This document shows, in pieces, positions 1 through 64,000 of a DNA stretch of 64,000 bases. Positions within the stretch are counted from its first letter, which is position 1; every line of letters begins with the position of its first letter. This DNA is from a bacterium (GTDB lineage Bacteria > UBA8248). The stretch is from the NCBI GenBank assembly GCA_965213625.1, contig CBDBZU010000004.1:3520001-3584000 (forward strand), given 5' to 3'. Below the pieces are notes generated by a model that was given only the letters and a program-made list of their open reading frames with translations, had not been told where the DNA came from and did not search any database. Made by a program: the position numbers and the translations under genes.

Positions 1-912
1 GGAACAACTTTTCGATGTGACGACCGCATCGCCTCGGTCTCTACCGAATTCATCCTGCGCAACCCTGCGCAGATTTCAAAGACGGTTGCTTCACCGCATC
101 GGGCGGATAGCCCTTGTGTCCATGTCGGTCTTCCCAGTGAGCAGCGGCTTTCCCAGTTAAACGAGACGCTCGACAGAATTGCCGAAGAGGCCAGTGGTTT
201 CGAGGGGAAATCGAGCGTGCTATTGCTCGGCCGCTACAATCACACGCGACCGAAAAACTTGTCCACACTCACCAAAAAGTACCCCGGTCTCTCGATTTCC
301 TATAAGACTGCACACCGATCCAAGGGTCTCGAGGCGGATTATGTCGTGGTGCTCGGCCTGTGTGCAGGAAAGCACGGTTTTCCATCCGAAAACGACGACG
401 ACGCGCTGTTCGATCTGGTCCTCGCGGCGCCCGAAGACTATCCAAACGCGGAGGAGCGGCGTCTGTTCTACGTCGCCCTTACCCGTGCGAGGCGCCGCGT
501 ATTTCTACTTGCCGAGGGTGGTCCGATTTCTCCCTTCGTAACGGAACTGCTCGAGGGCCGATACGAGGTCACCGTCTTCGGTCGTGCGCCGGAAGACGAC
601 GTTCACTGTCCCGTATGCATCAAGGGGCGTCTTGTGCACCGCGTAAGAAAAAGGAACGGCGGTGATTTCTATGGTTGTTCGAACTTCCCTTATTGCGAAC
701 ATACGCAGAGTCCTTGTCCGGTTTGCGGGAAGGGATTGCTCGTCAAGGAAGGCAAAGCATTCCGCTGCCGAGATTGCGATCAATCCATTGAGGCCTGCCC
801 CGATTGCGGAGGCTGGCTGCAGATGAAGACCGGTCAATATGGTCGTTTTTGGGGATGTTCGAATTATCCCTCGTGCACACTCACCCGCGACTATGGAGAA
901 GATCGCAAATGA
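1..912 (+). CDS. helD: UvrD-family helicase (DNA helicase IV-like) with C-terminal topoisomerase-type Zn ribbons; 5' end lies outside the window
   Basis: Frame is open from base 1. SF1 motifs TAHRSKGLEAD and EERRLFYVALTRAR are present, followed by repeated CPxC...F(Y/W)GCSN(F/Y)PxC zinc ribbons. Confidence 0.8.
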   Translation, partial: GTTFRCDDRIASVSTEFILRNPAQISKTVASPHRADSPCVHVGLPSEQRLSQLNETLDRIAEEASGFEGKSSVLLLGRYNHTRPKNLSTLTKKYPGLSISYKTAHRSKGLEADYVVVLGLCAGKHGFPSENDDDALFDLVLAAPEDYPNAEERRLFYVALTRARRRVFLLAEGGPISPFVTELLEGRYEVTVFGRAPEDDVHCPVCIKGRLVHRVRKRNGGDFYGCSNFPYCEHTQSPCPVCGKGLLVKEGKAFRCRDCDQSIEACPDCGGWLQMKTGQYGRFWGCSNYPSCTLTRDYGEDRK

Positions 913-1235
913 GCAGGACATCAACCCGGACAATCGACTTCAGGAGGAGAACGAGAAATCAATGGGACGGAATCTTTTAAATTTGCGGGATGGGTCTCCA
1001 TAATGAGTTTATGCTATCCATTTTACAGCGTTAGCTTGGAGTTGACCTAAGGTGACGGGAAATTTGGCTACCCTTGCCGTGTTCACCGTTTTTCTCTTTG
1101 GAGATTCTGCGCTCATTGTATGAAGTTCGACGGGCTTTCAGAGGGCCAGAAATTTCGCCAGTCTTTGATATCTTAATTTTTTTTTACGCTTGAAAACGGT
1201 CACAGAAGTTCATTACGCAAGGCAATCGCTCCACA

Positions 1236-1670
1236 TCATGGGTTGTCTTCGAGTTGGTCCGGTTCATATGGCGGGTTGAAAATCTCGTAGACCGTTTTCC
1301 ATGGCGCTATGGATGGCGGAACTTTGCAGTTTTCCCGGAATGCCTGATCGCGTAGTTGCCGGTTTTTCTCCTGAAGTCTGTTGAATTCTTCAAGCGTGCC
1401 AGCATCCCATCCGCTCATGCTGAGCCCGACCACACCAAAGATGAGAAATACCACCCCAAGTTGTATTGCTTCACCTGCATTTGTGCCTTCTTCATCGGAC
1501 CTGTTCCTTTTCCGGAACGCGGTGAAATCCTGTTCGTTCGCCTCGATGAGCGTTTCGAGTTTGATACAAGAGAGCGTTTTCGGGGGTTCGGCAGAGATAC
1601 TCGCGGGCAGGCCGAAACCATGGAGCGCCAGAGCGAACGCCATGATGCAGCGGATCGTTTTTCTCATCAT
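1236..1670 (-). CDS. Hypothetical exported/membrane protein
   Basis: Signal-like N-terminus and one hydrophobic segment; start overlaps the stop of the upstream gene. Confidence 0.55.
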   Translation of the reverse strand: MMRKTIRCIMAFALALHGFGLPASISAEPPKTLSCIKLETLIEANEQDFTAFRKRNRSDEEGTNAGEAIQLGVVFLIFGVVGLSMSGWDAGTLEEFNRLQEKNRQLRDQAFRENCKVPPSIAPWKTVYEIFNPPYEPDQLEDNP

Positions 1671-3055
1671 CGGTTACCCCCGAATGCGCCTGTGAGGTCC
1701 CGGCGCCTGAGAACGCCACCCATTCCCTCATGGTTTCTGCCGAAAAATGCGCCGGTGATGTCACCTTCGTCCTTGCTCTCGTGTCCCCAGTTGTGGAAGG
1801 TGTTGCTCAAGATGTGGACGGTATATTCAAGGTCCCCGTCTCCCCAGGTTTGGGTATTGCCGTATTCAAGATCAGTGAAGAAAAGCTCCCCCGAAGAGAG
1901 ATCGGCGAGTCTCACGTCGAGGCGGGCGGCGCCGGTCACCTTCCGCCCCGACGACGCGAAGCCCAGAAGCGATCCCTCCCACGTGGCTGATTCCTTCAGG
2001 AGGCGGTTGTCGCTCAGGTTCCCGGCCGGTTTCGGGCCGTGAACCCATGGGTGAGCCATGCCGTTTCTCTTGGAGACGCCGAAGGAGACCGTGTCTCCTG
2101 CCACGTCGAACTCTCCCCGAAGATGGGAAGAGACGCTTTCCCATGGACCGAGGTTTTCAGCGGTGATTTCACTTTCAGGCGTGCCCGGTTCGAATCTGGC
2201 GTAGGCCGCGAGTACCGCATCCTTGTCGATCTCCATCAGCAACAATGTTCCCAGAAGCGGGATAAGGGCGTTGGTTTGCGCGTTCATGATGGAGAGCGGG
2301 AAGCGATCCGCGTCCGAGTGTCCCCACATTCCAAGTGCGTGCAGCAGTTCGTGTACGATGACGGGTATAAATATCTCGTGGTTTTCTCCCGTGTCGATCA
2401 GAATTTGCGACGAATGGGCCTTATGATTCCGGGTCGAGCCATGCGCAGTTCCCAGGGTCGACGGCGATGAGAAATATCTTATCGGCCATTCGTTTTGAGG
2501 AAGGAACTCGATATGGATATTTCCGAACGGCACGTCTCTGGCGTCTCTTGTTTTCGGGGCATTAGACTCTCCGAAGACGATCTGCTTGTTGTAGGGTAAG
2601 ATTGAGTTGACGATTCGCACCGCGTGTATTGTGGCCGTGGTGAACTTCTCATCAGTTCCTTCTGCGACACTCACCGTCGGGGGATTCTCGAACGTGGCGA
2701 GATATCCCGCATCTGTGGTCATCTCCCGCATATAGGTGACGATGTCGGCGGCGCTTTCTCCGTCGGCAACTCGGCCTTCATAAAACCGTATGCCGCTTTC
2801 CGTGCTGGTGTACCGGAGGTTTTCAGCAGGCGCACCGAAGCTCGCTCCGATGTGATGTATGGCTCCCAAACCCCAAACGTCCCATATCGGGGCCGGTGGG
2901 TTTTGCGAAGTGTGAGTTGACGGTGGCATCGGTGCAGGTTCCGGGGCCGAGACTCTTGCGGCGCCGCCTTCCCCTCCGCAGGCGGCTGCCAGGAACACCA
3001 GGAATATCAGGATGAAAACGTAGGGTGTTGATATCAGCTTTTTCATATTCTTCAT
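1667..3055 (-). CDS. Lipoprotein with a metzincin-like Zn protease domain and a C-terminal TbpB/HupA-like beta-barrel
   Basis: Lipobox LAAAC; HELLHALGMWGH plus Met-turn SIMN; C-terminal SATWEG...GAFFGRNHEGMGG...GAFGG barrel signature. Confidence 0.7.
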   Translation of the reverse strand: MKNMKKLISTPYVFILIFLVFLAAACGGEGGAARVSAPEPAPMPPSTHTSQNPPAPIWDVWGLGAIHHIGASFGAPAENLRYTSTESGIRFYEGRVADGESAADIVTYMREMTTDAGYLATFENPPTVSVAEGTDEKFTTATIHAVRIVNSILPYNKQIVFGESNAPKTRDARDVPFGNIHIEFLPQNEWPIRYFSSPSTLGTAHGSTRNHKAHSSQILIDTGENHEIFIPVIVHELLHALGMWGHSDADRFPLSIMNAQTNALIPLLGTLLLMEIDKDAVLAAYARFEPGTPESEITAENLGPWESVSSHLRGEFDVAGDTVSFGVSKRNGMAHPWVHGPKPAGNLSDNRLLKESATWEGSLLGFASSGRKVTGAARLDVRLADLSSGELFFTDLEYGNTQTWGDGDLEYTVHILSNTFHNWGHESKDEGDITGAFFGRNHEGMGGVLRRRDLTGAFGGNR

Positions 3056-3558
3056 TTCAGATGGAATATCTCCACTATTAATGCCTGGTATTTTCTCAAA
3101 GCAACTACTCCGGGTTCGCTATATACCGGCTCTTGTACATTTATCAGTTCTGGAAGATCGTTTTCCCGTTTCACCGAAGCTCCCTTAAGCGGGGCAATAG
3201 CCTCAATGAGTTCCTTGAACTCTGGATGTCCATATTGAACTGTTAACGATAGATGGTGAGTACTCTTTATCTCACTTGTTGGCGGGGCGGAAATATTTTC
3301 TCGGGTTCTTTGCAGAAATCATTCGACGAATACTGCGGTTGCTTGCGGTTCACGTTGTGAAAAGTATATATAACGATAATCTAACCGAATCAACTCCGGA
3401 TGGGCTATACAAGATTCTTGAGTCGGGAACTGTCCGATTATCCATACAATGACCACGACTTTCTCTCCTCGCCTGGTGGTATCGGTTCCCACTCCCCATT
3501 GAAGAATCGATTCACCGGGCGGGAGAGATTGTCGTGGCTTTGAGCCAGCAGATTCCGC

Positions 3559-3810
3559 TTATACCTCCCCCGACATCGCCCGCGCGATCAGGCCTCCGAC
3601 CTTCTCCGCGGCCTCAATGAGATGGTCATCTGCAAGATGCGCATATCCCGCCGTGGTCCGGCACCGCCTGTGCCGAGGAGTTTTCCGACAAGCGGCAGGT
3701 TTTCGCCCGACATGACGTCGAGGCTGGCCATGGTGTGGCGGAGATCACGGAGCCGCTATCTACCCAGCCCCGCATCCTCGCACACCGCCTGTCAGCAAAG
3801 CCGAAGCGCG
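3559..3810 (-). pseudogene. Tyrosine integrase C-terminal remnant
   Basis: Manual translation gives AGLGR*RLRDLRHTMAS..GENLPLVGKLLG, then a frameshift, then HRRCRTTAGYAHLADDHLIEAAEKVG. Contains an in-frame stop and a frameshift. Confidence 0.7.
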
Positions 3811-4013
3811 TCCCTGTCTCCATTCCTCGGCTTAGGACGGAAACAGGAAGCTCTCCGGTAAGCGATGGAGTGGACGTGCCCTCCCGGCGCCATCACACTA
3901 GGGCGAGTTGACATGGTCTGCCTCCCTGCGGGAGGAGCGAGATGGGCCAGTAACTGCTGCTGTGATGAGGGCGGAGCGGTATCCATCCAGAAGTGTAATA
4001 CTCACGGAACTCA

Positions 4014-4196
4014 CTCGAGTGCGTCCGCGCTCTGGTGGATTATATCGAAATACCCTAATCGCTCGCGGCCTTCGGCGCCAAGGAGGAATATCTCGATCGC
4101 ATGGCGCACGAGGCGACCACCAGCGCCACAGTGGCGACGAATCCCGTGCCCGCCGATGCCGAGGATATGTAGCGAATTTATCTGGAGTTGATGTAA
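4014..4196 (+). pseudogene. C-terminal remnant of an iron-containing alcohol dehydrogenase-like gene
   Basis: Manual translation LECVRALVDYIEIP*SLAAFGAKEEYLDRMAHEA..ATNPVPADAEDM*RIYLELM* resembles Fe-ADH C-termini (IPxxL..G...NP) and has two internal stops. Confidence 0.5.
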
Positions 4197-4235
4197 TGGT
4201 ATAAGAAGAAACAACTAAGCTATTTATTTTATTAA

Positions 4236-5684
4236 GAGCTTCTTGCAAAAACCTCAAGGAGGATTGTGAGATATTGCGCAGGAGGCCAAGTGGGCTTGAG
4301 GAACGCAGCATGTGTTTGGAGAATTGGGCGTTTCGCGGTGAGCGGTAGGAGCGGAGGCCAGAGAACAGGCGAACCGGGTTCGTCCGGGCAGGCTTCATCG
4401 CGCCGCTCAGGCTATGTGACGGGATGCGAGGTCGTTCCATGGGGCCGGTGCGGGTTCAGAGCGTCAGGCGCATGAGCTGATCGAGGGTGAGGGCGAGGAC
4501 GCCGAACATCAGGTGGCAGAAGACCTTCTCATGGCCCCGCACGCGGACGTGGCGCCCGCCATAGGAATCCTTGATTCGGCTGTTCACACGTTCGACTGTG
4601 GAGCGTTCGTTGTAGCGCACTCTTCGGGGGTCGCTGTATCCGGCGCAGCGCCGGGCGCGAGCCTCCCTGGCACGTTCCTTCTTACGCTCCTTGTCCCGGT
4701 GGGTGTTGACGTCGATGATCGGAACATGACCTGAGAGGTAGCTGTGCCGGCCGATCTCTTTGCTGTCGCAGGCCGCATCCATCAGTTCATAGAGGTATGT
4801 CACCCGTTCCGTGCTCAGGGTCGCTAGGGGGATGGCCGCCTGGCTGTCATGCAAGGAGGCCGAGGTCAACAGGCAGCTGATGGGGACCCCGGAGTCGGCG
4901 GCGTCCACATGCAGCTTGTAACCCCTCCAGGTCTCAAGAAAACCCTTCGCGTTTTTCCTCACGCCAACCGTCGGGGCCGTCGGCAACTCATCCAGCATCG
5001 TGTCGCGGTCCATGCGCAACTGCCGCTGCAGCCGGCTCGGCCGTTTCGCCTTCTCGTCTTTGGGTTCGGGCTTCTCACGAGCGTCAATAGCGGTCGAATC
5101 GCGTGAGATGTGACCGACAATCGTCTCCTCAAACGCCGCCTTGACCACGGCCTCGTGCATCCGCTCGGGCAGCCTGCTCCGCGCGAACTCTCCAAAGGCG
5201 CGCGAAAACGTCGATTCGCTCGGTATCTCGCCCACACGCGACCAGCCACACAGACGCCGCAGCACAGGGTCACACGCGACGCGGTCCATCAAGTCCCGCG
5301 TGGTCGGAAAGTCCCATACGGCCTTGGCGATGAACGCGCGCGCCAGCGCCCCACGGTCTTCTGCCGGACGACCGCTCCCGCCGCTACGCACACCGACGAA
5401 GCCCTCCACCGCAACCACGTCGAGAACGGCTACCAGCCGCCTGTGCTTCGTTTGCAGTTCGCCGACCTCTTCGGCCAGCCTGGGAAACAATCCACCTTGA
5501 AACCGCTTCCAGATGTCGGTTAAACTCGATACCAAGGACATGGGGCGTTCCCTCCGCTTCAGGATGTTGTAGGGCTCATAACCACAACATAGCAGGGAAC
5601 GCCCCCTTGTCCACTTGAATCCCTCCAACCTTCACTCAACCTCGAAACTTATCCCCTGCTCCAATGGGGTTTTGCAAAAGGCCC
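4236..5684 (-). mobile_element. Insertion sequence, IS5/IS1182-like DDE type, copy 1 (1449 bp)
   Basis: Imperfect terminal IRs GAGCTTCTTGCAAAAAC / GGGCCTTTTGCAAAAC; near-identical inverted copy at 21041-25355. Confidence 0.9.
4456..5541 (-). CDS. DDE transposase (DUF772-like N-terminus + DDE_Tnp_1)
   Basis: Motifs PSESTFSR, RDSTAI, GYKLH, LHDSQ and RSTVERVNSRIK; ATG at 5541 follows a GGAGG RBS. Confidence 0.9.
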   Translation of the reverse strand: MSLVSSLTDIWKRFQGGLFPRLAEEVGELQTKHRRLVAVLDVVAVEGFVGVRSGGSGRPAEDRGALARAFIAKAVWDFPTTRDLMDRVACDPVLRRLCGWSRVGEIPSESTFSRAFGEFARSRLPERMHEAVVKAAFEETIVGHISRDSTAIDAREKPEPKDEKAKRPSRLQRQLRMDRDTMLDELPTAPTVGVRKNAKGFLETWRGYKLHVDAADSGVPISCLLTSASLHDSQAAIPLATLSTERVTYLYELMDAACDSKEIGRHSYLSGHVPIIDVNTHRDKERKKERAREARARRCAGYSDPRRVRYNERSTVERVNSRIKDSYGGRHVRVRGHEKVFCHLMFGVLALTLDQLMRLTL

Positions 5685-5741
5685 TATAGTAATATCAATA
5701 TTTTATATGCAAAAAATAATCTAAATTATGAACAAAATAAA

Positions 5742-5771
5742 TTGACATTGTGAATTCCAAAAGAATAAAAT
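5742..5771 (+). promoter_or_regulatory. Sigma70-type promoter of the precursor gene
   Basis: TTGACA-18 nt-TAAAAT in AT-rich DNA, 60 bp upstream of ATG 5831. Confidence 0.55.
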
Positions 5772-5830
5772 GAGAATTGAAGCCTAATTAGTTTGGTTGT
5801 GAGCATCTAACAATTTAAAGGGGTATAGTA

Positions 5831-6082
5831 ATGAGAAGCGGCGATGAAATGTTGAAGCAGATTGTAGATAAGTCCGCCCTGGACGCGGATTTCAGGCAAC
5901 AGTTGCTCGCAGACCCGAAGTCGACCATCAGTCAGGAATTGGGTATTACGATCCCCGATTCGATGAATATCATGGTCCATGAGAGCGACATGCAGACGGT
6001 GCATCTGGCGTTGCCCCCTGATCCGAATATCACCGAGGAGCAACTCGAAGCCATCTCGGCCGGTCTCTGCTGCTGCTGGTAA
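5831..6082 (+). CDS. srpE: NHLP-leader (proteusin) RiPP precursor, core LCCCW (SrpE-like)
   Basis: Nitrile-hydratase-like leader (DADFRQQLLADPK...VHLALPP) ends in the double-glycine-type site ITEEQLEAISAG, followed by core LCCCW. Confidence 0.92.
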   Translation: MRSGDEMLKQIVDKSALDADFRQQLLADPKSTISQELGITIPDSMNIMVHESDMQTVHLALPPDPNITEEQLEAISAGLCCCW

Positions 6083-6148
6083 ACCCGACAGCCCGAGATT
6101 AGCGGGGTCAAAGACGCGGAACAATTTGGACCCGCATAGTGCAAACAA

Positions 6149-6186
6149 AAACAACTCCTCGTCCCTACCGGGGCGAGGGTTTGTTT
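6149..6186. terminator. Bidirectional intrinsic terminator between convergent genes
   Basis: Hairpin AACAAC-TCCTCGTCCC-TACC-GGGGCGAGGG-TTTGTTT with A- and T-rich flanks. Confidence 0.6.
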
Positions 6187-6205
6187 ATGCCCGCTTGAGA
6201 CCGGA

Positions 6206-7324
6206 TTATGTGGAGACCGCTCCGGAAAGCACCATGTAAACATAGGCCTTGGCTTGCCTGAGCCGATTTCCGGAAATGACCAGTTTTATGTGGTGAATGC
6301 CGCGCAACATGAGAAACTGCCCGGTCCTGGCGAACAGAGTCGTCGGTTTCGAAACCCAATCGGCAAGCGCCTCAATCTTTTCCGGAACGACAAAGTCCTC
6401 ATGGCTCAGGGCGTCGAGAAAGGGGTCCCAATCGGTCAGGCCGTCGAGCCAGTAACGTGAATCTTTCGTATATCTCTGCTTGACGATGAGCGTCAGGCCG
6501 AGCGTCGGACCGACACCGTCCGCCTGCACGTCAACATTCGCTCCGGTTCTCACAATATCCGCGCGTTCCTTGAAGCGTGAAATCAAAGCGTCTACGGCCG
6601 AGAGCCGACCCGGCCAGCCAATGTTCTCGAGATAGGAACAAATATCCCCCTGTGATTTGAAGCCCATGATCGCCAGGCGGATTGTGCGTTCGCGAGAGGG
6701 GAATATCCCGAAAGAATCCAGGCGCGTGTCTTCCGGCTGCGCCAGGTAAACCCGTTCGGCGTTTTTCCGTTCAGCGGCTATCTTTTCCCAGCCGACGCAG
6801 GAAACGAGGGCGTCAACCACGACTCCGACATCGGTCTGGAGGCCGTCGCCACCGGATAACGTGCGTTCGTTGGGCCGCAGGAACATTCCCGGCAGCGAAT
6901 CTTTACTTCCCGGCGCCGAATCTATGTCATATTCCAGCATCAATTTACGTCCCACAATCTCTCGCAGAGGCGAGTCCTGGGCTTCCATTTCCCTGAACAG
7001 CCGCCTGACCGCTCTCGCAGTTTTATCCGCCTCGTCGGTCCGCGCCCGCTCCTCGAAAAAATCGCCTGACCGGTTTCCGCTCGCCAGCGAGACGCCGAAA
7101 TCCGCCGCCGGCCGACTGTCATGCAGAGGCAGTTCGAAGCCGAACGGCTGGGCGCCCATGGTAATGGGAAGTCGGCTCGCACGTTCCAGTATGCGCCCCC
7201 ACTCCCGCTCTCCGATAAGAGTCGGAGAAATTCTGCTTCGAAATTGCCCGAGCAATTCAGCCATGGTGCCGCCTTCTTGGACGAGGCGGTCCTGGGTAAG
7301 CGCGACTGCTTCGTCGATATCCAT
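6206..7324 (-). CDS. Uncharacterised RiPP-associated protein, candidate ABBA-type aromatic prenyltransferase
   Basis: 372 aa with a good RBS, last gene of the operon. Short strand-like motifs FGFE, LEYD, PGMFL and HHIKL..AKAYVY. The function is inferred. Confidence 0.55.
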   Translation of the reverse strand: MDIDEAVALTQDRLVQEGGTMAELLGQFRSRISPTLIGEREWGRILERASRLPITMGAQPFGFELPLHDSRPAADFGVSLASGNRSGDFFEERARTDEADKTARAVRRLFREMEAQDSPLREIVGRKLMLEYDIDSAPGSKDSLPGMFLRPNERTLSGGDGLQTDVGVVVDALVSCVGWEKIAAERKNAERVYLAQPEDTRLDSFGIFPSRERTIRLAIMGFKSQGDICSYLENIGWPGRLSAVDALISRFKERADIVRTGANVDVQADGVGPTLGLTLIVKQRYTKDSRYWLDGLTDWDPFLDALSHEDFVVPEKIEALADWVSKPTTLFARTGQFLMLRGIHHIKLVISGNRLRQAKAYVYMVLSGAVST

Positions 7325-7333
7325 ATTGCCTCC

Positions 7334-9688
7334 TTACGCGATCACGGGTGCGGGATTCAAATCGGCTTCGGCCAGGGAGCGCTTCAGGCGGCCCATGCCG
7401 ACAGGAACGTCGTACAGGCGCCCGGGCGCGAATCTTGGCCAAAAATGACGCATGCCCGGTACGATGACCCGCGCAACCGGCATACCGATGTCCGGCCGGG
7501 TCTGGTCCAGCACGAGGAACTCCATGCCCCTGGCTTCCACCAACGATCGGCAATGTTCCACATCCTCAAGCGTGTCCGCGGATTCGATCACCGGATACTG
7601 TGAGCCTTGCTTGAGCGGCGCGTCCGGCGCCGACGCCAGCCAGGAACAATCGGCGATTCGAGCTGTCTTCCACCACGTGAGCGCCAAGGGATCGTCGATC
7701 ATCGGCCGGCCGTCGCCCCTTCCGGGACGCGGCAGCCAGGTAAGACATTGGTTCAACTCGCAAATCGCGCGCAGGGCCGCCAGTCGCGGGTCGGCATGAG
7801 CGCCTGCGCCGTATATGATGTCCTCGGTTTCCGCGTCCGGTCTGCGCGAGAGCGCAACGAACGAAGGGATACCAATGTCGGAAGTAACGTCGAGCATCCA
7901 CACTTCCCGCTCGTAGCGACCATAATAATCCGCGGCCGATGCCAGGAATTCATCATCAAAACTGGAGAGATCGACCCCGGGCGCTCTCAGCCCGTTATAC
8001 CACCAGATGGCGAACGCATCGCGCTCGACCAGTTCATAGAAGCCTTGCAGGATGGCCTCCTCCAGGATGTTCCCTGCGGCGCAGCCGTTCGAGTCGGCAA
8101 TCAGTTCGGCATCTCCGCGCTGTTCGGCAGACATGCTGTAGAGCATCGACGTCGGCAGATAGCGATGCCGCCGCTGCGTGAACGACCACACGGGCGTCCA
8201 GTCGATTGCGGCATCGGGCTCGAGACGCGGCGGGACGATGTTGTACGGGTGGCCTTTCGCGTTGATCCTCTCCGCGTCGTCAAGCTGACCCTCGCTGAAA
8301 AGCTGCGCATCGTTGGGATGGATAGCCTCGTCTTCTGCGGCGAAGTCGACGAATCGCTTGCGGATGCGTATCTCGTCTCCGCAATATGCGCCCGAATAAC
8401 GCTCTAGCGCCTCGCATAGGGCGCTGGCCTCGGATTGTTCCCGCGTGCTGCCCTTGCCGGCGCTCTTGCTGCGCAGGCTGCGCCTGAGCGAACTCAGGCT
8501 CCGGCTTCTCGTGGCGGGATTGCTTCCGGCCCAATAGACGTGCAGCCAGGAATCGCTCTCGTCGGTAGTGCGCGTCAGCCAGGTGACGACCCCGCTGATC
8601 GGGCTCACCAAGTGGCGGTATTTCGTCAGGGTGGCTTCCGGCGTCACGGCCCGCGCACCACCGCTGTTGCGATGGGTTTTGGGACTCGATTTCAGGCGCA
8701 GCGGCGCAGGCTGCCGGTCCGGCCGGTACAACGCCTCGTCGCCACAGGCCGGGCACTGCGGGCGGCGCGTCACTGCGTGCTGCGAACTTGTGAACGAGCC
8801 GAGGTTCATCGCTATTGCCCTCTCGTGAATCGGGGCCGCCTCTTCCAGCACCAGCCATTTGACGATTTCGGCCGCTATCAGCCCGTACAAGGCTTCGAGC
8901 GCCGTCGGCTCCGCCGCAAACGGCTTGAAGGCGGCTTCCTCTCCGGCAACGCTACGCAGGAAATTGTGGACCTCCTTATGACTGCGCAGGCGGTGAACCA
9001 GACATTCCCAGCAGGGTCCTTGTCTATCCGCGCGGAAGACGGGGCCGAACAGCGCCTCCATGCCGTGCGGCCGCACCAGCGTCCACGGCGCTCTCGCCTC
9101 GAGGCGGCGCCGATTCACGTCTTCAAACCGTGCTTCGAGATAATCGTCGCAGACGATAACGGTGAGCCGTGGATCGCAGGCCGCCACACAGACGCCGCTC
9201 TCTTCCAGATGCCGGACGAGGCGGCCGTCGTCACCTTCGACCGCGATGCGCGATTCCGCCAGCCGCCCTTCGACCCAGCGGGGCGATGCGCCGAGCGAGG
9301 TCCAATAGGCCGCACGAGGTCGGTCCATGCCATGATCGGCGGAGACGACGTAGCCCCTGTCGGAGAGTGAAACAACCGCCGCATGAACGTTAGCGGCGGC
9401 ATGGCGGCCATCGAGGGCGGCGACAATCCCGGCAAGCGGGCGCCGGTCGCCCAGAAGCGGTAGCAGGTCGCAATACAGGCCGCCGTGCAGCAGGGTATCG
9501 AACGACTCGGAAACCAGCAGCGTCTGCTGCTCGTCAATTTCGTGGAACTGCAGGTGCGGGGTAAGCGCGGGGAACTCGACGAGGCCTTCGTCCGCTGGGG
9601 TCGTTTTCGTCAATATCCCGCGTCTTGGATTCATTTTCGTCTGCGACGTCTTGCGGGAATTCCGCGTCTGCTCAATCGGCGCCTTCAT
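7334..9688 (-). CDS. srpC: Fused E1-like/YcaO cyclodehydratase (TOMM type, SrpC-like)
   Basis: Zn sites GPCWECL and CPACG; YcaO motifs SAGKG, EALERYS, SNGCAAG and ELVERDA; Pro-rich C-terminus NPAPVIA. The likely start ATG 9688 overlaps the upstream stop (ATGA). Confidence 0.9.
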   Translation of the reverse strand: MKAPIEQTRNSRKTSQTKMNPRRGILTKTTPADEGLVEFPALTPHLQFHEIDEQQTLLVSESFDTLLHGGLYCDLLPLLGDRRPLAGIVAALDGRHAAANVHAAVVSLSDRGYVVSADHGMDRPRAAYWTSLGASPRWVEGRLAESRIAVEGDDGRLVRHLEESGVCVAACDPRLTVIVCDDYLEARFEDVNRRRLEARAPWTLVRPHGMEALFGPVFRADRQGPCWECLVHRLRSHKEVHNFLRSVAGEEAAFKPFAAEPTALEALYGLIAAEIVKWLVLEEAAPIHERAIAMNLGSFTSSQHAVTRRPQCPACGDEALYRPDRQPAPLRLKSSPKTHRNSGGARAVTPEATLTKYRHLVSPISGVVTWLTRTTDESDSWLHVYWAGSNPATRSRSLSSLRRSLRSKSAGKGSTREQSEASALCEALERYSGAYCGDEIRIRKRFVDFAAEDEAIHPNDAQLFSEGQLDDAERINAKGHPYNIVPPRLEPDAAIDWTPVWSFTQRRHRYLPTSMLYSMSAEQRGDAELIADSNGCAAGNILEEAILQGFYELVERDAFAIWWYNGLRAPGVDLSSFDDEFLASAADYYGRYEREVWMLDVTSDIGIPSFVALSRRPDAETEDIIYGAGAHADPRLAALRAICELNQCLTWLPRPGRGDGRPMIDDPLALTWWKTARIADCSWLASAPDAPLKQGSQYPVIESADTLEDVEHCRSLVEARGMEFLVLDQTRPDIGMPVARVIVPGMRHFWPRFAPGRLYDVPVGMGRLKRSLAEADLNPAPVIA

Positions 9689-12081
9689 GCACGCGAAACG
9701 AGCGTATCGATGCGGGCGGCGGCGCTGGATGCGGTTTCGGCGACCGCCGACGCCAGCGCATCGAAATCCTCCTGACCGCAAGCGTTCGCAACAAGAGATT
9801 TGACCTTCGGCCCTGCCGCCGTCGCGTCGAACCCTTCCTCGCCGACAAGGCGCATGACGCCCTGTAAATCCCGCCACATGGCCGCGGCTTGCGCCAGCGG
9901 CTCGGCGCCTGCGGCTTCGAACACCGCCGCGGCGGTCGGCGCCGGATCGTCGAAGTCGCTTCCGGCGCGCACCAACTGCAGGTAACGCGCGACCTTCTCG
10001 ACATCGTTCAGCCCGCCGCGCATCCGGGCGTATGCGGACACGCCTGTTTCGGCAGGGTCTTCCGTCCGCTCGCTCAACCGGGCGAGCAAAGACTCGTTCG
10101 CCCTGCATTCGGCCAGTACCCGGCGCCGCGCCTCATCGAAGCGACCTTCGATATCGGAACCGCCATACTCGAACACGCAACGCGCCCTGGTGAGGGCGGG
10201 CACTTCGCCTGAAGTCGAATCTCCATAATGTTCGGCCAGTTCGGAAAGCGGCAACTCAAGAATGGAATTCGAGCCGGGCGGGACCGGAGAGAACAACAGG
10301 CTGTCCTGCGCCAGGTCGGTCAGGGCATCTCGGAAACTTTGGCACACTTGTTCGTTTTTGCCGGACCGCAGACCGTCATGGACGAGCAGCATATCGATTC
10401 CAACACCGGGATAAGCTTCCCGGCTGGCCAGATCGCCCAGGAAAACGGCAGCGACTCCACCCACACTCAGCATTCCGAACCGGTCGACATAATCCGCGAC
10501 CACGGAGGCGAGCACGGTCGCAACCGATGCTTCGGCGAGATTCGACAGCGCCGTTCTCGCTTCCGCTGGCAACAGGTTTCCGCGCATCACGTGCATACCG
10601 ATCTGAAACGCCTTGTCGTTCGACCAGTTTCGCACGATTTCAGCGGTCTCCCTCGCATCGGCCACCGGCAGTTCGGCGACCAGACCCTTCAATTCCTGAA
10701 CGTCCATTTCGTAAGTCCAGTAGACTCTCGCAAGCCCGCGCCGCGCAATCGATTCGTATTCATCATCCGGCCCGAACCCCTTCGGCAGGTCGAGGTCGAG
10801 GAATTCCTGGTCTTGCAGGTTGTCCAGAAGTTCCGGGTTCCGCTCAACCCGTTTGGCAAGCCTCGGGGCGGCGCCGAAGATTTCGAGTATCGCGTCAAAG
10901 GCGTCGGGCCGCGCCGCGGCAATCGGGCTGTCGTAGGGGCCCCAGTCGTCAACCTCCGGATAGAAATGTTCGCGCCATTGGTCCACCAGCGGGTCCATCT
11001 TCTCGAACCAGCGCTTGGGCCGCAGCACGATGTTCATCATGTCGGCGTAGGTTCCCGGCAACTCCGGCGACTCATCGAGGCCGCTGACCTGCAGCAGCGG
11101 ATACTGGCGCGACGCCACCGCATGATGATCCGCATGGCGCTGCATATTGAAAAACATCCAGTTGCTGAACTTCCAGTCCGCGCTCCAGGAATGGCGCGGC
11201 ATCGCCTTTTCCCAGCGACCGTTGTCCAGACGGACCCGGCGCAGGCCGTAGTGTTGAAAGTAGTTGCTCATCTTCATCGAAAAGACGCAGGACAGACCGA
11301 GGAAGACGAAGACGGGAACGGCCCAGATCCCGCCCATCCAGTAAACCAGTCCGTACCAGAACGCGACGCCGACGACGTAGCGCCAGAACGGATTGTCGTA
11401 ATGCCACACGGGCAAACGCCGCCGCGCCAAGCGTTCTCTTGCGACTTCCCAGGAATGGACGAGGTTGCTGACAACTTCCTTGGGTAGATATCTCCAGAAA
11501 CTTTCCCCCTTCGGAGCGGACCCGACGTCATACGGCGTGCCGACCAGGGCATGGTGAATATAGACGTGCTCCGTGGCGTATTGCGGATAGGAGACGGTGG
11601 CGAGCAGGAATTCGCCCACCCGGCGTTCCCAGGTCGTGCGCCGGTGAATCATTTCGTGGCCGACTACGAATACGGCTTGCGCTTCCATCGTCAGGATGAT
11701 CGCCAGGAGCACGCCTTCCCAGATGGAGAATTGATCCGCCGCCAGGATTTGCCACATACCGAAAATGAGCGTCGGCGGCCACAGAAACGACCACGACCAG
11801 ACCGGCAGATTGTGCCAGAACAGGCGGTGCTCCGACGTATTCGCCGGGTCCATGTTTTGTCCGTCCCGACCCAGCACCTTATCAAGCGACCCCGCAACAC
11901 TCATAAAAACGAGCGGCGGCAGCAACCACCAGCCTCCATTGTACGCGCCGAGAAGAATCAGCGGAAAAACGACCAATGGCAGATAATGCGGAAGAGCGGT
12001 CAGAATGGACGGCTCGATACGCTGAACGGCTTCGGCGTCGCCTAGACCGGAGCCACCACTTGCTACGGGACTTTGTGGCAT
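9685..12081 (-). CDS. AlkB-type membrane di-iron monooxygenase/desaturase fused to a degenerate GlnE-like nucleotidyltransferase domain
   Basis: His boxes HEMIHR, EHVYIHH, NYFQHYGL and QRHADHH. The C-terminal half has GlnE-like ALSNLAEA, GDLASRE..GIDMLLVHD and GGLNDVE..YLQL. Confidence 0.8.
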   Translation of the reverse strand: MPQSPVASGGSGLGDAEAVQRIEPSILTALPHYLPLVVFPLILLGAYNGGWWLLPPLVFMSVAGSLDKVLGRDGQNMDPANTSEHRLFWHNLPVWSWSFLWPPTLIFGMWQILAADQFSIWEGVLLAIILTMEAQAVFVVGHEMIHRRTTWERRVGEFLLATVSYPQYATEHVYIHHALVGTPYDVGSAPKGESFWRYLPKEVVSNLVHSWEVARERLARRRLPVWHYDNPFWRYVVGVAFWYGLVYWMGGIWAVPVFVFLGLSCVFSMKMSNYFQHYGLRRVRLDNGRWEKAMPRHSWSADWKFSNWMFFNMQRHADHHAVASRQYPLLQVSGLDESPELPGTYADMMNIVLRPKRWFEKMDPLVDQWREHFYPEVDDWGPYDSPIAAARPDAFDAILEIFGAAPRLAKRVERNPELLDNLQDQEFLDLDLPKGFGPDDEYESIARRGLARVYWTYEMDVQELKGLVAELPVADARETAEIVRNWSNDKAFQIGMHVMRGNLLPAEARTALSNLAEASVATVLASVVADYVDRFGMLSVGGVAAVFLGDLASREAYPGVGIDMLLVHDGLRSGKNEQVCQSFRDALTDLAQDSLLFSPVPPGSNSILELPLSELAEHYGDSTSGEVPALTRARCVFEYGGSDIEGRFDEARRRVLAECRANESLLARLSERTEDPAETGVSAYARMRGGLNDVEKVARYLQLVRAGSDFDDPAPTAAAVFEAAGAEPLAQAAAMWRDLQGVMRLVGEEGFDATAAGPKVKSLVANACGQEDFDALASAVAETASSAAARIDTLVSRA

Positions 12082-12163
12082 GTCAGCTCCTTTACAGTAA
12101 ACAGATTTGAACCCTCAGGCCGGACGATATTTTATCCCCGAATACCTGAACCTGCAAGGAATT

Positions 12164-13465
12164 TCAGGTCCGCAAGATTGCGAGGAGACGTTCGAGAGCT
12201 TCGATACAAAACGCCGTGGTCACGGATTCTGAGCCATGTCCTATCCGCCCTACCGTACCCCACTTCAACGTTTGGTCGCCAAACGCGAGAAGCTCCGGCC
12301 AGCTACCGTCCTCACGCTGCGAACCCGTGAACCTCTCCACCTCGCGTTTCGCGTCGACGCCGTCGAGGCGTCCAACATGATGGAGCGCCGAGACGGCCTG
12401 AGCCGTTTGGAGGATGTTGCCGAATTCCCCTTCCTCGTCCCGCAAGCCCAGGATGCGCTCCGCTAGTATCGGGCGCAGCCGGTCGAGAGCGGGCCGTGCG
12501 CGAATCATGGCGCGGGCGGTCGCATAGCAGATCGCGACCTCGTCGGGATACCATTTCGACGATCCCTCGAGATTGCCTTCGGTTATCAAGGCTTCCAGCC
12601 ACCTTTGGGCATCCCTGGTTTCTGGACAGTCGCCGAGATAGGCAATGACGTTCGCATTGACTACAGGGTCGGCTTCGATACGAAAGCGCGATACCACATC
12701 GGGTTCGTCGTCTTCGAGAACCCAGGTCATGAAGCGGCCTTCCTCGTCGCGATTCGCCAGTATCTGCGGAACGTTCCTCCCCAGTAAAATCCAGAGGTGG
12801 CCTCCAATCACGAGTGAACACAGTGCGGTGCTGTCGAGATCCTGGGGCAGGTGGCGATAATAGCGCCACAATCCGGGATATTCGATAGTGTCGACGAGAT
12901 ACGCCCTTGTCGCAGCGCATATGGCCCTGGCGCGCGCTTCCTCGCAACATTCGAGAGCCAGGGCGCAGAAAGCCGAAATAAAGGGAGGTCTTTCGAAATG
13001 CCTCGGTATATCCGGATCGCCCAAGTTGAACCGGATACAATGCCAGGCTCCGTTCTCGTCTATCGTGGATTCCAGGAAACCAAGACCGCGGCGGATGCTT
13101 TCTCCACCCGCTTTCGCCAGCGCCCCGGTGGTCGCGGCGTTCTTCGGGGTTCTCTCCCCTTGAAGTTTTGGCGGACGAAGGGGCGGCGCGGGGTCGTGCA
13201 TCGTTTTGCGAAGAAACTCGAGCGATTCCGCGCCGGTTTTCGCCTCCTCCCGTTCGGCCTCGGTGAATTTGCTGCGCGGCGGAAGGACGAGGTGCGTCGT
13301 GGTATAGGTTTCTTCGTGTACGTGAATCTCATGGTCTTCGGCCATCGACACGCCAAATTCCGCTTCGATGGTCTCTTTGGGCTTGGCGAGAAGACGTTCC
13401 CGGAATTCGTAGTCGCCGCCAGCTCGCGATATGAGGGAATCAACCAGGCCAAAAGGCTTCTTCAT
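12164..13465 (-). CDS. NHLP-leader-like domain fused to a prenyltransferase/class II terpene cyclase-like alpha-barrel
   Basis: The first ~80 aa align by eye with the precursor leader. QW-like repeats GLGFLESTIDENGAW and GSQREDGSW, plus PQDLDSTA resembling DxDDTA. Confidence 0.8.
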   Translation of the reverse strand: MKKPFGLVDSLISRAGGDYEFRERLLAKPKETIEAEFGVSMAEDHEIHVHEETYTTTHLVLPPRSKFTEAEREEAKTGAESLEFLRKTMHDPAPPLRPPKLQGERTPKNAATTGALAKAGGESIRRGLGFLESTIDENGAWHCIRFNLGDPDIPRHFERPPFISAFCALALECCEEARARAICAATRAYLVDTIEYPGLWRYYRHLPQDLDSTALCSLVIGGHLWILLGRNVPQILANRDEEGRFMTWVLEDDEPDVVSRFRIEADPVVNANVIAYLGDCPETRDAQRWLEALITEGNLEGSSKWYPDEVAICYATARAMIRARPALDRLRPILAERILGLRDEEGEFGNILQTAQAVSALHHVGRLDGVDAKREVERFTGSQREDGSWPELLAFGDQTLKWGTVGRIGHGSESVTTAFCIEALERLLAILRT

Positions 13466-13540
13466 CGATATCTACTCCATATTCGCGGGCCTTGGCCGAA
13501 CATGCATTTTTTCCGCCGAGTTATCGTCTCCATATTCGGA

Positions 13541-16483
13541 TCAAGCGATTTGCCTTTTTATCAATTCCTTGAATACCCCGTCCACCTCCTTGAGTTCGCT
13601 GAAGGAACCGCTTTGTACGACTTTCCCGGCTTGCAGCACGTAGATGCGGTCGGCCTGTTCCAGCGTGGACAGGCGGTGGGCAATGACGAGGCGGGTGGAA
13701 GTCAGGGCGGCAAGGTTTTGCATTATCTTGGCCTGGCTTTCGTTATCCAGCCAGTTCGTCGCCTCGTCCAGCAACATGATTCGCGGGCTGCCGATCACCG
13801 AGCGGGCGATGGTGATGCGCTGGCTCTCGCCGCCCGACAGGACAGACCCGCTGGTGCCCACCATGGTCATCATGCCCATGGGCATGTCCTTGATTTGGGC
13901 TTCAACTTCGGCGGTACGGACCGCCGACCATACTTCATCGATCGTCACCGCATCATGGTGACTGACCAGATTGTCCCAGAGATCCTGTGGATGGAGCCCG
14001 ACGGATTGCGGCACAGCGCCAATTTTCTTGCGCACCTGTTTCAGATTCAGGTGCTTCAGGTCGCGGCCGTCGTAATACACCGCGCCGGCGGCCGGCAAGT
14101 CGATACCGAGCGCGAGGCGGAACAGGGTGCTCTTCCCTGCGCCGGACTCACCGGCAATCGCGACGAATTCGCCGGGACGGGCGTGAATCGAGACGTCGTC
14201 GAGAATCAACGGACCGTCGGGATCGTAGCGGAATGAAATGCGGTCGAACAGTATTTCACCGCCCAGGTATTCAACCGGCTCTCCTTCCGTCACGGTTTCA
14301 GGGACTGCGGAGAGCAGCGGACGCATCTGCTGGAACGCCGGACGCATGGCGGCAATTGCGCCGAAGGACTCGCCGAGCCGGGCGATGGCGGACTGGAAAA
14401 CGATAAAGACCGTGTAAACGACGAGAAAATCGCCGACCGGAATGTTTCGGTCTTCGACCGCCACCACCGAAAAAAGCAGCACCCCGCCGGCAAGAAAAGG
14501 GAGCGCGGCGCCGAATGCGCGCGAATGTCCCTCGAGCGCGCCCAGTTCTATCTCCGCGCGCTTCTGCTCACGATAGCCCCTCGCCCAGATGGCGTAAGCC
14601 GACCCTTCCGCATTATCCATTCGCAGCTTGGAGATGCCCCCCACGATCTGGAACAGTCGGCCGGCTACGCGACGCGCTGCGCTGAGCATCCGCCCATAAG
14701 GTGAAATCTGGCGCCACCCGAGGACTACGGTGACCAGCAGGGAAGCCAGGCTGAAGACGAGGGTGATGACGCCGAGGATGGCGTCGTACAAAAAAATGAC
14801 GCCAAAAACCGGAATCAGAAATATAATCGACAGAAAGCTGTTGGCGACGACTCCCTGCAAGCCATCGCGAAGATTCTGGAATGTCATTCCCGACATGGCC
14901 AGGTCGCCGGATGGATGGCGGTGCAGAATGCTTGGCGGAAGGCGCATGAGACGGTCCCAGAAGGCGGCTTCGAGCCGAGATGCCGAGCGCCCCTCGAGCC
15001 GCATCATCGCCGTGCTTTGAAGCAGGTGCAGCAGCGCGCCGAGAAGGCCGAACGCCGCTAACGCCACGGCAACGGTATAGAGCGTTCCTATGCTTCCGCC
15101 CGCCAATATCTGATTCGCAACGAACCCGAGCGCGAGCGCCGGCAGCAGATTGAGCAGACCGTATGGAAGCCCGGAAATCACCAGCCGCGCCAAATCCGAA
15201 GCCGACCCGTTCAGCGCGATTCCCAGCAGGTCCGCCGGTTTCACGTCCCTCGAGGGCAATGGCCGATAGAACATCCACGCCTTCTCCCCCAGCGCATCCG
15301 CGCGGTCCGCCGTTACCCGGACACTGCGTTTGCTGACCGGGTCGATTTCACGGTATCGCCCGAACATTCCCGGCAGCAGCGCCACGGGCCGGCCGTCCTC
15401 GGCGCGAAACGCCAACATCGCGTTGCTGTCGCCGCGCCACCAGCCGCCCTCGGCATTGAATCGCACACGCCGGGCGCGTACGCCCGACGCATCGAGAACC
15501 TCGACGAGGCCGACCGGAGAACCGGAAAGCCCCGAGCGCGCCGGTATCTTGAAATCGATTCCTTCATGGCGGCCGATGTGTTGCAAGGCATCCGCCAGCG
15601 CCGTGTCCTCGATACCGGCATCCCGGTCAATCGGAAGGTCATAGATATTGAAGAGCCGCTGCCGCGCGGCTTTTTCGGCCGTGCGGCGGCTGGTTGTCCG
15701 CGCGCGTTCGAGATTGACGTCATCGACCACGACCAGTCGGCGGTTCAGGCGTTCCAGGGAGAAAGCAACCGCGTGAAACGAGGCGAGCGCCGGCAGCAGC
15801 ATACCTTCCTCCGCCAGTGTCTCGGTAGATTTGCCCGTCAGCGTCGCCTCGTCGAACAAGGTGAGCCAGCTTGTGCGCGTCAGCGGAACGAGAGCCTCGT
15901 GTGAGCCGCTCGCCTCCGCAATTTCCGCCGAGTCGATAATACCCATGAACAGGCTCGCGCCGAGCGGCGGTTCGGATACCCATACAACACCGCGCCGTAC
16001 GGATAGCGTACATGGAGCCGGGGTCTGCGTCAGACCGGGTTCGGCCAGCGCGGTCGGACGCGGAAGGGGGCTTGCAAAACGCGAGAGTGTTTCCGTAATG
16101 GCGATCAGCCAGGTATCGGCCTGTTCCGCCAATTCCGATGGGTGAACCTGGGACAGCAAAGAAGCCGGCAGACGTCTCAATTTGGTGCCCGGCAGTCCTT
16201 TGGCGATAATACGGAGCGTATTGTCCTCGCCATTGTCCCGTTGGTCCGGCGCCACGCCCGGCAGCAACCAGCCCGATTCCCGGCGCAGCAGATGCTGCGG
16301 CGCCGCCTGCTCCACCCCGTCTTTGAATTCGACCAGGAACAGATTAACGGCGCCCTGTTCGATGAACCAGACGCTGTCCGGGTCGTCGAGCTTGGCCGGC
16401 AGGTTGCCGGCGCAGGGAACGGACGCGCCGAAGCGAGCGGCGAGTTCGGCGATTGACGTGTATTCCGGCTTTGAATGCTGCAT
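13541..16483 (-). CDS. NHLM bacteriocin-system ABC transporter (permease/ATP-binding)
   Basis: cNMP-like N-terminus, transmembrane domain, GESGAGKST, LSGGESQR and LLDEAT. Confidence 0.9.
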   Translation of the reverse strand: MQHSKPEYTSIAELAARFGASVPCAGNLPAKLDDPDSVWFIEQGAVNLFLVEFKDGVEQAAPQHLLRRESGWLLPGVAPDQRDNGEDNTLRIIAKGLPGTKLRRLPASLLSQVHPSELAEQADTWLIAITETLSRFASPLPRPTALAEPGLTQTPAPCTLSVRRGVVWVSEPPLGASLFMGIIDSAEIAEASGSHEALVPLTRTSWLTLFDEATLTGKSTETLAEEGMLLPALASFHAVAFSLERLNRRLVVVDDVNLERARTTSRRTAEKAARQRLFNIYDLPIDRDAGIEDTALADALQHIGRHEGIDFKIPARSGLSGSPVGLVEVLDASGVRARRVRFNAEGGWWRGDSNAMLAFRAEDGRPVALLPGMFGRYREIDPVSKRSVRVTADRADALGEKAWMFYRPLPSRDVKPADLLGIALNGSASDLARLVISGLPYGLLNLLPALALGFVANQILAGGSIGTLYTVAVALAAFGLLGALLHLLQSTAMMRLEGRSASRLEAAFWDRLMRLPPSILHRHPSGDLAMSGMTFQNLRDGLQGVVANSFLSIIFLIPVFGVIFLYDAILGVITLVFSLASLLVTVVLGWRQISPYGRMLSAARRVAGRLFQIVGGISKLRMDNAEGSAYAIWARGYREQKRAEIELGALEGHSRAFGAALPFLAGGVLLFSVVAVEDRNIPVGDFLVVYTVFIVFQSAIARLGESFGAIAAMRPAFQQMRPLLSAVPETVTEGEPVEYLGGEILFDRISFRYDPDGPLILDDVSIHARPGEFVAIAGESGAGKSTLFRLALGIDLPAAGAVYYDGRDLKHLNLKQVRKKIGAVPQSVGLHPQDLWDNLVSHHDAVTIDEVWSAVRTAEVEAQIKDMPMGMMTMVGTSGSVLSGGESQRITIARSVIGSPRIMLLDEATNWLDNESQAKIMQNLAALTSTRLVIAHRLSTLEQADRIYVLQAGKVVQSGSFSELKEVDGVFKELIKRQIA

Positions 16484-18693
16484 CAGCCCGACATGACTTG
16501 CTTGTAATAGGCGCCATCCCGATCCGCGAACAACTCGTCGTGCGTGCCGCGTTGCACCGTGACGCCCTTGTCGAGCACGATGATTTCATCGCAATCCCGC
16601 ACGGTGCTCAGCCGGTGCGCCACGATCAGGCAGGTGACGCCGCGACGCCGCAGGGCGTCATCGACATCTTCTTCCGTTGCCGCATCGAGTGCGCTGGTGG
16701 CCTCGTCCAGAATGAGCACCGTCGGATTGCCCACCAACGCACGGGCGATTTCCAGACGTTGCCGCTGGCCGCCGCTGAAATTCGCCCCGCCTTCTTCGAC
16801 GAGGGTCGAATATCCCTGTGCTCTATGCAGGATTTCGTCATGGATCCGGGCATCTCGCGTTGCGGCGAAGAGGACCTCATCCGGAACGGCCGGGTTCCAC
16901 AGCGTGATATTGTCGCGCAGGGACGCAGAGAAGAGCACGACCTCCTGATCCACCATGGATATGGACTGCCGCAGCACTTCCTCCGGAATCTGATTCCGCA
17001 GGTGTCCATCGAAAAGGATTTCGCCCGACCAGGGCTGGTAGACGCCCGAAACCAGGCGCGCCAGGGTCGACTTGCCGGAACCGCTTGGACCGACCACGGC
17101 GACGCGCTGCCCCGGATTGATCACGAGGTTGAAGTCCCTTATCAAAGGAGGCCTGCTTTTGTTGAAACCGAATGTGACGTCTCGCAGTTCGAGCTGGCCT
17201 GCAAGCTGGAGCCGGCCGTTGAACGTGGGGATTGACTCCGATTCCGGGTTCCTGCGGCTGAAGACGGGATCCTCATCGGTGCTGGAGATGTCCTCGAATC
17301 GCTGCATATCGGTTTCGAGCGCCTGACGGGTTTCGGCGAATTCCAAAAAACGCCGGATGGGAGCCAGAAACATCTCCGCCAGGATATAGAACCCGACCAG
17401 CGTCCCCAGCGTCATGTCTCCGGTCATGACGAAACCGCCCCCGATGCCGAGAATCGCCGCGCTTCGGAGCGCGTCGATCAGACCCGGAAGCGAGGTATTG
17501 ACGGAGCCCAGTTCGGAGTAGAGTTGGCGCGCACGCAGTTCACGCGCCTGTTGACCGCTCCAGCGCGAAAAAAACCGGTCATCCGCACCCGTCATACGCA
17601 GATTGTCCGCATGACTCAACATCTGCATGCCGAGGCCAATCAGCAATCCCTGTTCACGCCTCATCGCCTGACTGCGCACCGCCCGTAGGGCGTTGAGAAA
17701 GTGGGCCAGCACTCCGTGCAGCAGGGCCAGAAAAAGCACGATCAGCGTGAGCAGGATATCGTAGGCGAACATCGCTACGAGCAACACCGCGCTCATCGCC
17801 ATATCGATAATGAGCACAAGAAACTGATCCGCCAGATTCCTGGCGATTCTGTCGGTGGACGAGACCCTATCGGTCAGATCCCCCGCCAGCCTGTGCTCAA
17901 AAAACTCCACCGGCAACCGCAGCAGCCGTGACATGCCGCGACTGTAGCCGACCACCGATACCCGGACTGCGAGCCGCTTGAGGAAGCGGTGCTTGAGCAA
18001 GGACAGGACGTATACCAGGACGCCGCCGCCAAGCAAGGCAATCACCAACCCGCCCCAGGACCCGTGTTTTTCCAGAACATCGTCGACGAAAACACCGAGA
18101 GATACGGGAATTATCAGCGTCAACAACGTTAACATGAGTCCGCAGGCGATCACCCCGGTAAGCAAACTCCATGATCCGGGGAGCAAGGCGCCCAATTGCC
18201 TGAACAAGTCGGGCCGCTCGCCCCCGGGACTGAAATCGGCGCCGCGCTTGAAGCGAAGCGCAATTCCGCTGTAGTCCTTGTTGAACTCTTCGGCGGAAAT
18301 CCTGCGCCGGCCCGTGGATGGGTCGTTGAGATAGAAATAACGGCCATCGAAACCTTCGAGGACGACGAAATGGCTGAATTGCCAGAACAAAATCAAAGGC
18401 AACTCCAGCATTTTCAGTTGATCGGCGAGTAAGCTGAACCCGCTGCATTCGAGACCATAGTGTCTCGAGGCGCGCAAGATGCTTGCGGCGCTGCTGCCGT
18501 CCCGGCTCACCTCGCATTTTTCGCGCAATTCGGTAAGCGACACCCACCGCCCGAAATAGGCCAGTATGATGCCGAGACAGGCGGCGCCACATTCCGACGC
18601 ATGCATCTGCAACAGAATCGGCGTGGTCACCTTCCGTTTCGATACGTCCGAAGAGGCCTTGTCCCCGGCGTCTTTGGAAGCGGCCGTCGGCAT
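16483..18693 (-). CDS. NHLM C39 peptidase-containing ABC transporter (leader cleavage and export)
   Basis: C39 catalytic residues in QMHASECGAACL, FSHFVV and YLNDP; Walker A GPSGSGKST; signature FSGGQRQR. Confidence 0.92.
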   Translation of the reverse strand: MPTAASKDAGDKASSDVSKRKVTTPILLQMHASECGAACLGIILAYFGRWVSLTELREKCEVSRDGSSAASILRASRHYGLECSGFSLLADQLKMLELPLILFWQFSHFVVLEGFDGRYFYLNDPSTGRRRISAEEFNKDYSGIALRFKRGADFSPGGERPDLFRQLGALLPGSWSLLTGVIACGLMLTLLTLIIPVSLGVFVDDVLEKHGSWGGLVIALLGGGVLVYVLSLLKHRFLKRLAVRVSVVGYSRGMSRLLRLPVEFFEHRLAGDLTDRVSSTDRIARNLADQFLVLIIDMAMSAVLLVAMFAYDILLTLIVLFLALLHGVLAHFLNALRAVRSQAMRREQGLLIGLGMQMLSHADNLRMTGADDRFFSRWSGQQARELRARQLYSELGSVNTSLPGLIDALRSAAILGIGGGFVMTGDMTLGTLVGFYILAEMFLAPIRRFLEFAETRQALETDMQRFEDISSTDEDPVFSRRNPESESIPTFNGRLQLAGQLELRDVTFGFNKSRPPLIRDFNLVINPGQRVAVVGPSGSGKSTLARLVSGVYQPWSGEILFDGHLRNQIPEEVLRQSISMVDQEVVLFSASLRDNITLWNPAVPDEVLFAATRDARIHDEILHRAQGYSTLVEEGGANFSGGQRQRLEIARALVGNPTVLILDEATSALDAATEEDVDDALRRRGVTCLIVAHRLSTVRDCDEIIVLDKGVTVQRGTHDELFADRDGAYYKQVMSG

Positions 18694-18694
18694 C

Positions 18695-19246
18695 TTATGA
18701 TCGCCTCATTCGAAACAGCGCGATCGGAGATTGCCTGCCAAGCTCGAAGACAATCCGGCATTTCCCGCCCGCCAGGGAATTCAAATCCATACCTTCTTCG
18801 AGCGCGATATCGATGCGGCGCACGGACATCGGCGCCTTGGACTCAAGCGCCGCCAGCCCCCCGGAGAAGGGCACGGCGGAAATCGCCCTGACCTTTCCGA
18901 CAAGCGCGCCTGTTTTTCCATCGGCCGCATGCGGCTCGATCACCACCGGCATCCCGGCCTCGATATGTGAAGCGATATCGCTCTCGACCCAGACGAGGGC
19001 CCGTACGGACCGGCCGCCCCCGATCGGGTTTTCGCCTTGCTCGACCACTACGCCGTCCACCGCGAAACTACGAGCGACGCTGCCGAAGAAAAGCCATACC
19101 GAGAGGATGCACACCAAGAGAGCGATTGCGGCGACAATCAGACGCTCCCGAGGCGTTGAAATCGTCAGCAACCGGTCAAGTTGCTCGCGTTCTTCCTTTG
19201 CTTCGGCGACAATATTATGAAAAGAATCGAATGGATTATTGAACAC
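18695..19246 (-). CDS. Short NHLM secretion (HlyD-like) accessory protein
   Basis: EQLDRLLTISTPR, one transmembrane helix, GKVRAIS and C-terminal SPIALF. At 183 aa it seems to lack the usual coiled-coil hairpin. Confidence 0.7.
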   Translation of the reverse strand: MFNNPFDSFHNIVAEAKEEREQLDRLLTISTPRERLIVAAIALLVCILSVWLFFGSVARSFAVDGVVVEQGENPIGGGRSVRALVWVESDIASHIEAGMPVVIEPHAADGKTGALVGKVRAISAVPFSGGLAALESKAPMSVRRIDIALEEGMDLNSLAGGKCRIVFELGRQSPIALFRMRRS

Positions 19247-19664
19247 GACGGCAGGGCAACCCTCTCTTTGTAATCAAGCAAGGTAAAAAAACATCATACC
19301 ATCCGGTAAAAAGAAATGTAATTCTACACAATACGGCTCAAGAATCGTCGGCGTTTGGGAAGCAGTGGATTTCCGATGGGCGGAACAGGCCGTTCGTTTA
19401 CTCGTTTTCGGAATCAGTTACTCCGGGGAGCCGGCCACGAACCGCCCGCGCCTCTCGCGCCGCAACATTTCTCGAGGTCGCCCTCACGGCGACTGACATA
19501 CAAAATCACAGGGCGGGGACATTTTCAAATGCCTTCAATAGACGCCCTGCGCAGCAGGCAGACGATTTTCTCCGGTTTGCAGACCTTCCCCGTTATCATC
19601 GGTCCAGCATTTGCAAACCGGGGGGAATCGATCCTACGGCGCGGAATCAACCTTCGTTGAAATT

Positions 19665-20954
19665 TTACGAACCCGGCGCCTGACAGCCCAGCCCCTGGGA
19701 CATCTGGGCGTAACTGGTGAGCGGAAGCGCGCACATCCGCTCCCAGTCCGATTTGTCGATGACCGTCTGGTTTATCAGTTCGAGCATTTCGTCGAATTTA
19801 CGAAGCGCGTCGCAACCCACCACATCGGGGTCCGCCGCCTTGCGGTGTCGAGGCCAGGCTTTGTCTCTCGCATGGCGCCAGAATCTGCTGTCGTACCTGG
19901 AGCCGCAGGAATAGTGCCAACCGACGAACAGGCTGTAGCACAGCACGTTGTTGATGAGGAACCGATTGACCGCCGGCGCGTCGCGCTCGCGGTGTTCTAT
20001 CGGCCGGTTGAGACGCATATAGAGAACCGTCCCGACCTGCAACTGGGCGGACACGATCGCCGTTGCTTCGAGCGGCTCGATGAAGCTTGCCGCGTTGCCG
20101 ACGCGGGCCACCACGCCATCGTATATCCGGCGGTGGACGAAATTGGGAAACGGAATGACGGCGCGTTGCTCGAATTCCGATACGCCGTCGGTTTCGAGGA
20201 AAGCGTCGAAGTCCGATTCCACTTCCTCGAGGCCGGAAATGTCGCGGTTGAAGATGTACCCGTAGGAGGTATGTGATGCAAGCGGAATAACGAATATCCA
20301 ACCGTACGGACGCGCAACCGCCCGGGTATAGGTGTGTTGGAGAACCAGCCCGTCCCGCTCTTCTTCGACGGTTGCCGGACAGCGGCGGATGACGGCCGTA
20401 TTGGTGGGGATGAAGGAAACATCGATGTGCATTTCGGGGTCGAGTTCTGCGGGAAAGCCCCGGGCATCAAAGACCAAATCGTAGCGCTCCGCCGGCAGGC
20501 CCTCGAATTCCACTCGCGCGCCATCCTCCACCCTCGTGATACTAGTTACTTTCGCGTCGATGCGGCGCGCGCGGTTGCTTTCGCGAAGCAGGTCCGTGAG
20601 CAAGTCGACGGACAGATGGTAGGCATAGGACACCTGCTGCGGCGTGAAATAGTGGGTGAAGTCCTGATTGTGCCGGCCCCATCCCTCGAATGCGACACCA
20701 TACTTGCGCGTTCCTTTCAGGCGCCGCTGGACGGTTTCATGGGGCAAACGGGTCAGTTTGCGCAAATCCTGCACGAGGCTCGGCCAACTGCCTTCGCCCA
20801 CGCCGATGACGGGAATGCGCGAGTCATAGATGTGGTGCAGCTCGTGGTCGCTCTCGGGTAGAAGACGAGTCACATTGGCGGCCGCAAGGGACCCTGCGGT
20901 TCCTTGCCCGAGGACCGCGATTTTCCGTAAAGATTCTGCGCCCGGCTGTATCAT
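19665..20954 (-). CDS. srpI: Flavin-dependent tryptophan halogenase (peptidyl-Trp brominase, SrpI-like)
   Basis: GQGTAG, IGVGEGS, catalytic Lys in GTRKYGV, GWIFVIP (WxWxIP variant) and FIEPLEATA. Confidence 0.88.
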   Translation of the reverse strand: MIQPGAESLRKIAVLGQGTAGSLAAANVTRLLPESDHELHHIYDSRIPVIGVGEGSWPSLVQDLRKLTRLPHETVQRRLKGTRKYGVAFEGWGRHNQDFTHYFTPQQVSYAYHLSVDLLTDLLRESNRARRIDAKVTSITRVEDGARVEFEGLPAERYDLVFDARGFPAELDPEMHIDVSFIPTNTAVIRRCPATVEEERDGLVLQHTYTRAVARPYGWIFVIPLASHTSYGYIFNRDISGLEEVESDFDAFLETDGVSEFEQRAVIPFPNFVHRRIYDGVVARVGNAASFIEPLEATAIVSAQLQVGTVLYMRLNRPIEHRERDAPAVNRFLINNVLCYSLFVGWHYSCGSRYDSRFWRHARDKAWPRHRKAADPDVVGCDALRKFDEMLELINQTVIDKSDWERMCALPLTSYAQMSQGLGCQAPGS

Positions 20955-21085
20955 CCTACATCACTTTTACAAGTATCGGTGCATCGCAGGTAAAGTACCA
21001 TTTCCTTTTGAATATAGATGAAATTGCGGATACGAACCATGAGCCTTTTGCAAAGGGAATTATATACGAGATTACCCAAGCCAGC

Positions 21086-21232
21086 CTATTTCGCCGACTT
21101 CTTCATAAAATCCCATGATTTCTTCGGTGGCCCCTGCATGCAAGCGCGGGCGATATTCTCTGGGGTGTCGGGGATAGGTGGAGGCATTTGCTTCTCTACG
21201 GGGCGACCCCGTGGCTTCTTGCTATCGGGCAT
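21086..21232 (-). CDS. Small basic Pro-rich passenger protein (48 aa, below the ORF-track cut-off)
   Basis: MPDSKKPRGRPVEKQMPPPIPDTPENIARACMQGPPKKSWDFMKKSAK*, preceded by an AAGGAG RBS. Confidence 0.5.
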   Translation of the reverse strand: MPDSKKPRGRPVEKQMPPPIPDTPENIARACMQGPPKKSWDFMKKSAK

Positions 21233-21445
21233 GGATTCTCTCCTTTTGTTGGTGATGATTGAAGTGTAGCATAATTTGTGGTTTATTTCTCATTGCAGAA
21301 GTGTGCAGACTTCTCTTTTCTGCACCATGCCATTCGCCTCTTTTTCTTGATTTCCTTGCTCCACTTTTCATCAATCTGCCTCTTTGCACAATATGCGTAG
21401 GTGAGCTTCCGCTATTAAACCATGCAATCACTACAAAGTGATAGG

Positions 21446-21865
21446 CTACTCTTTCTTACGTAGCCGCTCTCTGAGATTAATCATTGATTCGCATATTGCT
21501 TTTTGCACCTTGTCCACCGACACCGAGTAGCCCTTGAACTCTGGGAACAGGATGAAGAAGGCTTCCTCTAAGTCCTCGCCTGCCACAGAGCAAAACCCTT
21601 CAAATTTTTTGGGCTTGGGGCGAAACCGCCTATTGAACTTCTCCAAAGGCTTGCATATCTCATTGCGCACCTTATACGCTTCCACCAGGTTGCCATCGAA
21701 GCCTGGATACATGCCGACGATCCATTTCCTTACACTATCTCCGCTCGCATTACATAACCCCACGAACTTCGGGCGATTGCGGGAGCCTGGATGCTTTTCA
21801 GCGCCCACCGCGGGCGCGGCGGACAGCATAGCGAGGGCGAATAATGCGAGTATTGCGCGTTTCAT
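21446..21865 (-). CDS. Secreted passenger protein with a two-fold Cys-containing internal repeat
   Basis: Signal peptide MKRAILALFALAMLSAAPAVGA; repeats KFVGLC...KVRNEICKPL and KFEGFC...KVQKAICESM. Confidence 0.6.
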   Translation of the reverse strand: MKRAILALFALAMLSAAPAVGAEKHPGSRNRPKFVGLCNASGDSVRKWIVGMYPGFDGNLVEAYKVRNEICKPLEKFNRRFRPKPKKFEGFCSVAGEDLEEAFFILFPEFKGYSVSVDKVQKAICESMINLRERLRKKE

Positions 21866-22101
21866 TAAATTCTCCCCTTGCGCGAAAAAAAAGAGCTTCA
21901 TAGAAGCCCTGTAACGAACGAACTCAAGTTTACGAAGGATCTACCATTCGGGATTCTATATCCCCGACGCGGCGGCGGCGTCCTGCTAGCTCATACCGCC
22001 ATTGAAGATAACCAGAACAACAACAAAGGTAATAAGTTCTCCAGTATTGAGCCATTTCGGTTTTCTCATAACGCACACCTTTGATGGTGTCAAGGTGTTC
22101 T

Positions 22102-23043
22102 TTATGCCACCAAGTCATCATACCGGAGCCTCTTGCCGTGCATCCCAGATACGATGGACTCCATTTGCTCGATTGTGTCCATTGGTCGGATATTGTGTCG
22201 CCCTGCAAACTCGTTCACGTAACGTTCAAGATGCTTCTTGCTCATCTTGTGGAATGTTCCATTTTGAGCGCGCTTGAGCATGGCCCAGAAGCTCTCCACG
22301 CCGTTCGTATGCGCTTGCTTCCGCACGTATTCGCCTACGCTATGCTTCACGGCTTCATGGTCGTATCCGGCCATGTTTTCGTATGAGGAATGATCGTCGG
22401 TATACACCTTGGCCCCTTCCTTCACGTTGCTTTGGATGAAACCCTGCAAGGTCTCCCTGTCAGTCGATTCCACCACCTTGGCCTTGATGTGGTTTGTTTC
22501 CCGATCTTTTACGCCAGCGACAATCGCCTTGTCAACGGTTCCACGACCCTTGAGGTTAACCCGCTTTGACTTTCGCATGTTCTTGCGCTTTCCGCCAAAG
22601 TAGGACTCGTCCGCTTCCACGGGACCATCAAACTGCCCGCCGTTATCTCTCCACGTTTCCCTAATGCGGTGCATCATGAACCATGCGGTCTTTTGCGTTA
22701 CGCCCAAATCCCGATGCAACTTCATGCTTGAGACGCCCTTGAGATTCGTAGATGAAAGGTAGAACGCGATAGCCCACTTTTGCAAGGAAATCTTTGAGCC
22801 TTCCATGAGGGTGCCAGTCTTTATCGAGAAGTCCTTGCGGCAATCGCGGCAACGATAAGGCTGGGGCTTGCGTGTCTTTCTCTCTTGAATGTTCAGACCC
22901 CCACACTCAGGGCAACACACGCCGACGGGCCAGCGCGCCTTGATGAACCATGCCTCAGCCGACTTCTCATCGGGAAACATCTGGATGATCTCTATAAGTG
23001 AAATGCCCTTCCGGTATGCCTTGCCTGGTGCCTTGTGAGCCAT
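22102..23043 (-). CDS. IS1595-family transposase
   Basis: Zn ribbon CPEC/CRDC, KGVSSMKLHRDLG, VEADESYFGG, VYTDD, HTNGVESFW and YVNEF. Confidence 0.95.
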   Translation of the reverse strand: MAHKAPGKAYRKGISLIEIIQMFPDEKSAEAWFIKARWPVGVCCPECGGLNIQERKTRKPQPYRCRDCRKDFSIKTGTLMEGSKISLQKWAIAFYLSSTNLKGVSSMKLHRDLGVTQKTAWFMMHRIRETWRDNGGQFDGPVEADESYFGGKRKNMRKSKRVNLKGRGTVDKAIVAGVKDRETNHIKAKVVESTDRETLQGFIQSNVKEGAKVYTDDHSSYENMAGYDHEAVKHSVGEYVRKQAHTNGVESFWAMLKRAQNGTFHKMSKKHLERYVNEFAGRHNIRPMDTIEQMESIVSGMHGKRLRYDDLVA

Positions 23044-23098
23044 TGTCTAACCTCCTTATTTATGGAAGCAGTTTACCCGCGTTAAGGGAGGTTGTCAA
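23043..23098 (-). promoter_or_regulatory. Transposase promoter embedded in an RBS-sequestering inverted repeat
   Basis: On the minus strand, TTGACA-17 nt-TAAACT. TTGACAACCTCCCTTA can pair with TAAGGAGGTTAGACAA, which covers the RBS. Confidence 0.65.
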
Positions 23099-23162
23099 GT
23101 GCTATTTTGGAATACATTAGCAAACATGGTAAAATTAGAAAATTTTACCATGAGGGAGGTCA

Positions 23163-23600
23163 ATGAAACTAAACCCAATTTCAGCCGCCAAGAGAATGTG
23201 TGAGCGATCTGAGTGGTCATTGTCTAATCTGACTCTGCAGAAAATACTGTACATCGCCCACATGTATCATTTAGGATTGCATGATTCAGCCCTTGTGGAT
23301 GGTAATTTTCAGGCATGGGATTTAGGCCCAGTCCATCCAGATGTATATCATTACGTAAAGGTTTTTGGGGGAAGACCTATCAAAAACATTTTTCGTTCGG
23401 TAGCATCTGCAGGTGAAGGAACTGAAACAAAATTACTGGATCAAGCCGTCGATCAGTTAAGCGTGAAAAGTCCTGCTTCATTGGTAGAATTTACACATAG
23501 GGAAAATGGCGCATGGTCTAAATGCTATACTCCATATAAAAATAATGTTGTAATTCCCAATAATGATATAATGAATGAATACAAGGAACTTGCAAGATAA
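23163..23600 (+). CDS. Panacea-domain (DUF4065/SocA-like) antitoxin
   Basis: Motifs SNLTLQKILYIAH, FQAWDLGPVHPDVY and LVEFTHRENGAW. Confidence 0.88.
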   Translation: MKLNPISAAKRMCERSEWSLSNLTLQKILYIAHMYHLGLHDSALVDGNFQAWDLGPVHPDVYHYVKVFGGRPIKNIFRSVASAGEGTETKLLDQAVDQLSVKSPASLVEFTHRENGAWSKCYTPYKNNVVIPNNDIMNEYKELAR

Positions 23601-23605
23601 TTTAA

Positions 23606-23914
23606 ATGAGCGATCCGCCAGATTTTGAGAAAAATTTTTCTAAAGAAGACCCTACACCAAAGACAACCAATTTAGAGATTCTTCAAAGCAAAATAGATTC
23701 TTTGTCTGATGCTCAACTAGAAGAGCGATTCATATTTGGGTTAATCACAACCATTTTACTAAACGTCATTTTCTTCTCAGCCCTACCAGAAGGATGGGGA
23801 GGGCCAATAGCTATTTTAATTTTGGAATTAATACTTCTATTTGTTTTAGCGAAACGGCTAGGTATTGAAGAAGTGTCTCAGTTGATTGACAAATTACTTA
23901 ATCGATTTGGGTAA
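23606..23914 (+). CDS. Two-TM membrane protein, possible toxin partner of the Panacea protein
   Basis: Starts 5 bp after the antitoxin stop, has two hydrophobic helices, and its stop codon lies inside the IS1595 IR. Confidence 0.6.
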   Translation: MSDPPDFEKNFSKEDPTPKTTNLEILQSKIDSLSDAQLEERFIFGLITTILLNVIFFSALPEGWGGPIAILILELILLFVLAKRLGIEEVSQLIDKLLNRFG

Positions 23915-24068
23915 ACTCGTATATAATTCCCTTTGCAAAACCCCATTGGAGCAGGGGATAAGTTTCGAGGTTGCGTGAAGGTTGGAGGGATATAAGTGGA
24001 CAAGGGGGCGTTCCCTGCTATGTTGTGGTTATGAGCCCTACAACATCCTAAAGCGGAGGGAACGCCCC

Positions 24069-25135
24069 ATGTCCTTGGTATCGAGTTTAACCGACATCTG
24101 GAAGCGGTTTCAAGGTGAATTGTTTCCCAGGCTGTCCGAAGAGGTCGGCGAACTGCAAACGAAGCACAGGCGGCTGGTAGCCGTTCTCGACGTGGTTGCG
24201 GTGGAGGGCTTCGTCGGTGTGCGTAGCGGCGGGAGCGGTCGTCCGGCAGAAGACCGTGGGGCGCTGGCGCGCGCGTTCATCGCCAAGGCCGTATGGGACT
24301 TTCCGACCACGTCGCGTGTGACCCTGTGCTGCGGCGTCTGTGTGGCTGGTCGCGTGTGGGCGAGATACCGAGCGAATCGACGTTTTCGCGCGCCTTTGGA
24401 GAGTTCGCGCGGAGCAGGCTGCCCGAGCGGATGCACGAGGCCGTGGTCAAGGCGGCGTTTGAGGAGACGATTGTCGGTCACATCTCACGCGATTCGACCG
24501 CTATTGACGTTCGTGAGAAGCCCGAACCCAAAGACGGGAAGGCGAAACGGCCGAGCCGGCTGCAGCGGCAGTTGCGCATGGACCGCGACACGATGCTGGA
24601 TGAGTTGCCGACGGCCCCGACGGTTGGCTTGAGGAAAAACGCGAAGGGCTTTCTTGAGACCTGGAGGGGTTACAAGCTGCATGTGGACGCCGCCGACTCC
24701 GGGGTTCCCATTAGCTGCCTGTTGACCTCGGCCTCCCTGCATGACAGCCAGGCGGCCATCCCCCTAGCGACCCTGAGCACGGAACGGGTGACATACCTCT
24801 ATGAACTGATGGATGCGGCCTACGACAGCAAAGAGATCGGCCGGCACAGCTACCTCTCAGGTCATGTTCCGATCATCGACGTCAACACCCGCCGGGACAA
24901 GGAGCGTAAGAAGGAACGTGCCAGGGAGGCTCGCGCCCGGCGCTGCGCCGGATATAGCGACCCCCGAAGAGTGCGCTACAACGAACGCTCCACAGTCGAA
25001 CGCGTGAACAGCCGAATCAAGGATTCCTATGGCGGGCGCCACGTCCGCGTGCGGGGCCATGAGAAGGTCTTCTGCCACCTGATGTTCGGTGTCCTCGCCC
25101 TCACCGTCGATCAGCTCATGCGCCTGACGCTCTGA
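24069..25135 (+). pseudogene. Frameshifted transposase of IS copy 2
   Basis: A 19-bp deletion near 24310 relative to copy 1 splits the ORF. Confidence 0.9.
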
Positions 25136-25524
25136 ACCCGCACCGGCCCCATGGAACGACCTCGCATCCCGTCCCATAGCCTGAGCGGCGCGATGAAGCC
25201 TGCCCGGACGAACCCGGTTCGCCTGCTCTCTGGCCTCTCTTCCTCCCGCTCACCGCGAAACGCCCGATTCTCCAAACACATGCTGCGTTCCTCAAGCCCA
25301 CTTGGCCTCCTGCGCAATATCTCACAATCCTCCTTGAGGTTTTTGCAAGAAGCTCAGTGATTTTATCCTCGTGTCCACGCCTAAAATCGATTAGGGTATT
25401 GAAGCACGGTTCTGATTTGTACCATCATGCCAATCTCACCATAATGTAATCCATTTTCAAACCAAGTCCAAGTCACACCGTTATTTGTCATTTTTTTGGT
25501 TTCACATACCAATTTAATTGAGCA

Positions 25525-25543
25525 AGTGATGCATATAATTCCC
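25525..25543. mobile_element. Orphan IS1595-type end
   Basis: GCATATAATTCCC matches 12 of 13 nt of the IS1595 terminus GTATATAATTCCC and is preceded by AT-rich passenger-like DNA. Confidence 0.45.
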
Positions 25544-25565
25544 TAAATTTTCCTTAGTGGATGGA

Positions 25566-25652
25566 ATGGCCGAGAGCTTCTTCGCCACGCTGGAGTACAA
25601 GCTCATCGACCGAAGTTCTTTCTACACTTAGGCCGAAGCGCGTATAAGGGTA
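25566..25652 (+). pseudogene. IS3-family transposase fragment
   Basis: Manual translation MAESFFATLEYKLIDRSSFYT*AEARI contains the ESFFxxL integrase-core motif and a stop. Confidence 0.6.
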
Positions 25653-25954
25653 TCCACACTGCGGGCCTCACATCTCGTTTGGAAGTTCATCGTCGCTGTG
25701 TCGACTACGCCGCAAGTGCGAATGAGAAGCGAACCCTTGGTTCCTGAATGAACGTTGCGAGGCACCGGAACGAAGTCATGATTAAGCTGTTGCGGGCGGG
25801 AATTAGGAGGCTGCAACACAACAGTCCGACAGGTAAGCATTCGGTTACGCGGTGATATTTTCACGGGTTTCGTAAAGGTTTGTTGAATTTATGCGGCGTA
25901 GTCCGGTTTGGGCTAGTGCTTTCCTGACTCCATCACCCCACGACCGAATGGTTA

Positions 25955-27983
25955 TTGCGCCAGGCTAAGCCCTGGAGAGGAGGACGCCATGACCTGAAAC
26001 CTCTCGTAGCGACCCAGCGGGTTCGACTCCCGTCCGGCAAAGGCGCAGCCAGCCAGCCGGAAGCGAGTCTTGCATGGCGTGTGGCAACGCGCGTCGTGAA
26101 GCGTAGACAGCAGGTGACGAAGCGGTGGGGTAAGCCTCGAAATCGGTGAATCGACGACGCCTTCATTGTTAATCGTGTGGGGGAGCACCGGAAGCGCCGC
26201 TATCGGCGAGGCGCAACGGGTCGTCCGGGGTCGTGGACCGGCGCAAAGTCACGGGGATGGGTCGCCAGGGAACCTGGGAGATCCTGCTCTTGCCCGTGGG
26301 CAAGAACGCTGGAAAGGGGACGGCCAGCGTGAACAATCCAGACCCCGGCCCGACGCCGGCCCTGCACGGCTACGGGAGCGCCCCATGGCGGACACGAACC
26401 CCGGCAGGCGCCCGCGGAACCGGCTGGCGAAAACAATAAGCCGAAGGAGATGCGAGAGCAGGAAGTCGTAGCGCCCTGATAGTACCGCTGAAGGCGGGGA
26501 ACCGCGGCCACCGGGACCCGCTGGAGGGAAGCGGGGCGTCATCTGTACAGAGCCACTGATGGGAAACGTTGGAGGAAACTCTGAGTTCCACGAACACGTA
26601 CACGAAACAGCAGTGGATAGCCGAACAGGCGAGGGAGCATCCGGAACGGGTGTTCACGTCCCTGCACCACCTCATCGACGGCGAGTGGATGCGCGAAGCG
26701 TATCGCCGCACGCGCAAGGATGGGGCGAGGGGTATCGACGGCGTGAGCGCCGCCGACTACGAGAAGGACCTGGAGGTGAATCTTGACGACCTCCTGAGCC
26801 GGATGAAGTCGGGTCGATACTTTGCGCCGCCGGTGCGTCGGCACTACATCCCGAAGGCGGACGGCACGAAACGACCGCTCGGCATTCCGACGTTTGAAGA
26901 CAAGGTGGCGCAGCGGGCAATCCTGATGCTGCTGGAGCCAATCTACGAGACGGACTTCCTGACGTGCTCGTACGGCTTCCGGCCCGGACGGTCGGCTCAC
27001 GATGCCCTGGACGCACTTCGCACGGGCATCATCGAGCAGCGCCAGCGGTGGGTGATTGACGCCGATATCTCGAAGTACTTCGACTCGATATCGCACACCC
27101 ACCTGCGGTCATTCCTCGACCTGCGGATCAAGGACGGCGTCGTAAGGCGCATGATAGACAAATGGCTGAAAGCTGGGGTTCTCGAAGAGGGCACCGTGCA
27201 CAGGCCGGTCAGCGGCACTCCCCAGGGTGGGGTAATCTTGCCAATGCTTTCCAACATCTTCCTGCACCACGTGCTGGATAAGTGGTTCGAGGAAGTGGCG
27301 AGGCCGCGCTTGCGCGGAAACTGCCAACTGGTGCGATTCGCCGACGACTTTGTCGTCGCCCTGGAAGACCGTCACAGCGGCAAGCGACTGCTTGACGTGC
27401 TGGACAAACGTCTCGGCCGATACGGACTCACACTCCATGAGGCCAAGACGCTCTATGTGGACTTCCGCCGGAGGCGTCCCTACGGGCGTCACTGGATGGC
27501 GTCGGCCACGACGTTCGACTTCCTCGGCTTCACCCACGTCTGGGGGCGGTCGATGCAAGGAAAGGACGTCGTCCGCCAAATTACGGCGAAAGGCCGCTTC
27601 GCCCGCGCGCTGAAATCGGTGCACGAATGGTGCAAGAGAAACCGGCACCTGCCGATTAAGGCGCAGCATGACTATCTCGTCCGGGCGATACGAGGCCACT
27701 GCGCATATTACGGTCTGAGGGGGAACGGCAAACGTCTTCGGTGGTTCCGCTACCAGGTGGCTCGCTCGTGGCGGAAGTGGCTTGCGCGCCGCAACCGCCT
27801 GCGCCGGATGAACTGGGACCGGATGAACGCGCTCCTCATGCGATATCCCCTTCCATATGTCTCTTACGCGCGCTCACGGCAAAGCTTCTTGAGTGAACCT
27901 GTCAGGTGAGGTACCGAGTGCGTCAATCGCGCACGCTCGGGTCTGTGGGGGGCGGGGAGTAGAAATGCCCCCGCCTACCCGGC
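25955..27983 (+). mobile_element. Group II intron (bacterial lineage, no endonuclease domain)
   Basis: 5' end TTGCGCCAGG; domain V/VI after the ORF (CCGAGTGCG..CGCACGCTCGG; GGGGCGGGG..CCCCGCCTACCCGGC). Boundaries estimated by eye. Confidence 0.85.
26569..27909 (+). CDS. ltrA: Group II intron reverse transcriptase/maturase
   Basis: RPLGIPT, SYGFRPGRS, DADISKYFD, GTPQGG, RFADD, FDFLGF and an X domain; no HNH domain. Confidence 0.93.
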   Translation: MEETLSSTNTYTKQQWIAEQAREHPERVFTSLHHLIDGEWMREAYRRTRKDGARGIDGVSAADYEKDLEVNLDDLLSRMKSGRYFAPPVRRHYIPKADGTKRPLGIPTFEDKVAQRAILMLLEPIYETDFLTCSYGFRPGRSAHDALDALRTGIIEQRQRWVIDADISKYFDSISHTHLRSFLDLRIKDGVVRRMIDKWLKAGVLEEGTVHRPVSGTPQGGVILPMLSNIFLHHVLDKWFEEVARPRLRGNCQLVRFADDFVVALEDRHSGKRLLDVLDKRLGRYGLTLHEAKTLYVDFRRRRPYGRHWMASATTFDFLGFTHVWGRSMQGKDVVRQITAKGRFARALKSVHEWCKRNRHLPIKAQHDYLVRAIRGHCAYYGLRGNGKRLRWFRYQVARSWRKWLARRNRLRRMNWDRMNALLMRYPLPYVSYARSRQSFLSEPVR

Positions 27984-28107
27984 CCATCCGCGTTCGACAG
28001 TATCCCGCCAGGGTGCGCTGTCGTTATAATGAATCTGCTTGCGGCATGATTACATTTGTTTTAATAAATATGCAACTGATTCAAAAACAATAACTTAATT
28101 TTAATAT

Positions 28108-28346
28108 TCTGGATATATCGATAAAATTAGATAAATTCACGGGGTATTTCGGTAAATAACTGCAAATTGTTTTCATGGGAAATGACGCATCGGAACCGCG
28201 ACGCAGGGGAATTCTGCCACGGTTCGCCAGTTTTGCAGTGACGGCAAATACGGGGAGTTGCGGGGCGGAATGCTCCCGGATACGCGAGCCTCGCGGGCCG
28301 TTGGGATTCGGAACCGGAGGAACCGGCGGTGATCACACGGGGGGTT
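28108..28346 (+). ncRNA. Unidentified structured non-coding element, copy 1
   Basis: About 80% identical by manual alignment to the reverse complement of 33481-33719 over the ~167-nt core. Substitutions are compensatory or wobble-preserving, and an indel breaks any shared reading frame. Confidence 0.55.
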
Positions 28347-28431
28347 CGGGTGGCTCTACAAAGAGCGAAGCAAGTGAGATGTAATATCAACTATAAATCA
28401 TAACTATATGAAATATAACGTAGTATCATTT

Positions 28432-29307
28432 TTATTTCGATGCGGAATTCACCAGATATATACCGGCCGATATCAAAACCGCGCCGCCGAGCATGAGCTG
28501 CGTGAGGGGTTCGGCGAGCAGCAGGGCGCCCGTCAGGACCCCGAACACGGGTGTCAGGAACATGAAAACGCCCACGCGGCTCGCCGGGTAGTCCGTCAGC
28601 AGCCAAAGCCAGGGGATCATGGCCAGCCCCGTGCCGATGAGGCCGCTGTAGCCCACGCCCGTAAGGACGTTTGTATCGGTGAGGTCGGGCCAGGCCTCGC
28701 CCAGAAACGAGGCGACGATAAAGAACGGGATCACGGCCAGAAGCTGCGTCCAGGCGGTGATTCTGAAGGCGTCGAAGCTCCTGAGCCTCATCTTCAAGAA
28801 TATCGACTGCACCGCCCATACCACGGCCGCCAGGACGACGACGGCGTCCCCGTACCAGGTGGAGCCGCCCGCCGAGGAGAGCCTGTCGCCGAAGAGTAAC
28901 ACCATGCCCAGGCTCGCGGCGATGAAGCCTGAAACCGCGCGTACGCCCACTCTCTCGTGGGGGAGAATCCACGCCGCCAGCGCCGTCAGCAACAAGGGCT
29001 GGGAGTAGAGGAACAGCGAGGCGCGCCCGGCTGTGGTGTTGTCCACGCCGTGATAATAGGTGATGAACATCAAGTTGTGCAGGCAGGCGTTGATCCAGAA
29101 ATCGCGACTCTCCCCCCTCCAGCTTGGGCGCGGCGGCAAAACCGGCATTTTTCGAATGAGCATGATCAAAATAACGCTCGACGCCGAAATGATGCCCCTC
29201 AGCCATAAAAACGTGAAAGGCTCCACGCCGCGCAGACCTATCTTAGCCGCGGGAAAGCTCAGGCCCCACAGAAAGGTGACGGTGAAAATCAAAACGAAAA
29301 ATCGCAA
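28432..29307 (-). CDS. EamA/DMT-family transporter
   Basis: About 10 TM helices in two EamA repeats (LWGLSF, LTPVFG..LLAEPL). Confidence 0.88.
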   Translation of the reverse strand: MRFFVLIFTVTFLWGLSFPAAKIGLRGVEPFTFLWLRGIISASSVILIMLIRKMPVLPPRPSWRGESRDFWINACLHNLMFITYYHGVDNTTAGRASLFLYSQPLLLTALAAWILPHERVGVRAVSGFIAASLGMVLLFGDRLSSAGGSTWYGDAVVVLAAVVWAVQSIFLKMRLRSFDAFRITAWTQLLAVIPFFIVASFLGEAWPDLTDTNVLTGVGYSGLIGTGLAMIPWLWLLTDYPASRVGVFMFLTPVFGVLTGALLLAEPLTQLMLGGAVLISAGIYLVNSASK

Positions 29308-29383
29308 TTCCTGCCTATCCTTTCAGCGAATCCGCACAATTTCAGGAATCACACGGCGGGTGAAATCCGGGGAAAGCACATCT

Positions 29384-30004
29384 TCAGCTATCGGACTCAT
29401 TTTTCTTGGGAAACGGCTCCAAATCTTTCAAATCTACTTTCTGCTCGAGTTCGTCGTGGCAGGCGTCACAACGCGGCTGCGCCGTGGCCGCCACCATGAA
29501 CCCTTTTTCCCTCTCCCCACCGAGGCGGTGGCCGTTGTGGCACTGTACGCAGCCCGCCTTGAGCTCCGCGTGGTCCGAGATGGCGTGAAACGCGTCGTCG
29601 GCCAGCTCCAGGAGACGCTCCTCGTCGTGACACTTCACGCAGTCCTTATCGAGAATGGGGTGGAAAACGCGCGAGGGCTGTTCATAATCACCAATAATGA
29701 ACTTGTAGAGGTCCTTGTTCGCGAGAATCGTCGTGCGGATCATCCCCGTAATGCCCTCTTCCCCATGACAGGATATGCACCTCACCTCGCCAGCACTCTT
29801 ATGCCACCCGCCCAGCGTCTTGACCTTGTTCTTGGCGCGTGCGCCATCGTCGAGATAATCCTGGTGATCCTGAAGATGGCAGACCGTACAAAACGGATCG
29901 TAGGACTCCACTGCTCGTATCCCGTAAAGACTGCCGACCCCGAGCAAAGGGGACAGTAAGACGAGCAGAATCAACCACCACCATCGTCTCCGGGAGCTTC
30001 GCAT
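29384..30004 (-). CDS. Membrane-anchored pentaheme cytochrome c (NapC/NirT-like)
   Basis: N-terminal TM helix; heme motifs CTVCH, CISCH, CVKCH, CVQCH and CDACH. Confidence 0.85.
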   Translation of the reverse strand: MRSSRRRWWWLILLVLLSPLLGVGSLYGIRAVESYDPFCTVCHLQDHQDYLDDGARAKNKVKTLGGWHKSAGEVRCISCHGEEGITGMIRTTILANKDLYKFIIGDYEQPSRVFHPILDKDCVKCHDEERLLELADDAFHAISDHAELKAGCVQCHNGHRLGGEREKGFMVAATAQPRCDACHDELEQKVDLKDLEPFPKKNESDS

Positions 30005-30141
30005 TCAGGTTCTCCTCGGCGCAAGCATGGCGCAACCTGCACCCTGCGTTCGGCAGGATAAAATAACCGCCACAGATTCTTTCTCTTCCTCATTATAGCG
30101 CGATTTGCTAGGATGGTTCTCAGTGATGGGAGGTTGATTAG

Positions 30142-30504
30142 ATGGCCAGAACAAGATTCAGCGCGAACAGACGCCGCCCGGGGAGAAGAAGCGCTCCCAA
30201 GCCGGCCACCCCTACCGGAGAAAGCGCAAAACAGATAGCCGCGCGCCTGAAGTCCTCGGCGAGCATAGGGAAGAGCGCGCAGGATTACAGGCGCAAGTCG
30301 CTCGATATTCACGGCTGGTTCTGCGCGAAATGCGGTCGGGATTTCGATGAAAACAACCTCCACATCCTGACGGTCCACCACCGGGACGGCGACCACAAGA
30401 ACAATCCGCCCGACGGCAGTAACTGGGAGAATCTGTGCGTGGATTGCCATGAGGACGAACACTCCCGTGACATGCTGGGTCGCTATCTGAGCGATGACCG
30501 TTAA
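30142..30504 (+). CDS. yajD: YajD-family HNH nuclease
   Basis: CAKCGRDF...LTVHHRDGDHKNNPPDGSNWENLCVDCH. Confidence 0.85.
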   Translation: MARTRFSANRRRPGRRSAPKPATPTGESAKQIAARLKSSASIGKSAQDYRRKSLDIHGWFCAKCGRDFDENNLHILTVHHRDGDHKNNPPDGSNWENLCVDCHEDEHSRDMLGRYLSDDR

Positions 30505-30531
30505 AATCCTCGATCAAACACGTTCAACGTC

Positions 30532-31821
30532 ATGATACTTTCGGTCAAACCATCCATCGCCAAAGGGACCACTGGTGTTCCCGGTTCGAAATCCCACTCC
30601 ATCCGCGCCGTCGCATTCGCATCCCTGGCGTCAGGAAAAAGCGCGATTCTAAACCCCCTCGATTCTGCGGACGGCCTCTCCGCGGCGAGCGTCTACGGCA
30701 ACTTCGGCGCCGAGATCCACAAGGAGAAAGAGCTCTGGGCGGTGCATGGATTCGGCGCTCGACCCAATGCCCCACAAGGGGTCCTCAACGTGGGAAATTC
30801 GGGGACTACCTGCCGGATGGCGCTCGGCACCGCCGCCCTCATGCGGGAGGGCGAAGCGCGCTTCGACGGCGATTCCCAGACCAGAAAACGGCCGATGGGG
30901 CCGCTGCTAGATGCGCTCTCGAATCTGGGCGCAACGGCGCAATCGAGTAATAACGGAAATCTGCCCGTCACGGTAGGCGGCCCTTGGCGCGGCGGCAGGA
31001 CGAAAGTCGACGGCACGACCAGCCAGTTCACGTCCTCCCTGCTCTTGAACGCGCCTTTCGGCGAGGAGACGACCACAATCGAGCCGATAGAACTGAACGA
31101 GCGTCCCTACGTAGAGATGACGCTGTGGTGGCTGGATCGCCTGGGACTAAAATACGAGCGCGATGAATACCGCAGCTTTACCGTTCCGGGCGGACAGGCG
31201 CTCTCGGGATTCGAAGTAACAGTACCCGCCGATTGGAGTTCCGCCGCTTTTCTGGTGGCCGCAGGCGCGCTGCCGGGCGGCGACGTGACGCTCGAGGGTC
31301 TGGACCTCGACGACTCGCAGGGCGACAAGGAAATTCTCCAGTTCGCCGAAGCCATGGGGGCCGAGGTTTTCGTATCCGAGGAAAACATCCGAATCCGCTC
31401 AAAGGCGCTGCGCGGAGGAGAATTCGACTTGAACGCCACACCCGACCTGCTTCCCGTCATGGCCGTGCTCGCCGCGTTCGCAGACGGGGAGACCAGGCTC
31501 GTCAACACGCCCCAGGCTCGCATCAAGGAGACCGATAGAATCGCCGCCATGCGCGAAGTCATCGAAACGCTGGGCGGCCAAGCGAGCGAACTGGCGGACG
31601 GTATCATCATCCAGGGCGGCGGACTCAAAGGCGGAGCCGTTCACGGTTTTGGCGATCACCGCATCGTCATGTCCGCCGCCATTGCCGGACTCGCCGCGTC
31701 AGAGGGGGTATCGGTCGACACGGCGGAGGCGATGGCGGTAACATTCCCTAATTTTTGCGAACGCATGGCGTCAATTGGCGCGGACATGGAAACGAGGGAT
31801 TCACCCGATGCCGATATATGA
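30532..31821 (+). CDS. aroA: 3-phosphoshikimate 1-carboxyvinyltransferase
   Basis: PGSKSHS, GNSGTT, RPM, SQFTSSLL, RIKETDRI and DHRIVM. Confidence 0.96.
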   Translation: MILSVKPSIAKGTTGVPGSKSHSIRAVAFASLASGKSAILNPLDSADGLSAASVYGNFGAEIHKEKELWAVHGFGARPNAPQGVLNVGNSGTTCRMALGTAALMREGEARFDGDSQTRKRPMGPLLDALSNLGATAQSSNNGNLPVTVGGPWRGGRTKVDGTTSQFTSSLLLNAPFGEETTTIEPIELNERPYVEMTLWWLDRLGLKYERDEYRSFTVPGGQALSGFEVTVPADWSSAAFLVAAGALPGGDVTLEGLDLDDSQGDKEILQFAEAMGAEVFVSEENIRIRSKALRGGEFDLNATPDLLPVMAVLAAFADGETRLVNTPQARIKETDRIAAMREVIETLGGQASELADGIIIQGGGLKGGAVHGFGDHRIVMSAAIAGLAASEGVSVDTAEAMAVTFPNFCERMASIGADMETRDSPDADI

Positions 31822-32140
31822 ATACGAATGCAGGGAGTGCGGCTTCATCTCCGGCCACCTGGTCATGAAGCCTTCAGACAGGAGAAAACTCACCTGCCGC
31901 TCCTGCGGGAATAAAAAACTGAGAAAAATAATGTCGCGCTTCTCCTCGCATCAGACCGAAGCACAGCGACTCGATTCCTTCGATCCCTCGAAGCCGCAGG
32001 ATGGCTCTTTCTACAAGGACGATCGCAACATCGGGCTCTGGGCCCAGAAACGCGCCCAGCAGTTGGGCGTCGATTTGGGTGATTCATTCGGTGAAACCCT
32101 AGAAAAGGGCCGCTCCAAAAAAATTCTCGACAATCTGTGA
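31808..32140 (+). CDS. FmdB-family zinc ribbon protein
   Basis: MPIYEYECRECG...CRSCG...KIMS. Confidence 0.85.
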   Translation: MPIYEYECRECGFISGHLVMKPSDRRKLTCRSCGNKKLRKIMSRFSSHQTEAQRLDSFDPSKPQDGSFYKDDRNIGLWAQKRAQQLGVDLGDSFGETLEKGRSKKILDNL

Positions 32141-32147
32141 GGCTACG

Positions 32148-32828
32148 TTGAACCCTGAAACGAGGATGAGCGAAACGCTACGCGCCGAGGTGGAGCCGCT
32201 TTGGGAAAAAATTCACGCGCACCCCTTCGTCCGCGGCATCGGGGACGGCACACTGCCGCTGGAGCAGTTTCGTTTCTACATGTGTCAGGACTACATTTTT
32301 TTGAAGGAATACAGCCGCGTTATCGCCCTGGCCGTCGTGAAGGCCCCCGACCTGGCAGAGATGGGACGTATCGCCGATCTTTTGAACGCCACGCTGAACA
32401 CCGAGATGGAACTCCACAGGGGCTTTGCAGCGAAATTCGGAATCTCGAATGATGAAATCGAAGCGACGAAGCCCGCGCCCACATGCAAGGGATACACCGA
32501 TTTCCTGCTGGAGGCGGCCTATTCGGGCACGTTTGGAGAGATAGCCGCCGCCATGCTCCCCTGCCAGTGGGATTACGCCATCATCGGTGAATTGCTCGCC
32601 GCCAGAGGCATCCCCGAGAACGCGCCGCTCCATGCCGAGTGGATAGAGACTTACGCGTCTGAAGAGTTCGCGCAACTGGCCCGCTGGCTGCGCGATATGT
32701 TCGACGAGGCCGCGTCGACGGCGGGCCCCGCCGAGCGCGAGCGCATGCGCGCGCATTTTCTGATGGGCACGCGATATGAATACCTCTTCTGGGATATGAG
32801 CTGGAAGATGGAGGAATGGCCCCTGTAG
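32148..32828 (+). CDS. tenA: Thiaminase II / TenA
   Basis: HPFVRGIGDGTL, YMCQDYIFL, catalytic Cys in LPCQWDY, WIETY and EYLFW. Confidence 0.92.
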   Translation: MNPETRMSETLRAEVEPLWEKIHAHPFVRGIGDGTLPLEQFRFYMCQDYIFLKEYSRVIALAVVKAPDLAEMGRIADLLNATLNTEMELHRGFAAKFGISNDEIEATKPAPTCKGYTDFLLEAAYSGTFGEIAAAMLPCQWDYAIIGELLAARGIPENAPLHAEWIETYASEEFAQLARWLRDMFDEAASTAGPAERERMRAHFLMGTRYEYLFWDMSWKMEEWPL

Positions 32829-32855
32829 CCCCAAGCCCGCCTGTCGAGAGAATAT

Positions 32856-33389
32856 ATGTCCCCCAGAACGCGAAAAGACCTCCCCAATCCGACAAGATGC
32901 ACGTGGGCCGAGGGCGACCCGGTGATGGAGAAATACCACGACGAGGAATGGGGATTTCCCGTCCGTACAACCCGTAAACACTTTGAACAATTGACTTTAG
33001 AGATATTTCAGGCGGGCCTCTCCTGGCGCACGATACTCCACAAACGAGAGGCGTTCAGGGAAGAATTCATGCGCTTCTCGCCCGAAAAAGTCGCTTGTTT
33101 CACCGAGAAGGACATCGAGCGCATTCTCGGGAATCCGGGCGTCGTGCGGAATCGCAAGAAGATCGAGGCCACCATCGAGAACGCCGGGAGATTCCTCGCC
33201 ATCAAGAAGAAACACGGCTCGTTCAACCGCTATCTCGCCTCGCTGCCGGACGATCTGCCCTCGCTGCAAAAGATATTCCGCGCGGAATTCACCTTCATGG
33301 GTCCCAAGATCGCCGAAGCTTATCTCGAGAGCGTCGGCAAGATACCCACACCCCACGATCCACACTGCTGGCGCGCGAACAAACAATAA
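32856..33389 (+). CDS. tag: DNA-3-methyladenine glycosylase I
   Basis: RCTW, YHDEEWG, FQAGLSWRTILHKR, VRNRKKIEATIENA and the HxxxC Zn site. Confidence 0.93.
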   Translation: MSPRTRKDLPNPTRCTWAEGDPVMEKYHDEEWGFPVRTTRKHFEQLTLEIFQAGLSWRTILHKREAFREEFMRFSPEKVACFTEKDIERILGNPGVVRNRKKIEATIENAGRFLAIKKKHGSFNRYLASLPDDLPSLQKIFRAEFTFMGPKIAEAYLESVGKIPTPHDPHCWRANKQ

Positions 33390-33480
33390 TAGTCTTTAAA
33401 TATCAGTAAGTTGAATTCGATATGTAATGTGTTTTCTCATAACTGCCCAGCCCTTCGTTCCGCTGTTTTGTCTTCACGAT

Positions 33481-33719
33481 AACCCCGTGTGATCATCACC
33501 GGTTCCTCCAGTTCCGCACACCTGCGGCCCGCGAGACTCACGAATCCGGTGGAATCTCACCCCCGCAACTCCCCGCATTTGCCGTTTTCGAGAAGGTCGC
33601 GGGCCATGGCAGAATTCCCCTGCGTCGCGGTTCCGCGGCGTCATTTCTGAACAATTTAATTTGTTGGATATTTATCGAAAAACCCCGTGAATTTATCGGT
33701 ATTTATCGATATTTTCAGA
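33481..33719 (-). ncRNA. Unidentified structured non-coding element, copy 2 (inverted)
   Basis: Diverged reverse-complement copy of 28108-28346, located between convergent genes. Confidence 0.55.
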
Positions 33720-34018
33720 TATTATTATTTGTATTTATTTCGATTTCCGCCCCGCCCCGGAGCGGCCATTCTTCACCTGCGAGCAGCACCCGTTTCCCCC
33801 CCCTGAAAACCGAGGGCCTGCGGGCGGCCTTCCTATCGTACCCCGTCGCCCCGAAATGCAGGTGACGGCAATTGCCGGGAAATGCGCGTCCCCCGCTCCA
33901 GCGAGGGGCACGACGACTTCGCCTGCGCGCCTTGCGTCACCGGCGATGCGGAGCGGGTTCATCCGGCTTCATGATTGCAGCCGGAGCCAATCGGCACGCC
34001 GCGCGCCTCCCCTGCTCC

Positions 34019-34966
34019 CTACTCAGGCGCCGCCTCGCGCTTCGGCGCTTTAAGCGGCAGCCCCAGCACGCGGGCCGGGTTCTTGTGCAGCATCGTCTCT
34101 ATCTCGCGAGGCTTGATGCCGTTCTCGAGCATGAGCTGTACGAACACGCGCAGGCCCTCCCAGGGAGGTGCGTTGTGGAGCTGGCCCAGGTCGGTGGAAA
34201 GAATCGTCCTGGCCGCGCCCACGGCCTTCACCATCTTCGCCTGCTCCTTCACGGAGATGGGCGGCGCGTTCTCATCCGTCGGGTACGCGCCCCAGTGGGT
34301 GAAGCAGAATATCGCCAGGTGCTCGATGTAGGCCCCCATCTTGGCGAATTCCACCTGCTCCTCGATGGACGCGTCCACGATGTACTCGGGGTGCTGCACG
34401 ATGATGTGCTTCACCCCCTCTTCTTTCGCGAGGGGGATCAGGGCGCGCACCTCCTCCACGTCCAGGTGCCCCGTGCTCAGGCAGATTCCCGCGTCGGCGA
34501 TGAGCTTGCAGATGGTCTTGACCTCAGGGAGTATCTTGGTGCGTTTCGCATCGGAGAAGATGGTGAGACCCTCTTCTTTCAGCTTCACGCCGCTTGTCTG
34601 CTTCATGCCCGGGAAATGCGGCGCGCCCAGTTTTTCCAGGTGGTTCAGCGAGCTGATGGTGGGCATCCAGACCATCTTCGCCCCCATCTTGATGGCGGTG
34701 TCCACCGCGAAGGGGTTGAACCCGCCCACCGGGCTGTTGAGCGCGATGCCCCCGTATATCTCGATGGCGTCGCCCATCACCTCGCGCACGATGGGGATGC
34801 GGCCCGACGTATCGCCGTGATGAATCTTGAACACCACGCCGCGCATGCCCACCGATGCCGCACCGCGCGCGCACTCGATGTGGTCGCAGACGCGCGGGAA
34901 CAGGCTGGGCGATGCGTGGATGTGGGTGTCGATTGCGCCGTGGAGCAGCCTCTGGTCTTCTCTCAT
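34019..34966 (-). CDS. Amidohydrolase-like TIM-barrel protein (DUF6282-like)
   Basis: IDTHIHASP, VWMPT, STGH, LSTDLGQ and NPARVLG. Confidence 0.75.
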   Translation of the reverse strand: MREDQRLLHGAIDTHIHASPSLFPRVCDHIECARGAASVGMRGVVFKIHHGDTSGRIPIVREVMGDAIEIYGGIALNSPVGGFNPFAVDTAIKMGAKMVWMPTISSLNHLEKLGAPHFPGMKQTSGVKLKEEGLTIFSDAKRTKILPEVKTICKLIADAGICLSTGHLDVEEVRALIPLAKEEGVKHIIVQHPEYIVDASIEEQVEFAKMGAYIEHLAIFCFTHWGAYPTDENAPPISVKEQAKMVKAVGAARTILSTDLGQLHNAPPWEGLRVFVQLMLENGIKPREIETMLHKNPARVLGLPLKAPKREAAPE

Positions 34967-35166
34967 GCCGTTCCTTTCCGGTTTTGTGTGGTAACGGATT
35001 CCTGGTTATGAAAGCTACAGAATCGCCGCCGTTCGGGCAACGCGGCTTGGCTTTTCAGCCGACCGCCCTTGCGGCTATAGTGTCCGCCGTCCCCATTTGG
35101 AATGAACGAGCACAGGACAGCGATGTAAATTTACATAAAACAAATGTGTGAAAGGAGTGAAGCAGC

Positions 35167-35976
35167 ATGAAAATCGGTTATGTGGTTGCAACACCCGACG
35201 TGACGACCCCCTTGATGCCCGCGGTGCGCGGCGCGTTCCGGGACAATCTCATGTTTCTGAAAAACCTTGGCTTCGACGGCGTGGAACTCGCGACGCGCGA
35301 CACCGGCGCTTTCGATAAGGACGAGCTGCGCCGCACGCTTGAGGAAACGGGCCTGGAACCCTCCCTCATCGGCACGGCGCCGATCTCCTACCAGGACGAG
35401 ATCGAAATCTGCCATCCCGAGGCGGACGTTCGCGCCAAGGCGCTGGAGCGCCTGTTCGGCCACATCGACTTTGCGGGCGAGTTGGGCTGTCCGGTGAACA
35501 TAGGCCGCTTCCGGGGGAATTTCCTGGAAGACGAAAGGAGAGCGGCGTCCGAAGCCTGGATGTGGGATGGATTGCGCGCGGGTGCTGACAGGGCCGGTGA
35601 GCGCGGCATCAAAATGCTCTTCGAGCCGCACCACCGCTTCAACACGAATTTCGTGCGCTCCACAAGAGAGGGCCTGGAGTTTCTGGACGAGATGAACCAC
35701 GAGGCGGTGGGTTTCCTCATCGACAGCTTCCACATGAACATCGAGGACGCCTCTTTCTCAGGCGCAATCCGCGAGGCGGGCGACAGGATCGATTACTTCC
35801 ACATCGCCGACAACATGCGCACCTACCCGGGTTCGGGCCACATTCCATTCGATGAGATTATCGGCGCGCTCAAGGAAGTCGGCTATGCGGGCTATCTCTC
35901 GGCCCAGCTCGCCCAGAAGCCCGACTTCGAGACGGCGTCGACAAAGACGATTGAATATCTAAAGGCCCGCTTGTGA
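35167..35976 (+). CDS. Sugar phosphate isomerase/epimerase (xylose-isomerase-like TIM barrel)
   Basis: GFDGVE, FEP, DSFHMNIE, HIADN and PGSGHIPF. Confidence 0.85.
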   Translation: MKIGYVVATPDVTTPLMPAVRGAFRDNLMFLKNLGFDGVELATRDTGAFDKDELRRTLEETGLEPSLIGTAPISYQDEIEICHPEADVRAKALERLFGHIDFAGELGCPVNIGRFRGNFLEDERRAASEAWMWDGLRAGADRAGERGIKMLFEPHHRFNTNFVRSTREGLEFLDEMNHEAVGFLIDSFHMNIEDASFSGAIREAGDRIDYFHIADNMRTYPGSGHIPFDEIIGALKEVGYAGYLSAQLAQKPDFETASTKTIEYLKARL

Positions 35977-36001
35977 TGCTTGGTCTATCGGAGATGAAAC
36001 G

Positions 36002-36766
36002 GTGATAAATCAATTCAGGATGGACGGCCGCGTCGCCCTCGTGACGGGCGGCACCTCGGGCATCGGACTGGCGATTGCGAAGGCGCTCGCGGATGCAGGC
36101 GCCAGTGTCGTGGTCGCGGGCCGCTCTCAGGAGCGCGGCGATGAAGCGCTCGAAGCCTTCCGGGCGGATGGTCTAAGCGCGCAGTTTCTCGCCTGCGACG
36201 TCGGGGACGCAGACTCGGTTTCCACTCTCATAGGAGAGGTGGCTTCGAGCCACGGGGGCCTTCACGTCCTGGTGAACAGCGCCGCTATCAACATCGTAAA
36301 GCCAGCGCTCGACCACGCGCCCGAAGACGTGGACGCGCTCCTGGCCTCGAACGTGCGCGGCGCGTTTCTGTGCGCGCAAACAGCGGCCAAAGTGATGGTC
36401 GATCAAGGCAGCGGAAAAATCGTTCTCCTGACCTCCATGGTGGCCGAGCGCGCCGTACCGAACCAGGCCGTCTACGTCGCCACCAAGGGCGCGGTCGTCT
36501 CCCTGACGCGCGCGCTGGCGCTCGAATGGGCGCCGCACGGCATCCAGGTGAACGCCCTGGGACCGCAACTCACCAAAACGCCGATGACGGGGGGGTTGTT
36601 CGCCAATCCCGAGAAGATGGCGGAAGTCCACGCGCGAACGCCTGCTGGACGCGTGGGCGCGCCTGAGGATTTGACGGGAGCGGCGCTCTTCCTCTGCTCC
36701 TCGGCTTCCGATTACCTAACCGGACAGCACATCATCGTGGACGGCGGCCGCGGCGCCGCGGGGTGA
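36002..36766 (+). CDS. Short-chain dehydrogenase/reductase
   Basis: TGGTSGIG, VNSA, YVATK and TGQHIIVDGG. Confidence 0.92.
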   Translation: MINQFRMDGRVALVTGGTSGIGLAIAKALADAGASVVVAGRSQERGDEALEAFRADGLSAQFLACDVGDADSVSTLIGEVASSHGGLHVLVNSAAINIVKPALDHAPEDVDALLASNVRGAFLCAQTAAKVMVDQGSGKIVLLTSMVAERAVPNQAVYVATKGAVVSLTRALALEWAPHGIQVNALGPQLTKTPMTGGLFANPEKMAEVHARTPAGRVGAPEDLTGAALFLCSSASDYLTGQHIIVDGGRGAAG

Positions 36767-36769
36767 ATT

Positions 36770-36930
36770 TCATACTCCCCCTTCCCTTCGGGAAGCGTGA
36801 AAAAAGCCCCCCTGACAAGGGGGGTTGGGGGGTTTACGGCAAGGAGGGGTGATGCCGCACGGAAATTCGTAGCCCCCGCGCCTGTCCTCCATGCTGCATC
36901 CTGACAAAGGACAACCACGGGGGGCACAAT
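36770..36930. repeat. Cluster of REP-like palindromes
   Basis: CCCCCCTGACAAGGGGGGTTGGGGGG. GCCCCCGCGCCTGTCCT recurs almost exactly (GCCCCCGTGCCTGTCCT) near 38846. Confidence 0.6.
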
Positions 36931-36962
36931 CAACGAGAAAAGAAGTTCACTCCCCCCTTGAG

Positions 36963-38482
36963 GGGTCTGTTGAAAAACCCGGTGTTGGAAGCGGGCGTTT
37001 TGGCGGCTCACGCGGCGGCGGGGAGGCAGCCCAATTGGCGCGTGAGGGCGCCATGTGCGCGCAGCCGGCGTCTCCGGGCGGCACAGGCCGTCCAGAGGGC
37101 GAATATACGCGCCGCAAAAGCGGCGGCCAGCCGCTTGAGGTTCACCGCTATCGCCGTCAGGTAGGACTGGATCCGCATGTTCGCAAGGCCCCGGCGCACC
37201 GCCCGCCCCAGTCCGTGCCGGCTCTTCGCCTCGCCGTGGTAGCCCTCCGAGCGCCAACGGTGGCGGCCATAGAGACGCTTCTCCTCCTCCCCCCAGCGCG
37301 CATGCCGCCGACGCGCGCGCAACAGCGCCGGATACGCGTTGGGAATCAACACCGCCTTGCTCGTTTGCGACTTCGACAGACAATCGGACCTGAGCGCGCA
37401 GCCCGCGCAATCCCGCGTCTTCGATACATAGGAGCGCCCCCGCTCCGTCGCCTGCCGGGGACGCAGCGTCTTGCCTCCCGGACACTTCACCACCTCGTTG
37501 CGCGCATCGTAGTGGAACAACTGCAGCGGAACACGGCTCTGGCTGGGTTCCTTCTTCGCTGGTATCAGCGCTTCCACGCCCCGCCGCTCCAATTCGCCAT
37601 AAACCTTCGAGTACGCGTAGCCCGAATCCGCCGTCACCATCTCCGGCGCGCGGCCCGACAACTCGCTTACCGCCTCTATATGGGACGCCATCATCTCACG
37701 CTCGTTCCGCGTCCCCTCCGTCACCGACACGTCGAGAACAACACCCCGCTCATCGTCCACCGCCGCGTGCTGCTTGTAGCTCGGCTCGAACCCCGCCCGC
37801 GCGCTCTTGCGCGCAAGCCGCGCGTCCGGGTCCGTCCGGCTCACCCGACCCCCGCCACCGCGGCCTCCTCCCTTCTTCTCCCCCTCATCATCGACGGGAT
37901 TCTCCCGAATCACCTTCTCCGCGTGGTGCGCCGCCAGACTCTCCCAGCTCACGTCCGCGCGTATCAACGAGGCGTCCACGTGTACCACTTCCCCCTTCGC
38001 CACATTCGCCTCCAGGCAAGCCTGCACCGTGCGACGGAATATCTCCTTGAACCGAGCCTCCCCCCACCGCTGACGAATCCGCGTCAGGCTCGAATGATGC
38101 GGCAAATCCTCGTGCAGCCCGTACCCGATGAACCACCGGATCGCCAGGTGCGCACGCGCCTCGCGAAGCAGACGCCGGTCGTGTACGTAGCCCAGCAACA
38201 TACCCGCCAGCATCAGGCGCAACGCCACCTCCGGGTCGATCCCCGGTCGACCGTTATCCGCGCAATAGCAATCCGCCACCTCCGCGCGAAGCCAACTCAA
38301 ATCCAGTACGCGGTCCACGCGCATCAGGACGTGATCCTCGGGGATCAACCGTTCCAGCGAACCGGCCACGAACAAATCCATCTGCTCGCGCCCCTTGCTG
38401 CCTATCATCTCGGGAACTCCCATCTCGGGCGAGATAGTGTCATTACACCCAATCACAATGCCGGGGGTTTTTCAACAGCCCC
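36963..38482 (-). mobile_element. IS1182-family element A (1520 bp)
   Basis: IRs GGGTCTGTTGAAAAAC / GGGGCTGTTGAAAAAC; TTGAG is directly duplicated at 36958-36962 and 38483-38487. Confidence 0.92.
37008..38408 (-). CDS. IS1182-family transposase
   Basis: LIPEDH, GRPGIDP, VHVDAS, TADSGY, CPGG..CAGCALRSDC and EAK..HGL.RA..RG. Confidence 0.93.
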   Translation of the reverse strand: MIGSKGREQMDLFVAGSLERLIPEDHVLMRVDRVLDLSWLRAEVADCYCADNGRPGIDPEVALRLMLAGMLLGYVHDRRLLREARAHLAIRWFIGYGLHEDLPHHSSLTRIRQRWGEARFKEIFRRTVQACLEANVAKGEVVHVDASLIRADVSWESLAAHHAEKVIRENPVDDEGEKKGGGRGGGGRVSRTDPDARLARKSARAGFEPSYKQHAAVDDERGVVLDVSVTEGTRNEREMMASHIEAVSELSGRAPEMVTADSGYAYSKVYGELERRGVEALIPAKKEPSQSRVPLQLFHYDARNEVVKCPGGKTLRPRQATERGRSYVSKTRDCAGCALRSDCLSKSQTSKAVLIPNAYPALLRARRRHARWGEEEKRLYGRHRWRSEGYHGEAKSRHGLGRAVRRGLANMRIQSYLTAIAVNLKRLAAAFAARIFALWTACAARRRRLRAHGALTRQLGCLPAAA

Positions 38483-38703
38483 TTGAGGGGGAGTCGAAGA
38501 GGCCAAGCCCTTGGGCGAAGGCCGATTCGGTGGGGGGACGGTTCTAAATGAAAAGCTCCCCCCACCGGTTCGGTTTCGGGGGAAAACCCCCTCACCTCAC
38601 CGACTCCCCCTCAAGGGGGGAGTGAATCCCTTTCCACCTCGGTCAGGGTTAACCCTCAAGGGAGGAGTTGATTTGTAATTCTCCTCAGTGGGGAGCGGTC
38701 TTG

Positions 38704-38862
38704 GTAGGGGTCGCATATCATGCGACCCGGATTTTTCGTGCCTGCCGCGAACGGGCCGCATGGATATGTGAGGGGCGACCCCGAGGAGGGGTCGCCACCT
38801 ACAAACGAGATTCCGCACCGTCGATGAACAAGAATGTAGGGATAGGCCCCCGTGCCTGTCCT
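38704..38862. repeat. GTAG-type REP doublet (REPIN-like)
   Basis: GTAGGGGTCGCATATCATGCGACCC ... GGGCGACCCCGAGGAGGGGTCGCCACCTAC, then a further GTAGGGATAGGCCCCCGTGCCTGTCC. Confidence 0.7.
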
Positions 38863-38916
38863 TACGGACCTCCCCCCCTCGGCCCCATACGCCGAATCGC
38901 GAAATAATGACTCCCC

Positions 38917-40686
38917 CTACTCCCCCTCTTTCGGCGGGATAATGGGCAGCAGGAGGTAAGGAGCCCGCCCGCCGCCGGCGTGGAGCGTCACCTTGTTGTC
39001 GAAAACGGCCGCTGGCCTGTCGTCGGGGTCGTTGTGCGTCATGCCGCCCGTCCCTTTCGTGGAGTAGTGGAACTGCTTGCCGAACTCGCTGAGCTCGCCC
39101 GTGTATTCATAGTCCTTCCCGCGCACGGTGAACGCCACCTGCCAGCCGGCGGGCACGACGATGCACGAGGTGACGATTTCCACGTCGCACTCATACACTT
39201 GGCCAGGCGTGAGCTTTTCCGCCTTGTCGTGGGGATGGTAGGGCCGGTAGAAGGTGCTCTTCTCCGGATCCAAAGCCCGGTGCGAGACGCGCAGCCAGCC
39301 ATTCGCAATCGGCGTGTGCGGGTCGGTGGAGCCCATGAAGGTGAGTTCCTTACCCTCGGGGTCGAACACGCGGACGATGATGAAGAGGTCCGCGTCCTCG
39401 GTCGATGAGGAGACGAAGAGCTTGGACGCCATCGGGCCCGTGATCTCGGTATCCTCCTCCATCGGCGGCATCCAGAACGTCACGCCGTCCCCCATGCCGT
39501 CGTATTCGAGGCTCGCCTCCCCTGCGGCGGGTTCGGTGCTGAGCGCCTTGTTTTCCAGATCGAGATAGAACTTCGTCCACTGCGTGCGCGCCAGGGGCCA
39601 CTCGTTCTCGTAGCGATGGACGAACTTCGGCCCGGGGTGGCGGATGTTGAGCGCGACCGGCGGGGTCTTGTCCCAGCCGTTGTCGATTCCCTTCAGGAAG
39701 TAGTCGAAAAAGCGCTTCTGGAGGTCGAGGCCGTAGGCGCTCGAGAAGAGCGACCAGTGGGAATCCCCGTGCGCTTCGAGCCACTTCTGTTCCGAGGGCG
39801 TTTCGATATAGCCGTTGAAATTCCCGCGCGGGTGGATGCCCTGCCCGCCCCAGTTGGCGCAGGTGAGAAGCGGGAGCGTGACTTTCGAGAGGTCGCCGGA
39901 ACGGTCCCGGTGCCACTGGTCGTCGAAGGGATGTTTCTTGAGTTCCTCGAATGCGTTGACGCGGTTTTGCGCGAGTTCTTCATCGGTGAGCGTGATGGGT
40001 CCTGCCGCGGACTCTCCCGTTACGGGGTGTTTCCGCGCGTTCTCGCCGCGTCCGTACTGGACGTTCATCACCTGGACTTTCGACCACTGCTCCTGGAACT
40101 GGCTCAGGATGCCCCCGTGGTAGCCCGAATCGCGGTAGGTGTCGTTCCCGCCCTCCCAGGGGATGATGGCGGTCAAGTGCGGAGGCTTTCGGCCCGCGAT
40201 GCGCCACTGGTTCCGCGAGTAATAGGAGATGCCCAGCATCCCCACATTGCCGTTGCTCCACTCCTGCACGCCCGCCCATTCGATGCACTCATACAGGTCG
40301 TCGATCTCACGAGGCGAGTTGGGCGCCATGAAGCCGGGCGACCAGCCCGCCCCGCGCGAGTCCACGCGAACGCAGACGTAGCCGTGCGGAATCCAGCACT
40401 CGGGGTCCGTCACCTCCCAGTTCTGGTACTTGTTCGTGGACATCTCGAGAATTTCGGGATAATCCGCCACCATCTTGTTCCACTGGTGGTGATAGCCCTC
40501 CTGGTAGGCCACCCCCTTGGCGTAGATGCCATACGTCAGGATGACGGGGTATTTCCCCTCCTCGATGGGCCGGAAAACGTCGGCGCGCAGCACGAGGCCG
40601 TCGTCCATCTCGATGGGCTGGTGCCAGGTGATGCGCATTCCGTCGCGGTCTTCTGTTCTCGCGTTTACTTGGGGGGCCTCACTCAT
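38917..40686 (-). CDS. CocE/NonD-family hydrolase (X-Pro dipeptidyl-peptidase fold)
   Basis: MDDGLVLRADVFRP, VRVDSRG, nucleophile GISY, EWPL and EITGP. Confidence 0.92.
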   Translation of the reverse strand: MSEAPQVNARTEDRDGMRITWHQPIEMDDGLVLRADVFRPIEEGKYPVILTYGIYAKGVAYQEGYHHQWNKMVADYPEILEMSTNKYQNWEVTDPECWIPHGYVCVRVDSRGAGWSPGFMAPNSPREIDDLYECIEWAGVQEWSNGNVGMLGISYYSRNQWRIAGRKPPHLTAIIPWEGGNDTYRDSGYHGGILSQFQEQWSKVQVMNVQYGRGENARKHPVTGESAAGPITLTDEELAQNRVNAFEELKKHPFDDQWHRDRSGDLSKVTLPLLTCANWGGQGIHPRGNFNGYIETPSEQKWLEAHGDSHWSLFSSAYGLDLQKRFFDYFLKGIDNGWDKTPPVALNIRHPGPKFVHRYENEWPLARTQWTKFYLDLENKALSTEPAAGEASLEYDGMGDGVTFWMPPMEEDTEITGPMASKLFVSSSTEDADLFIIVRVFDPEGKELTFMGSTDPHTPIANGWLRVSHRALDPEKSTFYRPYHPHDKAEKLTPGQVYECDVEIVTSCIVVPAGWQVAFTVRGKDYEYTGELSEFGKQFHYSTKGTGGMTHNDPDDRPAAVFDNKVTLHAGGGRAPYLLLPIIPPKEGE

Positions 40687-40913
40687 GCGTGGTTCCTTTC
40701 TTTTAGCGTTGATAACGAATTCCTGTTTTTCCGTTTATTCGGCGCCTGCGTTTGAAAATCATGTACTACAATTGACGGCATCTTTTTTGCTTGGTTTTTT
40801 CTCATTCCCCTTTGAGGGGGTCAGGCATCCCGAGGGGAATGCCCGATGAAAAAGTCCTCATATCCGAGGATATGACTCGTCTGGTGAAAGAGCAAAATTC
40901 ACTCCCCCCTCAA

Positions 40914-42433
40914 GGGTCTGTTGAAAAACCCCTTTTTTGAAGCGGGTGTTCTGGCGGTTCACGCGGCGGCGGGGAGGGATCCCAATCAGCGCGCGAGGGC
41001 GCGATGAACGCGCAGACGGCGTCTCCGGGCGGCGTAGGCCCTCCAGAGGGCGAATATACGCGCCGCAAAAGCGGCGGCCAGCCGCTTGAGGTTCACCGCA
41101 GTCGCCGTCAGGTAGGACTGAATCTTCATGTTCGCAAGGCCCCGACGCACCGCCCGCCCCAGTCCGTGCCAACTCTTCGCTTCCCCGTGATAACCCTCCG
41201 AGCGCCCCATGTGCCGGCGCCACAGCCGGCGCTCCTCCTCCCCCCAACGCGCATGCCGCCGGCGCGCGCGCAACAGCGCCAGATACGCGTTGGGAATCAA
41301 AACCTCCTTGCTCGACCGCGCCTGCGGCAGACAATCCGCCCGGAGCGCGCAGCCCGCGCAATCACGCGTCCTCGAACCATAGTAGCGCCCCCGCTCCTCG
41401 CTCCGCCGGGGGCGAAGCTTCTTGCCGCGCGGACACTTCACCAAGTCGTGGCGCGCGTCGTAGCGGAACAGCCGCAACGGAACACGGCTCTGCGTGGGTT
41501 CTTTCTTCGCCGGTATCACCCCCGCCACGCCCAGAGGCTCCAACGCCGCGTAGACCTTCGAGTACGCATACCCCGAATCCGCCGTCACCACCGAGGGCGC
41601 GCGGCCCGACAACTCGCTTACCGCCTCTATATGGGACGCCATCATCTCACGCTCGTTCAACGTCCCCTCCGTCACCGTCACGTCGAGAACCACGCCCCGC
41701 TCATCGTCCACCGCCGCGTGGTGCTTGTAGCTCGGCTCGAACCTCGCCCGCGCGCTCTTGCGCGCGAGCCGCGCGTCGGGGTCTGTCCGGCTCACCGGTC
41801 CCCCGCCGCCGCGGCCTCCGCCCTTCTTCCCGCTCTTCTCCTCCACGGGGTTCTCCCGAATCACCTTCTCCGCATGATGCGCCGCCAGACTATCCCAGCT
41901 CACGTCCGCGCGTATCAACGAGGCGTCCACGTGAACCACCTCCCCCTTCGCCACATTCGCCTCCAGGCACGCCTGCACCGTCCGGCGGAATATCGCCCGG
42001 AACCGAGCCTCCCCCCAACGCTGACGAATCCGCGTCAGGCTCGAATGGTCCGGCAACTCCTCGTGCAGCCCGTATCCGATGAACCACCGGATCGCCAGAT
42101 GCGCCTTCGCTTCACGAAGCAGGCGACGGTCGTGAACGTAGCCCAGCAGAAGACCCGCCAGCATCAGGCGAACCGCCACCTCCGGGTCGATACCCGGACG
42201 ACCGTTGTCCGCGCAATAGCAATCCGCCACCTCCTCCCGAAGCCAACTCAAATCCAGCACCTCATGCACGCGGTACAGAACGTGATCCTCGGGGATCAGC
42301 CGATCCAGCGAACCGGCCACGAACAAATCCATCTGCTCGCGCCTCTTCCTGCCTATCATCGAGGGAACTCCCATCTCGGGCGAGATAGTGTCCTTACACC
42401 CAATCATAATACCGGGGGTTTTTCAACAGGCCC
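40914..42433 (-). mobile_element. IS1182-family element B (1520 bp)
   Basis: IRs GGGTCTGTTGAAAAAC / GGGCCTGTTGAAAAAC; same length as element A but diverged in sequence. Confidence 0.92.
40986..42359 (-). CDS. IS1182-family transposase
   Basis: Close paralog of 37008-38408 with the same motifs. Confidence 0.93.
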   Translation of the reverse strand: MIGRKRREQMDLFVAGSLDRLIPEDHVLYRVHEVLDLSWLREEVADCYCADNGRPGIDPEVAVRLMLAGLLLGYVHDRRLLREAKAHLAIRWFIGYGLHEELPDHSSLTRIRQRWGEARFRAIFRRTVQACLEANVAKGEVVHVDASLIRADVSWDSLAAHHAEKVIRENPVEEKSGKKGGGRGGGGPVSRTDPDARLARKSARARFEPSYKHHAAVDDERGVVLDVTVTEGTLNEREMMASHIEAVSELSGRAPSVVTADSGYAYSKVYAALEPLGVAGVIPAKKEPTQSRVPLRLFRYDARHDLVKCPRGKKLRPRRSEERGRYYGSRTRDCAGCALRADCLPQARSSKEVLIPNAYLALLRARRRHARWGEEERRLWRRHMGRSEGYHGEAKSWHGLGRAVRRGLANMKIQSYLTATAVNLKRLAAAFAARIFALWRAYAARRRRLRVHRALAR

Positions 42434-42743
42434 TTGAGGGTCTGGCTTCCCGAGGGGAAAGCCAGACGATGAGGTGAGGGAGTTTTTCCCCGAAACCGAA
42501 CCGGTGGGGGGAGCTTTTCATAGAACCATCCCCCCACCAACTCGGCCTTCGCACAAACCGCTCGGCCTCTGTGACTCCCCCTCAAGGGGGGAGTGAATTT
42601 CCTATCTCCTTGGTCGGCTCCATACTCTAAATCACATAAACAGGATTTTTTTATAGCCCCCTCAAGGGGGGAGTGTTTCTATCATTCTCTTTCCCATCCG
42701 AAGCCCGGAACCTACTGTCGAGTTATAGTTAATTCCCCTACGC

Positions 42744-43454
42744 CTACACGCTGATGGAATCGCCCGGCTCCATCGCGGTGATTTCGGGCGAGAGTCCCCG
42801 CGCCGCAACCTCTTCAGCGAACTGCTCGGGCGTGCCCGTGAGCGGCGGGAAGGTCGAGTGGTGGATGGGCACGACGCGCTGTGCGCCCAGAAGCTCGACG
42901 GCGAGGGCCGCTTCGCGCGGGTCCATCGTGAACCGGCTGCCGATGGGCAGGAGGCAGAGATCGGGCTGGTACAGCTCTCCGATAATCTTCATGTCGCCGA
43001 AAACGGCGGTGTCTCCCGCGTGGTAGACGCGCTTTCCGTCCTCGAAGGTCATGACGAGGCCGGCGGGTTCGCCGGCGTAGACGCCCGGGTCGTTATAGCT
43101 CGAACTGTGCATGGCGTGAGTGAGCGTGACGCCGATGCCGCCGAAATCCACCGTGCCGCCCTTGCCCATCGCGCCCGCGTGTTCTTCCGCAAAGCCCTCG
43201 TTCTGGGCGATCAGGTTCACCAGTTCATAGGGGCCCGCCACAGGGCATCCGCCCTGGCCGTACACGTCCATGACGGCGGCGATGTGATCGAAGTGCCCGT
43301 GCGTGAGGGCGATCAGGTCCGCTTTCCTGGGGTTTTGCTGGTCTTCGGGGCAGCGCGGGTTCCCATCGAGCCAGGGGTCGATGTAGAACGTCTGGCCGCC
43401 GTCTGACTGGCCGACGAAAGTGGAATGTCCCAGATATGTAAGAGTTGCGCCCAT
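42744..43454 (-). CDS. Metallo-beta-lactamase-fold hydrolase (UPF0173-like)
   Basis: YLGHS, IDPW, THGHFDH, YHAGDT, LPIG..FTM and PIH. Confidence 0.88.
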   Translation of the reverse strand: MGATLTYLGHSTFVGQSDGGQTFYIDPWLDGNPRCPEDQQNPRKADLIALTHGHFDHIAAVMDVYGQGGCPVAGPYELVNLIAQNEGFAEEHAGAMGKGGTVDFGGIGVTLTHAMHSSSYNDPGVYAGEPAGLVMTFEDGKRVYHAGDTAVFGDMKIIGELYQPDLCLLPIGSRFTMDPREAALAVELLGAQRVVPIHHSTFPPLTGTPEQFAEEVAARGLSPEITAMEPGDSISV

Positions 43455-43641
43455 GATAATCCTCCGTATCGTTTTTCGGGTTTTTGTGTCGGCCGCAAAG
43501 GCGCTTCTTTTGCGGCGTGGGTTTATGTTCCAATGTCGTGAGAATCGAATGTCCGTTTCGGCGCATTATAGTCCCGAAAATCTTGCGGCGAAAGAGTTTC
43601 AGGGCAATTCGCCGCATTCGTAGCTTCAGGCGGAACGCGAG

Positions 43642-44109
43642 GTGAGAAAAGCAGTGAAGACGAGACCCATGAGAGTCGAAGACGTCGATCAGGTGCACGC
43701 CATCGAGCGCCTCTCCTTCCCGCTTCCGTGGTCGAAGGAGAGTTTTATCCGCGAGATTTGCGAGATCGACAATTCCCACCTCCTCGTCGTAACGGAGGAT
43801 GAAGGCGGCGCAGGCGCCGACGTCATGGGCTACTGCTGCTGGTGGAAGGTGGTGGATGAGTGCCACGTCACGAATTTCGCCGTCTCGCCCGCCCACAGGC
43901 GCAAGGGGGTGGGCGATTTTCTGCTCAAAAGGATTCTCGAAGACGCCAGGGCCGGGGGCCTCGTTCGCGCGACGCTCGAGGTGCGCCTGGGCAACGCCGC
44001 CGCCATTGCCTTGTACGAAAAATGGGGGTTCACTGCGGCCGCCATGCGTCCGCGCTATTATCCCGACAACCGTGAAGACGCCCTCGTGATGTGGAAAAAG
44101 AAAATATGA
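43642..44109 (+). CDS. rimI: Ribosomal protein S18 N-acetyltransferase
   Basis: SFPLPWS, HVTNFAV, RRKGVG, TLEVRLGN..A..LY and YYPDNREDALVM. Confidence 0.9.
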   Translation: MRKAVKTRPMRVEDVDQVHAIERLSFPLPWSKESFIREICEIDNSHLLVVTEDEGGAGADVMGYCCWWKVVDECHVTNFAVSPAHRRKGVGDFLLKRILEDARAGGLVRATLEVRLGNAAAIALYEKWGFTAAAMRPRYYPDNREDALVMWKKKI

Positions 44110-44212
44110 ACCGGCGCTTAAAACTTTCGTGACAAACGCATTGTTATTTGCTAGATTATGCTCGCTCTGCCACGAATTGATATTTTATCCGTCCGTAGAA
44201 ACTTAAGATTTC

Positions 44213-44833
44213 ATGATTTCCTTCACGTTTCCCGACATCGTCATCGCCGTCTTCCTCGGCACTTTCCTCATTCGCGGCAGCGTGCGCGGTTTTTTCAAAG
44301 AAACGTTCTCCGTGGTCGCGCTCGGAATCGCAATTCTCCTCACCATGCAGTTCAGCGAACTCGCGCGCTCTTACCTCTCCCACTTCCTGGACGGGGGCGA
44401 ACGGCTCGATTCGCTCGTCAAGCCGCTGATCTTCCTGGGCGCATGGATCGTCGCCGCCTGGTTCTTCCGATTGATGTTCGGCTTTTTGTCGATCGCCACG
44501 CCCGGATTGCTCTCCAGACTCAGCGGGGGCCTCATCGGGTGCGCCAAGGGCGTCTTCTTCGTCGCATTGGGGTTGATGGCTCTCAAACTCCATTCGCCCA
44601 GCTATTTGCCTGTCGGCGGCGGACACAAGCTTTTGCCCTACGTGCGCGGGGTGAGCGCCTACATCCAGGGATTCGACAAGGCGGATATCGAAGAAGGCCT
44701 GAACGCCGCCAGGGAGAAACTCGGCGATAAGTTCGACTCGGCCAAAGAGGGCGTCGGCGCGATGAAGGAAAAACTCGAGGACGCCATGCCCGGCGCGAAG
44801 GAAGAGGGTGAGGTGCAGGAACTGAAGAGGTAG
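44213..44833 (+). CDS. cvpA: CvpA-family (colicin V production) membrane protein
   Basis: RGFFKE and RLSGGLIGCAKG with four TM helices. Confidence 0.85.
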   Translation: MISFTFPDIVIAVFLGTFLIRGSVRGFFKETFSVVALGIAILLTMQFSELARSYLSHFLDGGERLDSLVKPLIFLGAWIVAAWFFRLMFGFLSIATPGLLSRLSGGLIGCAKGVFFVALGLMALKLHSPSYLPVGGGHKLLPYVRGVSAYIQGFDKADIEEGLNAAREKLGDKFDSAKEGVGAMKEKLEDAMPGAKEEGEVQELKR

Positions 44834-44938
44834 GGGTTACCGTCAACACATAAATATTACCGCCATACTCATCGTAAAGACCAACCTGAAACAATATTCA
44901 ATTTTAGCGGATTAACTCATCATTTGTTGATGGGTTAT

Positions 44939-45886
44939 TCATGCGGTTACCTTAAAGCGTTCGAAACGCACTGCAAGGCGGTCTCGATCCGGTCGGTCCT
45001 TCACGCGCCGAGGGAGGTGGATGGCTCCGCCATTTAACCGCTTCAGGGCTTCGAGCATGGGACCGTCGTGCTTGCTGAGTAGTTGGTCTGAGACATGCAC
45101 ACGATAGTCCGGGTCGATCCCAATCAGGTGTCTATCAAAGGCCGCATGATGGGTTTTTGACAACGGGAGGCCATTGGGGATTACCGGTTGACCGAGTCGC
45201 TTATCCTTATCTGAGATAATATGCGCTGCGTCCAATAGGCGTGGTTCAGGTATTCCCGAAAGCGCGCAACGGCCATTGTAGGCGCTGATGATGGCTTCTC
45301 GGAAAGATGTTTGATGTAACCTTTGTTTAACAGAATGCAAAGCATAACGTCGCTCATTGCTGCTCTTGGGTGGTGCAAGTTCCTCTTCAAACACTTGTTG
45401 ATGAGGCATACCAAACGTAATTTGCGCTTTTAATGCCTTAGCGTCCCATCCAGTAATGAAAACTGGCAGGATAGCCTCATATCTCCTGGGAGCGATGCCG
45501 AGAAAATAAATCACAGGTTTTTGATTCTCGAACGCTTCGCGCAGCCAGCGATTGTCAGCAGCTTCTGGGTTTTCCCCCATGAATGCGTAATCAACCGTTT
45601 CGTCACCCTCATATATCTGGCGGTGAACTTCACGCTGATCGTCGTACCAGATTCTCCTGCCCGGCGTTGGATATACCGTCCTGATTGAAAGCAAGAATTG
45701 CATTTGTCGGGGTTTGAATATTCCGCGTTGCGGATTGACGAGCGGGATGCGTTTTTCATCAAAGGTAAAACCAGGTTTTAACTCGGCTGCACTTAGATGG
45801 TCATGAACTTCCTGCAGTTCCCGGACACGATCAAAAGCCGCTATTCGCATCTGCGCGTCTTTGTCGTAACCGCCTATTGAGGCCAC
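44939..45886 (-). CDS. HNH endonuclease with an SRA/PUA-like N-terminal domain
   Basis: FREAIISAYNGRCALSG..LLDAAHI..NGLPLSKTHHAAFD; N-terminal YDD..DYAF..DNRWLREA..PVIYF resembles SRA. Confidence 0.8.
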   Translation of the reverse strand: MASIGGYDKDAQMRIAAFDRVRELQEVHDHLSAAELKPGFTFDEKRIPLVNPQRGIFKPRQMQFLLSIRTVYPTPGRRIWYDDQREVHRQIYEGDETVDYAFMGENPEAADNRWLREAFENQKPVIYFLGIAPRRYEAILPVFITGWDAKALKAQITFGMPHQQVFEEELAPPKSSNERRYALHSVKQRLHQTSFREAIISAYNGRCALSGIPEPRLLDAAHIISDKDKRLGQPVIPNGLPLSKTHHAAFDRHLIGIDPDYRVHVSDQLLSKHDGPMLEALKRLNGGAIHLPRRVKDRPDRDRLAVRFERFKVTA

Positions 45887-45889
45887 TGT

Positions 45890-46816
45890 TTATCCTTTGA
45901 AACAATGTTCGTTGTGCCAGGTTAAAGCAGCATGGTCAGGGCGTTTATCGAGCAAGTCGGGCGCGTTAATTCGCTTTCCATGAAGGGCATAGTAGTGTCT
46001 GCCATTTTCATACTCTTCACGAATACGTCGGCTGACTTCGAAGTTTAGATCGGGTGTTACGGTGACATAGCCGGAATCGAATAGGCTGTGAATATCGCGT
46101 CGCAAAAGGAGCCCATTTTGTGCATCATGCGTACCACCGCAACCATAGGGACGGATATGAGCTGCTTCCAGAGCAGGCAAAGTCCGTTCTTGTGTAACTG
46201 CACACCGCCTTCCGTATATGTCAGTCACAAGTACGCGAAAAGCGCCTTGTCCAAGTCGAGGCCGAATGCGTTGTGGTTTCCCATATCGCTTGAGTTCTTC
46301 TGCCAATTCATTTCCAGGTTGTCTGCTCAGACGGTCATTTACAGCCTCCCAAAGCTGAAGACCCTCGGGGTCATCTGTGTTGTAGGTTTTGAGGGAGACG
46401 ATATTCGGACTCCAGCTTGCCGGCTGAGGAATCCAATCCGCTTCGTCGAAAAAGAAAGGCTGGGTCAGGATTCGACAACCGATTTCAAAATCGCTCTGAT
46501 CGTTTGGCTCTTGCCTTCGATATCTGGCGATTCGGATGCGCATTTCCCGGGCAGATCGCGCACCATTGGTTTCACCGAAGGCCTCCCAGGCTAGAGAACA
46601 TGGTAGTGAATTTGCATAGGCGAAGACGCCACCGCCTACGATCACATTGTGAGGTGCATGCAATTTGAACAAGAATAGTTCGCCCGGCTGAAGCGCCCGA
46701 AAATTTGTTGGTGAGGGTGCCCAGAAATTGATCTCATCCAGACTAATATGCCGTCGAAGTGTTTCAAACCAGTCTTTATCAGTGAGGGCGATCACGAATT
46801 TGATGCCCATCTTCAC
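45890..46816 (-). CDS. HNH endonuclease with an EVE/PUA-like N-terminal domain
   Basis: RLGQGAFR..YGRRCAVT..LEAAHI..NGLLLRRDIHSLFD; N-terminal NFWAP..LQPGELFLFK..IVGGG. Confidence 0.8.
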   Translation of the reverse strand: MKMGIKFVIALTDKDWFETLRRHISLDEINFWAPSPTNFRALQPGELFLFKLHAPHNVIVGGGVFAYANSLPCSLAWEAFGETNGARSAREMRIRIARYRRQEPNDQSDFEIGCRILTQPFFFDEADWIPQPASWSPNIVSLKTYNTDDPEGLQLWEAVNDRLSRQPGNELAEELKRYGKPQRIRPRLGQGAFRVLVTDIYGRRCAVTQERTLPALEAAHIRPYGCGGTHDAQNGLLLRRDIHSLFDSGYVTVTPDLNFEVSRRIREEYENGRHYYALHGKRINAPDLLDKRPDHAALTWHNEHCFKG

Positions 46817-47093
46817 TCCTAATATGTCCCATCTACAATAGGCCGCACTGGCACATTTCGCCTCGAATCGTCCAAGGCGCGAAGTTACTCACGCGATACC
46901 TGGCGCATACCGAGCATCTACCGCACGGGCTTGGGCAACACTGTTTGCCCCTATAACGTATTCATGGATTCGGGTCTTTAAGAATCCTCGCGTTTCTTTT
47001 TAGTGTTTAATAATTCTCTGCATATTGCAAGGAAGCACTGATATTAGATTTGCTGGGGTTTTGCGTAGGCTCGGGCATCACTCTCGCCCCGCG

Positions 47094-47501
47094 CTAAGAA
47101 CCCGAAGCCCCCACCAACACCACCCCTTCTATCTGCGCCGCTTGTCTGTCGAAGGTATAGAGGGGATGTGCGCCGCGCCGGTTGGCGGCCGCTGCGATCA
47201 TCAGGTCGGAAAAACCGGGGCCGCCGCGCCGATAATGGAAAGCGGCGCGGTCCACGTCGTCCGCTGTCTCGATTTCGAGTTCCTCGCTGGCCGTCAATTC
47301 TTCCAGCACCGCCGCGATTCGTTCGCGGGAAAACCGATAGGAACGCTCCAGCACCCATACGAGTTCGACCAACACCTCGCGGCAGACGAAACCGGGCCGT
47401 TCGGCGGACAACTCTGCGAGCAATGCGCGAGCCGCTTCTGTCTGGGCCGCATCGTCGGCCACCAGGTACCGGACGAGGACGTTCGTGTCGAGCGCGATCA
47501 C
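47094..47501 (-). CDS. vapC: PIN-domain toxin
   Basis: ALDTNVLVR, ELVWVL, FSDLMI and TFD; GTG start overlaps the antitoxin stop. Confidence 0.9.
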   Translation of the reverse strand: MIALDTNVLVRYLVADDAAQTEAARALLAELSAERPGFVCREVLVELVWVLERSYRFSRERIAAVLEELTASEELEIETADDVDRAAFHYRRGGPGFSDLMIAAAANRRGAHPLYTFDRQAAQIEGVVLVGASGS

Positions 47502-47731
47502 TCCTCGCACGCTCCGTCGGCTATCGCGCGCTCCATCTCTTCGAGCGACACCGGCGGGCCGTCGTGTTTGAGCGCGCCGAACAGCCGGGCGAGGGGCCGC
47601 ACCGGAGTGATGCGCACCTCATCGCCCAAGACGACGTAGCGCACCCGGTCGCCGGGTCGCACGCCAAGCGCCTCGCGCACCGACTTAGGCAGCGTCGTCT
47701 GGCCCTTCGAGGTAATTGTGGATTCGACCAT
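47498..47731 (-). CDS. vapB: AbrB/MazE-type antitoxin
   Basis: STITSKGQTTLPKSVREALG..PGD. Confidence 0.9.
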   Translation of the reverse strand: MVESTITSKGQTTLPKSVREALGVRPGDRVRYVVLGDEVRITPVRPLARLFGALKHDGPPVSLEEMERAIADGACEE

Positions 47732-47747
47732 CTCAGGTTATCTCCTT

Positions 47748-47816
47748 ATGCCTTACAAAATAGAATTATGCCTTACTTATTATATAAAAGCAATTCATAA
47801 GTTGTTCATGCCTTAC
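47748..47816. promoter_or_regulatory. Three phased ATGCCTTAC direct repeats upstream of vapB (candidate operator)
   Basis: Copies start at 47748, 47768 and 47808 (20- and 40-bp spacing). Confidence 0.6.
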
Positions 47817-47977
47817 CTCAACACACCTTCACCCGCGCGTGTCCCCGCTCGCCGTATGCGAGCAGATGGGCTTCTCGCGTCACCGACATTCAGCCGAAAT
47901 CCATGGCGTTTATACTGAATTTAGCCGGTTTATAAATTCCATATAATTTTCCGAAGATACGCATAATCCCTTTTCGC

Positions 47978-48060
47978 TTGACCGGGAGGGAGAAAATTCT
48001 ATAATATCTATGTTTAATATAATCAACATATAAATATTTTATGGTGGATATACTAAACAT
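47978..48060 (+). promoter_or_regulatory. hipBA promoter with an imperfect ~50-bp palindromic operator
   Basis: TTGACC-16 nt-TATAAT, followed by ATGTTTAATATAATCAACATA / TATGGTGGATATACTAAACAT. Confidence 0.6.
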
Positions 48061-48394
48061 GAATAAGAACATTACGAAGTCGCCACCGGCCGCGGTCGAG
48101 GACGCCATCAGGCGTCTGGGCCGCAACATCCGCACGGCGCGCCTGCGCCGGAGGCTGCGCATCGAGGACGTGGCGAATCGCATCGGCGCTTCGCGCTTCA
48201 CGGTTGCGGACGTCGAGAAGGGGAAACCCGGCGCGTCGATGGCCGCCTACGCGGGCGCGCTGTGGGCGCTCGGCCTGCTGGAGGGTATGAACGAGTTGGC
48301 CGATCCCGACCGCGACGAGGAAGGCAAGACGCTGGAGAGCGCCAGAAGTCCCCGGCAGGCGCCGCGCCGCAGGAGGCTGGACAATGACTTCTGA
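48041..48394 (+). CDS. XRE HTH antitoxin (HipB-like; start may be 48059)
   Basis: LGRNIRTARLRR..VANRIGASRFTVADVEKG; overlaps the hipA start. Confidence 0.85.
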   Translation: MVDILNMNKNITKSPPAAVEDAIRRLGRNIRTARLRRRLRIEDVANRIGASRFTVADVEKGKPGASMAAYAGALWALGLLEGMNELADPDRDEEGKTLESARSPRQAPRRRRLDNDF

Positions 48395-49661
48395 GGGCGA
48401 GTGCTACGTCTACGTCGTCCTCCCCGGAGAAACCGGGTTCGTGACGGCGGGACGATTCCGCGTGGAGGAGACGCGCGACGGCGCGGCCATCGGGCGATTC
48501 GTATACGGTCGCAGCTACCTCCGGCGCGATAACGCCGTGGAACTTGACCCGGTCGAGTTGCGCCTCGCCGAGCGCGAGTACGAAACGGCGCGCATGAGCG
48601 GGTTTTTCGAGGCCATCCGGGATGCCATGCCGGATTATTGGGGACGCCTCGTCATCGAAAGAAACTGCGGCCAAGCCGGGCTCGGGGAATTCGACTATCT
48701 GATGCAAAGCCCCGACGACCGTGCGGGCGCGCTCGGCTTCGGGTTCCAAGTCGAGCCGTCGCCGATGAGTCGCCGGTTCAACCGCACAGTCGAACTTGGC
48801 CGCCTCCAGGCCGCAGCGGACGCCATCGTCGCCGACGACCCCGAGCGCGCAGGTTCGGCCTTCGCCCAGACCGAAGAGTTGCTGCTGGTGGGAACGTCGA
48901 TGGGGGGCGCGCGTCCCAAGGTCGTGGTGGAAGATGAAGACGCGCTGTGGGTGGCCAAGTTCGGGCGGCTGGACGACCGCTGGAACCACCCGCGCGTCGA
49001 ACATGCGTTGCTGCTGTTGGCGAAAGCGTGCGGGGTCGACGCCGCCGAGAGCCGGGTGGAAAGCGTCGGCGGGCGCGACGTGCTGCTCGTGCGCCGTTTC
49101 GACCGGGAACGGAGCGAGGAAGGCTATTTGCGTCACCGGATGGTGAGCGCCCTCACCCTGCTGCAATCGGAAGACAACCCCGCCGCGAGGGACCGATGGT
49201 CTTATCTCCTCCTGGCCGATGAGGTGCGGCGGGCGAGCGCGCGCCCTCAAGAGGACCTGCGTGAGTTGTTCGCGCGTATGTGCTTTAACGCGGTGGTTTC
49301 GAACCTCGACGATCACCCGCGCAACCATGCGATGCTCGCGGAAGGAACGCGGTGGCGGCTCAGCCCCGCTTATGACCTGACGCCGTCACCCGTCGTGGCG
49401 ATGGAGCGGCGCGATTTGGCGATGGCGTGCGGTCCGGCGGGCAGGCTGGCGAACAAGGCGAACATCATCGGCGCGGCGGGTCGTTTTCTGCTTGTCGATG
49501 GGGAGGCGGAGTCCATCTTCTCGCGCATTGTCGATACCATCCGCGCTAAATGGCATGAGACGATGCGCGGCGTCGGCGTGATTGAGAGCGACTGCGAGGC
49601 GATCCGCAGCGCCTTTCTTTACGACGGCCTGTTGTTCGAGACGGGACTTGATGAACTATGA
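48384..49661 (+). CDS. hipA: HipA-family kinase toxin
   Basis: GTSMGGARPK, RRFDR, NLDDHPRN and LSPAYD. Confidence 0.92.
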   Translation: MTSEGECYVYVVLPGETGFVTAGRFRVEETRDGAAIGRFVYGRSYLRRDNAVELDPVELRLAEREYETARMSGFFEAIRDAMPDYWGRLVIERNCGQAGLGEFDYLMQSPDDRAGALGFGFQVEPSPMSRRFNRTVELGRLQAAADAIVADDPERAGSAFAQTEELLLVGTSMGGARPKVVVEDEDALWVAKFGRLDDRWNHPRVEHALLLLAKACGVDAAESRVESVGGRDVLLVRRFDRERSEEGYLRHRMVSALTLLQSEDNPAARDRWSYLLLADEVRRASARPQEDLRELFARMCFNAVVSNLDDHPRNHAMLAEGTRWRLSPAYDLTPSPVVAMERRDLAMACGPAGRLANKANIIGAAGRFLLVDGEAESIFSRIVDTIRAKWHETMRGVGVIESDCEAIRSAFLYDGLLFETGLDEL

Positions 49662-49714
49662 GGGAATGACCGGCAAGACGTTGCCGCCGTTTTCGGTGAT
49701 GTGTCCAAGTCTCG

Positions 49715-49743
49715 TCGAAGACGTTCGTGTCGAGCGCGATCAC
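49715..49743 (-). pseudogene. vapC duplicate truncated after about 8 codons
   Basis: GTG-IALDTNV is identical to the start of vapC, then homology stops. Confidence 0.75.
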
Positions 49744-49973
49744 CCCTCACACGCTCCTTCGTCAACCGCATCGTCCATCTCTTCGAGCGACATCGTCGGG
49801 CCGTCGTGTTTGAGCGCGCCGAACAGCCGGGTGAGGGGCCGCACCGGAGTGATGCGCACCTCATCACCCGAGACGACGTAGCGCACGCGATCACCCGGCC
49901 CCACGCCCAACGCCTCGCGTACGGACTTAGGCAGCGTCGTCCGGCCTTTGGATGTAATCTTGGATTCGATCAT
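49740..49973 (-). CDS. vapB: Second AbrB-type antitoxin (vapB duplicate)
   Basis: Near-identical to 47498-47731. Confidence 0.85.
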   Translation of the reverse strand: MIESKITSKGRTTLPKSVREALGVGPGDRVRYVVSGDEVRITPVRPLTRLFGALKHDGPTMSLEEMDDAVDEGACEG

Positions 49974-49990
49974 TCTGGTTCGCTCGGGCC

Positions 49991-51280
49991 TCACAACGTA
50001 TATCCCGCGTCCCGAACGAACCGCCCGAGGCTCCGCTTCGTCTCACCCCCGAAGCTCTCGAACATCGCGAGCGTCGCTTTCTTGCTGCCCTCCACGGCGG
50101 GTTGATCGAACGGGTTCACCCCGCGCAGCAGTCCGCCGTACACCGCCGCCCACTGCCAGAGCGCGATGAGGCCGCACACATCGGCAACTGCCAGGGAATC
50201 GAGCGTGAGCGCCATGTGGGGCGTCCCCCTGCTCTCCGCTTCGGCGACGACGCCCGCATGCTCCATCTGCAAAAATTCCGTGCAACTCACCCCGCCCGGG
50301 AGGCGCGCATCCGCCCCGAAACTCCCGACGCAAAGTGAGAGACCCACCACGTTCTCCCGCCCGCCGAAGTATCGCTGGTTCGTGTGGTGCTGGCTCTCGG
50401 GCGCGCCCGCCCAGAGTATCGTCTGCCCGCGCCCGGCCTTGCAGTAGCTCTCATGCACGAGCTGCACGATGAGTTCACCGGCGCCAGAGAGCGCATAGGC
50501 GTAAACCGGCATGAAGACCTCGGTGTAGCCTGCGTTCTCGGCGCGCCAGAGTTCCAGCGCCAGATGCTTCGCCATGTTCTCGCTTAGAGGCGCAGCGGTT
50601 CCGAGCTTTTGGTGAGCGGCGGCGAAGGCGGCGTCTATCTCCCCGGCCAAGGCGGTGCCGCCATCCAGCATCGCCAGGGGCAGGAGCGCGTTGTTCTGCG
50701 CGGCGGTGAAGCGCCCGCCCACCTCATCGGGGTGCGGGAAAGTATCGAGCTTAGCAGCGGCGACCATCTCCGCCAGCTTGCTCGGGCCCGAGGAGGTAAT
50801 CGCCAGGGCCTGATAGCCGCGTTCCATCAGGAGGGCTGTCTCCTGGATCACGTTTTCGGTCTCGCCGGACTTGCTCACCGGGACGATGAGCGTGTTCTCG
50901 GGGTTGAACGCGCCGCCTCCCCGAAGCAGTTCCCCGAACAGACCGCTCATGTCAGTGCCGTCGAGCAGGTGCAGCTTTTTGGAAAACCCCCGCTCGTAGA
51001 ACGCCAGGTAAAGCGCCCAGACGTTTCGTATCGACCCCCCGTTCCCGATGACGACGACGTGCTCTTTCCCCACAGCCGCCGAGAGTTTGGCCTCCATCCC
51101 CGCGACGTCGGCGCGCTCGGTGGCGAACCAGGGCTCCCCCGGCCCCGCCTGGTACCCGGCTATCAACTCCGCGCATTGGGCTGCGTCGTCGAGCAGGTCC
51201 CTCTTCTCGCGCCAGAGGCCGTCTTTTCCCCTATCCCCAAGCGGCGTCTCGAAACTCTTTGCGTACAAATGCAGGCTCAA
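49991..51280 (-). CDS. pgi: Glucose-6-phosphate isomerase-like (divergent, SIS fold)
   Basis: IGNGGS, VSKSGET, VGGRF, QLVHES, QH and NPFDQPAVEGSK. Confidence 0.8.
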   Translation of the reverse strand: MSLHLYAKSFETPLGDRGKDGLWREKRDLLDDAAQCAELIAGYQAGPGEPWFATERADVAGMEAKLSAAVGKEHVVVIGNGGSIRNVWALYLAFYERGFSKKLHLLDGTDMSGLFGELLRGGGAFNPENTLIVPVSKSGETENVIQETALLMERGYQALAITSSGPSKLAEMVAAAKLDTFPHPDEVGGRFTAAQNNALLPLAMLDGGTALAGEIDAAFAAAHQKLGTAAPLSENMAKHLALELWRAENAGYTEVFMPVYAYALSGAGELIVQLVHESYCKAGRGQTILWAGAPESQHHTNQRYFGGRENVVGLSLCVGSFGADARLPGGVSCTEFLQMEHAGVVAEAESRGTPHMALTLDSLAVADVCGLIALWQWAAVYGGLLRGVNPFDQPAVEGSKKATLAMFESFGGETKRSLGRFVRDAGYTL

Positions 51281-51322
51281 GCCATACTCCTCGTTCGTAA
51301 GGTGTCGGAAAACTCTTTGCTA

Positions 51323-52180
51323 TCAAATCGGCTCCGCATCGAGATGGGCCTTCATGCTGCGCAATACGATGGGTATCAGGCCCGCGCGCGGGAGACCAAG
51401 GCGCTCGAAAACGAACGCAGCCGCCTCCTCGGGCGAAACGTCGCCTCCTTTTTGAGCCGAAACCTCACGGATCAGCCCGTCGATCTCCCTCATATACCCT
51501 GCCCCGCTCTCAATGTGCCTTGAGACCGCATCATCGCGCGAGAACTCCCGGCTCATGGCGGAGAGCAACACTTTCACTCCTTGGAGGGCCTTCAACTTCT
51601 CCAGACTTATTAAAGTGTCCGCCACGCTCTCATAAATCGGCAGCGTGCCGGGTTCGGGCAGCACGTCGCCTGAGATGAGCGCGCCCTCCTCAGGGATGAA
51701 GAAAGAGAGGCTCCCCGCAGAGTGCCCCGGCGTGTGAACCACACGGACGTCTACGCCACCCGGCGATATCTCATCGCCTCCTGCGAGAAAACCTGCGAGC
51801 TTCACGGGGCCGGATACCGCATCGCGCATTCTGCCCACCGGACGGACGCTGTGCTGATAGTCCAAATCCTCAATCATCCGCCTCTCTGATTCTGGTCCCA
51901 GGAACTCCGGTCCCGCTCGTTCCGCAATCAGCCCGTTCCCGCCGATGTGGTCGAAATGGGAATGCGTGAGCAGGACGTGCGAAATCTCTTCGGGCTTCCT
52001 GCCGATGGATTCGATGTAGGCGAAAATATCAGGCGCGGTGGAGGCGACGCCCGTGTCGATCAGGGTGAGCGTGTCGCCCGCTAATATGTAGGACGTGACG
52101 AACCTGGGAATCCGCTGGCCCGCGGGCGTCTTGATCTCGAACTCCAGCCAGAGGCAATGCACGTGCGGCGTAATCTGCAT
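51323..52180 (-). CDS. MBL-fold metallo-hydrolase
   Basis: LIDTG, THSHFDHIGG, TPGHS and SGD. Confidence 0.88.
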   Translation of the reverse strand: MQITPHVHCLWLEFEIKTPAGQRIPRFVTSYILAGDTLTLIDTGVASTAPDIFAYIESIGRKPEEISHVLLTHSHFDHIGGNGLIAERAGPEFLGPESERRMIEDLDYQHSVRPVGRMRDAVSGPVKLAGFLAGGDEISPGGVDVRVVHTPGHSAGSLSFFIPEEGALISGDVLPEPGTLPIYESVADTLISLEKLKALQGVKVLLSAMSREFSRDDAVSRHIESGAGYMREIDGLIREVSAQKGGDVSPEEAAAFVFERLGLPRAGLIPIVLRSMKAHLDAEPI

Positions 52181-52470
52181 GGAATCATCCTTGATGATGG
52201 CGGATAATTTATCGGTTCATCAGTCACCGGGAATCTACCAAAACGCGGGGCAAACGCGAAACGCTCCCCTGCCCCGCCGGGCGAATCCAGAGCCGCTCTT
52301 GGATGCCTTCGATTTTTCCGCCGCTTATTTCACAAAATCACGAAATCCTCATCTTTTCCTCGCCCCTATCTTGCTGTATAACGCCGCATTGCGGCGCGTT
52401 GGCCGGAAAACCGCCTCGCTCGGTGGATGCGGCCCGCCGCGCGCGAAAACATTCGCCTCTGGAGAAGACG

Positions 52471-52893
52471 ATGAACACGACCGCCTTGAGCCTCACCCTT
52501 CTCGCCGTCCTGTGCTTCGGCGTCTGGGGATTCTTCATGAAGCTGGGCCAGGAGCGCCTGGGCGCCATGCCGCACCTCATGGGAATGGGCGTCACCACCG
52601 CCGTCGTCGTCATCATTGCCGTTATCAGCAGGCAGTTCCCGCTCCCGCCGATGCGCCCGGAAGTCATGTGGCTGCCCGTGGTCGCCACGGTGGCGACCCT
52701 GCTGGCCATGCTCTTTCTGGTGCTGGCCTTGGCGAAGGCCGAGGGCCAGACGGCGGGCGTGGTGGCGCTTTCGGCCCTTTATCCGGGCGTCACGGCGGTT
52801 CTGGCGGCGCTCTTTCTGGGCGAGGGATTCACGCCCGCCAAGGTGGGCGGGCTCGTCTGCGCCGCTCTGGCCGCGTTCCTGTTTACCCGTTAG
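52471..52893 (+). CDS. Small EamA-family transporter
   Basis: Five TM helices, ALYPGVT..LFLGE; GGAG RBS before ATG 52471. Confidence 0.8.
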   Translation: MNTTALSLTLLAVLCFGVWGFFMKLGQERLGAMPHLMGMGVTTAVVVIIAVISRQFPLPPMRPEVMWLPVVATVATLLAMLFLVLALAKAEGQTAGVVALSALYPGVTAVLAALFLGEGFTPAKVGGLVCAALAAFLFTR

Positions 52894-52910
52894 GTGAGAG
52901 CTTCCAGACC

Positions 52911-55058
52911 ATGACGACCAAACGCGGACTTCGCATCGGCATCGACACGGGCGGCACGTTCACCGACGTGGTCGGCGTGCGCTCCGACTCCGGCGAGGTC
53001 TTCACCACCAAGACGCCGACGACGCCCGCCGATTTCAGCGAGGGCCTGATCCAGGGCATTAAAAAAATTCTCTCTGAGACCAAGATTCGCCCCGCGATGG
53101 TGAACGGCGTCTTCCACGGCACGACGGTGGCGACGAACGCCATCCTGGAGCGCCGCTTCGAGGATTTGGGCTTCATCGTCACGGGCGGGTTCCGCCATCT
53201 GCTCGAAATCGGGGGAGCGAACGGCGCGGCGAAGGCCAATTACGCCGCCTCCCTGCTCGCAAAACCCAAAGACGCGCTGGTGCCCCCCGAGCGGGTCCGC
53301 GAGGCGAAGGAGAGAATCTCCGCATCGGGCGAGGTTCTGGAATCCCTGAACGAGCAGGACGCGCTCAAACTCGCTAAATGGTTCAAGGCGCAGGGCATCG
53401 GCTCCGTGGGCGTCTGCCTGCTCCACGCCTACGCAAACCCGGCGCATGAGGAACTCATTCTCGAAGCCTTCGAGCGCGAATACCCGGAATGCTTCGTGAG
53501 CATATCGAGCGAGGTGATACCCGAACCCGGCGAGTACGAGCGCGCCATCACAACGCTGCTCGATGCGTGCATCAAGCCGCGCATCAAGGCCTATATCGAG
53601 AGCGCCTCGAAGAAAATCGAAGAAACGCTCGGCGGCGCGCCCTTCATGATCATGAAGAGCAACGGCGGCGTTTCCACCGCGCGCGAGATCGCAAAGCGGC
53701 CGATAGGCACCGTGCTCTCGGGGCCGGCCGCGGGCGCGCTCTCCGCCGCGTATCTCGGAAAACTCTCGGGGCATGAGCAGCTCATCACCCTGGACGGGGG
53801 CGGCACCTCTACGGACATCGCCGTCATCGAGGGCGGCGAGGCCAAGCGCGCCACCCGGCACCAGCTCGATGAGTTTTACTTGAGAATGCCGATGATCGAC
53901 GTCGTCACCATCGGAACGGGGGGCGGCTCCATCGCGTGGAGAAGCCCCGAGGGGAGGCTCCGCGTGGGACCCCGGAGCGCGGGTGCTGACCCCGGCCCCA
54001 TCTGCTACGGCAAAGGCGGCGAGGAACCCACCCTCACCGACGCGAACCTGCTCCTCGCCCGAAGCCCGCTCCATCTCGCGGGCGGCGAGGTGAAGCTCAA
54101 CAAGGCGCTCGCCATGAAGGCCATGCGCGATCTGGCGCGCGGGTTCGATATGAGCCCCCACGAGATGGCCTCGGGCGTGGTCGAGATCGCCGCCTGGAAC
54201 CAGACCCACGCCGTGCGCCGCGCGACGGTGCAGCGGGGGATTTCTCCCAAAAACTTCGCTCTGATGGCCTTCGGCGGCTCTGGACCGCTTACAGCCGGTC
54301 TCGTGGCCGAACTGCTCGAAATCGACACCGTCATCGTGCCGCCCTTCGCAGGTATGACGAGCGCCTTCGGGCTGGAAGTCGTCGACCTGGTGAACGATCA
54401 CGCGGCGGCCCACTATCAAACCGAAGAAAACGTCCGGCCCGAAGCACTGGGCGACGCCTATGAGAAACTCGAAGCCCTGGCTGCTGCGGGTCTCGAAAAC
54501 GAGGGGGTCCCTGCGCACAGGCGCATGATGCGGCGCACTGCTGAAATGCGCTATCAAGGAGAGGCCACCGAGATCGAAGTCGACGTGCCCGGCGGCTACA
54601 TCACCCCGCCGGTTCTGGCGGAGGCCTTCGAGCGCTTCCACATGCTCTACCAGCGCCGCTACACCTACAACCACAAGGGAAGCCGTCCGGTCGAGATCGT
54701 GCACCTGCGCGTCTCGGGGATAGGCATGACGGAACCGCCGAACCTGCCCCTCATCCCCGCGGGCGACGACAGCCCAGAAGAAGCCTACAAGGGAGCGCGC
54801 CTCGTTTGGTTCAAGGAACTGGGCGGGTTCCACGACACGCCGGTCTACTACCGGGAGAGGCTGCTCGAGGGCAACTACATCCCCGGACCGGCCATCGTCG
54901 AGAGCTTCGGCAGCACCACGGCCATCTTCCCCAGGCAGGAAGCCCGCGTGGACAGGTACGGGAATCTGGTGATGCGCTTCCGCTCTGAAGTCTTCGAGCG
55001 CGATGAGCGCGCCGGCAAGCCGACGGGCGATCACGGCGTGGGAGCGGCCTGGGGATGA
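52911..55058 (+). CDS. Hydantoinase A / oxoprolinase ATP-binding subunit
   Basis: DTGGTFTD, HGTTVATNA, SGPAAG, DGGGTSTD, SAGADPGP and PTLTDA. Confidence 0.92.
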   Translation: MTTKRGLRIGIDTGGTFTDVVGVRSDSGEVFTTKTPTTPADFSEGLIQGIKKILSETKIRPAMVNGVFHGTTVATNAILERRFEDLGFIVTGGFRHLLEIGGANGAAKANYAASLLAKPKDALVPPERVREAKERISASGEVLESLNEQDALKLAKWFKAQGIGSVGVCLLHAYANPAHEELILEAFEREYPECFVSISSEVIPEPGEYERAITTLLDACIKPRIKAYIESASKKIEETLGGAPFMIMKSNGGVSTAREIAKRPIGTVLSGPAAGALSAAYLGKLSGHEQLITLDGGGTSTDIAVIEGGEAKRATRHQLDEFYLRMPMIDVVTIGTGGGSIAWRSPEGRLRVGPRSAGADPGPICYGKGGEEPTLTDANLLLARSPLHLAGGEVKLNKALAMKAMRDLARGFDMSPHEMASGVVEIAAWNQTHAVRRATVQRGISPKNFALMAFGGSGPLTAGLVAELLEIDTVIVPPFAGMTSAFGLEVVDLVNDHAAAHYQTEENVRPEALGDAYEKLEALAAAGLENEGVPAHRRMMRRTAEMRYQGEATEIEVDVPGGYITPPVLAEAFERFHMLYQRRYTYNHKGSRPVEIVHLRVSGIGMTEPPNLPLIPAGDDSPEEAYKGARLVWFKELGGFHDTPVYYRERLLEGNYIPGPAIVESFGSTTAIFPRQEARVDRYGNLVMRFRSEVFERDERAGKPTGDHGVGAAWG

Positions 55059-56767
55059 ACGCGAACCCGATTGTGAGCGAAATTCTGGCTGGGGCGCTTC
55101 GCGCCATCGAAGAAGAGGTCGAAGACCTCCTCGCGCGCATCTGGCGCAGCCCCTCGCTGCGCGACGCGGGCGATTTTTCGGTCTGTCTCTTCGACCGCTT
55201 CGGGCGCGCGCTCACCGGGCGGGTGCTCGCCACCGGTCCCGCGCCCATCATCCGCGCGTATCCCGAAATGGCCGAGGGAGACGTTTTTCTCCACAACGAC
55301 CCCTACATGCCGCCTGCGGGCTTGGGAGAGGCGGCAGAGTTGTGCCTCACCCGCCCCCTGTTCGCGGATGGCGCGCTCATCGCCTTCTTGCAAGTCAGGG
55401 GACGCCACGACGACCTGGGCGGCGCGCTCCCCGGCGGGGCGAGCGTCGGCTCGCGCGAGAGCTACCACGAGGGGGTCCTCATTCCGCCGGTGCGAATAGC
55501 GTGCGGGGATGTGACGATAGAGGACATCAAAACCCTGCTCCTGCGGAACAGCCGCCAGGCCCATCACCTGGGCGATGACATCGACGCCCAGCTTGGCGCG
55601 CTCCGCATAGGTGCTGCCCGTCTCAAGGATCTGACGAGGCGGTACGGCGCGGAGAACCTGACGGCGTGTTTCGCCGATTTACTGAGAGAGTGCGAACTCG
55701 CGTTCCGCGGCCAGCTCATCCCGCAACTCCCCGAAAAAAGCTGGACGGCGCAAACCGCCGTCGAAACGGACGGCTTGAACGGCCCGCATGAACTCGCGCT
55801 CACGCTCAGGAGGCAAAAAGACGCTCTTCATATCGAACTGGAAGCAGCCCCCCAGGCGCGAGGCCCCATCAACTGTCCCCTGGAAGGAGAAGGCGCGCAG
55901 TTCCTGGCCCGCCTCATTGCCCCCATGATGCTCCATCTTCAGGATGAGGCGAGCGAGACCCCCCTGAACGACGGAGCCTTGCGGGCATTTCAGGTGCGCT
56001 TGCCCGAACCAGGCACCATACTCACCCCCCGATTCCCGGCCCCGACGGGCCTGAGAGCGCTCACTCTCGGAAAACTGCTCTCGGCGTTCGGCGAAGCGCT
56101 GTTCGAGGCGTCTGGCGGACGCACGCCCACGGGCTTCGACAACCTGAGGACGCTCAGTTTCTGGGGACACGATGAAAAAGGGGGCTTCCACCTGCTGAGG
56201 GAAGCCCTAGGCGCAGGCGCGGGCGCAGATATGAAAGGGGACGGGGCATCCGCCGTTCCCCCGCTAGGTGCTACCGGCGGCATGCCCGTCGAGGTGATGG
56301 AGGCGCGCTATCCGGTGCGGGTCGAGGCAATGGGGCTGGCGCAGGACTCGGGCGGCGCGGGCGAGCGGCGCGGCGGACTGGGCGTATTCAGGGAATACCG
56401 CATGCTCATCGACGGCATATCAGCGAGCGCAGCGGGAAGCGCCGAAGCCGGCCCCGCCGGCGGGCCGGGCGCATCGGCCGGAAAGGCGTACGAGATGCGC
56501 CATCGCTCCGGGAAAAAGAGCGCGCTCACACCTGCCGTCGGCGCGTCCACGGCGTTCTCCAAAGACGATTCGATTCGCGTCTCCACCCCCGGCGGCGGCG
56601 GGTGGGGCGACCCCGGGGAGCGCGACCCCGAGGACGTGCGGGCCGACGTTCTGCGCGGGTTCGTCTCGGCCAAGGCGGCGGAGGTCGTTTACGGCGTCGT
56701 TCTGCGAGGCGCGCCGGGCTTTGCAATCGATGTGGATGCCACCCGAAAACGCAGGCAAGGCGAATAA
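55055..56767 (+). CDS. Hydantoinase B / oxoprolinase subunit (degenerate metal site)
   Basis: DFS, NDPY, EG..IPP, DSGGAGERRGGLG and PGGGGWGDP..RDP. Confidence 0.88.
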   Translation: MNANPIVSEILAGALRAIEEEVEDLLARIWRSPSLRDAGDFSVCLFDRFGRALTGRVLATGPAPIIRAYPEMAEGDVFLHNDPYMPPAGLGEAAELCLTRPLFADGALIAFLQVRGRHDDLGGALPGGASVGSRESYHEGVLIPPVRIACGDVTIEDIKTLLLRNSRQAHHLGDDIDAQLGALRIGAARLKDLTRRYGAENLTACFADLLRECELAFRGQLIPQLPEKSWTAQTAVETDGLNGPHELALTLRRQKDALHIELEAAPQARGPINCPLEGEGAQFLARLIAPMMLHLQDEASETPLNDGALRAFQVRLPEPGTILTPRFPAPTGLRALTLGKLLSAFGEALFEASGGRTPTGFDNLRTLSFWGHDEKGGFHLLREALGAGAGADMKGDGASAVPPLGATGGMPVEVMEARYPVRVEAMGLAQDSGGAGERRGGLGVFREYRMLIDGISASAAGSAEAGPAGGPGASAGKAYEMRHRSGKKSALTPAVGASTAFSKDDSIRVSTPGGGGWGDPGERDPEDVRADVLRGFVSAKAAEVVYGVVLRGAPGFAIDVDATRKRRQGE

Positions 56768-56924
56768 TTTCGCACTTTCTTCTTAAATGCAGCGGATTCA
56801 AGGCGCAAAGGGGGCTAAAAACCCCCGGTCGCACTTGGAGCCGCCCATTGTATCGGGTAGAATCCGCCCGCGCAGGAGTCAACGAACGCCCGTAAGGCCT
56901 GAGCGAACAATTTTTATCCCCTAA

Positions 56925-57956
<1,032 letters not shown>

Positions 57957-57970
57957 GAGGTTCCGAAGTT

Positions 57971-59194
57971 ATGGCGACGATCACGAGCAACATTGAAAAC
58001 GGCGACCCGAAACTCGGCGTCGAGGACGTCGACGTCGCTGGCAAGCGGGTCTTCCTGCGCGTCGATTTCAACGTGCCGCTCGACGACCAGGGGCACATCA
58101 CCGACGACGCCCGCATCCGGGCGGCCCTGCCCACCATCAACTATCTCCTCGATGAAGGCGCGCGGGTCGTGATCGGCTCCCACATCGGCCGGCCCAAGGG
58201 CAAAGTCGACCCGAGAAATTCATTCGCCCCGGTCGCAAAGCGCCTCTCCAGGCTTCTGGAAAAGGAATGCCCTCTGGCGACAACCTGCACGGGAGCGGAT
58301 ACCCGGAGCATGGCGGAGGAGATGAAGCCGGGCCAGGTTCTGCTTCTGGAGAATCTCCGGTTTCACCCGGGCGAGGAGAAAAACGACGAAAAATTCGCCC
58401 GCGAACTCGCCTCGCTGGCCGATATCTACATCGGCGATGCCTTCGGCAACGCCCACCGCAACCATGCCTCGATGTCGGCGATCACGAAATTCCTGAACCC
58501 CGCCGTCGCCGGCTTCCTGATGATTAAGGAGGTCAGCTACTTAAGCGGCGCGGTGAACAACCCGATGCGCCCGGTGGTGGCGATCGTCGGGGGCGCGAAG
58601 GCGAGCGCCAAAATCGGCATCGTCGAGCGCATCCTCCCCAAGATGGACAAGATCGTCATTGGGGGCGGCATGGCGGGCACCTTCCACCGCGCGCTGGGCT
58701 ATGAAATGGGAAACAGCCTGGTTGAGGAACACATGGTGGACACGGCGCGCTCAATCATCGACAAGGCGAAGGAGCTGGAGGTGAAGTTCTACCTCCCCTG
58801 CGACTACGTGATCGCGGACAAGTTCGAGGCCTCGGCGGAAACCAAGGTGGTGCCCGCGCAGGAAGTGCCGGAGGAGTGGTACGCGCTCGACATCGGACCG
58901 GCGAGCACCACCCTGTTCGGCGAGGTGCTCCAGGATGCGAAAACCATCATCTGGAACGGGCCGATGGGCGTGTTCGAGGTGGACGCCTTCTCGCGCGGCA
59001 CCTACGCCATGGTGAACCACGTGGCGAATTCCTATGCGCTGACGATAGTGGGCGGCGGCGATACGGACGTGGCCGTTCACGCGGCGGGCGAGTCGCGCCG
59101 CATCTCATACATCAGCACGGGCGGCGGCGCCTTCCTGGAACTGCTTGAGGGGAAAGAACTCCCTGGCCTGGCCTGCCTGACGGACAAACAATAA
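57971..59194 (+). CDS. pgk: Phosphoglycerate kinase
   Basis: RVDFNVPL, LLENLRF, WNGPMGVFE and ISTGGGA. Confidence 0.98.
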   Translation: MATITSNIENGDPKLGVEDVDVAGKRVFLRVDFNVPLDDQGHITDDARIRAALPTINYLLDEGARVVIGSHIGRPKGKVDPRNSFAPVAKRLSRLLEKECPLATTCTGADTRSMAEEMKPGQVLLLENLRFHPGEEKNDEKFARELASLADIYIGDAFGNAHRNHASMSAITKFLNPAVAGFLMIKEVSYLSGAVNNPMRPVVAIVGGAKASAKIGIVERILPKMDKIVIGGGMAGTFHRALGYEMGNSLVEEHMVDTARSIIDKAKELEVKFYLPCDYVIADKFEASAETKVVPAQEVPEEWYALDIGPASTTLFGEVLQDAKTIIWNGPMGVFEVDAFSRGTYAMVNHVANSYALTIVGGGDTDVAVHAAGESRRISYISTGGGAFLELLEGKELPGLACLTDKQ

Positions 59195-59224
59195 AACATC
59201 CCGAATAGAAAAGAGGACCTCACG

Positions 59225-60007
59225 ATGCGGCGCACCCTCGTGGCCGGCAACTGGAAGATGAACAAGACGATTGCAGAGGCGAGAACGCTCGCGCGCGAGG
59301 TGGCCGGAAGCGTCGCAGGGGATGGACTATCCGATGTGGAAGTCCTGCTGGGACCCCCCTATCTCGCCCTTTCGGCGGTCGTGGAAGCGGTCTCGGGGAG
59401 CGCCGTCGGCGTCGCCGGGCAGGACTGCGCCCACCAGGCCGATGGCGCATACACCGGCGAGGTGAGCGTCTCGATGCTCCGGGATGCGGGCGCGACCCAC
59501 GTCATCCTCGGGCACAGCGAAAGGCGCGAGTTGATGGGAGAAGGCGACGGCCTCGTTGCCCGCAAGGCGCAGGCGGCGAGCGCGGGCGGCCTCACCCCCA
59601 TCATCTGCCTCGGGGAGCCTTTTACGACGAGGCGGGCCGGAACGACGCTCACGCGCATCGCCCACCAGGTCGAGCACTCGATTCAGGGCGCGTTCGGCTC
59701 TCCACCTCCGGGGGGTTTCATCGTCGCGTATGAGCCCGTGTGGGCCATCGGCACGGGCCTCACGGCCACGCCCGAACAGGCCCAGGAGGCGCACGCCTTC
59801 ATCCGCGAGCGTCTGGAAGGAATTTTCGGCTTGGAATGCGCGCAGGAAACGCGTATCTTATACGGTGGCAGCGTGAAACCGGATAATGCCGCGAATTTGT
59901 TCGCACAACCCGACATCGACGGCGGCCTCATCGGCGGGGCGAGCCTGAACAGCGCAGACTTTTTGGAAATCATCCGCGCCGCGCGGATGGATTCCGCACT
60001 GACATGA
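59225..60007 (+). CDS. tpiA: Triosephosphate isomerase
   Basis: AGNWKMN, GHSERR, AYEPVWAIGTG, LYGGSV and GGASL. Confidence 0.98.
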   Translation: MRRTLVAGNWKMNKTIAEARTLAREVAGSVAGDGLSDVEVLLGPPYLALSAVVEAVSGSAVGVAGQDCAHQADGAYTGEVSVSMLRDAGATHVILGHSERRELMGEGDGLVARKAQAASAGGLTPIICLGEPFTTRRAGTTLTRIAHQVEHSIQGAFGSPPPGGFIVAYEPVWAIGTGLTATPEQAQEAHAFIRERLEGIFGLECAQETRILYGGSVKPDNAANLFAQPDIDGGLIGGASLNSADFLEIIRAARMDSALT

Positions 60008-60020
60008 GAAGAGTGAGAAA

Positions 60021-60329
60021 ATGACGATAGTTTTGACAGTCTTGCATGTGGCCGTGGCGCTTTGCCTGATCCTCTCCGTGCTTCTCCAGGCGGGCAAGGG
60101 CGGCGGTATGGGCGCCGCCTTCGGCGGTTCGAGCGACACGATGTTCGGCACGCGGGGGCCGGTGAACTTTCTGAGCAAAGTCACGACCGGCGCCGCCGTC
60201 CTGTTCATGGTGACATCGCTTATGCTCACCTACATCGGCTCGCATGGCGCCAACCAGGGCGGCTCGATTGTGCCTGCAGCGCCCGTGCAGTCCGCGCCTG
60301 CGACACCCGCCGCCCCGGAAAAGAAATAA
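60021..60329 (+). CDS. secG: Preprotein translocase subunit SecG
   Basis: VLLQAGKGGGMGAAFGG..FLSKVT; usual position after tpiA. Confidence 0.95.
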   Translation: MTIVLTVLHVAVALCLILSVLLQAGKGGGMGAAFGGSSDTMFGTRGPVNFLSKVTTGAAVLFMVTSLMLTYIGSHGANQGGSIVPAAPVQSAPATPAAPEKK

Positions 60330-60373
60330 GCCGCGAGAGCATTTCCACCGTTCGCGCGCGTTGAGGGCCGACG

Positions 60374-62452
60374 ATGCTGATAAAGCGCATCCTGCTGCTG
60401 CTTCCCATTCTCATCGCGGCCGCGTTGCTCCAGTCCTACTTCTGGGTGCCGACGTTCTCCGACCAGACCAAAGGCGGCAGCGACGAGCGCCTCCACCAGT
60501 TCATCACCGGCTCCATCGGCGACGCGCAGATTCTGAATCCCATTCTTCACGCCGACACGGCGAGCGGGGCCATCGTCGATCAGATATTTGAGGGCCTCAC
60601 CGACAGGGACCGCGACCTCTCCTACCGGGGCCGGCTGGCCGAATCGTGGAAAATCTATGAAGAGGCGTTCTTCGTGCCCCATCCCGAGGGGCCGGGCGCG
60701 AAGACTCTCGTAGAACGCATCGAGCGGGCGCGCAACGCAGGCGAGGCCGCGTGGCTTAAAAACATCGAAAAAATCGAAGCCATCGCTCCCGCCGAACAGA
60801 AAACAGCCATCCGCACCCCGCCGGCCAAGGGCGAGAAAAGACCCGGGAAAAAAGATATTCTAATCGCCTATCCCGAGCGGGTGAAGGTGACGCTCAAGAG
60901 CGTGGATCAGGACCTGTTCAAGCATCTGGAAAAATTGCTGGGCAAGGGCGGCCTCGCCAAAGACCCCGCTCCCTACGTCAAGACGACGCTGCCGGAGAAG
61001 CTGCTTCCTTTCGCCGCGCGGCGCGTCAAGCTCATAGAGCACAACCCGATCATCATCTTCAAGCTCAGGCAAGGCGTGCGCTTCCACGACGGTCACGAGT
61101 TCGACTCCGGCGACGTGCGCTTCACCTATAATGCGATCATCAATCCCCAGAATCTTTCCCCCAGGGTGCCCGATTACGAACCCGTCAAGCGCGTGGAGAC
61201 GCCCGACAGGTTCACCGTCAAGATCACCTACAAGCGCCTCTACTCCCCCGCTTTCGGTTCCTGGGGCATGGGGATGCTGCCCGAGCATCTGCTGAACGAG
61301 AAAAAACTCGCCGAAGAAGCGAAGCAAAAGGGGAAGGAACCCAAGGCGTTCAGCTTGCGCGACAGCGCGTTCAACCGGAAACCCGTCGGCACGGGCCCGT
61401 TCGCCTTCAAGGAATGGCGCTCGGACGAACTCATCCGCCTGGCCAGAAACGACGACTACTGGGAGGGGCCGCCCGAGTATCACGAATACGTCTACAGAAT
61501 ACTGCCGGACCCCCTCACGCAGGAGATCACATTCTACGCGGGCACGGTGGACCGCTACGGGGCGGGCGCGCACCAGGTCGAGCGGCTCAAAAAGGACCCC
61601 AGGTTCCAGGTGTTCTCGGGCCTGGGCTTCGGGTTCGCCTACATCGGCTACAACATGCGGCGCTGGCCGTTTCAGGACGCGCGCGTGCGCCGGGCGCTGG
61701 GCATGGCGGTGAACACCAAGCAGATCCACCGCTATGTGATGAACGGCGAGGCCGAGGACATCACGGGCCCGTTCGTGAAGCAAAGCCCGCACTACAACCG
61801 CAGCGTCAAACCCCTGGCCTACGACCCCAAAGGGGCGGAACGACTGCTGCACGAAGCGGGGTTCCGGAAAAAAGACGGAATCCTGATGAAAGACGGCAAG
61901 CCCCTCGCCTTCACCCTGATGACGAACCACGGCAACGAGATCAGGCGTGCCGTCGGCACCGTCGTCCAGGACGCCTGGAAGAAGATAGGCGTCAAGATCA
62001 CCTTCTCGCAAGTCGAATGGGCCGTGTTCATCCGAAAATACATCAACCAGCTCAATTTCGACGCGGTTGTCCTCGGCTGGAGCATGGGTCTCGACCCGGA
62101 CCTCTACCAGATCTGGCACTCGAGCCAGACGAACAAGGGCCAGCTCAACTTCGTGGGCTACAAGAACCCCAAGGCGGACGACCTCATCATCAAGATCCGC
62201 CAGGAATACGACCTGGCGAAACAGGTCAGCTACGCGCACGCGCTCCACCGCATCATCGCGGCAGATCAGCCCTACACGTTCTTGTACGTGAGCAAGTGGA
62301 CGGCGCTGCTCGACCGGAAAATCGCCATCGCCAGGCGTCTGAAGGGCGGCGCATTACGGCCGGAAAAAATCCGCCCCACCATCACGGGGAACTTTTCGTT
62401 CGACTTCAACGAATGGCTGAAATTTCCCCGCATCCCCCAGTTCGAGAACTAA
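60374..62452 (+). CDS. Peptide/nickel ABC transporter substrate-binding protein (family 5)
   Basis: LAESW, FKLRQGVRFHDG, PVGTGPF and RVRRAL. Confidence 0.92.
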   Translation: MLIKRILLLLPILIAAALLQSYFWVPTFSDQTKGGSDERLHQFITGSIGDAQILNPILHADTASGAIVDQIFEGLTDRDRDLSYRGRLAESWKIYEEAFFVPHPEGPGAKTLVERIERARNAGEAAWLKNIEKIEAIAPAEQKTAIRTPPAKGEKRPGKKDILIAYPERVKVTLKSVDQDLFKHLEKLLGKGGLAKDPAPYVKTTLPEKLLPFAARRVKLIEHNPIIIFKLRQGVRFHDGHEFDSGDVRFTYNAIINPQNLSPRVPDYEPVKRVETPDRFTVKITYKRLYSPAFGSWGMGMLPEHLLNEKKLAEEAKQKGKEPKAFSLRDSAFNRKPVGTGPFAFKEWRSDELIRLARNDDYWEGPPEYHEYVYRILPDPLTQEITFYAGTVDRYGAGAHQVERLKKDPRFQVFSGLGFGFAYIGYNMRRWPFQDARVRRALGMAVNTKQIHRYVMNGEAEDITGPFVKQSPHYNRSVKPLAYDPKGAERLLHEAGFRKKDGILMKDGKPLAFTLMTNHGNEIRRAVGTVVQDAWKKIGVKITFSQVEWAVFIRKYINQLNFDAVVLGWSMGLDPDLYQIWHSSQTNKGQLNFVGYKNPKADDLIIKIRQEYDLAKQVSYAHALHRIIAADQPYTFLYVSKWTALLDRKIAIARRLKGGALRPEKIRPTITGNFSFDFNEWLKFPRIPQFEN

Positions 62453-62453
62453 C

Positions 62454-63449
62454 GTGGGCGCCTACATCATCCGCACGACGCTGTTCAAGCTGGTGACGCT
62501 GTTCATCATCTCGATCGTGAGCTTCCTGATCATCCACCTCGCACCCGGCGAGCCGAGCCAGATCGACCCCCTGAACCCGCGCTTCACGCAGGAAGACCTC
62601 GCGCGCTACCGCGCGGCCTTCGACCTCGACAAGCCGCTTCCGGTCCAATACTGGCTCTTCTACAAGAAATTCTTCACAAACGAGCTCGCGAGCCTGAAGG
62701 ACAACCAGCCGGTGTTCGGAAAGATATGGCGGCGCTTCCTGATCAGCCTGCCCCTGTTCATCGTGGGCACCATCATCACCTGGTGCCTCTCGTTCCCGCT
62801 GGGAATCGCGGGCGCACTGCGCCGCTACAGCGTGTTCGACCGCTCCACCACCTTCATGAGCTATCTCATGATCTCGATGCCGAGCTTCTTTCTGGCCTAT
62901 ATCCTTATCATCGCCGTCGTCCAAGGGTTCACCCTGCCCTTCACCGACTACCACGTACCGGGTCTGGAAGTCTCCGTACTGGGCATCGAGACCTTCGGCC
63001 GGGGCGACGTCTCCCCCCTGTTCAGAATTAACGACCGCATCTGGCATCTGGTGCTGCCGAGCCTCGTGGGCGCAATCGGCGGCATCGCCGTGCTCTCACG
63101 CTACGTGCGCGGGCAGATGATAGAGGTGGTGGATTCGGACTTCATCCGCACGGCCCACTCGAAGGGCCTGGATGAGAACACCGTGAACTACGTCCACGCC
63201 TTGCGAAACGCAGGACTCCCCTTCGTCACCATGTTCGGCCTCATCCTGCCGGGGCTGATCGGCGGCTCGGTCATCATCGAGAACATCTTCGCATGGCCCG
63301 GCATGGGACGCCTGGGCTTCGAGGCCGTGCTGGCGCGTGATTATCCGGTGATATTAAGTCTTAACTTCATCTCCGCCATCCTGGTCGTCATCGGCACCTT
63401 TATCTCCGATATACTGCTCGTCATCGTCGACCCGAGGATTCGCCTGTGA
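62454..63449 (+). CDS. Peptide ABC transporter permease (OppB/DppB)
   Basis: FIRTAHSKGL, HALRNA, IENIFAWPGMG and DPRIR. Confidence 0.93.
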   Translation: MGAYIIRTTLFKLVTLFIISIVSFLIIHLAPGEPSQIDPLNPRFTQEDLARYRAAFDLDKPLPVQYWLFYKKFFTNELASLKDNQPVFGKIWRRFLISLPLFIVGTIITWCLSFPLGIAGALRRYSVFDRSTTFMSYLMISMPSFFLAYILIIAVVQGFTLPFTDYHVPGLEVSVLGIETFGRGDVSPLFRINDRIWHLVLPSLVGAIGGIAVLSRYVRGQMIEVVDSDFIRTAHSKGLDENTVNYVHALRNAGLPFVTMFGLILPGLIGGSVIIENIFAWPGMGRLGFEAVLARDYPVILSLNFISAILVVIGTFISDILLVIVDPRIRL

Positions 63450-64000
63450 ACGAAACCCTCGAAATGCGCGAGATGGTTGAGGAGATGGGGGAGGAACTCA
63501 CTCCCGGGCAGCGCGTATGGCGACACCTGCGGCGAAACCGCATGGCGATGGCGGGCGGCGTGGTGCTGGTGTTCTTCTTCGTCCTGGCGTCAATCGGCTT
63601 CGTCAATTCCGCCCTCATGAGCGAGCCGATGTTCGACGCCAACGTAGTGCGCCTGCCGGACAAGCTCATGGCCCCCCTCTCCGCTCCGACGACAAGCCAG
63701 ATACCCAAAGAAAACCTCCCGCGCCTCGGGATATACGTGTTCGGCACAGACGATCTGGGCCGCGACGTGTTCTCCAGAATGCTCGAGGGCACCTTCATCT
63801 CGATGTCGGTCGGCTTCGTGGCCATCGGCATCGCCACGTTCCTGGGAGTCGCGATAGGCGGAATCGCCGGCTTTTACGGAGAGATCAAGCCGAGCGGCGC
63901 ACCCCTGTTCGGCTTCATCGGGGCGGGCCTCACCGGCTACGCCGTGTGGAACGAGTTGGGTTTTCTGGCTTTGCTCTTCTGTGCGCTAGGAGGAGGCGCC
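63446..64000 (+). CDS. Peptide ABC transporter permease (OppC/DppC), runs off the window
   Basis: Manual translation from GTG 63446: WRHLRRNRMAMAG...FGTDDLGRDVFSRM...GGIAGFYG. Confidence 0.88.
   Translation, partial: MNETLEMREMVEEMGEELTPGQRVWRHLRRNRMAMAGGVVLVFFFVLASIGFVNSALMSEPMFDANVVRLPDKLMAPLSAPTTSQIPKENLPRLGIYVFGTDDLGRDVFSRMLEGTFISMSVGFVAIGIATFLGVAIGGIAGFYGEIKPSGAPLFGFIGAGLTGYAVWNELGFLALLFCALGGGA

Follow-up and report, generated by a model that had tools for sequence, protein, structure and literature searches.

Two kinds of described system lie closest to the locus analyzed here, namely the srp (sponge-derived RiPP proteusin) biosynthetic gene clusters encoding SrpE, SrpC and SrpI, reportedly described by Nguyen et al. 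in JACS in 2021, and fused prenyltransferase-cyclases acting on RiPPs, which are said to have been published by Hubrich et al. in Chem in 2024. In the parts of two srp papers available to us, orthologous SrpC forms thiazolines from the three Cys of the LCCCW core in SrpE, and SrpI adds bromine to the C-terminal Trp (PMC10858898, PMC10286304), with Lys84 given as the catalytic residue of SrpI (PMC10858898), while SrpC alone is described as poorly active in E. coli, with SrpE only partially modified (PMC10286304). The same excerpts describe only thiazolines and bromine for srp, and the relevant papers found to name the LCCCW core mention no prenyl, terpene or hydroxylase for it; an excerpted 2025 survey refers to the srp accessory genes as "several genes of unknown function" (PMC11832590). 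According to sections of the Waterworth preprint, srp clusters are shared between sponge symbionts that carry the labels of many phyla, and their precursors rank with the most highly transcribed of the biosynthetic genes in sponge microbiomes. For the second kind of system, an excerpted review reports that NctPC and ChrPC attach a prenyl chain to Trp in RiPPs and cyclize it with an MstE-like domain, and that the NctPC prenyltransferase is of the alpha-beta-beta-alpha barrel type (PMC13290415).

Judged from its sequence and from the available parts of the srp papers, the segment 5831-20954 of the window (the whole 64,000-nucleotide stretch of DNA analyzed here) is a complete copy of the published srp cluster (SrpE/SrpC/SrpI; PMC10858898, PMC10286304), because it combines the core LCCCW, a LynD-type YcaO protein, a halogenase with K84 and the leader motif ITEEQL. 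The features of the cluster and of the insertion sequences around it are as follows.

4236-5688, minus strand: IS copy A, with a DDE transposase ORF at 4456-5628 (Pfam DDE_Tnp_1 and DUF772); left arm of an inverted pair
5831-6082, plus strand: SrpE-type NHLP (proteusin) precursor, 83 aa, leader ending in ...NITEEQLEAISAG, core LCCCW (TIGR03793 leader_NHLP)
6206-7324, minus strand: 372-aa protein, family unnamed, predicted to be a prenyltransferase of ABBA fold (AF2 model and Foldseek)
7334-9658, minus strand: SrpC-type fused E1-like/RRE and YcaO cyclodehydratase (Pfam YcaO 2.1e-90; TIGR03882 and TIGR03604)
9685-12081, minus strand: AlkB-type membrane di-iron hydroxylase (residues ~50-370) with a degenerate GlnE-like nucleotidyltransferase region (~397-796)
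12164-13465, minus strand: NHLP leader-like domain (residues ~6-78) with a class II terpene-cyclase-like alpha/alpha toroid (~115-433) (profile match, 20-sequence alignment, Atlas neighbours)
13541-16483, minus strand: NHLP-system ABC permease/ATPase without peptidase domain (TIGR03797 1.9e-199)
16483-18693, minus strand: C39 peptidase-ABC exporter (PCAT) (Peptidase_C39 7.4e-34; TIGR03796 3e-254)
18695-19246, minus strand: mini-HlyD-like adaptor, 183 aa (TIGR03794 3.2e-9, profile positions 6-56 only)
19665-20954, minus strand: SrpI-type flavin-dependent Trp halogenase (Pfam Trp_halogenase 8e-44; Lys at position 84)
23922-25355, plus strand: IS copy B, in the opposite orientation to copy A (inverted repeats; transposase split between frames)

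All genes listed in an earlier sequence-only reading of this DNA are present at or near the coordinates it gave, and the match to srp clusters that it proposed holds up, with the same core LCCCW, leader motif, YcaO protein, Lys84 halogenase and exporter common to the published clusters and the present locus. We found no structural difference that would set the locus apart, making it a member of the group, and its relatives likewise come from bacteria labelled as many phyla; the leader carries ITEEQL, as in the available part of the Waterworth preprint, rather than the LTEEQL of the published SrpE as excerpted. The precursor scores 69.8 bits against TIGR03793 leader_NHLP (cut-off 50.9) and ends its LCCCW core on the C-terminal Trp. 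By sequence, a candidate SrpC of the YcaO type adjoins it, aligning to LynD at 4e-163 and to TruD at 2e-155. Its ORF is open over 7334-10108, but the start most likely lies at 9658, since this gives 774 aa, near the 775 of LynD, and since upstream of that point the frame runs into the 3' end of the adjacent gene. The putative flavin-dependent halogenase, with its Lys84, matches tryptophan halogenase structures at E-values down to 9e-25, and the mini-HlyD adaptor is conserved in its short form, which 28 of the 80 related loci contain. The lack of an azoline oxidase, also noted earlier, extends beyond the cluster: no cluster protein matches an FMN azoline oxidase in Pfam or NCBIfam, and a search of the whole 96.6%-complete genome with TIGR03605 (SagB) gave 0 matches, the same search being positive in 9 of 14 control genomes.

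To follow the recurrence of the cluster, we kept 80 related loci from 251 confirmed contig matches to the precursor, all 80 of them from MAGs labelled as many lineages. The precursor is 87-95% identical and its core is LCCCW in 80/80, so that the cluster is not a chance arrangement. Gene content, scored within 10 kb in the 49 related loci with full flanks, comprises the 372-aa gene in 44, the gene for the NHLP-fused cyclase-like protein in 46, the AlkB-type gene in 34 (15 have none), YcaO in 40 and the halogenase in 24. The sequence-only reading had named absence of its genes from most homologous clusters as an outcome that would speak against it; at 44, 46 and 34 of 49, the three extra genes are present in most. 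These genes sit between precursor and exporter in an order that is fixed in bacteria assigned by label to many phyla, and they are core parts of the srp cluster. The cluster is bracketed by the inverted IS pair, whose inverted repeats are 4236-5286/24305-25355 (98%) and 5299-5688/23922-24311 (97%), and the copy B transposase is in two pieces (aa 1-110 and 113-390, 96-97% identity by tblastn). The same genome holds a second copy of the cluster.

Of the three extra proteins, the 372-aa protein yields no Pfam, NCBIfam or PDB sequence match, and 0/93 members of its family match Trp_DMAT or PTase_Orf2 at E<=1, with none reaching any prenyltransferase Pfam model. An AF2 model built on the 93-sequence alignment reached pLDDT 95.6 and pTM 0.93, and only this alignment gave a usable model, the single sequence giving pLDDT 33. 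At E<=1e-3, Foldseek returned 61 matches in the PDB, and those listed are all ABBA prenyltransferases (EpzP, NphB, AmbP1/3, DMATS, CloQ, FunA), at TM-scores of only 0.36-0.56 and 8-13% identity. The secondary-structure pattern of the model likewise points to a predicted alpha-beta-beta-alpha barrel, and among its feature neighbours in the Atlas 9 clusters carry Trp_DMAT, with PTase_Orf2 also represented. The protein would thus share its predicted fold with the ABBA prenyltransferases (NphB/Orf2, EpzP, AmbP1/3, DMATS, CloQ), but at 8-13% identity and with no match to the curated models it forms a family of its own, comprising at least 694 representatives. Although its members are only 25-59% identical, this family conserves charged and aromatic residues, with E64, D75, D133, R211, R216, K316, H345, K347, K359 and Y361 near-invariant; these include, by the alignment, a basic/Tyr set (R211, R216, K316, K347, K359 and Y361) that may line the barrel for the diphosphate. 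Taken together, an ABBA aromatic prenyltransferase assignment by predicted fold is supported in silico. A predicted complex of the protein with the precursor scored 0.28 against a mark of 0.32, which speaks neither for nor against contact between the two.

The protein encoded at 12164-13465 matches TIGR03793 over its leader-like domain at 44 bits, below the cut-off, and SQHop_cyclase_C at 19.3 bits, likewise below the cut-off of 26.1. Searched as a profile against the PDB, it aligns its DLDST to the DLDTT of the bacterial class II terpene cyclase drimenol synthase, 9mhs (1.6e-6), and to the DADST of the 365-aa monodomain cyclase 8paj (4.9e-4), so that the DxD(S/T)T motif is common to all three; a second listed chain, 9m7d, carries N where 9mhs has its second Asp, and MstE was absent from this search at E<=10. 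DxDTT is a variant motif of drimenol synthases. D209, L210, D211 and S212 are invariant in 20/20 sequences, and at the level of sequence the protein carries the acid motif of class II terpene cyclases (DxDD or DxD(T/S)T). It differs from drimenol synthase in having an N-terminal NHLP domain and no HAD domain.

The AlkB domain aligns to structures 8f6t (4e-47) and 8sbb (6e-36) and the GlnE-like region to 3k7d (0.003). The His-box residues are invariant in 43/43 sequences, and the presence of all His boxes and of the NYxxHYGL motif, as in the AlkB alkane 1-monooxygenases 8f6t and 8sbb, points to a hydroxylase of this type. The protein differs from these enzymes in its C-terminal fusion to the degenerate GlnE-like region, where the catalytic Asp pair of GlnE is not conserved among the 43 sequences (the first Asp position of DxD is G, A, P, S, E or R, and the second is D/E in only 33/43). 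A search of the 96.6%-complete genome for rubredoxin (PF00301), the usual AlkB electron donor, gave 0 matches. The family guesses made earlier from the letters alone therefore gain support for all three proteins: for 6206-7324 from the predicted ABBA fold, the Foldseek matches and the Trp_DMAT neighbours, for 12164-13465 from the class II terpene-cyclase motif, and for the AlkB protein from 8f6t and 8sbb.

As in NctPC and ChrPC, a prenyltransferase would here be paired with a class II cyclase, a likeness drawn from the excerpted description; the prenyltransferase domain is recognizable by predicted fold only, and the cyclase domain by its putative catalytic Asp motif (DLDST vs. the DLDTT of 9mhs). 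As far as the excerpt describes them, NctPC and ChrPC are single polypeptides with the cyclase fused to the transferase, whereas the present locus has separate genes, 6206-7324 and 12164-13465, with the cyclase fused to a leader-like NHLP domain, and adds an AlkB hydroxylase, a YcaO protein and a brominase. Among the longer proteins searched with the 372-aa family alignment we found no fused prenyltransferase-cyclase relative, and eight longer representatives of that family show no extra Pfam domain. The corresponding search with the cyclase alignment gave one match, the 811-aa protein P0272, which was rejected as a Rosetta-stone fusion for lack of a significant match to the 372-aa protein. 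Its residues 394-809 align to the NHLP-cyclase, short weak alignments suggest a likeness of its N-terminal part to the N-terminal half of YcaO, and from its sequence we read it as a probable deletion product.

On balance, the explanation that we consider best, and somewhat probable, is an srp cluster in which the three conserved accessory genes form a split prenyltransferase/cyclase/oxidase tailoring line. In this proposal, the 372-aa protein would move a prenyl chain of at least C10 from a prenyl diphosphate onto the peptide, most likely onto the Trp indole. The NHLP-fused cyclase would then use D211 of DLDST as the acid to protonate the distal double bond and cyclize the chain, its leader-like domain serving as a docking module rather than a cleaved leader; the AlkB domain would hydroxylate a methyl or methylene of the lipid part, and the C39-ABC pair would cut after ...SAG and export the product. 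The rings would stay thiazolines because there is no azoline oxidase. At slightly less than an even chance, we put forward the fuller picture of a peptide-terpenoid hybrid, a brominated tris-thiazoline pentapeptide bearing a cyclized, hydroxylated sesqui- or diterpenoid, made by a split prenyltransferase/cyclase pair whose cyclase docks via a built-in copy of the substrate leader. Terpenylation of the srp peptide is thus a prediction, supported in silico by predicted structure and sequence motifs.

Several results count against this terpenoid proposal. The prenyltransferase assignment comes from a predicted fold with the low TM-scores and identities given above, the cyclase domain falls below the SQHop_cyclase_C cut-off, no fused prenyltransferase-cyclase relative turned up among the longer proteins searched, rubredoxin is unmatched in the genome, and 15/49 fully flanked loci have no AlkB gene within 10 kb. 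The available parts of the srp papers, moreover, speak of thiazolines and bromine only. The cluster also contains no prenyl diphosphate synthase, the genome's two lying far from the present copy among housekeeping genes; one polyprenyl synthase lies 8.8 kb from the genome's second copy of the cluster, but was ruled out as a cluster part on account of its housekeeping neighbours. The sequence-only reading had predicted prenyl mass shifts with the proteins of both 6206-7324 and 12164-13465, but a class II cyclase isomerizes without changing mass, so that a shift is expected from the 6206-7324 protein only, and its absence with the 12164-13465 protein would say nothing against that reading.

It is also conceivable, if unlikely, that the ABBA-fold and NHLP-toroid proteins are non-catalytic helpers, acting as leader/YcaO scaffolds that aid cyclodehydration, and that the product is only a brominated tris-thiazoline pentapeptide. 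The poor activity of SrpC alone and the partial modification of SrpE in E. coli, in the available part of PMC10286304, would fit such a role, as would the leader-like domain of the toroid protein and the position of the 372-aa gene, which adjoins the YcaO gene in the usual order. Non-catalytic scaffolds are, however, hard to square with a class II catalytic motif that is invariant in 20/20 sequences and with the charged and aromatic residues kept across the prenyltransferase-like family. Moreover, 4/49 fully flanked loci keep both genes without YcaO within 10 kb, and elsewhere in the genome a paralogue with 31% identity to the 372-aa gene lies beside a different NHLP precursor, also without YcaO. 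A metagenome scan based on the paralogue gave only 4 loci; in 2 of them the precursor cores keep the single Trp, but also most of their other residues, which leaves candidate acceptors besides Trp.

That same pairing of the paralogue with a second NHLP precursor bears on a distinctly unlikely alternative, in which the three enzymes would produce or modify a small lipid of its own kind (such as a meroterpenoid or a self-protection membrane lipid) that merely shares location and transfer with the peptide genes. Small molecules are indeed the usual substrates of ABBA prenyltransferases and class II cyclases, and AlkB substrates are alkanes, but the fusion of the cyclase to a leader-like NHLP domain and the fixed placement of the genes between precursor and exporter across so many labelled phyla also argue against a separate lipid. 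Very unlikely is a reading of the NHLP-toroid protein as cargo of the C39-ABC exporter, with the leader-like domain as secretion signal and the enzyme acting on the released peptide outside the cytoplasm, since despite a dedicated NHLP exporter encoded next to its gene and an invariant Gly78 where the precursor has its cleavage-site Gly, the positions read by C39 domains and RREs differ here (an invariant Arg72 replaces the second Leu of L(X)4L at position -7, and position -2 can be T, K, R, A or D), and a 350-aa folded cargo would be unusual for C39-ABC exporters.

If the terpenoid proposal is true, it would provide a concrete mass and isotope signature to seek in sponge extracts, and may explain the poor behaviour of SrpC and SrpE alone in E. 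coli. Ribosomal-peptide enzymology would also gain an AlkB enzyme and a cyclase fused to a leader domain.

The stretch at 5831-20954 is occupied by nine genes (ORF translation of the window), and translations together with Pfam and NCBIfam matches bear out the gene set that the sequence-only reading had described there. After the precursor, the minus-strand genes follow in the order 372-aa protein, YcaO, 798-aa protein, 433-aa protein, two ABC proteins, mini-HlyD and halogenase:

5831-6082, + strand: precursor, 83 aa, C-terminal end NITEEQLEAISAGLCCCW
6206-7324, - strand: 372-aa protein, prenyltransferase-like, with no Pfam or NCBIfam matches
start likely at 9658, - strand: fused E1-like/YcaO cyclodehydratase (YcaO 2.1e-90; TIGR03882 and TIGR03604; LynD 4e-163)
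9685-12081, - strand: 798-aa protein with a FA_desaturase/AlkB part and a GlnE-like part (the AlkB fusion)
12164-13465, - strand: 433-aa protein, NHLP-like at its N-terminus and weakly matching squalene-hopene cyclase (the NHLP-toroid protein)
minus strand: two ABC proteins of an NHLP export system, a C39 peptidase in one of them
minus strand: mini-HlyD, 183 aa
minus strand: Trp halogenase, 8e-44

The precursor scores 69.8 bits with the NHLP-leader model TIGR03793, above the cut-off of 50.9. The YcaO frame is open as far as 10108, and the likely start at 9658 gives a protein of 774 aa, compared with 775 for LynD. No azoline oxidase occurs among the cluster genes and the SagB model has 0 matches genome-wide (96.6% complete), in agreement with the absence already noticed from the sequence.

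This cluster is the published srp cluster of sponge bacteria, itself already known, as the sequence-only reading had recognised. Published accounts describe a SrpE core of LCCCW whose three Cys are converted to thiazolines by SrpC, and a C-terminal Trp brominated by SrpI in a Lys84-dependent manner (PMC10858898, PMC10286304); like SrpI, the window halogenase carries a Lys at position 84, by count in its translation. ITEEQL, the motif in the precursor's leader, is also the consensus that the Waterworth preprint gives for 191 sponge precursors with high transcription. Scanning one genome per species, we confirmed 251 precursor relatives and kept 80 of them (identity 87-95%), all 80 ending in LCCCW and drawn from MAGs with the labels Alpha- and Gammaproteobacteria, Chloroflexota, Acidobacteriota, Gemmatimonadota, Nitrospinota and Binatia, among others.

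Absence of the 6206-7324 and 12164-13465 genes from most homologous clusters would have refuted the terpenylation proposed in the sequence-only reading, and such absence is not what the counts show. We counted a gene as present at ≥80% coverage, both in all 80 loci, many of which are cut by contig ends, and in the 49 loci with full 10-kb flanks. By this measure the extra genes are present in most fully flanked loci: the 372-aa gene in 66/80 loci and 44/49 fully flanked ones, the NHLP-toroid gene in 58/80 and 46/49, and the AlkB fusion in 44/80 and 34/49, with YcaO at 55/80 and 40/49 and the halogenase at 36/80 and 24/49. The 372-aa and NHLP-toroid genes therefore accompany the precursor at least as faithfully as YcaO does, and all three extra genes belong to the srp cluster. 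The commonest gene order among relatives is precursor, 372-aa gene, YcaO, AlkB fusion, NHLP-toroid, ABC. One locus also carries a second prenyltransferase-like paralogue (L060:399-1661), 50% identical to the first and ~9 kb from it.

The 372-aa family comprises at least 694 representatives in a 50%-clustered library (E ≤ 1e-3), and 0 of 93 scanned members reach the relevant Pfam models. Searching solved structures with the family sequence profile gave nothing meaningful, the sole match (E 0.84) being an unrelated chemotaxis protein. A single sequence yielded no usable AF2 fold; a model built from the 93-sequence alignment reached pLDDT 95.6 and pTM 0.93 and shows a recurring helix-strand-strand-helix pattern. 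Foldseek against the PDB returned 61 matches for this model at E ≤ 1e-3, and all among the matches listed are ABBA aromatic prenyltransferases (EpzP, NphB/Orf2, AmbP1, AmbP3, FamD1, CloQ, several DMATS, IptA and FunA), with moderate TM-scores of 0.36-0.56 and 8-13% identity. An independent language-model search placed the protein next to Trp_DMAT clusters (9 matches at ≥0.9) and PTase_Orf2. Near-invariant family positions include E64, D75, D133, R211, R216, K316, H345, K347, K359 and Y361, and ABBA barrels are lined by residues of such kinds.

A 365-aa paralogue, 31% identical, is found in the same genome in a minimal two-gene locus (C4:1399021-1400716), where it adjoins a different NHLP precursor, with core SQTMLDFANAWNSLNQNS and without a YcaO gene. 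The pair is kept in two metagenome relatives, with cores SGSMLDLASAWNSLNQNS and SGSMLDLANAWNSLNQNS. Its position beside an NHLP precursor links the 372-aa family with NHLP peptides as a whole.

Drimenyl and drimenol synthases carry DxDTT as their class II acid motif. When the toroid part of the NHLP-toroid protein was searched against structures as a 20-sequence profile, it matched the bacterial drimenol synthase 9mhs (1.6e-6), its sister entry 9m7d (9.4e-6), the 365-aa cyclase 8paj (4.9e-4) and squalene-hopene cyclase (~4e-3). The family's invariant LPxDLDST aligns with FPDDLDTT of 9mhs and PADADST of 8paj, the second Asp of the aligned motif being replaced by N in 9m7d; D209, L210, D211 and S212 are identical in 20/20 sequences. 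The N-terminal segment, residues 6-78, aligns with NHLP leaders and nitrile hydratase alpha chains, and its matches include the solved MprE7 leader chimera 8tb1; in source records the proteins are called "hypothetical" or "nitrile hydratase subunit alpha". This leader-like domain has many invariant positions in the 20-sequence alignment and, judged by its sequence, is under selection. In place of the second Leu of L(X)4L it has an invariant Arg72, and the position just ahead of the invariant Gly78 is variable; since it changes exactly where leaders are read, we read it as a docking domain and not a cleaved leader.

On one metagenome contig, residues 394-809 of an 811-aa protein (P0272) are 74% identical to the NHLP-toroid protein from its residue 16 on, and short weak alignments suggest similarity between its N-terminal portion and the first half of YcaO; it probably reflects a deletion inside an srp cluster. 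Searches with the 372-aa and NHLP-toroid families found no fused prenyltransferase-cyclase relatives.

The stretch of the AlkB fusion that matches AlkB structures (4e-47 and 6e-36) spans residues ~50-370; the His residues of three His boxes are invariant in 43/43 sequences, as is NY(F)QHYGL save for its variable third position. Its C-terminal part weakly resembles GlnE (0.003) and has lost the nucleotidyltransferase Asp pair (first position Asp in 0/43, second D/E in 33/43), so that it is probably not a transferase. Rubredoxin (PF00301) has 0 matches in the whole genome (96.6% complete), which holds the AlkB-type fusion in two identical copies.

The whole cluster lies between two inverted copies (97-98% identical) of a single IS with a DDE_Tnp_1 transposase, at 4236-5688 and 23922-25355; in the right copy the transposase is broken across frames. 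Such a layout is reminiscent of a composite transposon and may be relevant to how the cluster spread across phyla. Nearby, at 23163-23914, a SocA/Panacea antitoxin-domain gene (1.9e-16) followed by a 102-aa ORF without a family adjoins an IS1595 transposase (22102-23043) and is a possible toxin-antitoxin pair. The 8.7 kb at 6211-14914 are repeated at C4:1524947-1533650 (99.97% identical), within a second, partial srp copy (C4:1524947-1534045) that holds the prenyltransferase-like gene, YcaO, AlkB fusion, NHLP-toroid gene and the ABC2 3' half, without halogenase and C39-ABC; its precursor, 88% identical to the window's, has the core LSCCW, and a Mutator-family transposase adjoins. Two identical stand-alone LCCCW precursors (C4:21465-21716 and C4:4117548-4117799), which share 92% identity with the one in the window, sit well away from all srp enzyme genes; a short repeat near each is also present at window 25930-26457.

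Beyond thiazoline formation and bromination, the srp steps shown in published accounts (PMC10858898, PMC10286304), we infer terpenoid tailoring of the srp peptide. The ABBA-fold 372-aa protein would transfer a prenyl group to the peptide, the NHLP-toroid protein would cyclise the chain by class II chemistry and AlkB would hydroxylate it, with cleavage after SAG and export to follow. Against this reading count the moderate similarity of the folds, two curated sequence models that are not matched, the lack of fused relatives in the searches above and the absence of a prenyl synthase from the cluster. A 2025 survey speaks of "several genes of unknown function" in srp, and in three papers that contain LCCCW neither prenyl nor terpene comes up for this cluster. 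The literature searched did not yield the terpenoid reading, and an earlier annotation may exist in the original srp description or its supplements.

According to a review (PMC13290415), NctPC joins an alpha-beta-beta-alpha prenyltransferase to a fused MstE-like cyclase, so that Trp is geranylgeranylated and the chain cyclised, and ChrPC achieves the same with a prenyltransferase of a different fold (Hubrich et al., Chem 2024, via PMC13290415). By this precedent only, Trp is favoured as the prenylated residue. Compared with NctPC and ChrPC, srp would be a split variant that adds a leader-fused cyclase, AlkB and thiazoline/bromine chemistry.

Follow-up and report, generated by a model that had tools for sequence, protein, structure and literature searches.

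The srp proteusin cluster has been described from high-microbial-abundance sponges, where it often occurs in dozens of copies and is highly transcribed; neither its final product nor its function has been reported so far (bioRxiv 10.1101/2023.06.09.544420; PMC9426513). Its precursor gene is given as 252 bp long, with the sequences LCCCW and ITEEQL (bioRxiv 10.1101/2023.06.09.544420). In such peptides the NHLP leader carries a recognition code shortly before the cleavage site, consisting of the motif LxxxxL and a hydrophobic residue at position -4. Binding by YcaO RREs requires both leucines of LxxxxL plus helix alpha1, and the YcaO enzyme MprC requires the leucines of the motif (PMC12455567). 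Binding by the brominase SrpI likewise rests primarily on these residues (PMC12455567; PMC10858898), and for the C39 protease LahT the exchange of Leu at -7 or Val at -4 to Lys or Asp abolishes or strongly impairs cleavage (PMC6363468).

The window analyzed here, a stretch of 64,000 nucleotides, contains an NHLP precursor with the core LCCCW, a YcaO cyclodehydratase, a tryptophan halogenase and NHLP exporters, and the locus is thus the published sponge srp proteusin cluster (Table 1). Relatives of the enzyme studied here are encoded in 165 stretches of species-representative genomes, of which 80 syntenic loci were kept; 63 precursor ORFs could be recovered from these, and 62 of them have the core LCCCW. 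Within the cluster we recognised no gene for an isoprenoid donor.

Table 1. Features of the srp locus and of the fusion ORF, with positions in the window.
Feature	Position	Strand	Remark
Precursor, SrpE type: 78-aa NHLP leader and core LCCCW	5831..6082	+	bioRxiv 10.1101/2023.06.09.544420
372-aa ORF, predicted ABBA-fold aromatic (tryptophan-type) prenyltransferase	6206..7324	-	proposed partner of the cyclase
wHTH/RRE, E1-like and YcaO cyclodehydratase	7334..10108	-	
Fatty-acid-desaturase-like membrane domain fused to GlnE-like domain	9685..12081	-	
Whole fusion ORF, 433 aa: NHLP-like module, tether, class II terpene-cyclase-like barrel	12164..13465	-	
Residues 113-433, single-domain alpha/alpha barrel, class II terpene cyclase type	12167..13129	-	
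QxxxGxW (Q383..W389)	12299..12319	-	sole canonical QW motif
D209-L-D211-S-T, DxD(D/T/S)T general-acid motif	12827..12841	-	D211 invariant in the family
Residues 99-112, variable tether	13130..13171	-	mean pairwise identity 0.28, barrel 0.76
Residues 79-98, conserved junction A-x-S-L-E-F-L-R-K-T-x-x-D-P-A-P-P	13172..13231	-	in core-peptide position
Residues 5-78, NHLP / nitrile-hydratase-alpha-like leader fold	13232..13453	-	three helices, two strands, PP motif
Former cleavage region within residues 5-78: E-8 R-7 .. A-4 .. T-2 G-1		-	
GGAG, likely ribosome-binding site	13475..13478	-	9 nt 5' of ATG; read from sequence
NHLP export ABC transporter without peptidase domain (TIGR03797)	13541..16483	-	~290 extra N-terminal residues
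NHLP export ABC transporter with C39 peptidase domain (TIGR03796)	16483..18693	-	
Short HlyD-like protein, 183 aa	18695..19246	-	
Flavin-dependent tryptophan halogenase, SrpI type	19665..20954	-	

Note that the ORF with the YcaO domain is over-called at its 5' end, its likely start lying near 9688, where it overlaps the stop codon of the preceding gene as seen in other loci, and that ORFs of HlyD-like size (~180-230 aa, a few of them called longer) are found again in most of the 80 loci.

The original prediction that the N-terminus of the 433-residue ORF aligns without gaps to the precursor leader was borne out: BLASTP against the 83-residue precursor pairs residues 7-78 of both proteins with 26 of 72 positions identical (36%) and 0 gaps (E 2e-16). 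It also matches the NHLP leader family TIGR03793 with an E value of 1.4e-11 and 44.0 bits, short of the curated cut-off of 50.9, PF02979 with 27.7 bits (cut-off 27.2), the solved NHLP leader 8tb1 (E 2.6e-6) and nitrile hydratase alpha chains (E 6e-7). Instead of the short substrate core that follows the leader in the NHLP family, this protein continues with a 20-residue junction, the tether and a barrel of 321 residues. Median BLASTP identities of the module are 33-41% to the srp leaders and 40-43% to the leaders of sister clusters, values too close for a donor to be named, and its about equal distance from both groups (median 33-43%) marks it as an old paralogue rather than a recent copy. With Pfam, NCBIfam and Foldseek we detected neither an RRE fold nor an RRE family in the fusion enzyme.

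An AF2 model of the enzyme has a pLDDT of 85.1, with nearly all 10-residue blocks of residues 113-433 above 85. Confidence is low for residues 45-110, where the block 91-100 reaches a pLDDT of 79 and exceeds its neighbours. A Foldseek search with this model returned 44 PDB matches at E <=0.001, headed by drimenol synthase (9m7f, E 3e-11), MstE and small squalene-hopene cyclases, all pointing to an alpha/alpha barrel of the beta/gamma type. The family profile matches drimenol synthase (E 1.9e-24) with the DxD motif aligned, and fold search and profile thus agree with the predicted class II terpene-cyclase-like barrel in residues 113-433. The score of the enzyme against PF13243 is 19.3 bits at a cut-off of 26.1, and no NCBIfam cyclase family matched it. 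In the alignments DLDST (209-213) takes the place of DDLDTT in the drimenol synthase AsDMS and of DVDDTA in squalene-hopene cyclase. The middle aspartate D211 is invariant, D209 is found in at least 90% of rows, and the third aspartate is absent. DLDST had been noted as a substitute for DxDDT; the motif is indeed present, but it is not a defect, given that drimenol synthase is active with DxDTT and depends on its middle Asp (PMC9128629). The QW repeats, which had been listed in the plural, come down to one canonical QxxxGxW with invariant Q383 and G387 and with W389 in at least 90% of rows, the remaining repeats being degenerate. In the predicted structure residues 113-433 therefore form one class II terpene cyclase domain, in which the catalytic DxD is preserved.

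The most obvious discrepancy between the N-terminal module and a genuine leader is found at the positions read by the processing enzymes. In all 84 fused enzymes position -7 is Arg and position -4 is Ala, where the precursors have Leu/Met and Ile/Val, respectively, and Glu at -8, Gly at -1 and the junction residues Ser +3 and Leu +7 are invariant as well. Position -2 is mostly Thr (73/84; three enzymes each have Arg or Ala), and -12 is F/L/Y in 76 of 84, so that the module reads F/L/Y-xxxx-R instead of LxxxxL at -12 to -7 and has no hydrophobic residue at -4 ahead of the double-Gly-type site. The predicted change of the C39 recognition positions is thus present in every copy, and the leader copy is very probably uncleavable, as had been proposed, judging from the invariant R-7 and A-4 and the predominant Thr at -2. 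As the lost code is the one read by YcaO RREs, by the brominase SrpI and by C39 proteases, cleavage or RRE binding of the fused module appears unlikely from its sequence.

We found 1096 homologs of the fusion enzyme; among the 120 listed most are 433 aa in length and 75-100% identical. Four further divergent fused members of 52-59% identity also reside in LCCCW clusters. The 84 loci examined span many phyla and all have an intact fusion, which rules out for this copy that two genes were merely joined here by a lost stop codon. Mean pairwise identity is 0.62 for the helices, 0.71 for the strands, 0.70 for residues 62-78, 0.77 for the junction and 0.76 for the barrel, but 0.28 for the tether; the N-terminal module is about as conserved as the catalytic one. 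In the tree all 15 fused rows form one clade (SH-aLRT 100), nested in a clade of 45 rows (support 100) whose other members are unfused cyclases from NHLP clusters. The fusion has a single origin. At several of the unfused loci (L086, L091, L128; in L095 by overlapping ORF calls) the cyclase gene is immediately preceded by an NHLP gene on the same strand. A weak word-based search for other proteins with an NHLP part, using the precursor as query against longer proteins, gave 10 matches, all apparently over-called precursor ORFs. One sponge-metagenome RNA run covered 4% of the sampled words and yielded only one contig of 176 nt at positions 12616-12783 (95-99% alike), too little to demonstrate transcription of the fusion as one unit.

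The 372-residue ORF of the same cluster was predicted by AF2 with a pLDDT of 89.3. Ranks 1-49 listed by Foldseek are all ABBA prenyltransferases (best E 1.1e-5, TM 0.38-0.54), led by the tryptophan enzymes 6-DMATS and 5-DMATS, and features from a protein language model place it in the Trp_DMAT cluster (0.91). It matched neither PF11991, PF11468 nor any other Pfam or NCBIfam family, and its family profile found no prenyltransferase among PDB sequences. We therefore predict, on the basis of the modelled fold, that it is an ABBA tryptophan prenyltransferase. Its linkage to the cyclase extends to fused proteins: three of the best 150 cyclase representatives (P0200, P0219 and P0243) are prenyltransferase-cyclase fusions (E <=5e-29), and hhalign gave a probability of 99.1 for P0200. 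In a further protein, P0195, the barrel is fused to a weak Trp_DMAT match (E 1.9e-4); the prenyltransferase family profile did not match P0195.

Loci of the unfused sister cyclases were collected with a 5-row alignment. These enzymes are 38-49% identical to the fusion enzyme and are encoded in NHLP-precursor clusters, but have no NHLP domain of their own, so that the domain is not needed for the core reaction of the family. Most of the 28 unfused loci from sponge symbionts (L081-L108) combine a cyclase, this type of prenyltransferase, NHLP precursors and NHLP exporters, and no YcaO or halogenase matched within the stretches examined. No RRE was detected among the 7 neighbouring ORFs scanned near the sister cyclases. 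Trp is present in 45 of the 46 distinct cores from the unfused loci, is the terminal residue in 24 of 46 and makes up 8.4% of the core residues.

The reading that we consider the more probable one, with some reserve, is that the prenyltransferase and the cyclase act as a pair on the C-terminal Trp of the core, and that the NHLP module is a docking domain that is not itself a substrate. The fusion ORF would then be an intact, conserved two-module tailoring enzyme of the srp proteusin pathway. The 372-residue prenyltransferase would attach an isoprenoid chain to the C-terminal Trp of LCCCW, and the cyclase module would subsequently cyclise the Trp-bound chain, with D211 as the presumed proton donor to its terminal olefin. 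Prenylation and cyclisation on the core would make the mature product a terpenoid-decorated, thiazoline-containing, brominated peptide. Residues 5-98 would derive from an NHLP precursor gene that immediately preceded the cyclase gene and was fused to it once, and the module would have been retained because its folded nucleus still does something. With R-7, A-4 and T-2 in place of the hydrophobic LxxxxL/-4 code and the small residue at -2, it may have become blind to the readers of leaders, and would therefore be neither cleaved nor processed, without competing with the true substrate. Its most likely role is to dock the cyclase, by way of a variable tether of ~14 residues, onto a further pathway component, with the exporter, the YcaO enzyme, the prenyltransferase and the precursor as candidates.

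The original prediction had the module pair with the precursor leader or with the RRE of the YcaO enzyme, bring the cyclase to its substrate and so replace an RRE. That the folded nucleus of the module is conserved and that the cyclase has no RRE of its own fits this idea, as does the predicted complex of enzyme and precursor with a median score of 0.52 (runs 0.52, 0.45 and 0.57; best control 0.00), which lends weak support, with no interface reported. In these runs, made with custom alignments, at least 90% of contacts agree and the partner has a pLDDT of at least 70. Among solved complexes 58 of 80 attained the mark used for such predictions, as did 2 of 110 mismatched pairs; note that only 7 of the 80 solved complexes, together with both passing mismatches, did so at scores of <=0.60. 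Binding to the YcaO RRE is hard to reconcile with the Arg that replaces the second leucine of LxxxxL in 84 of 84 enzymes, where RRE binding needs both leucines and alpha1 (PMC12455567). The proposed hetero-oligomer of two leaders is made less likely by the weak complex prediction, by the monomeric state that SAXS indicated for a related NHLP at up to 523 uM (PMC10858898) and by a mirror-tree analysis that gave no co-variation of the module with the precursor leader (r 0.17, partial -0.05). Nor is the replacement of an RRE supported by the unfused sisters, which occur in NHLP clusters without such a domain and without an RRE among the 7 neighbouring ORFs scanned. We regard the pairing with leader or RRE as unlikely.

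Alternatively, the fused leader could permanently occupy or activate a leader site of the barrel, so that the cyclase accepts a leaderless or cleaved core. Nature would then have arrived at what was engineered in the leader fusions of LctM and LynD, which reportedly act in this manner. The conserved junction 79-98 followed by a flexible tether would permit the necessary back-folding, and the elevated pLDDT of the block 91-100 is in line with it. As a rule, however, the C39 transporter removes the leader in the course of export (PMC6363468), and a leaderless core would hence not meet a cytoplasmic enzyme; moreover, the unfused relatives give no sign of needing a fused leader. An activating leader in cis therefore seems quite improbable.

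A different objection concerns the chemistry itself. The barrel might not be a terpene cyclase at all but a toroid for peptide binding, for chaperoning or for acid-catalysed thiazoline or Trp chemistry, and the 372-aa ORF no prenyltransferase. The subthreshold Pfam squalene-cyclase matches, the missing third Asp of DxDD, the lack of an isoprenoid gene in the cluster and a prenyltransferase assignment made by fold only would all agree with this. Against it stand the profile match to drimenol synthase with its aligned catalytic motif and invariant D211, the independent fusions of the barrel to a prenyltransferase-like domain, including the weak Trp_DMAT fusion P0195, and the Trp-rich cores of the sister clusters, and we hold a non-cyclase function to be rather doubtful.

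The module might also target the enzyme to the NHLP ABC exporter, either as secreted cargo or parked at the gate. In most loci the fusion gene immediately follows the peptidase-less exporter gene, and NHLP leaders and NHLP exporters are known to co-occur by phylogenetic profiling (PMC2887384). In the mirror-tree comparison of the module with nine cluster proteins the adjacent exporter genes scored highest (r 0.68-0.76, partial 0.31-0.37), against r 0.35 and partial -0.04 for the prenyltransferase. Linkage of the genes explains the exporter correlation equally well, and as linkage predicts, the values are just as high for transporter parts not expected to touch the leader; the analysis thus identifies no partner. 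In addition, R-7, A-4 and a Thr or even Arg at -2 speak against C39 cleavage (PMC6363468), a folded 36-kDa barrel would be an unusual cargo, and the Nitrospirales loci retain the fusion with no exporter genes within the 20 kb examined. An export tag of this kind has little probability in our estimate. That the module is a leftover of gene fusion without present function, as its absence from the unfused relatives might suggest, is highly improbable, since its conservation across phyla equals that of the barrel, in contrast to the drifting tether (0.62-0.77 against 0.28), since six positions flanking the former cleavage site never vary among the 84 enzymes, and since members of only 52% identity still keep it.

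With MstE (6sbb), AsDMS (9mhs, 9m7f) and the squalene-hopene cyclases 8pak and 8paj the fusion enzyme shares the alpha/alpha barrel, the aligned DxD(D/T)T and a QW motif. It differs from them by its low identity of 15-20%, its DxDST, the lack of a HAD domain, the N-terminal leader-like domain and its location in a RiPP cluster; its presumed substrate is a prenylated peptide rather than the free isoprenoid diphosphate or meroterpenoid of the known cyclases. The 372-aa ORF shares the predicted fold of the ABBA tryptophan prenyltransferases 6-DMATS, 5-DMATS, PriB, CymD and FgaPT2, but has no detectable membership in their sequence families and would act on a leader-bearing peptide. The N-terminal module resembles the leaders of the proteusins SrpE and MprE7 (PDB 8tb1) in sequence and predicted secondary structure; unlike them it leads into an enzyme instead of a core and has invariant Arg and Ala in place of LxxxxL and the hydrophobic -4 residue.

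Covalent tethering of a leader to a RiPP tailoring enzyme by a flexible linker has reportedly been engineered for LctM and LynD. The srp arrangement resembles these constructs, but is natural, ancient and conserved, and its leader has lost the motif bound by known leader readers. RRE (PqqD-like) domains of RiPP enzymes are likewise accessory domains on a catalytic domain, presumably for recruitment; they bind leaders, however, whereas the module described here is itself a leader homologue. Borosin-type fusions also combine precursor-derived sequence and tailoring enzyme in one polypeptide, and their structural likeness to the NHLP helical bundle has been mentioned (PMC10858898), but there the fused part is the substrate core, while the srp fusion has retained the leader part and the core is gone.

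In the literature searched we found no published fusion of an NHLP leader to a terpene cyclase, no proteusin with a squalene-hopene cyclase, and no RiPP case with a class II terpene cyclase and a prenyltransferase or with a naturally leader-fused enzyme. The available texts of PMC10858898, PMC10286304, PMC12537861, PMC12426817 and bioRxiv 2023.06.09.544420 contain no srp gene names beyond SrpE and SrpI, and those of the later srp and sponge papers searched for such words contain no mention of terpene, squalene, prenyl or fusion; the founding srp paper (JACS 2021) and the supplements may name or test the ORF. A further preprint (bioRxiv 2026.08.03.742642) excluded RiPP clusters.

If our reading is correct, this would be the first terpene cyclase to act in a RiPP pathway, and the prenyltransferase and terpene-cyclase pair in srp is a concrete and testable prediction for its missing chemistry. 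Beyond srp, the same pair indicates a broader family of Trp-cored NHLP peptides. We put forward, more tentatively than the local assignment, that srp and this larger sister group may be terpenoid-peptide hybrids in which a new ABBA peptide-tryptophan prenyltransferase and a single-domain class II terpene cyclase place a cyclised isoprenoid on the C-terminal Trp, and that the srp branch may have turned a blinded leader (R-7, A-4) into a docking handle that joins late tailoring to the export or modification machinery. The purpose of the folded part of large leaders is under study with proteusin brominase and YcaO enzymes (PMC10858898, PMC12455567, PMC12537861), and a fused, recognition-dead leader offers a natural experiment on this question; leader-tethered biocatalysts could also be designed with it as a guide. 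The degenerate copy of the guide sequence on a terpene-cyclase-like enzyme, in a cluster found widely among sponge bacteria, is thus a hint of a terpene step that has so far escaped notice and of an uncommon wiring of the pathway.

The fused enzyme begins with a module related to the leader of the precursor. [quoted passage not shown] Against TIGR03793 (NHLP) it reaches E 1.4e-11 and 44.0 bits, under the curated cut-off of 50.9. In the AlphaFold2 model (pLDDT 85.1) three helices (5-37) and two strands (48-60) are predicted, the chain is ill-defined up to approximately residue 110, and a confidently modeled barrel follows (113-433).

A Foldseek search of this model against the PDB returned class II terpene cyclases as top matches, including drimenol synthase AsDMS (E 3e-11), the Actinoplanes prenylcyclase 6ij1, the monodomain cyclase MstE and small squalene-hopene cyclases. 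The class II terpene-cyclase-like barrel that had been proposed is thus borne out, also by the family profile, which matches AsDMS (E 1.9e-24) and aligns D209-L-D211-S-T to DDLDTT of AsDMS and DVDDTA of squalene-hopene cyclase. W200, D211, G243, N272, Q383 and G387 are invariant in 65 fused and unfused relatives, and D209 is found in at least 90% of these rows. Note that AsDMS is active with DxDTT and depends on the middle aspartate D333 (PMC9128629); DLDST is therefore one of the normal forms of the motif rather than a defect.

Genes of the srp locus, and a nearby transposase, in the window
Feature	Position	Strand	Remarks
Trp halogenase	19665-20954	-	
HlyD-like protein	18695-19246	-	183 aa; family model (421 positions) matched at residues 21-71 alone
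ABC exporter with C39 peptidase	16483-18693	-	TIGR03796
ABC exporter without peptidase	13541-16483	-	TIGR03797
Fused enzyme (target ORF)	12164-13465	-	433 aa
Desaturase-like/GlnE-like fusion	9685-12081	-	
RRE-E1-YcaO cyclodehydratase	7334 to about 9688	-	as listed 7334-10108, 924 aa
372-aa ORF	6206-7324	-	no Pfam or NCBIfam family
NHLP precursor	5831-6082	+	83 aa, C-terminus LCCCW; opposite strand
DDE transposase	4456-5628	-	PF01609, E 4.6e-13

The locus is the published srp (sponge-derived RiPP proteusin) cluster, for which a preprint (bioRxiv 10.1101/2023.06.09.544420) describes a 252-bp precursor gene, an LCCCW core, an ITEEQL motif, YcaO and halogenase neighbours, a distribution across several phyla and a highly transcribed precursor. 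ORF calls and Pfam/NCBIfam matches place the target ORF in a co-directional gene row from the halogenase through the 372-aa ORF, and a GGAG is read 9 nt 5' of its ATG. As listed, the YcaO ORF runs about 420 nt into the gene upstream; since other loci show an overlap of 4 nt with the stop of that gene (about 784 aa), the true start probably lies near 9688. Most of 80 related loci have an ORF of a size similar to that of the HlyD-like one (about 180-230 aa, in a few cases called longer), so that the short protein is a conserved form and not a fragment. Some 290 N-terminal residues of the peptidase-free exporter extend beyond the TIGR03797 model without a Pfam match and are a candidate leader-binding region. 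The membrane fatty-acid-desaturase-like domain (9685-12081) joined to a GlnE-like (adenylyltransferase-type) domain is kept in most srp loci, at times relocated or inverted. The transposase, separated by about 200 bp from the gene of the precursor, fits mobility of the cluster across phyla.

A search of 5.8 billion proteins yielded 1096 homologs; the 120 listed share 75-100% identity and in most cases have a length of 433 aa, with source names that include Nitrospinae, Nitrospira, Deltaproteobacteria and Gemmatimonadetes. A relative is encoded in 165 stretches (contigs, one genome per species), of which 80 loci were kept; they share a common gene order with the target cluster, with local rearrangements, and 63 of the 80 contain a precursor ORF within the stretch retrieved, ending in LCCCW in 62. 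Four further, more divergent fused members, 52-59% identical, come from Paracoccaceae, with an LCCCW core wherever the C-terminus of the precursor was captured.

Across 84 fused enzymes mean pairwise identity is 0.62 in the helices, 0.71 in the strands, 0.70 in residues 62-78, 0.77 in the junction (79-98) and 0.76 in the barrel. The N-module is thus conserved about as strongly as the barrel; residues 99-112, at 0.28, drift as expected of a tether. This conservation makes it extremely improbable that the module is a relic, and the fusion, intact in 84 of 84 loci, refutes a lost stop codon as its source in this copy. In a tree of 93 barrel sequences the 15 fused rows all group in a single clade (SH-aLRT 100), nested in a 45-row clade (support 100) whose remainder are unfused cyclases. 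Branching within the fused clade is out of step with taxonomy, which indicates horizontal transfer. The organism's own genome holds two fused-gene copies, 100% identical and about 2 Mb apart (C4:1526396-1527694 and C4:3532167-3533465). In this genome, seen at these positions and in L162-L166, precursor genes of the srp type number at least four, three with LCCCW and one with LSCCW, and a separate sister-type precursor adjoins a prenyltransferase-like ORF. The module plausibly stems from an NHLP gene directly upstream of a cyclase gene, an arrangement seen in the unfused loci L086, L091 and L128, and in L095 by overlapping ORF calls. It is about equidistant from srp leaders and sister-cluster leaders, which argues that the fusion is old.

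All 84 fused enzymes carry Glu at -8, Arg at -7, Ala at -4 and Gly at -1 relative to the leader cleavage site, so that the predicted changes at the C39 positions hold throughout; at position -2, 73 of them have Thr and 3 have Arg. In the precursors, -12 is I/L/M, -7 is L/M, -4 is I/V and -2/-1 is Ala-Gly. The YcaO MprC requires both leucines of LxxxxL and helix alpha1 of the NHLP (PMC12455567), the brominase SrpI relies primarily on the two leucines without contacting the folded nucleus (PMC12455567; PMC10858898), and L-7K/D and V-4K/D variants are uncleaved or poorly cleaved by the C39 protease LahT (PMC6363468). Three kinds of leader reader thus use precisely the hydrophobic positions that are lost in the fused leader, which is therefore probably uncleavable, a well-founded part of the original prediction, and with equally good grounds probably bound neither by the brominase nor by the YcaO RRE, one of the two partners that had been suggested.

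Beyond these observations the proposed interpretation stands in part only. A replacement of an RRE by the fusion is not supported, since unfused sister cyclases manage without an NHLP domain and none of seven neighbouring ORFs scanned in their clusters is an RRE. The precursor leader as partner draws weak support from complex prediction, which scored enzyme and precursor at 0.52 against 0.00 for the best control, without an interface, in a range (0.60 or below) that held 7 of 80 solved complexes and both mismatches that passed among 110 mismatched pairs. Against it, the distance matrix of the module correlates near zero with that of the precursor leader, and SAXS shows a related NHLP to be a monomer (PMC10858898). 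The correlation is highest with the adjacent exporter genes, for which linkage could account. With its recognition code lost and its tether drifting, the module is consistent with a docking domain barred from acting as substrate or competitor.

The nearest unfused barrels share 38-49% identity and belong to further clusters of sponge symbionts. Most of these contain homologs of the 372-aa ORF, NHLP precursors, often several, and NHLP exporters; YcaO or halogenase matches were absent from the stretches fetched. These loci (L081-L108) hold arrays in which NHLP precursor genes number as many as about ten, with Trp-rich cores mostly ending in Trp (e.g. L091:183-16854, L095:4603-16919), several prenyltransferase-like paralogues and one or two unfused cyclases. 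Trp occurs in 45 of 46 distinct parsed cores, is C-terminal in 24 and makes up 8.4% of residues; LCCCW likewise ends in Trp. A YcaO gene directly follows an unfused barrel gene in a cyanobacterial and a Rhizobium MAG (L113:42-3390 and L117:7959-11278), so a YcaO beside a cyclase of this family is not always tied to the NHLP fusion.

The AlphaFold2 model of the 372-aa ORF (pLDDT 89.3) matched exclusively ABBA aromatic prenyltransferases among the Foldseek matches listed (ranks 1-49), led by the tryptophan enzymes 6-DMATS and 5-DMATS (best E 1.1e-5, TM 0.38-0.54), and protein-language-model features assign it to the Trp_DMAT cluster (0.91). An ABBA tryptophan-prenyltransferase fold is predicted with high confidence. 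In three of the best 150 barrel-family representatives (P0200, P0219, P0243), which come from other organisms, a domain of this type is fused N-terminally to the barrel (E 5e-29 or better; hhalign probability 99.1 with P0200). The barrel is joined to other N-terminal domains in P0188 (648 aa), P0195 (698 aa) and P0182 (454 aa), namely an Asp-rich DDxxD-like one without family match, a weak Trp_DMAT match (P0195, E 1.9e-4) and DUF2332.

The NHLP leader fold, the monodomain class II cyclase and the ABBA prenyltransferase are each of known kind, and the srp cluster itself is already published. The literature searched contained neither a RiPP pathway with a class II terpene cyclase nor the Trp-cored sister clusters; it likewise yielded no natural leader-homologue::enzyme fusion and no prenyltransferase assignment of the 372-aa ORF, on both of which the JACS 2021 srp paper and published supplements may bear. 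In the srp cluster, no gene for an isoprenoid donor could be recognised. Given the predicted ABBA fold, the domain fusions and the co-occurrence, the genes are most simply read as a pair in which the ABBA enzyme would put a prenyl group on the (C-terminal) Trp of the core, and the class II cyclase would then cyclise the prenyl chain.

Follow-up and report, generated by a model that had tools for sequence, protein, structure and literature searches.

An inverted pair of intergenic elements in an uncultured bacterium probably belongs to a genus-restricted family of modular DNA repeats

Two look-alike non-coding elements, copies A and B, in a 64,000-nt stretch of contig CBDBZU010000004.1 (positions 3,520,001 to 3,584,000; hereafter the window) are probably not a pair of small-RNA genes but representatives of a DNA repeat family with many copies. 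The family is confined to a single genus of uncultured bacteria, is modular in build and conserved block by block, and its closely spaced copies face inward. A tentative but quite possible reading is that the copies are DNA sites bound by a protein, at which gene-block modules end or recombine.

Copies A and B and the block between them

Copy A lies at ~28104-28351 on the + strand of the window and copy B at ~33723-33476 on the - strand. The two align with a mean column identity of 80% (pairwise alignment), and BLAST gives 79% identity over ~240 nt (query 3-243, E 4e-50), so that the likeness described in the first-pass annotation is real, as are the GATAAA boxes and TCACGGGG of its AT-rich 5' part and the division of its GC-rich core into invariant blocks and variable segments. 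Module M1 (28104..28163, +, in copy A) is an AT-rich array of CGATAAA-type boxes with an invariant GATAAATTCACGGGG core; it has a sharp 5' edge and a G+C content of 35%, and is matched by nhmmer at contig positions 3548107-3548163. In copy B, M1 (33664..33723, -; nhmmer match at contig positions 3553721-3553665) faces copy A across 5.6 kb. Module M2 (28164..28265, +, in A; 33561..33663, -, in B by alignment of copies) is made up of three invariant blocks (GACGC.., CGCAGGGGAATTCTGCCA and ACGGCAAAT..GTTGCGGGG) with two variable spacers of fixed length between them, as seen in a 57-copy alignment. Module M3 (28266..28351, +, in A; 33476..33560, -, in B by alignment with A) is a hairpin-prone extension that ends, in copy A, with a second CACGGGG..TTCGG motif; within this genome copy A shares it with copy B only. 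Copy A also contains an internal direct repeat (28138-28153 / 28336-28351).

The bracketed block (28432..33389) encodes, by Pfam, an EamA transporter (-), a NapC/NirT-type cytochrome c (-), EPSP synthase (+), TenA (+) and 3-methyladenine glycosylase (+). AT-rich tails join copy A to the stop codon of the EamA gene (28352..28431) and copy B to that of the glycosylase gene (33390..33475), and tails similar to that at 28352..28431 are found at orthologous loci. Twelve genus members (12) retain the gene block, with 78-88% identity, and its genes stay together in G004, G009 and G010, all of which lack M1 at both ends. The genes bracketed by A and B look like core genes.

A modular repeat family within one genus

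The two elements had been taken for a lone pair. Within the same genome, M1 occurs at 64 places by BLAST and 67 by nhmmer (27 on the + strand and 40 on the - strand), making up only ~0.1% of the genome, and M2 has 27 true copies, each continuing from M1. Several other sequence classes also come after M1. The M1+M2 family was found in 17 of the 22 other genus members and was absent from all 28 genomes of other genera examined. Copies are inherited at the same sites across species, and their flanks differ. Within M1, AAAT and CG reappear at distances of 10, 21, 31 and 41 nt; the boxes are direct repeats phased at ~10.5 and 21 bp and do not form a palindrome. Per-column identity reaches ~1.0 in the boxes, GATAAATTCACGGGGTT, CGCAGGGGAATTCTGCCA and ACGGCAAATGCG, as against 0.45-0.55 in the M2 spacers, and 17 contiguous columns are invariant across 24 copies of 75% mean identity. 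Whole copies are on average 75% and at most 92% identical, with only 5 of the 276 pairs reaching 85%, a divergence that rules out a recent burst, and yet the blocks have been kept. With its three or four helix-phased boxes and its fixed core, the 60-bp, AT-rich M1 is predicted to be a multi-site platform for protein binding, to which M2 would add three further invariant blocks at fixed spacing. In the literature on repeats of Nitrospinota and sponge symbionts, no title or abstract among the matches listed mentions such a repeat; on the basis of this limited look-up and of its absence from Rfam, we regard the family as undescribed.

A small reverse-strand ORF was considered, as its frames are open in 48-50 of the 57 copies with ATG/GTG kept, but it is the third codon positions that hold the invariant columns, and we reject it by inference. 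Of the 23 same-direction genes downstream of M1, 19 were analysed with Pfam and proved to have unrelated functions, which indicates that M1 is not the operator of a regulon. By eye, M1 fits none of the consensus sequences of sigma-28, sigma-54, IHF, Fur and dif sites.

Tests of an RNA reading

The headline of the first-pass annotation, a new structured RNA family represented by two covarying copies, found no support in Rfam, in promoter and terminator scans or in covariation. When the whole window was searched against Rfam 15 at the gathering score, only a group II intron was reported (26024-26240). At E<=10, no match covered A or B in the region 27500-34300. Eight loci carrying other classes gave no match at the elements. 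Neither a sigma-70 promoter nor an intrinsic terminator was detected by scanning A and B, and their single-sequence folds have z scores of -0.89 and -2.19, respectively. With 57 copies of the shared core, RNAalifold kept 3 pairs with 0 compensatory changes, and folding the two spacers copy by copy over the same 57 copies gave no common hairpin. The stems proposed to covary do not stand out either: among the 7 copies sharing the 3' part (M3), 78.3% of the cells pair, whereas shuffles average 77.1% and attain the observed value in 143 of 500 cases; the 2 double changes are attained in 283 of 500. The G-U wobbles said to mark one strand amount to 8 cells, against 12 A-C cells.

Two functional proposals fell as well. 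The Csr/Rsm-like sponge fails because no CsrA gene was found: PF02599 had no match at E<=0.01 in this 96.6% complete genome, while control matches were obtained in 3 of 14 genomes. A guide or bridge RNA fails too, since the variable spacers have no matches other than paralogues and those expected by chance; for 24 spacers, the longest exact match elsewhere averages 13.6 nt compared to 12.6 nt after shuffling, and the long ones are paralogous copies.

We nevertheless weighed a family of non-coding RNA genes whose transcript would consist of M2, alone or extended by M3, with M1 serving as an atypical promoter or upstream element. Strand asymmetry is seen in the conserved blocks with their constant spacing and in the strong G-rich skew (+ strand values of +0.23 for A and -0.22 for B), M3 can pair with itself in register (78% of the cells, as opposed to 29-46% with slid partners), and another class after M1 shows, by eye, a sigma-70-like motif and a hairpin. 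Given the uniformly negative searches and folds above, and the fact that an RNA gene leaves the inward-facing pairing described below unexplained, we consider this improbable.

Inward-facing pairs

Neighbouring M1 copies obey a strong orientation rule. The genome has 11 adjacent M1 pairs less than 20 kb apart, A/B among them, every one of which is arranged as '+ then -', and no other orientation occurs closer than 21.9 kb; none of 20000 strand shuffles reached 11 inward pairs. The rule recurs in four other genomes, one of them with diverged boxes: adjacent pairs face inward in 10 of 10 cases in G026, 6 of 8 in G002, 5 of 8 in G008 (among 39 of 43 sites listed) and, read by eye, 4 of 4 in G007, whose boxes are a diverged variant, the pair counts of different genomes being largely those of the same orthologous pairs. 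The bracketed segments span 2.5-18 kb with whole operons inside, and ~40 of the 67 M1 copies have no close partner. Genes flanking the pair ends run in mixed directions, so gene direction does not explain the pair rule. No clear pattern of M1 orientation along the replichores was apparent by eye. A 2.6-kb unit conserved in context has the same orientation in G026, G011 and G008 (3 of 3 genomes), with no flip seen, and opposite-strand joints in contigs (not raw reads) turned out to be paralogous copies at 85% likeness, not inversions.

Tandem tyrosine recombinases

PF00589 has 29 matches in the genome, with at least 9 tandem pairs and 2 trios, and the tandem genes carry PF13356 in addition to PF00589. 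Two independent recombinase modules adjoin an M1 truncated at the identical point, and two modules start, at the recombinase-proximal end, with the first ~22 nt of M1. Comparison of the latter two revealed no inverted M1 at the far end, where homology stops at the stop codon of the second gene. The recombinase (E<=1e-40) is present in exactly the 17 of the 22 genus members that have M1+M2 and was missed in the same 5, a match that may reflect a single split of the genus, since related genomes are not independent; G010 has one match each for the recombinase and for M1+M2. G007 has variant sites without a close homologue of the tandem recombinase, and no recombinase was found by Pfam in or beside the A/B block.

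Among the earlier proposals, a non-autonomous mobile element comes closest to this evidence of a multi-copy, modular, DNA-level repeat tied to recombinase genes. The hallmarks of a MITE are absent: A and B lack terminal inverted repeats, and no target-site duplication was seen by eye in the flanks of the pairs. A weak inverted partial M1 lies downstream of only 4 of the 67 copies.

Discussion

In the reading that we tentatively favour, A and B would delimit a single 5.6-kb gene block as its left and right end-modules, both being members of the ~165-nt modular DNA repeats found across the genus. The sites would act as DNA and not as RNA, being ends or recombination sites of old gene-block modules now without a recombinase, and the tandem tyrosine recombinases may handle or target such modules. 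The logic would resemble that of the terminal inverted repeats of tyrosine-recombinase transposons, or of inversely oriented pdif sites around dif modules. In its favour are the copy number and sequence classes, the block-wise conservation, the phasing, the pair rule, the shared positions of copies across species, and the junctions and co-occurrence with the recombinases. Against it stand the lack of a recombinase in or beside the A/B block, of a target-site duplication at the pairs and of an inverted M1 at the far end of the recombinase modules, the core-like character of the bracketed genes, the constant orientation of the 2.6-kb unit, the possible single split of the genus, the overlap of pair counts between genomes, the many M1 copies without a close partner, and the variant sites of G007 without a close recombinase homologue.

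The pdif (XerC/XerD) sites of Acinetobacter plasmids are asymmetric and inversely oriented, and bracket gene modules found in varying contexts. Inversely oriented asymmetric sites bracket gene modules here too, but M1 lacks the 11-6-11 Xer-type layout (two 11-bp arms and a 6-bp centre), its boxes being direct repeats with spacings of 10 and 21 bp, its sites are chromosomal, and the modules share no back-to-back sites. The ends of Tn7, Mu and Tn5053 carry several phased transposase-binding sites in direct-repeat box arrays and are mutually inverted. M1 likewise has direct-repeat boxes at both ends, inverted to each other; the genome, however, has no rve-type DDE transposase (0 matches to PF00665, with control matches in 6 of 14 genomes), and Tn7/Mu-like ends were rejected. 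The BIME/REP elements of enterobacteria and BOX elements of pneumococci are many-copy and intergenic, with modules in varying combinations. These features are shared by the M1/M2 family, whereas its M1 is non-palindromic and helically phased, neighbouring copies follow an orientation rule, and only one genus has it. REP/BIME elements with a RAYT were rejected, as the M1 boxes are direct repeats and do not form the imperfect GTAG-headed palindrome typical of such elements. A separate family of GTAG-headed palindromes is carried by the genome. In invertons and shufflons, many site pairs are served by recombinases in trans. Their inverted, consistently polar site pairs at many loci of one genome have a parallel here, but the segments are 2.5-18 kb long with whole operons, have no adjacent recombinase, and have not been observed in a second orientation. 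Invertible systems of this kind are treated in PMC9881135 and PMC11602134. Finally, in Tn554, SE, GInt and RIT elements one end of the mobile unit holds tandem tyrosine recombinases, and the elements have imperfect terminal inverted repeats of 13-34 bp and target-site specificity, according to PMC10214605. Tandem tyrosine recombinases in a genome without an rve-type DDE transposase point to a possible kinship, whereas M1 is a 60-bp phased-box array, most bracketed blocks lack a recombinase, and no inverted M1 was seen at the far ends of the recombinase modules.

Other readings account for part of the data. It is conceivable, if rather unlikely, that the arrays are architectural or insulating: an abundant host protein would sit on the phased M1 boxes, the oriented sites would form polar boundaries of gene blocks (possible actions being transcription roadblock or termination, limits of supercoil domains or loop anchors), and recombinase elements would merely favour them for landing. 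The independence of the inward-facing rule from gene direction, the pairs and spacing kept across species, the helical phasing, the blocks conserved without recent spread and the functional unrelatedness of downstream genes are all consistent with such sites. So is G007, where the same variant box occurs at both ends of the A/B block and at ~20 other loci, which fits co-evolution with one trans-acting protein. No candidate binding protein was found, though, only ~12 blocks are bracketed per genome with many copies single, and the recombinase junctions and identical presence/absence pattern would become coincidence.

A selfish or neutral mosaic repeat of the BIME, BOX or ERIC kind with no present function, its pairs being relics of local inverted duplications and its blocks kept by gene conversion, appears distinctly unlikely. 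The genome is indeed rich in other intergenic repeats (the GTAG-headed palindrome alone has ~140 copies), the sequence outside M1 is a patchwork of further repeats, introns and insertion sequences, and in both class-I/class-I pairs the partners are nearest relatives in their pair-specific parts. The run of 17 invariant columns in such diverged copies speaks against this reading, as does the lack of outward-facing or same-direction neighbours within 20 kb, where ~18 close neighbours of any orientation would be expected, and the rule holds even in the genome with variant boxes. Very improbable, in turn, is an opposite-strand 3'-end element, in which the reverse complement of M2, C-rich and G-poor and then AT-rich, could form a Rho-loading or termination region for a gene running in. 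The strand skew is consistent with this, and at 37 of the 61 intergenic copies the downstream gene converges, its stop codon often lying a few bases from the G-rich end. At the other 24 of the 61, however, the downstream gene has the same direction as the element, the split of intergenic region types is near the length-based prediction, and tandem operons would give same-direction neighbours, of which there are none within 20 kb.

More speculatively, and with little confidence on our part, one protein in this genus might read oriented 60-bp phased-box arrays chromosome-wide, as convergent pairs around ~12 blocks (2.5-18 kb) of ordinary genes. Its role would be either to mark polar boundaries, making the pairs a bacterial equivalent of convergent boundary sites, or to allow the tandem tyrosine-recombinase pair to invert or relocate whole operon blocks, in what would be a chromosomal analogue of dif modules. 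Sites and protein would co-evolve, as is suggested by the variant boxes at every locus of a single divergent species.

The case also carries a caution, in that a repeat known from two diverged copies can seem to have compensatory changes which disappear in the wider family. The favoured reading would also account for breaks at these sites in short-read assemblies of these organisms, and the perfect co-occurrence of the twin recombinase with M1+M2 provides a concrete hypothesis open to bench testing. If the favoured reading is true, a lineage known only from metagenomes would package its chromosomal genes, in a way not described before, into recombinase-addressable or insulated blocks.

A and B as copies of a modular repeat

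Copies A (window ~28104-28351, + strand) and B (window ~33723-33476, - strand) show a mean column identity of 80% in the MAFFT alignment and 79% identity over 241 nt by BLAST (E 4e-50). Both have the layout described in the first-pass annotation: GATAAA boxes and TCACGGGG in an AT-rich 5′ part, and after it a GC-rich core made up of fixed blocks with variable stretches. The relatedness of the two copies stands; their status as a family of two does not, since BLAST finds the AT-rich 5′ module (M1, ~60 nt) 64 times in the source genome, G000 (4.15 Mb, 59% G+C), and an nhmmer profile finds it 67 times, with 27 on the + and 40 on the - strand. The window occupies C4:3520001-3584000 of this genome. 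The GC-rich module (M2, ~100 nt) directly follows M1 at 27 places (32 anchor hits minus 5 spurious ones), an arrangement hereafter named class I, and a further 3′ extension of 85 nt (M3) is, within G000, common to A and B only. Elsewhere, other recurrent classes of sequence follow M1, among them one with a sigma-70-like motif plus a hairpin, one built of 11-nt G-rich units in arrays, and one adjoining an inverted group II intron flank. The payload that follows M1 in class II combines a TTGTAA..N16..ATAAAT motif with a CTGAG..CTCAG hairpin and an A-run, has no Rfam match, and is possibly a small transcription unit (examples at G000:C4:1804955-, 1522988- and 2044946-, and in extracted loci L042, L046, L073 and L089).

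The 5′ edge of M1 is sharp (AATT.CTGAAAA). M1 contains three or four CGATAAA-type boxes, with AAAT and CG recurring at lags of 10, 21, 31 and 41 nt, that is, in phase with the helix. Among the 24 full class-I copies, per-column identity is ~1.0 in the boxes, GATAAATTCACGGGGTT, CGCAGGGGAATTCTGCCA and ACGGCAAATGCG, and ~0.5 in two spacers of near constant length. Whole class-I copies average just 75% identity (maximum 92%; at least 85% in 5 of 276 pairs), so there was no recent burst. That blocks stay invariant in copies so old and diverged suggests either that the blocks are under selection or that copies convert one another. The most similar pair (92%), at G000:C4:409800-410510 and 417987-418700, also shares ~700 nt outside M1, a stretch holding further repeats including a tandem 24-nt unit (CAAACCCTCGCTCATCGGTCGGGT). 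According to our own crude gene caller (3486 genes), 61 copies are intergenic and lie in tandem, divergent and convergent regions in numbers (39, 11 and 11) near the prediction from region length. Pfam assignments for 19 of the 23 same-direction genes downstream of M1 gave unrelated functions (e.g. KsgA, MnmA, pyruvate dehydrogenase E1 and transaldolase), and M1 was therefore rejected as a regulon operator.

Across databases, MAG chromosomes of 3.9-4.5 Mb and MAGs titled Nitrospinota each had numerous occurrences of an M1 16-mer; single matches in unrelated taxa were at chance level, a few hundred being expected in 596 Gb by our own estimate. A 166-nt M1+M2 query matched 17 of the 22 other genus members and gave no match in the 19 genomes that represent eight other genera of the family, nor in nine further genomes of the class. 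Genus member G007, negative with this canonical query, has 27 occurrences of a variant box (none for the reversed control), including, by eye, both ends of the same EamA-to-glycosylase gene block.

Other intergenic repeats are abundant in G000:C4, namely a GTAG-headed palindrome (GGGACAGGTCGCGACCTGTCCC, ~140 copies genome-wide), CCCCTCAAGGGGGGAGTG (~130), GGGTTGTTGAAAAAG (~110) and GCCGGAATGACG (~100). The stretch at window 36950-38500 resembles an insertion sequence, is multi-copy, has two ORFs (531 and 482 aa), and is present many times in relatives at 83-94% identity. A 2.2-kb stretch (L147:1-2182, G000:C4:1335500-1337681) has 96-98% identical counterparts in non-syntenic positions of four other species and is probably a mobile element that was exchanged recently; its final 180 nt are multi-copy, and its end lies ~130 nt before an M1.

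Assessment of an RNA function

The first-pass annotation had proposed that A and B represent a novel RNA family with covarying stems, a reading that does not hold up. The absence of a known family is borne out by Rfam, in which neither A nor B had a match, whether the cutoff was the gathering score or E<=10. No sigma-70-type promoter and no intrinsic terminator was found in either copy, and the stability of the single-sequence folds was unremarkable (z -0.89 and -2.19). RNAalifold on 57 M2 copies from several genomes returned only a 3-bp hairpin with zero compensatory change, and copy-by-copy folding of the two variable spacers yielded no hairpin in common. The proposed long-range pair sets a variable spacer (identity 0.45-0.55) opposite a near-invariant partner, and would thus not be maintainable across the family. 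The three other proposed stems all lie within M3, for which seven sequences were compared (A, B and five from G011, G026, G029 and G030). Here, 78.3% of the cells were paired versus a shuffle mean of 77.1%, a value reached in 143 of 500 shuffles, and the two double changes were equalled in 283 of 500. A slid-partner control, in which 29-46% of cells pair, shows only that the M3 consensus is self-complementary, and an alternative M3 hairpin on the same C-run did no better than the proposed stems. The G-U wobbles do not single out a strand either, as G-U cells (8) do not exceed A-C cells (12). As for function, the idea of a CsrA sponge finds no CsrA gene in the genome, and that of a guide or bridge RNA finds no targets for the spacers, whose longest matches elsewhere (on average 13.6 nt, versus 12.6 nt for shuffles) included nothing beyond chance or paralogues.

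Inward-facing orientation of neighbouring copies

Neighbouring M1 copies in G000 that face each other (+ then -; n=20) have a median distance of 18 kb, versus 54-94 kb for the other orientations. All 11 neighbour pairs within 20 kb are inward, at 2.5, 3.8, 5.6 (A/B), 7.4, 10.2, 12.6, 13.2, 14.1, 16.3, 17.6 and 18.3 kb, the closest neighbours of any other orientation being 21.9 kb apart. Eleven inward close pairs were not reached in any of 20000 strand shuffles; under uniform placement, ~18 close neighbours of any orientation would be expected. Since the first gene inside each end runs in either direction (5-6 of 11 each), the rule is not made by gene direction. With a 15-mer pattern (<=1 mismatch), close pairs in other genomes were inward in 10 of 10 cases in G026, 6 of 8 in G002, and 5 of 8 in G008 among the 39 of 43 sites listed, and the variant-box close neighbours of G007 were inward in four of four by eye. 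Spacings recur between genomes, so that the pairs are largely the same, inherited ones and not independent trials; orthology was verified for three.

History of the A/B block

The 5-kb block between A and B encodes EamA, a NapC/NirT-type cytochrome, EPSP synthase, TenA and 3-methyladenine glycosylase, and is retained in 12 genus members at 78-88% identity. Copy B has positional counterparts in G011, G005 and G003 (77-82% identity); in G012 and G002 its site is occupied by M1 plus another class, in G006 and G008 by M1 with a short tail, and in G004, G010 and G009 by no element. Outside the block the flanks differ from genome to genome. The three genes right of B lie 10-21 kb off in G011, G002 and G008, inverted or on the other side. 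The left flank, a DDE transposase and a group II intron, is peculiar to G000; window 21500-25300 is absent from four of five relatives searched, the fifth having a 341-nt match only. Two further units tell a similar story: their copies have been inherited at fixed sites, and some genomes show a rearrangement or a loss at the element.

Left of copy A lies a group II intron (window 26024-27983, +; RF02005 at 26024-26240, 122.5 bits; a weak RF00029 match at 27909-27983) encoding a 446-aa reverse transcriptase (26569-27909, PF00078), with a DDE_Tnp_1 transposase gene (24293-25135, +) just left of it. The motif AATGAATCTGCTTGCGGCATGATTAC, at ~28026-28056, recurs near M1 in other genomes and, in one of the family's classes, directly follows M1 in inverted orientation. 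In the best DNA data set, short-read contigs are interrupted within M1 at either side of the block (window 28129-28157 and 33647-33696), and one 5568-nt contig covers exactly window 28129-33696.

Tandem tyrosine recombinases and interpretation

No rve-type transposase was found in the G000 genome. Tyrosine-recombinase hits number 29, with at least nine tandem pairs ~1.2 kb apart plus two trios (G000:C4:16461-18341 and 4112546-4114426) laid out like RIT elements, and the tandem products combine an arm-type DNA-binding domain with a catalytic domain. In a study of tyrosine-recombinase transposons, four of the five groups (SE, GInt, RIT and Tn554) are described as encoding several recombinases and having imperfect terminal inverted repeats (PMC10214605). 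Two independent recombinase modules, at C4:4071924 and C4:5733, adjoin a class-I copy, and in both cases M1 is truncated at an identical position, immediately ahead of the third box; the C4:5733 module is repeated in a segmental duplicate, 99.8% identical. This duplication (G000:C4:447-13048 and 186462-198102; 99.8% identity over the 3.7 kb checked) has agreeing gene lists over ~12 kb and contains the recombinase module and the class-I copy. Two other modules, C4:487666+ and 337060-, start exactly with the first ~22 nt of M1, and their homology stops at the second gene's stop, where no inverted M1 was seen. The first recombinase (E<=1e-40) is present in exactly the 17 M1+M2-bearing genus members and was missed in the five others (G001, G007, G009, G033 and G034), G010 having one match each for M1+M2 and the recombinase. 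As related genomes are not independent, this co-occurrence may reflect one split in the genus.

The main rival to a recombination site is a host architectural or insulating system, which we consider unlikely; the helical phasing of the boxes and the inward rule speak for it, the recombinase modules that adjoin or begin with M1 against it. Somewhat less probable again is a neutral mosaic repeat, against which stand the invariant blocks in diverged copies. An RNA gene family has become improbable in view of the folding and shuffle results, and a terminator acting on the opposite strand is the most remote of these explanations.

A and B are thus a real pair and one case of a genus-wide, DNA-level modular repeat, the copies of which face each other around gene blocks. 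Tentatively, and with slightly less than even confidence, we favour reading M1 with M2 as a multi-site protein-binding element that may provide old gene-block modules linked to the tandem tyrosine recombinases with their end or recombination site.
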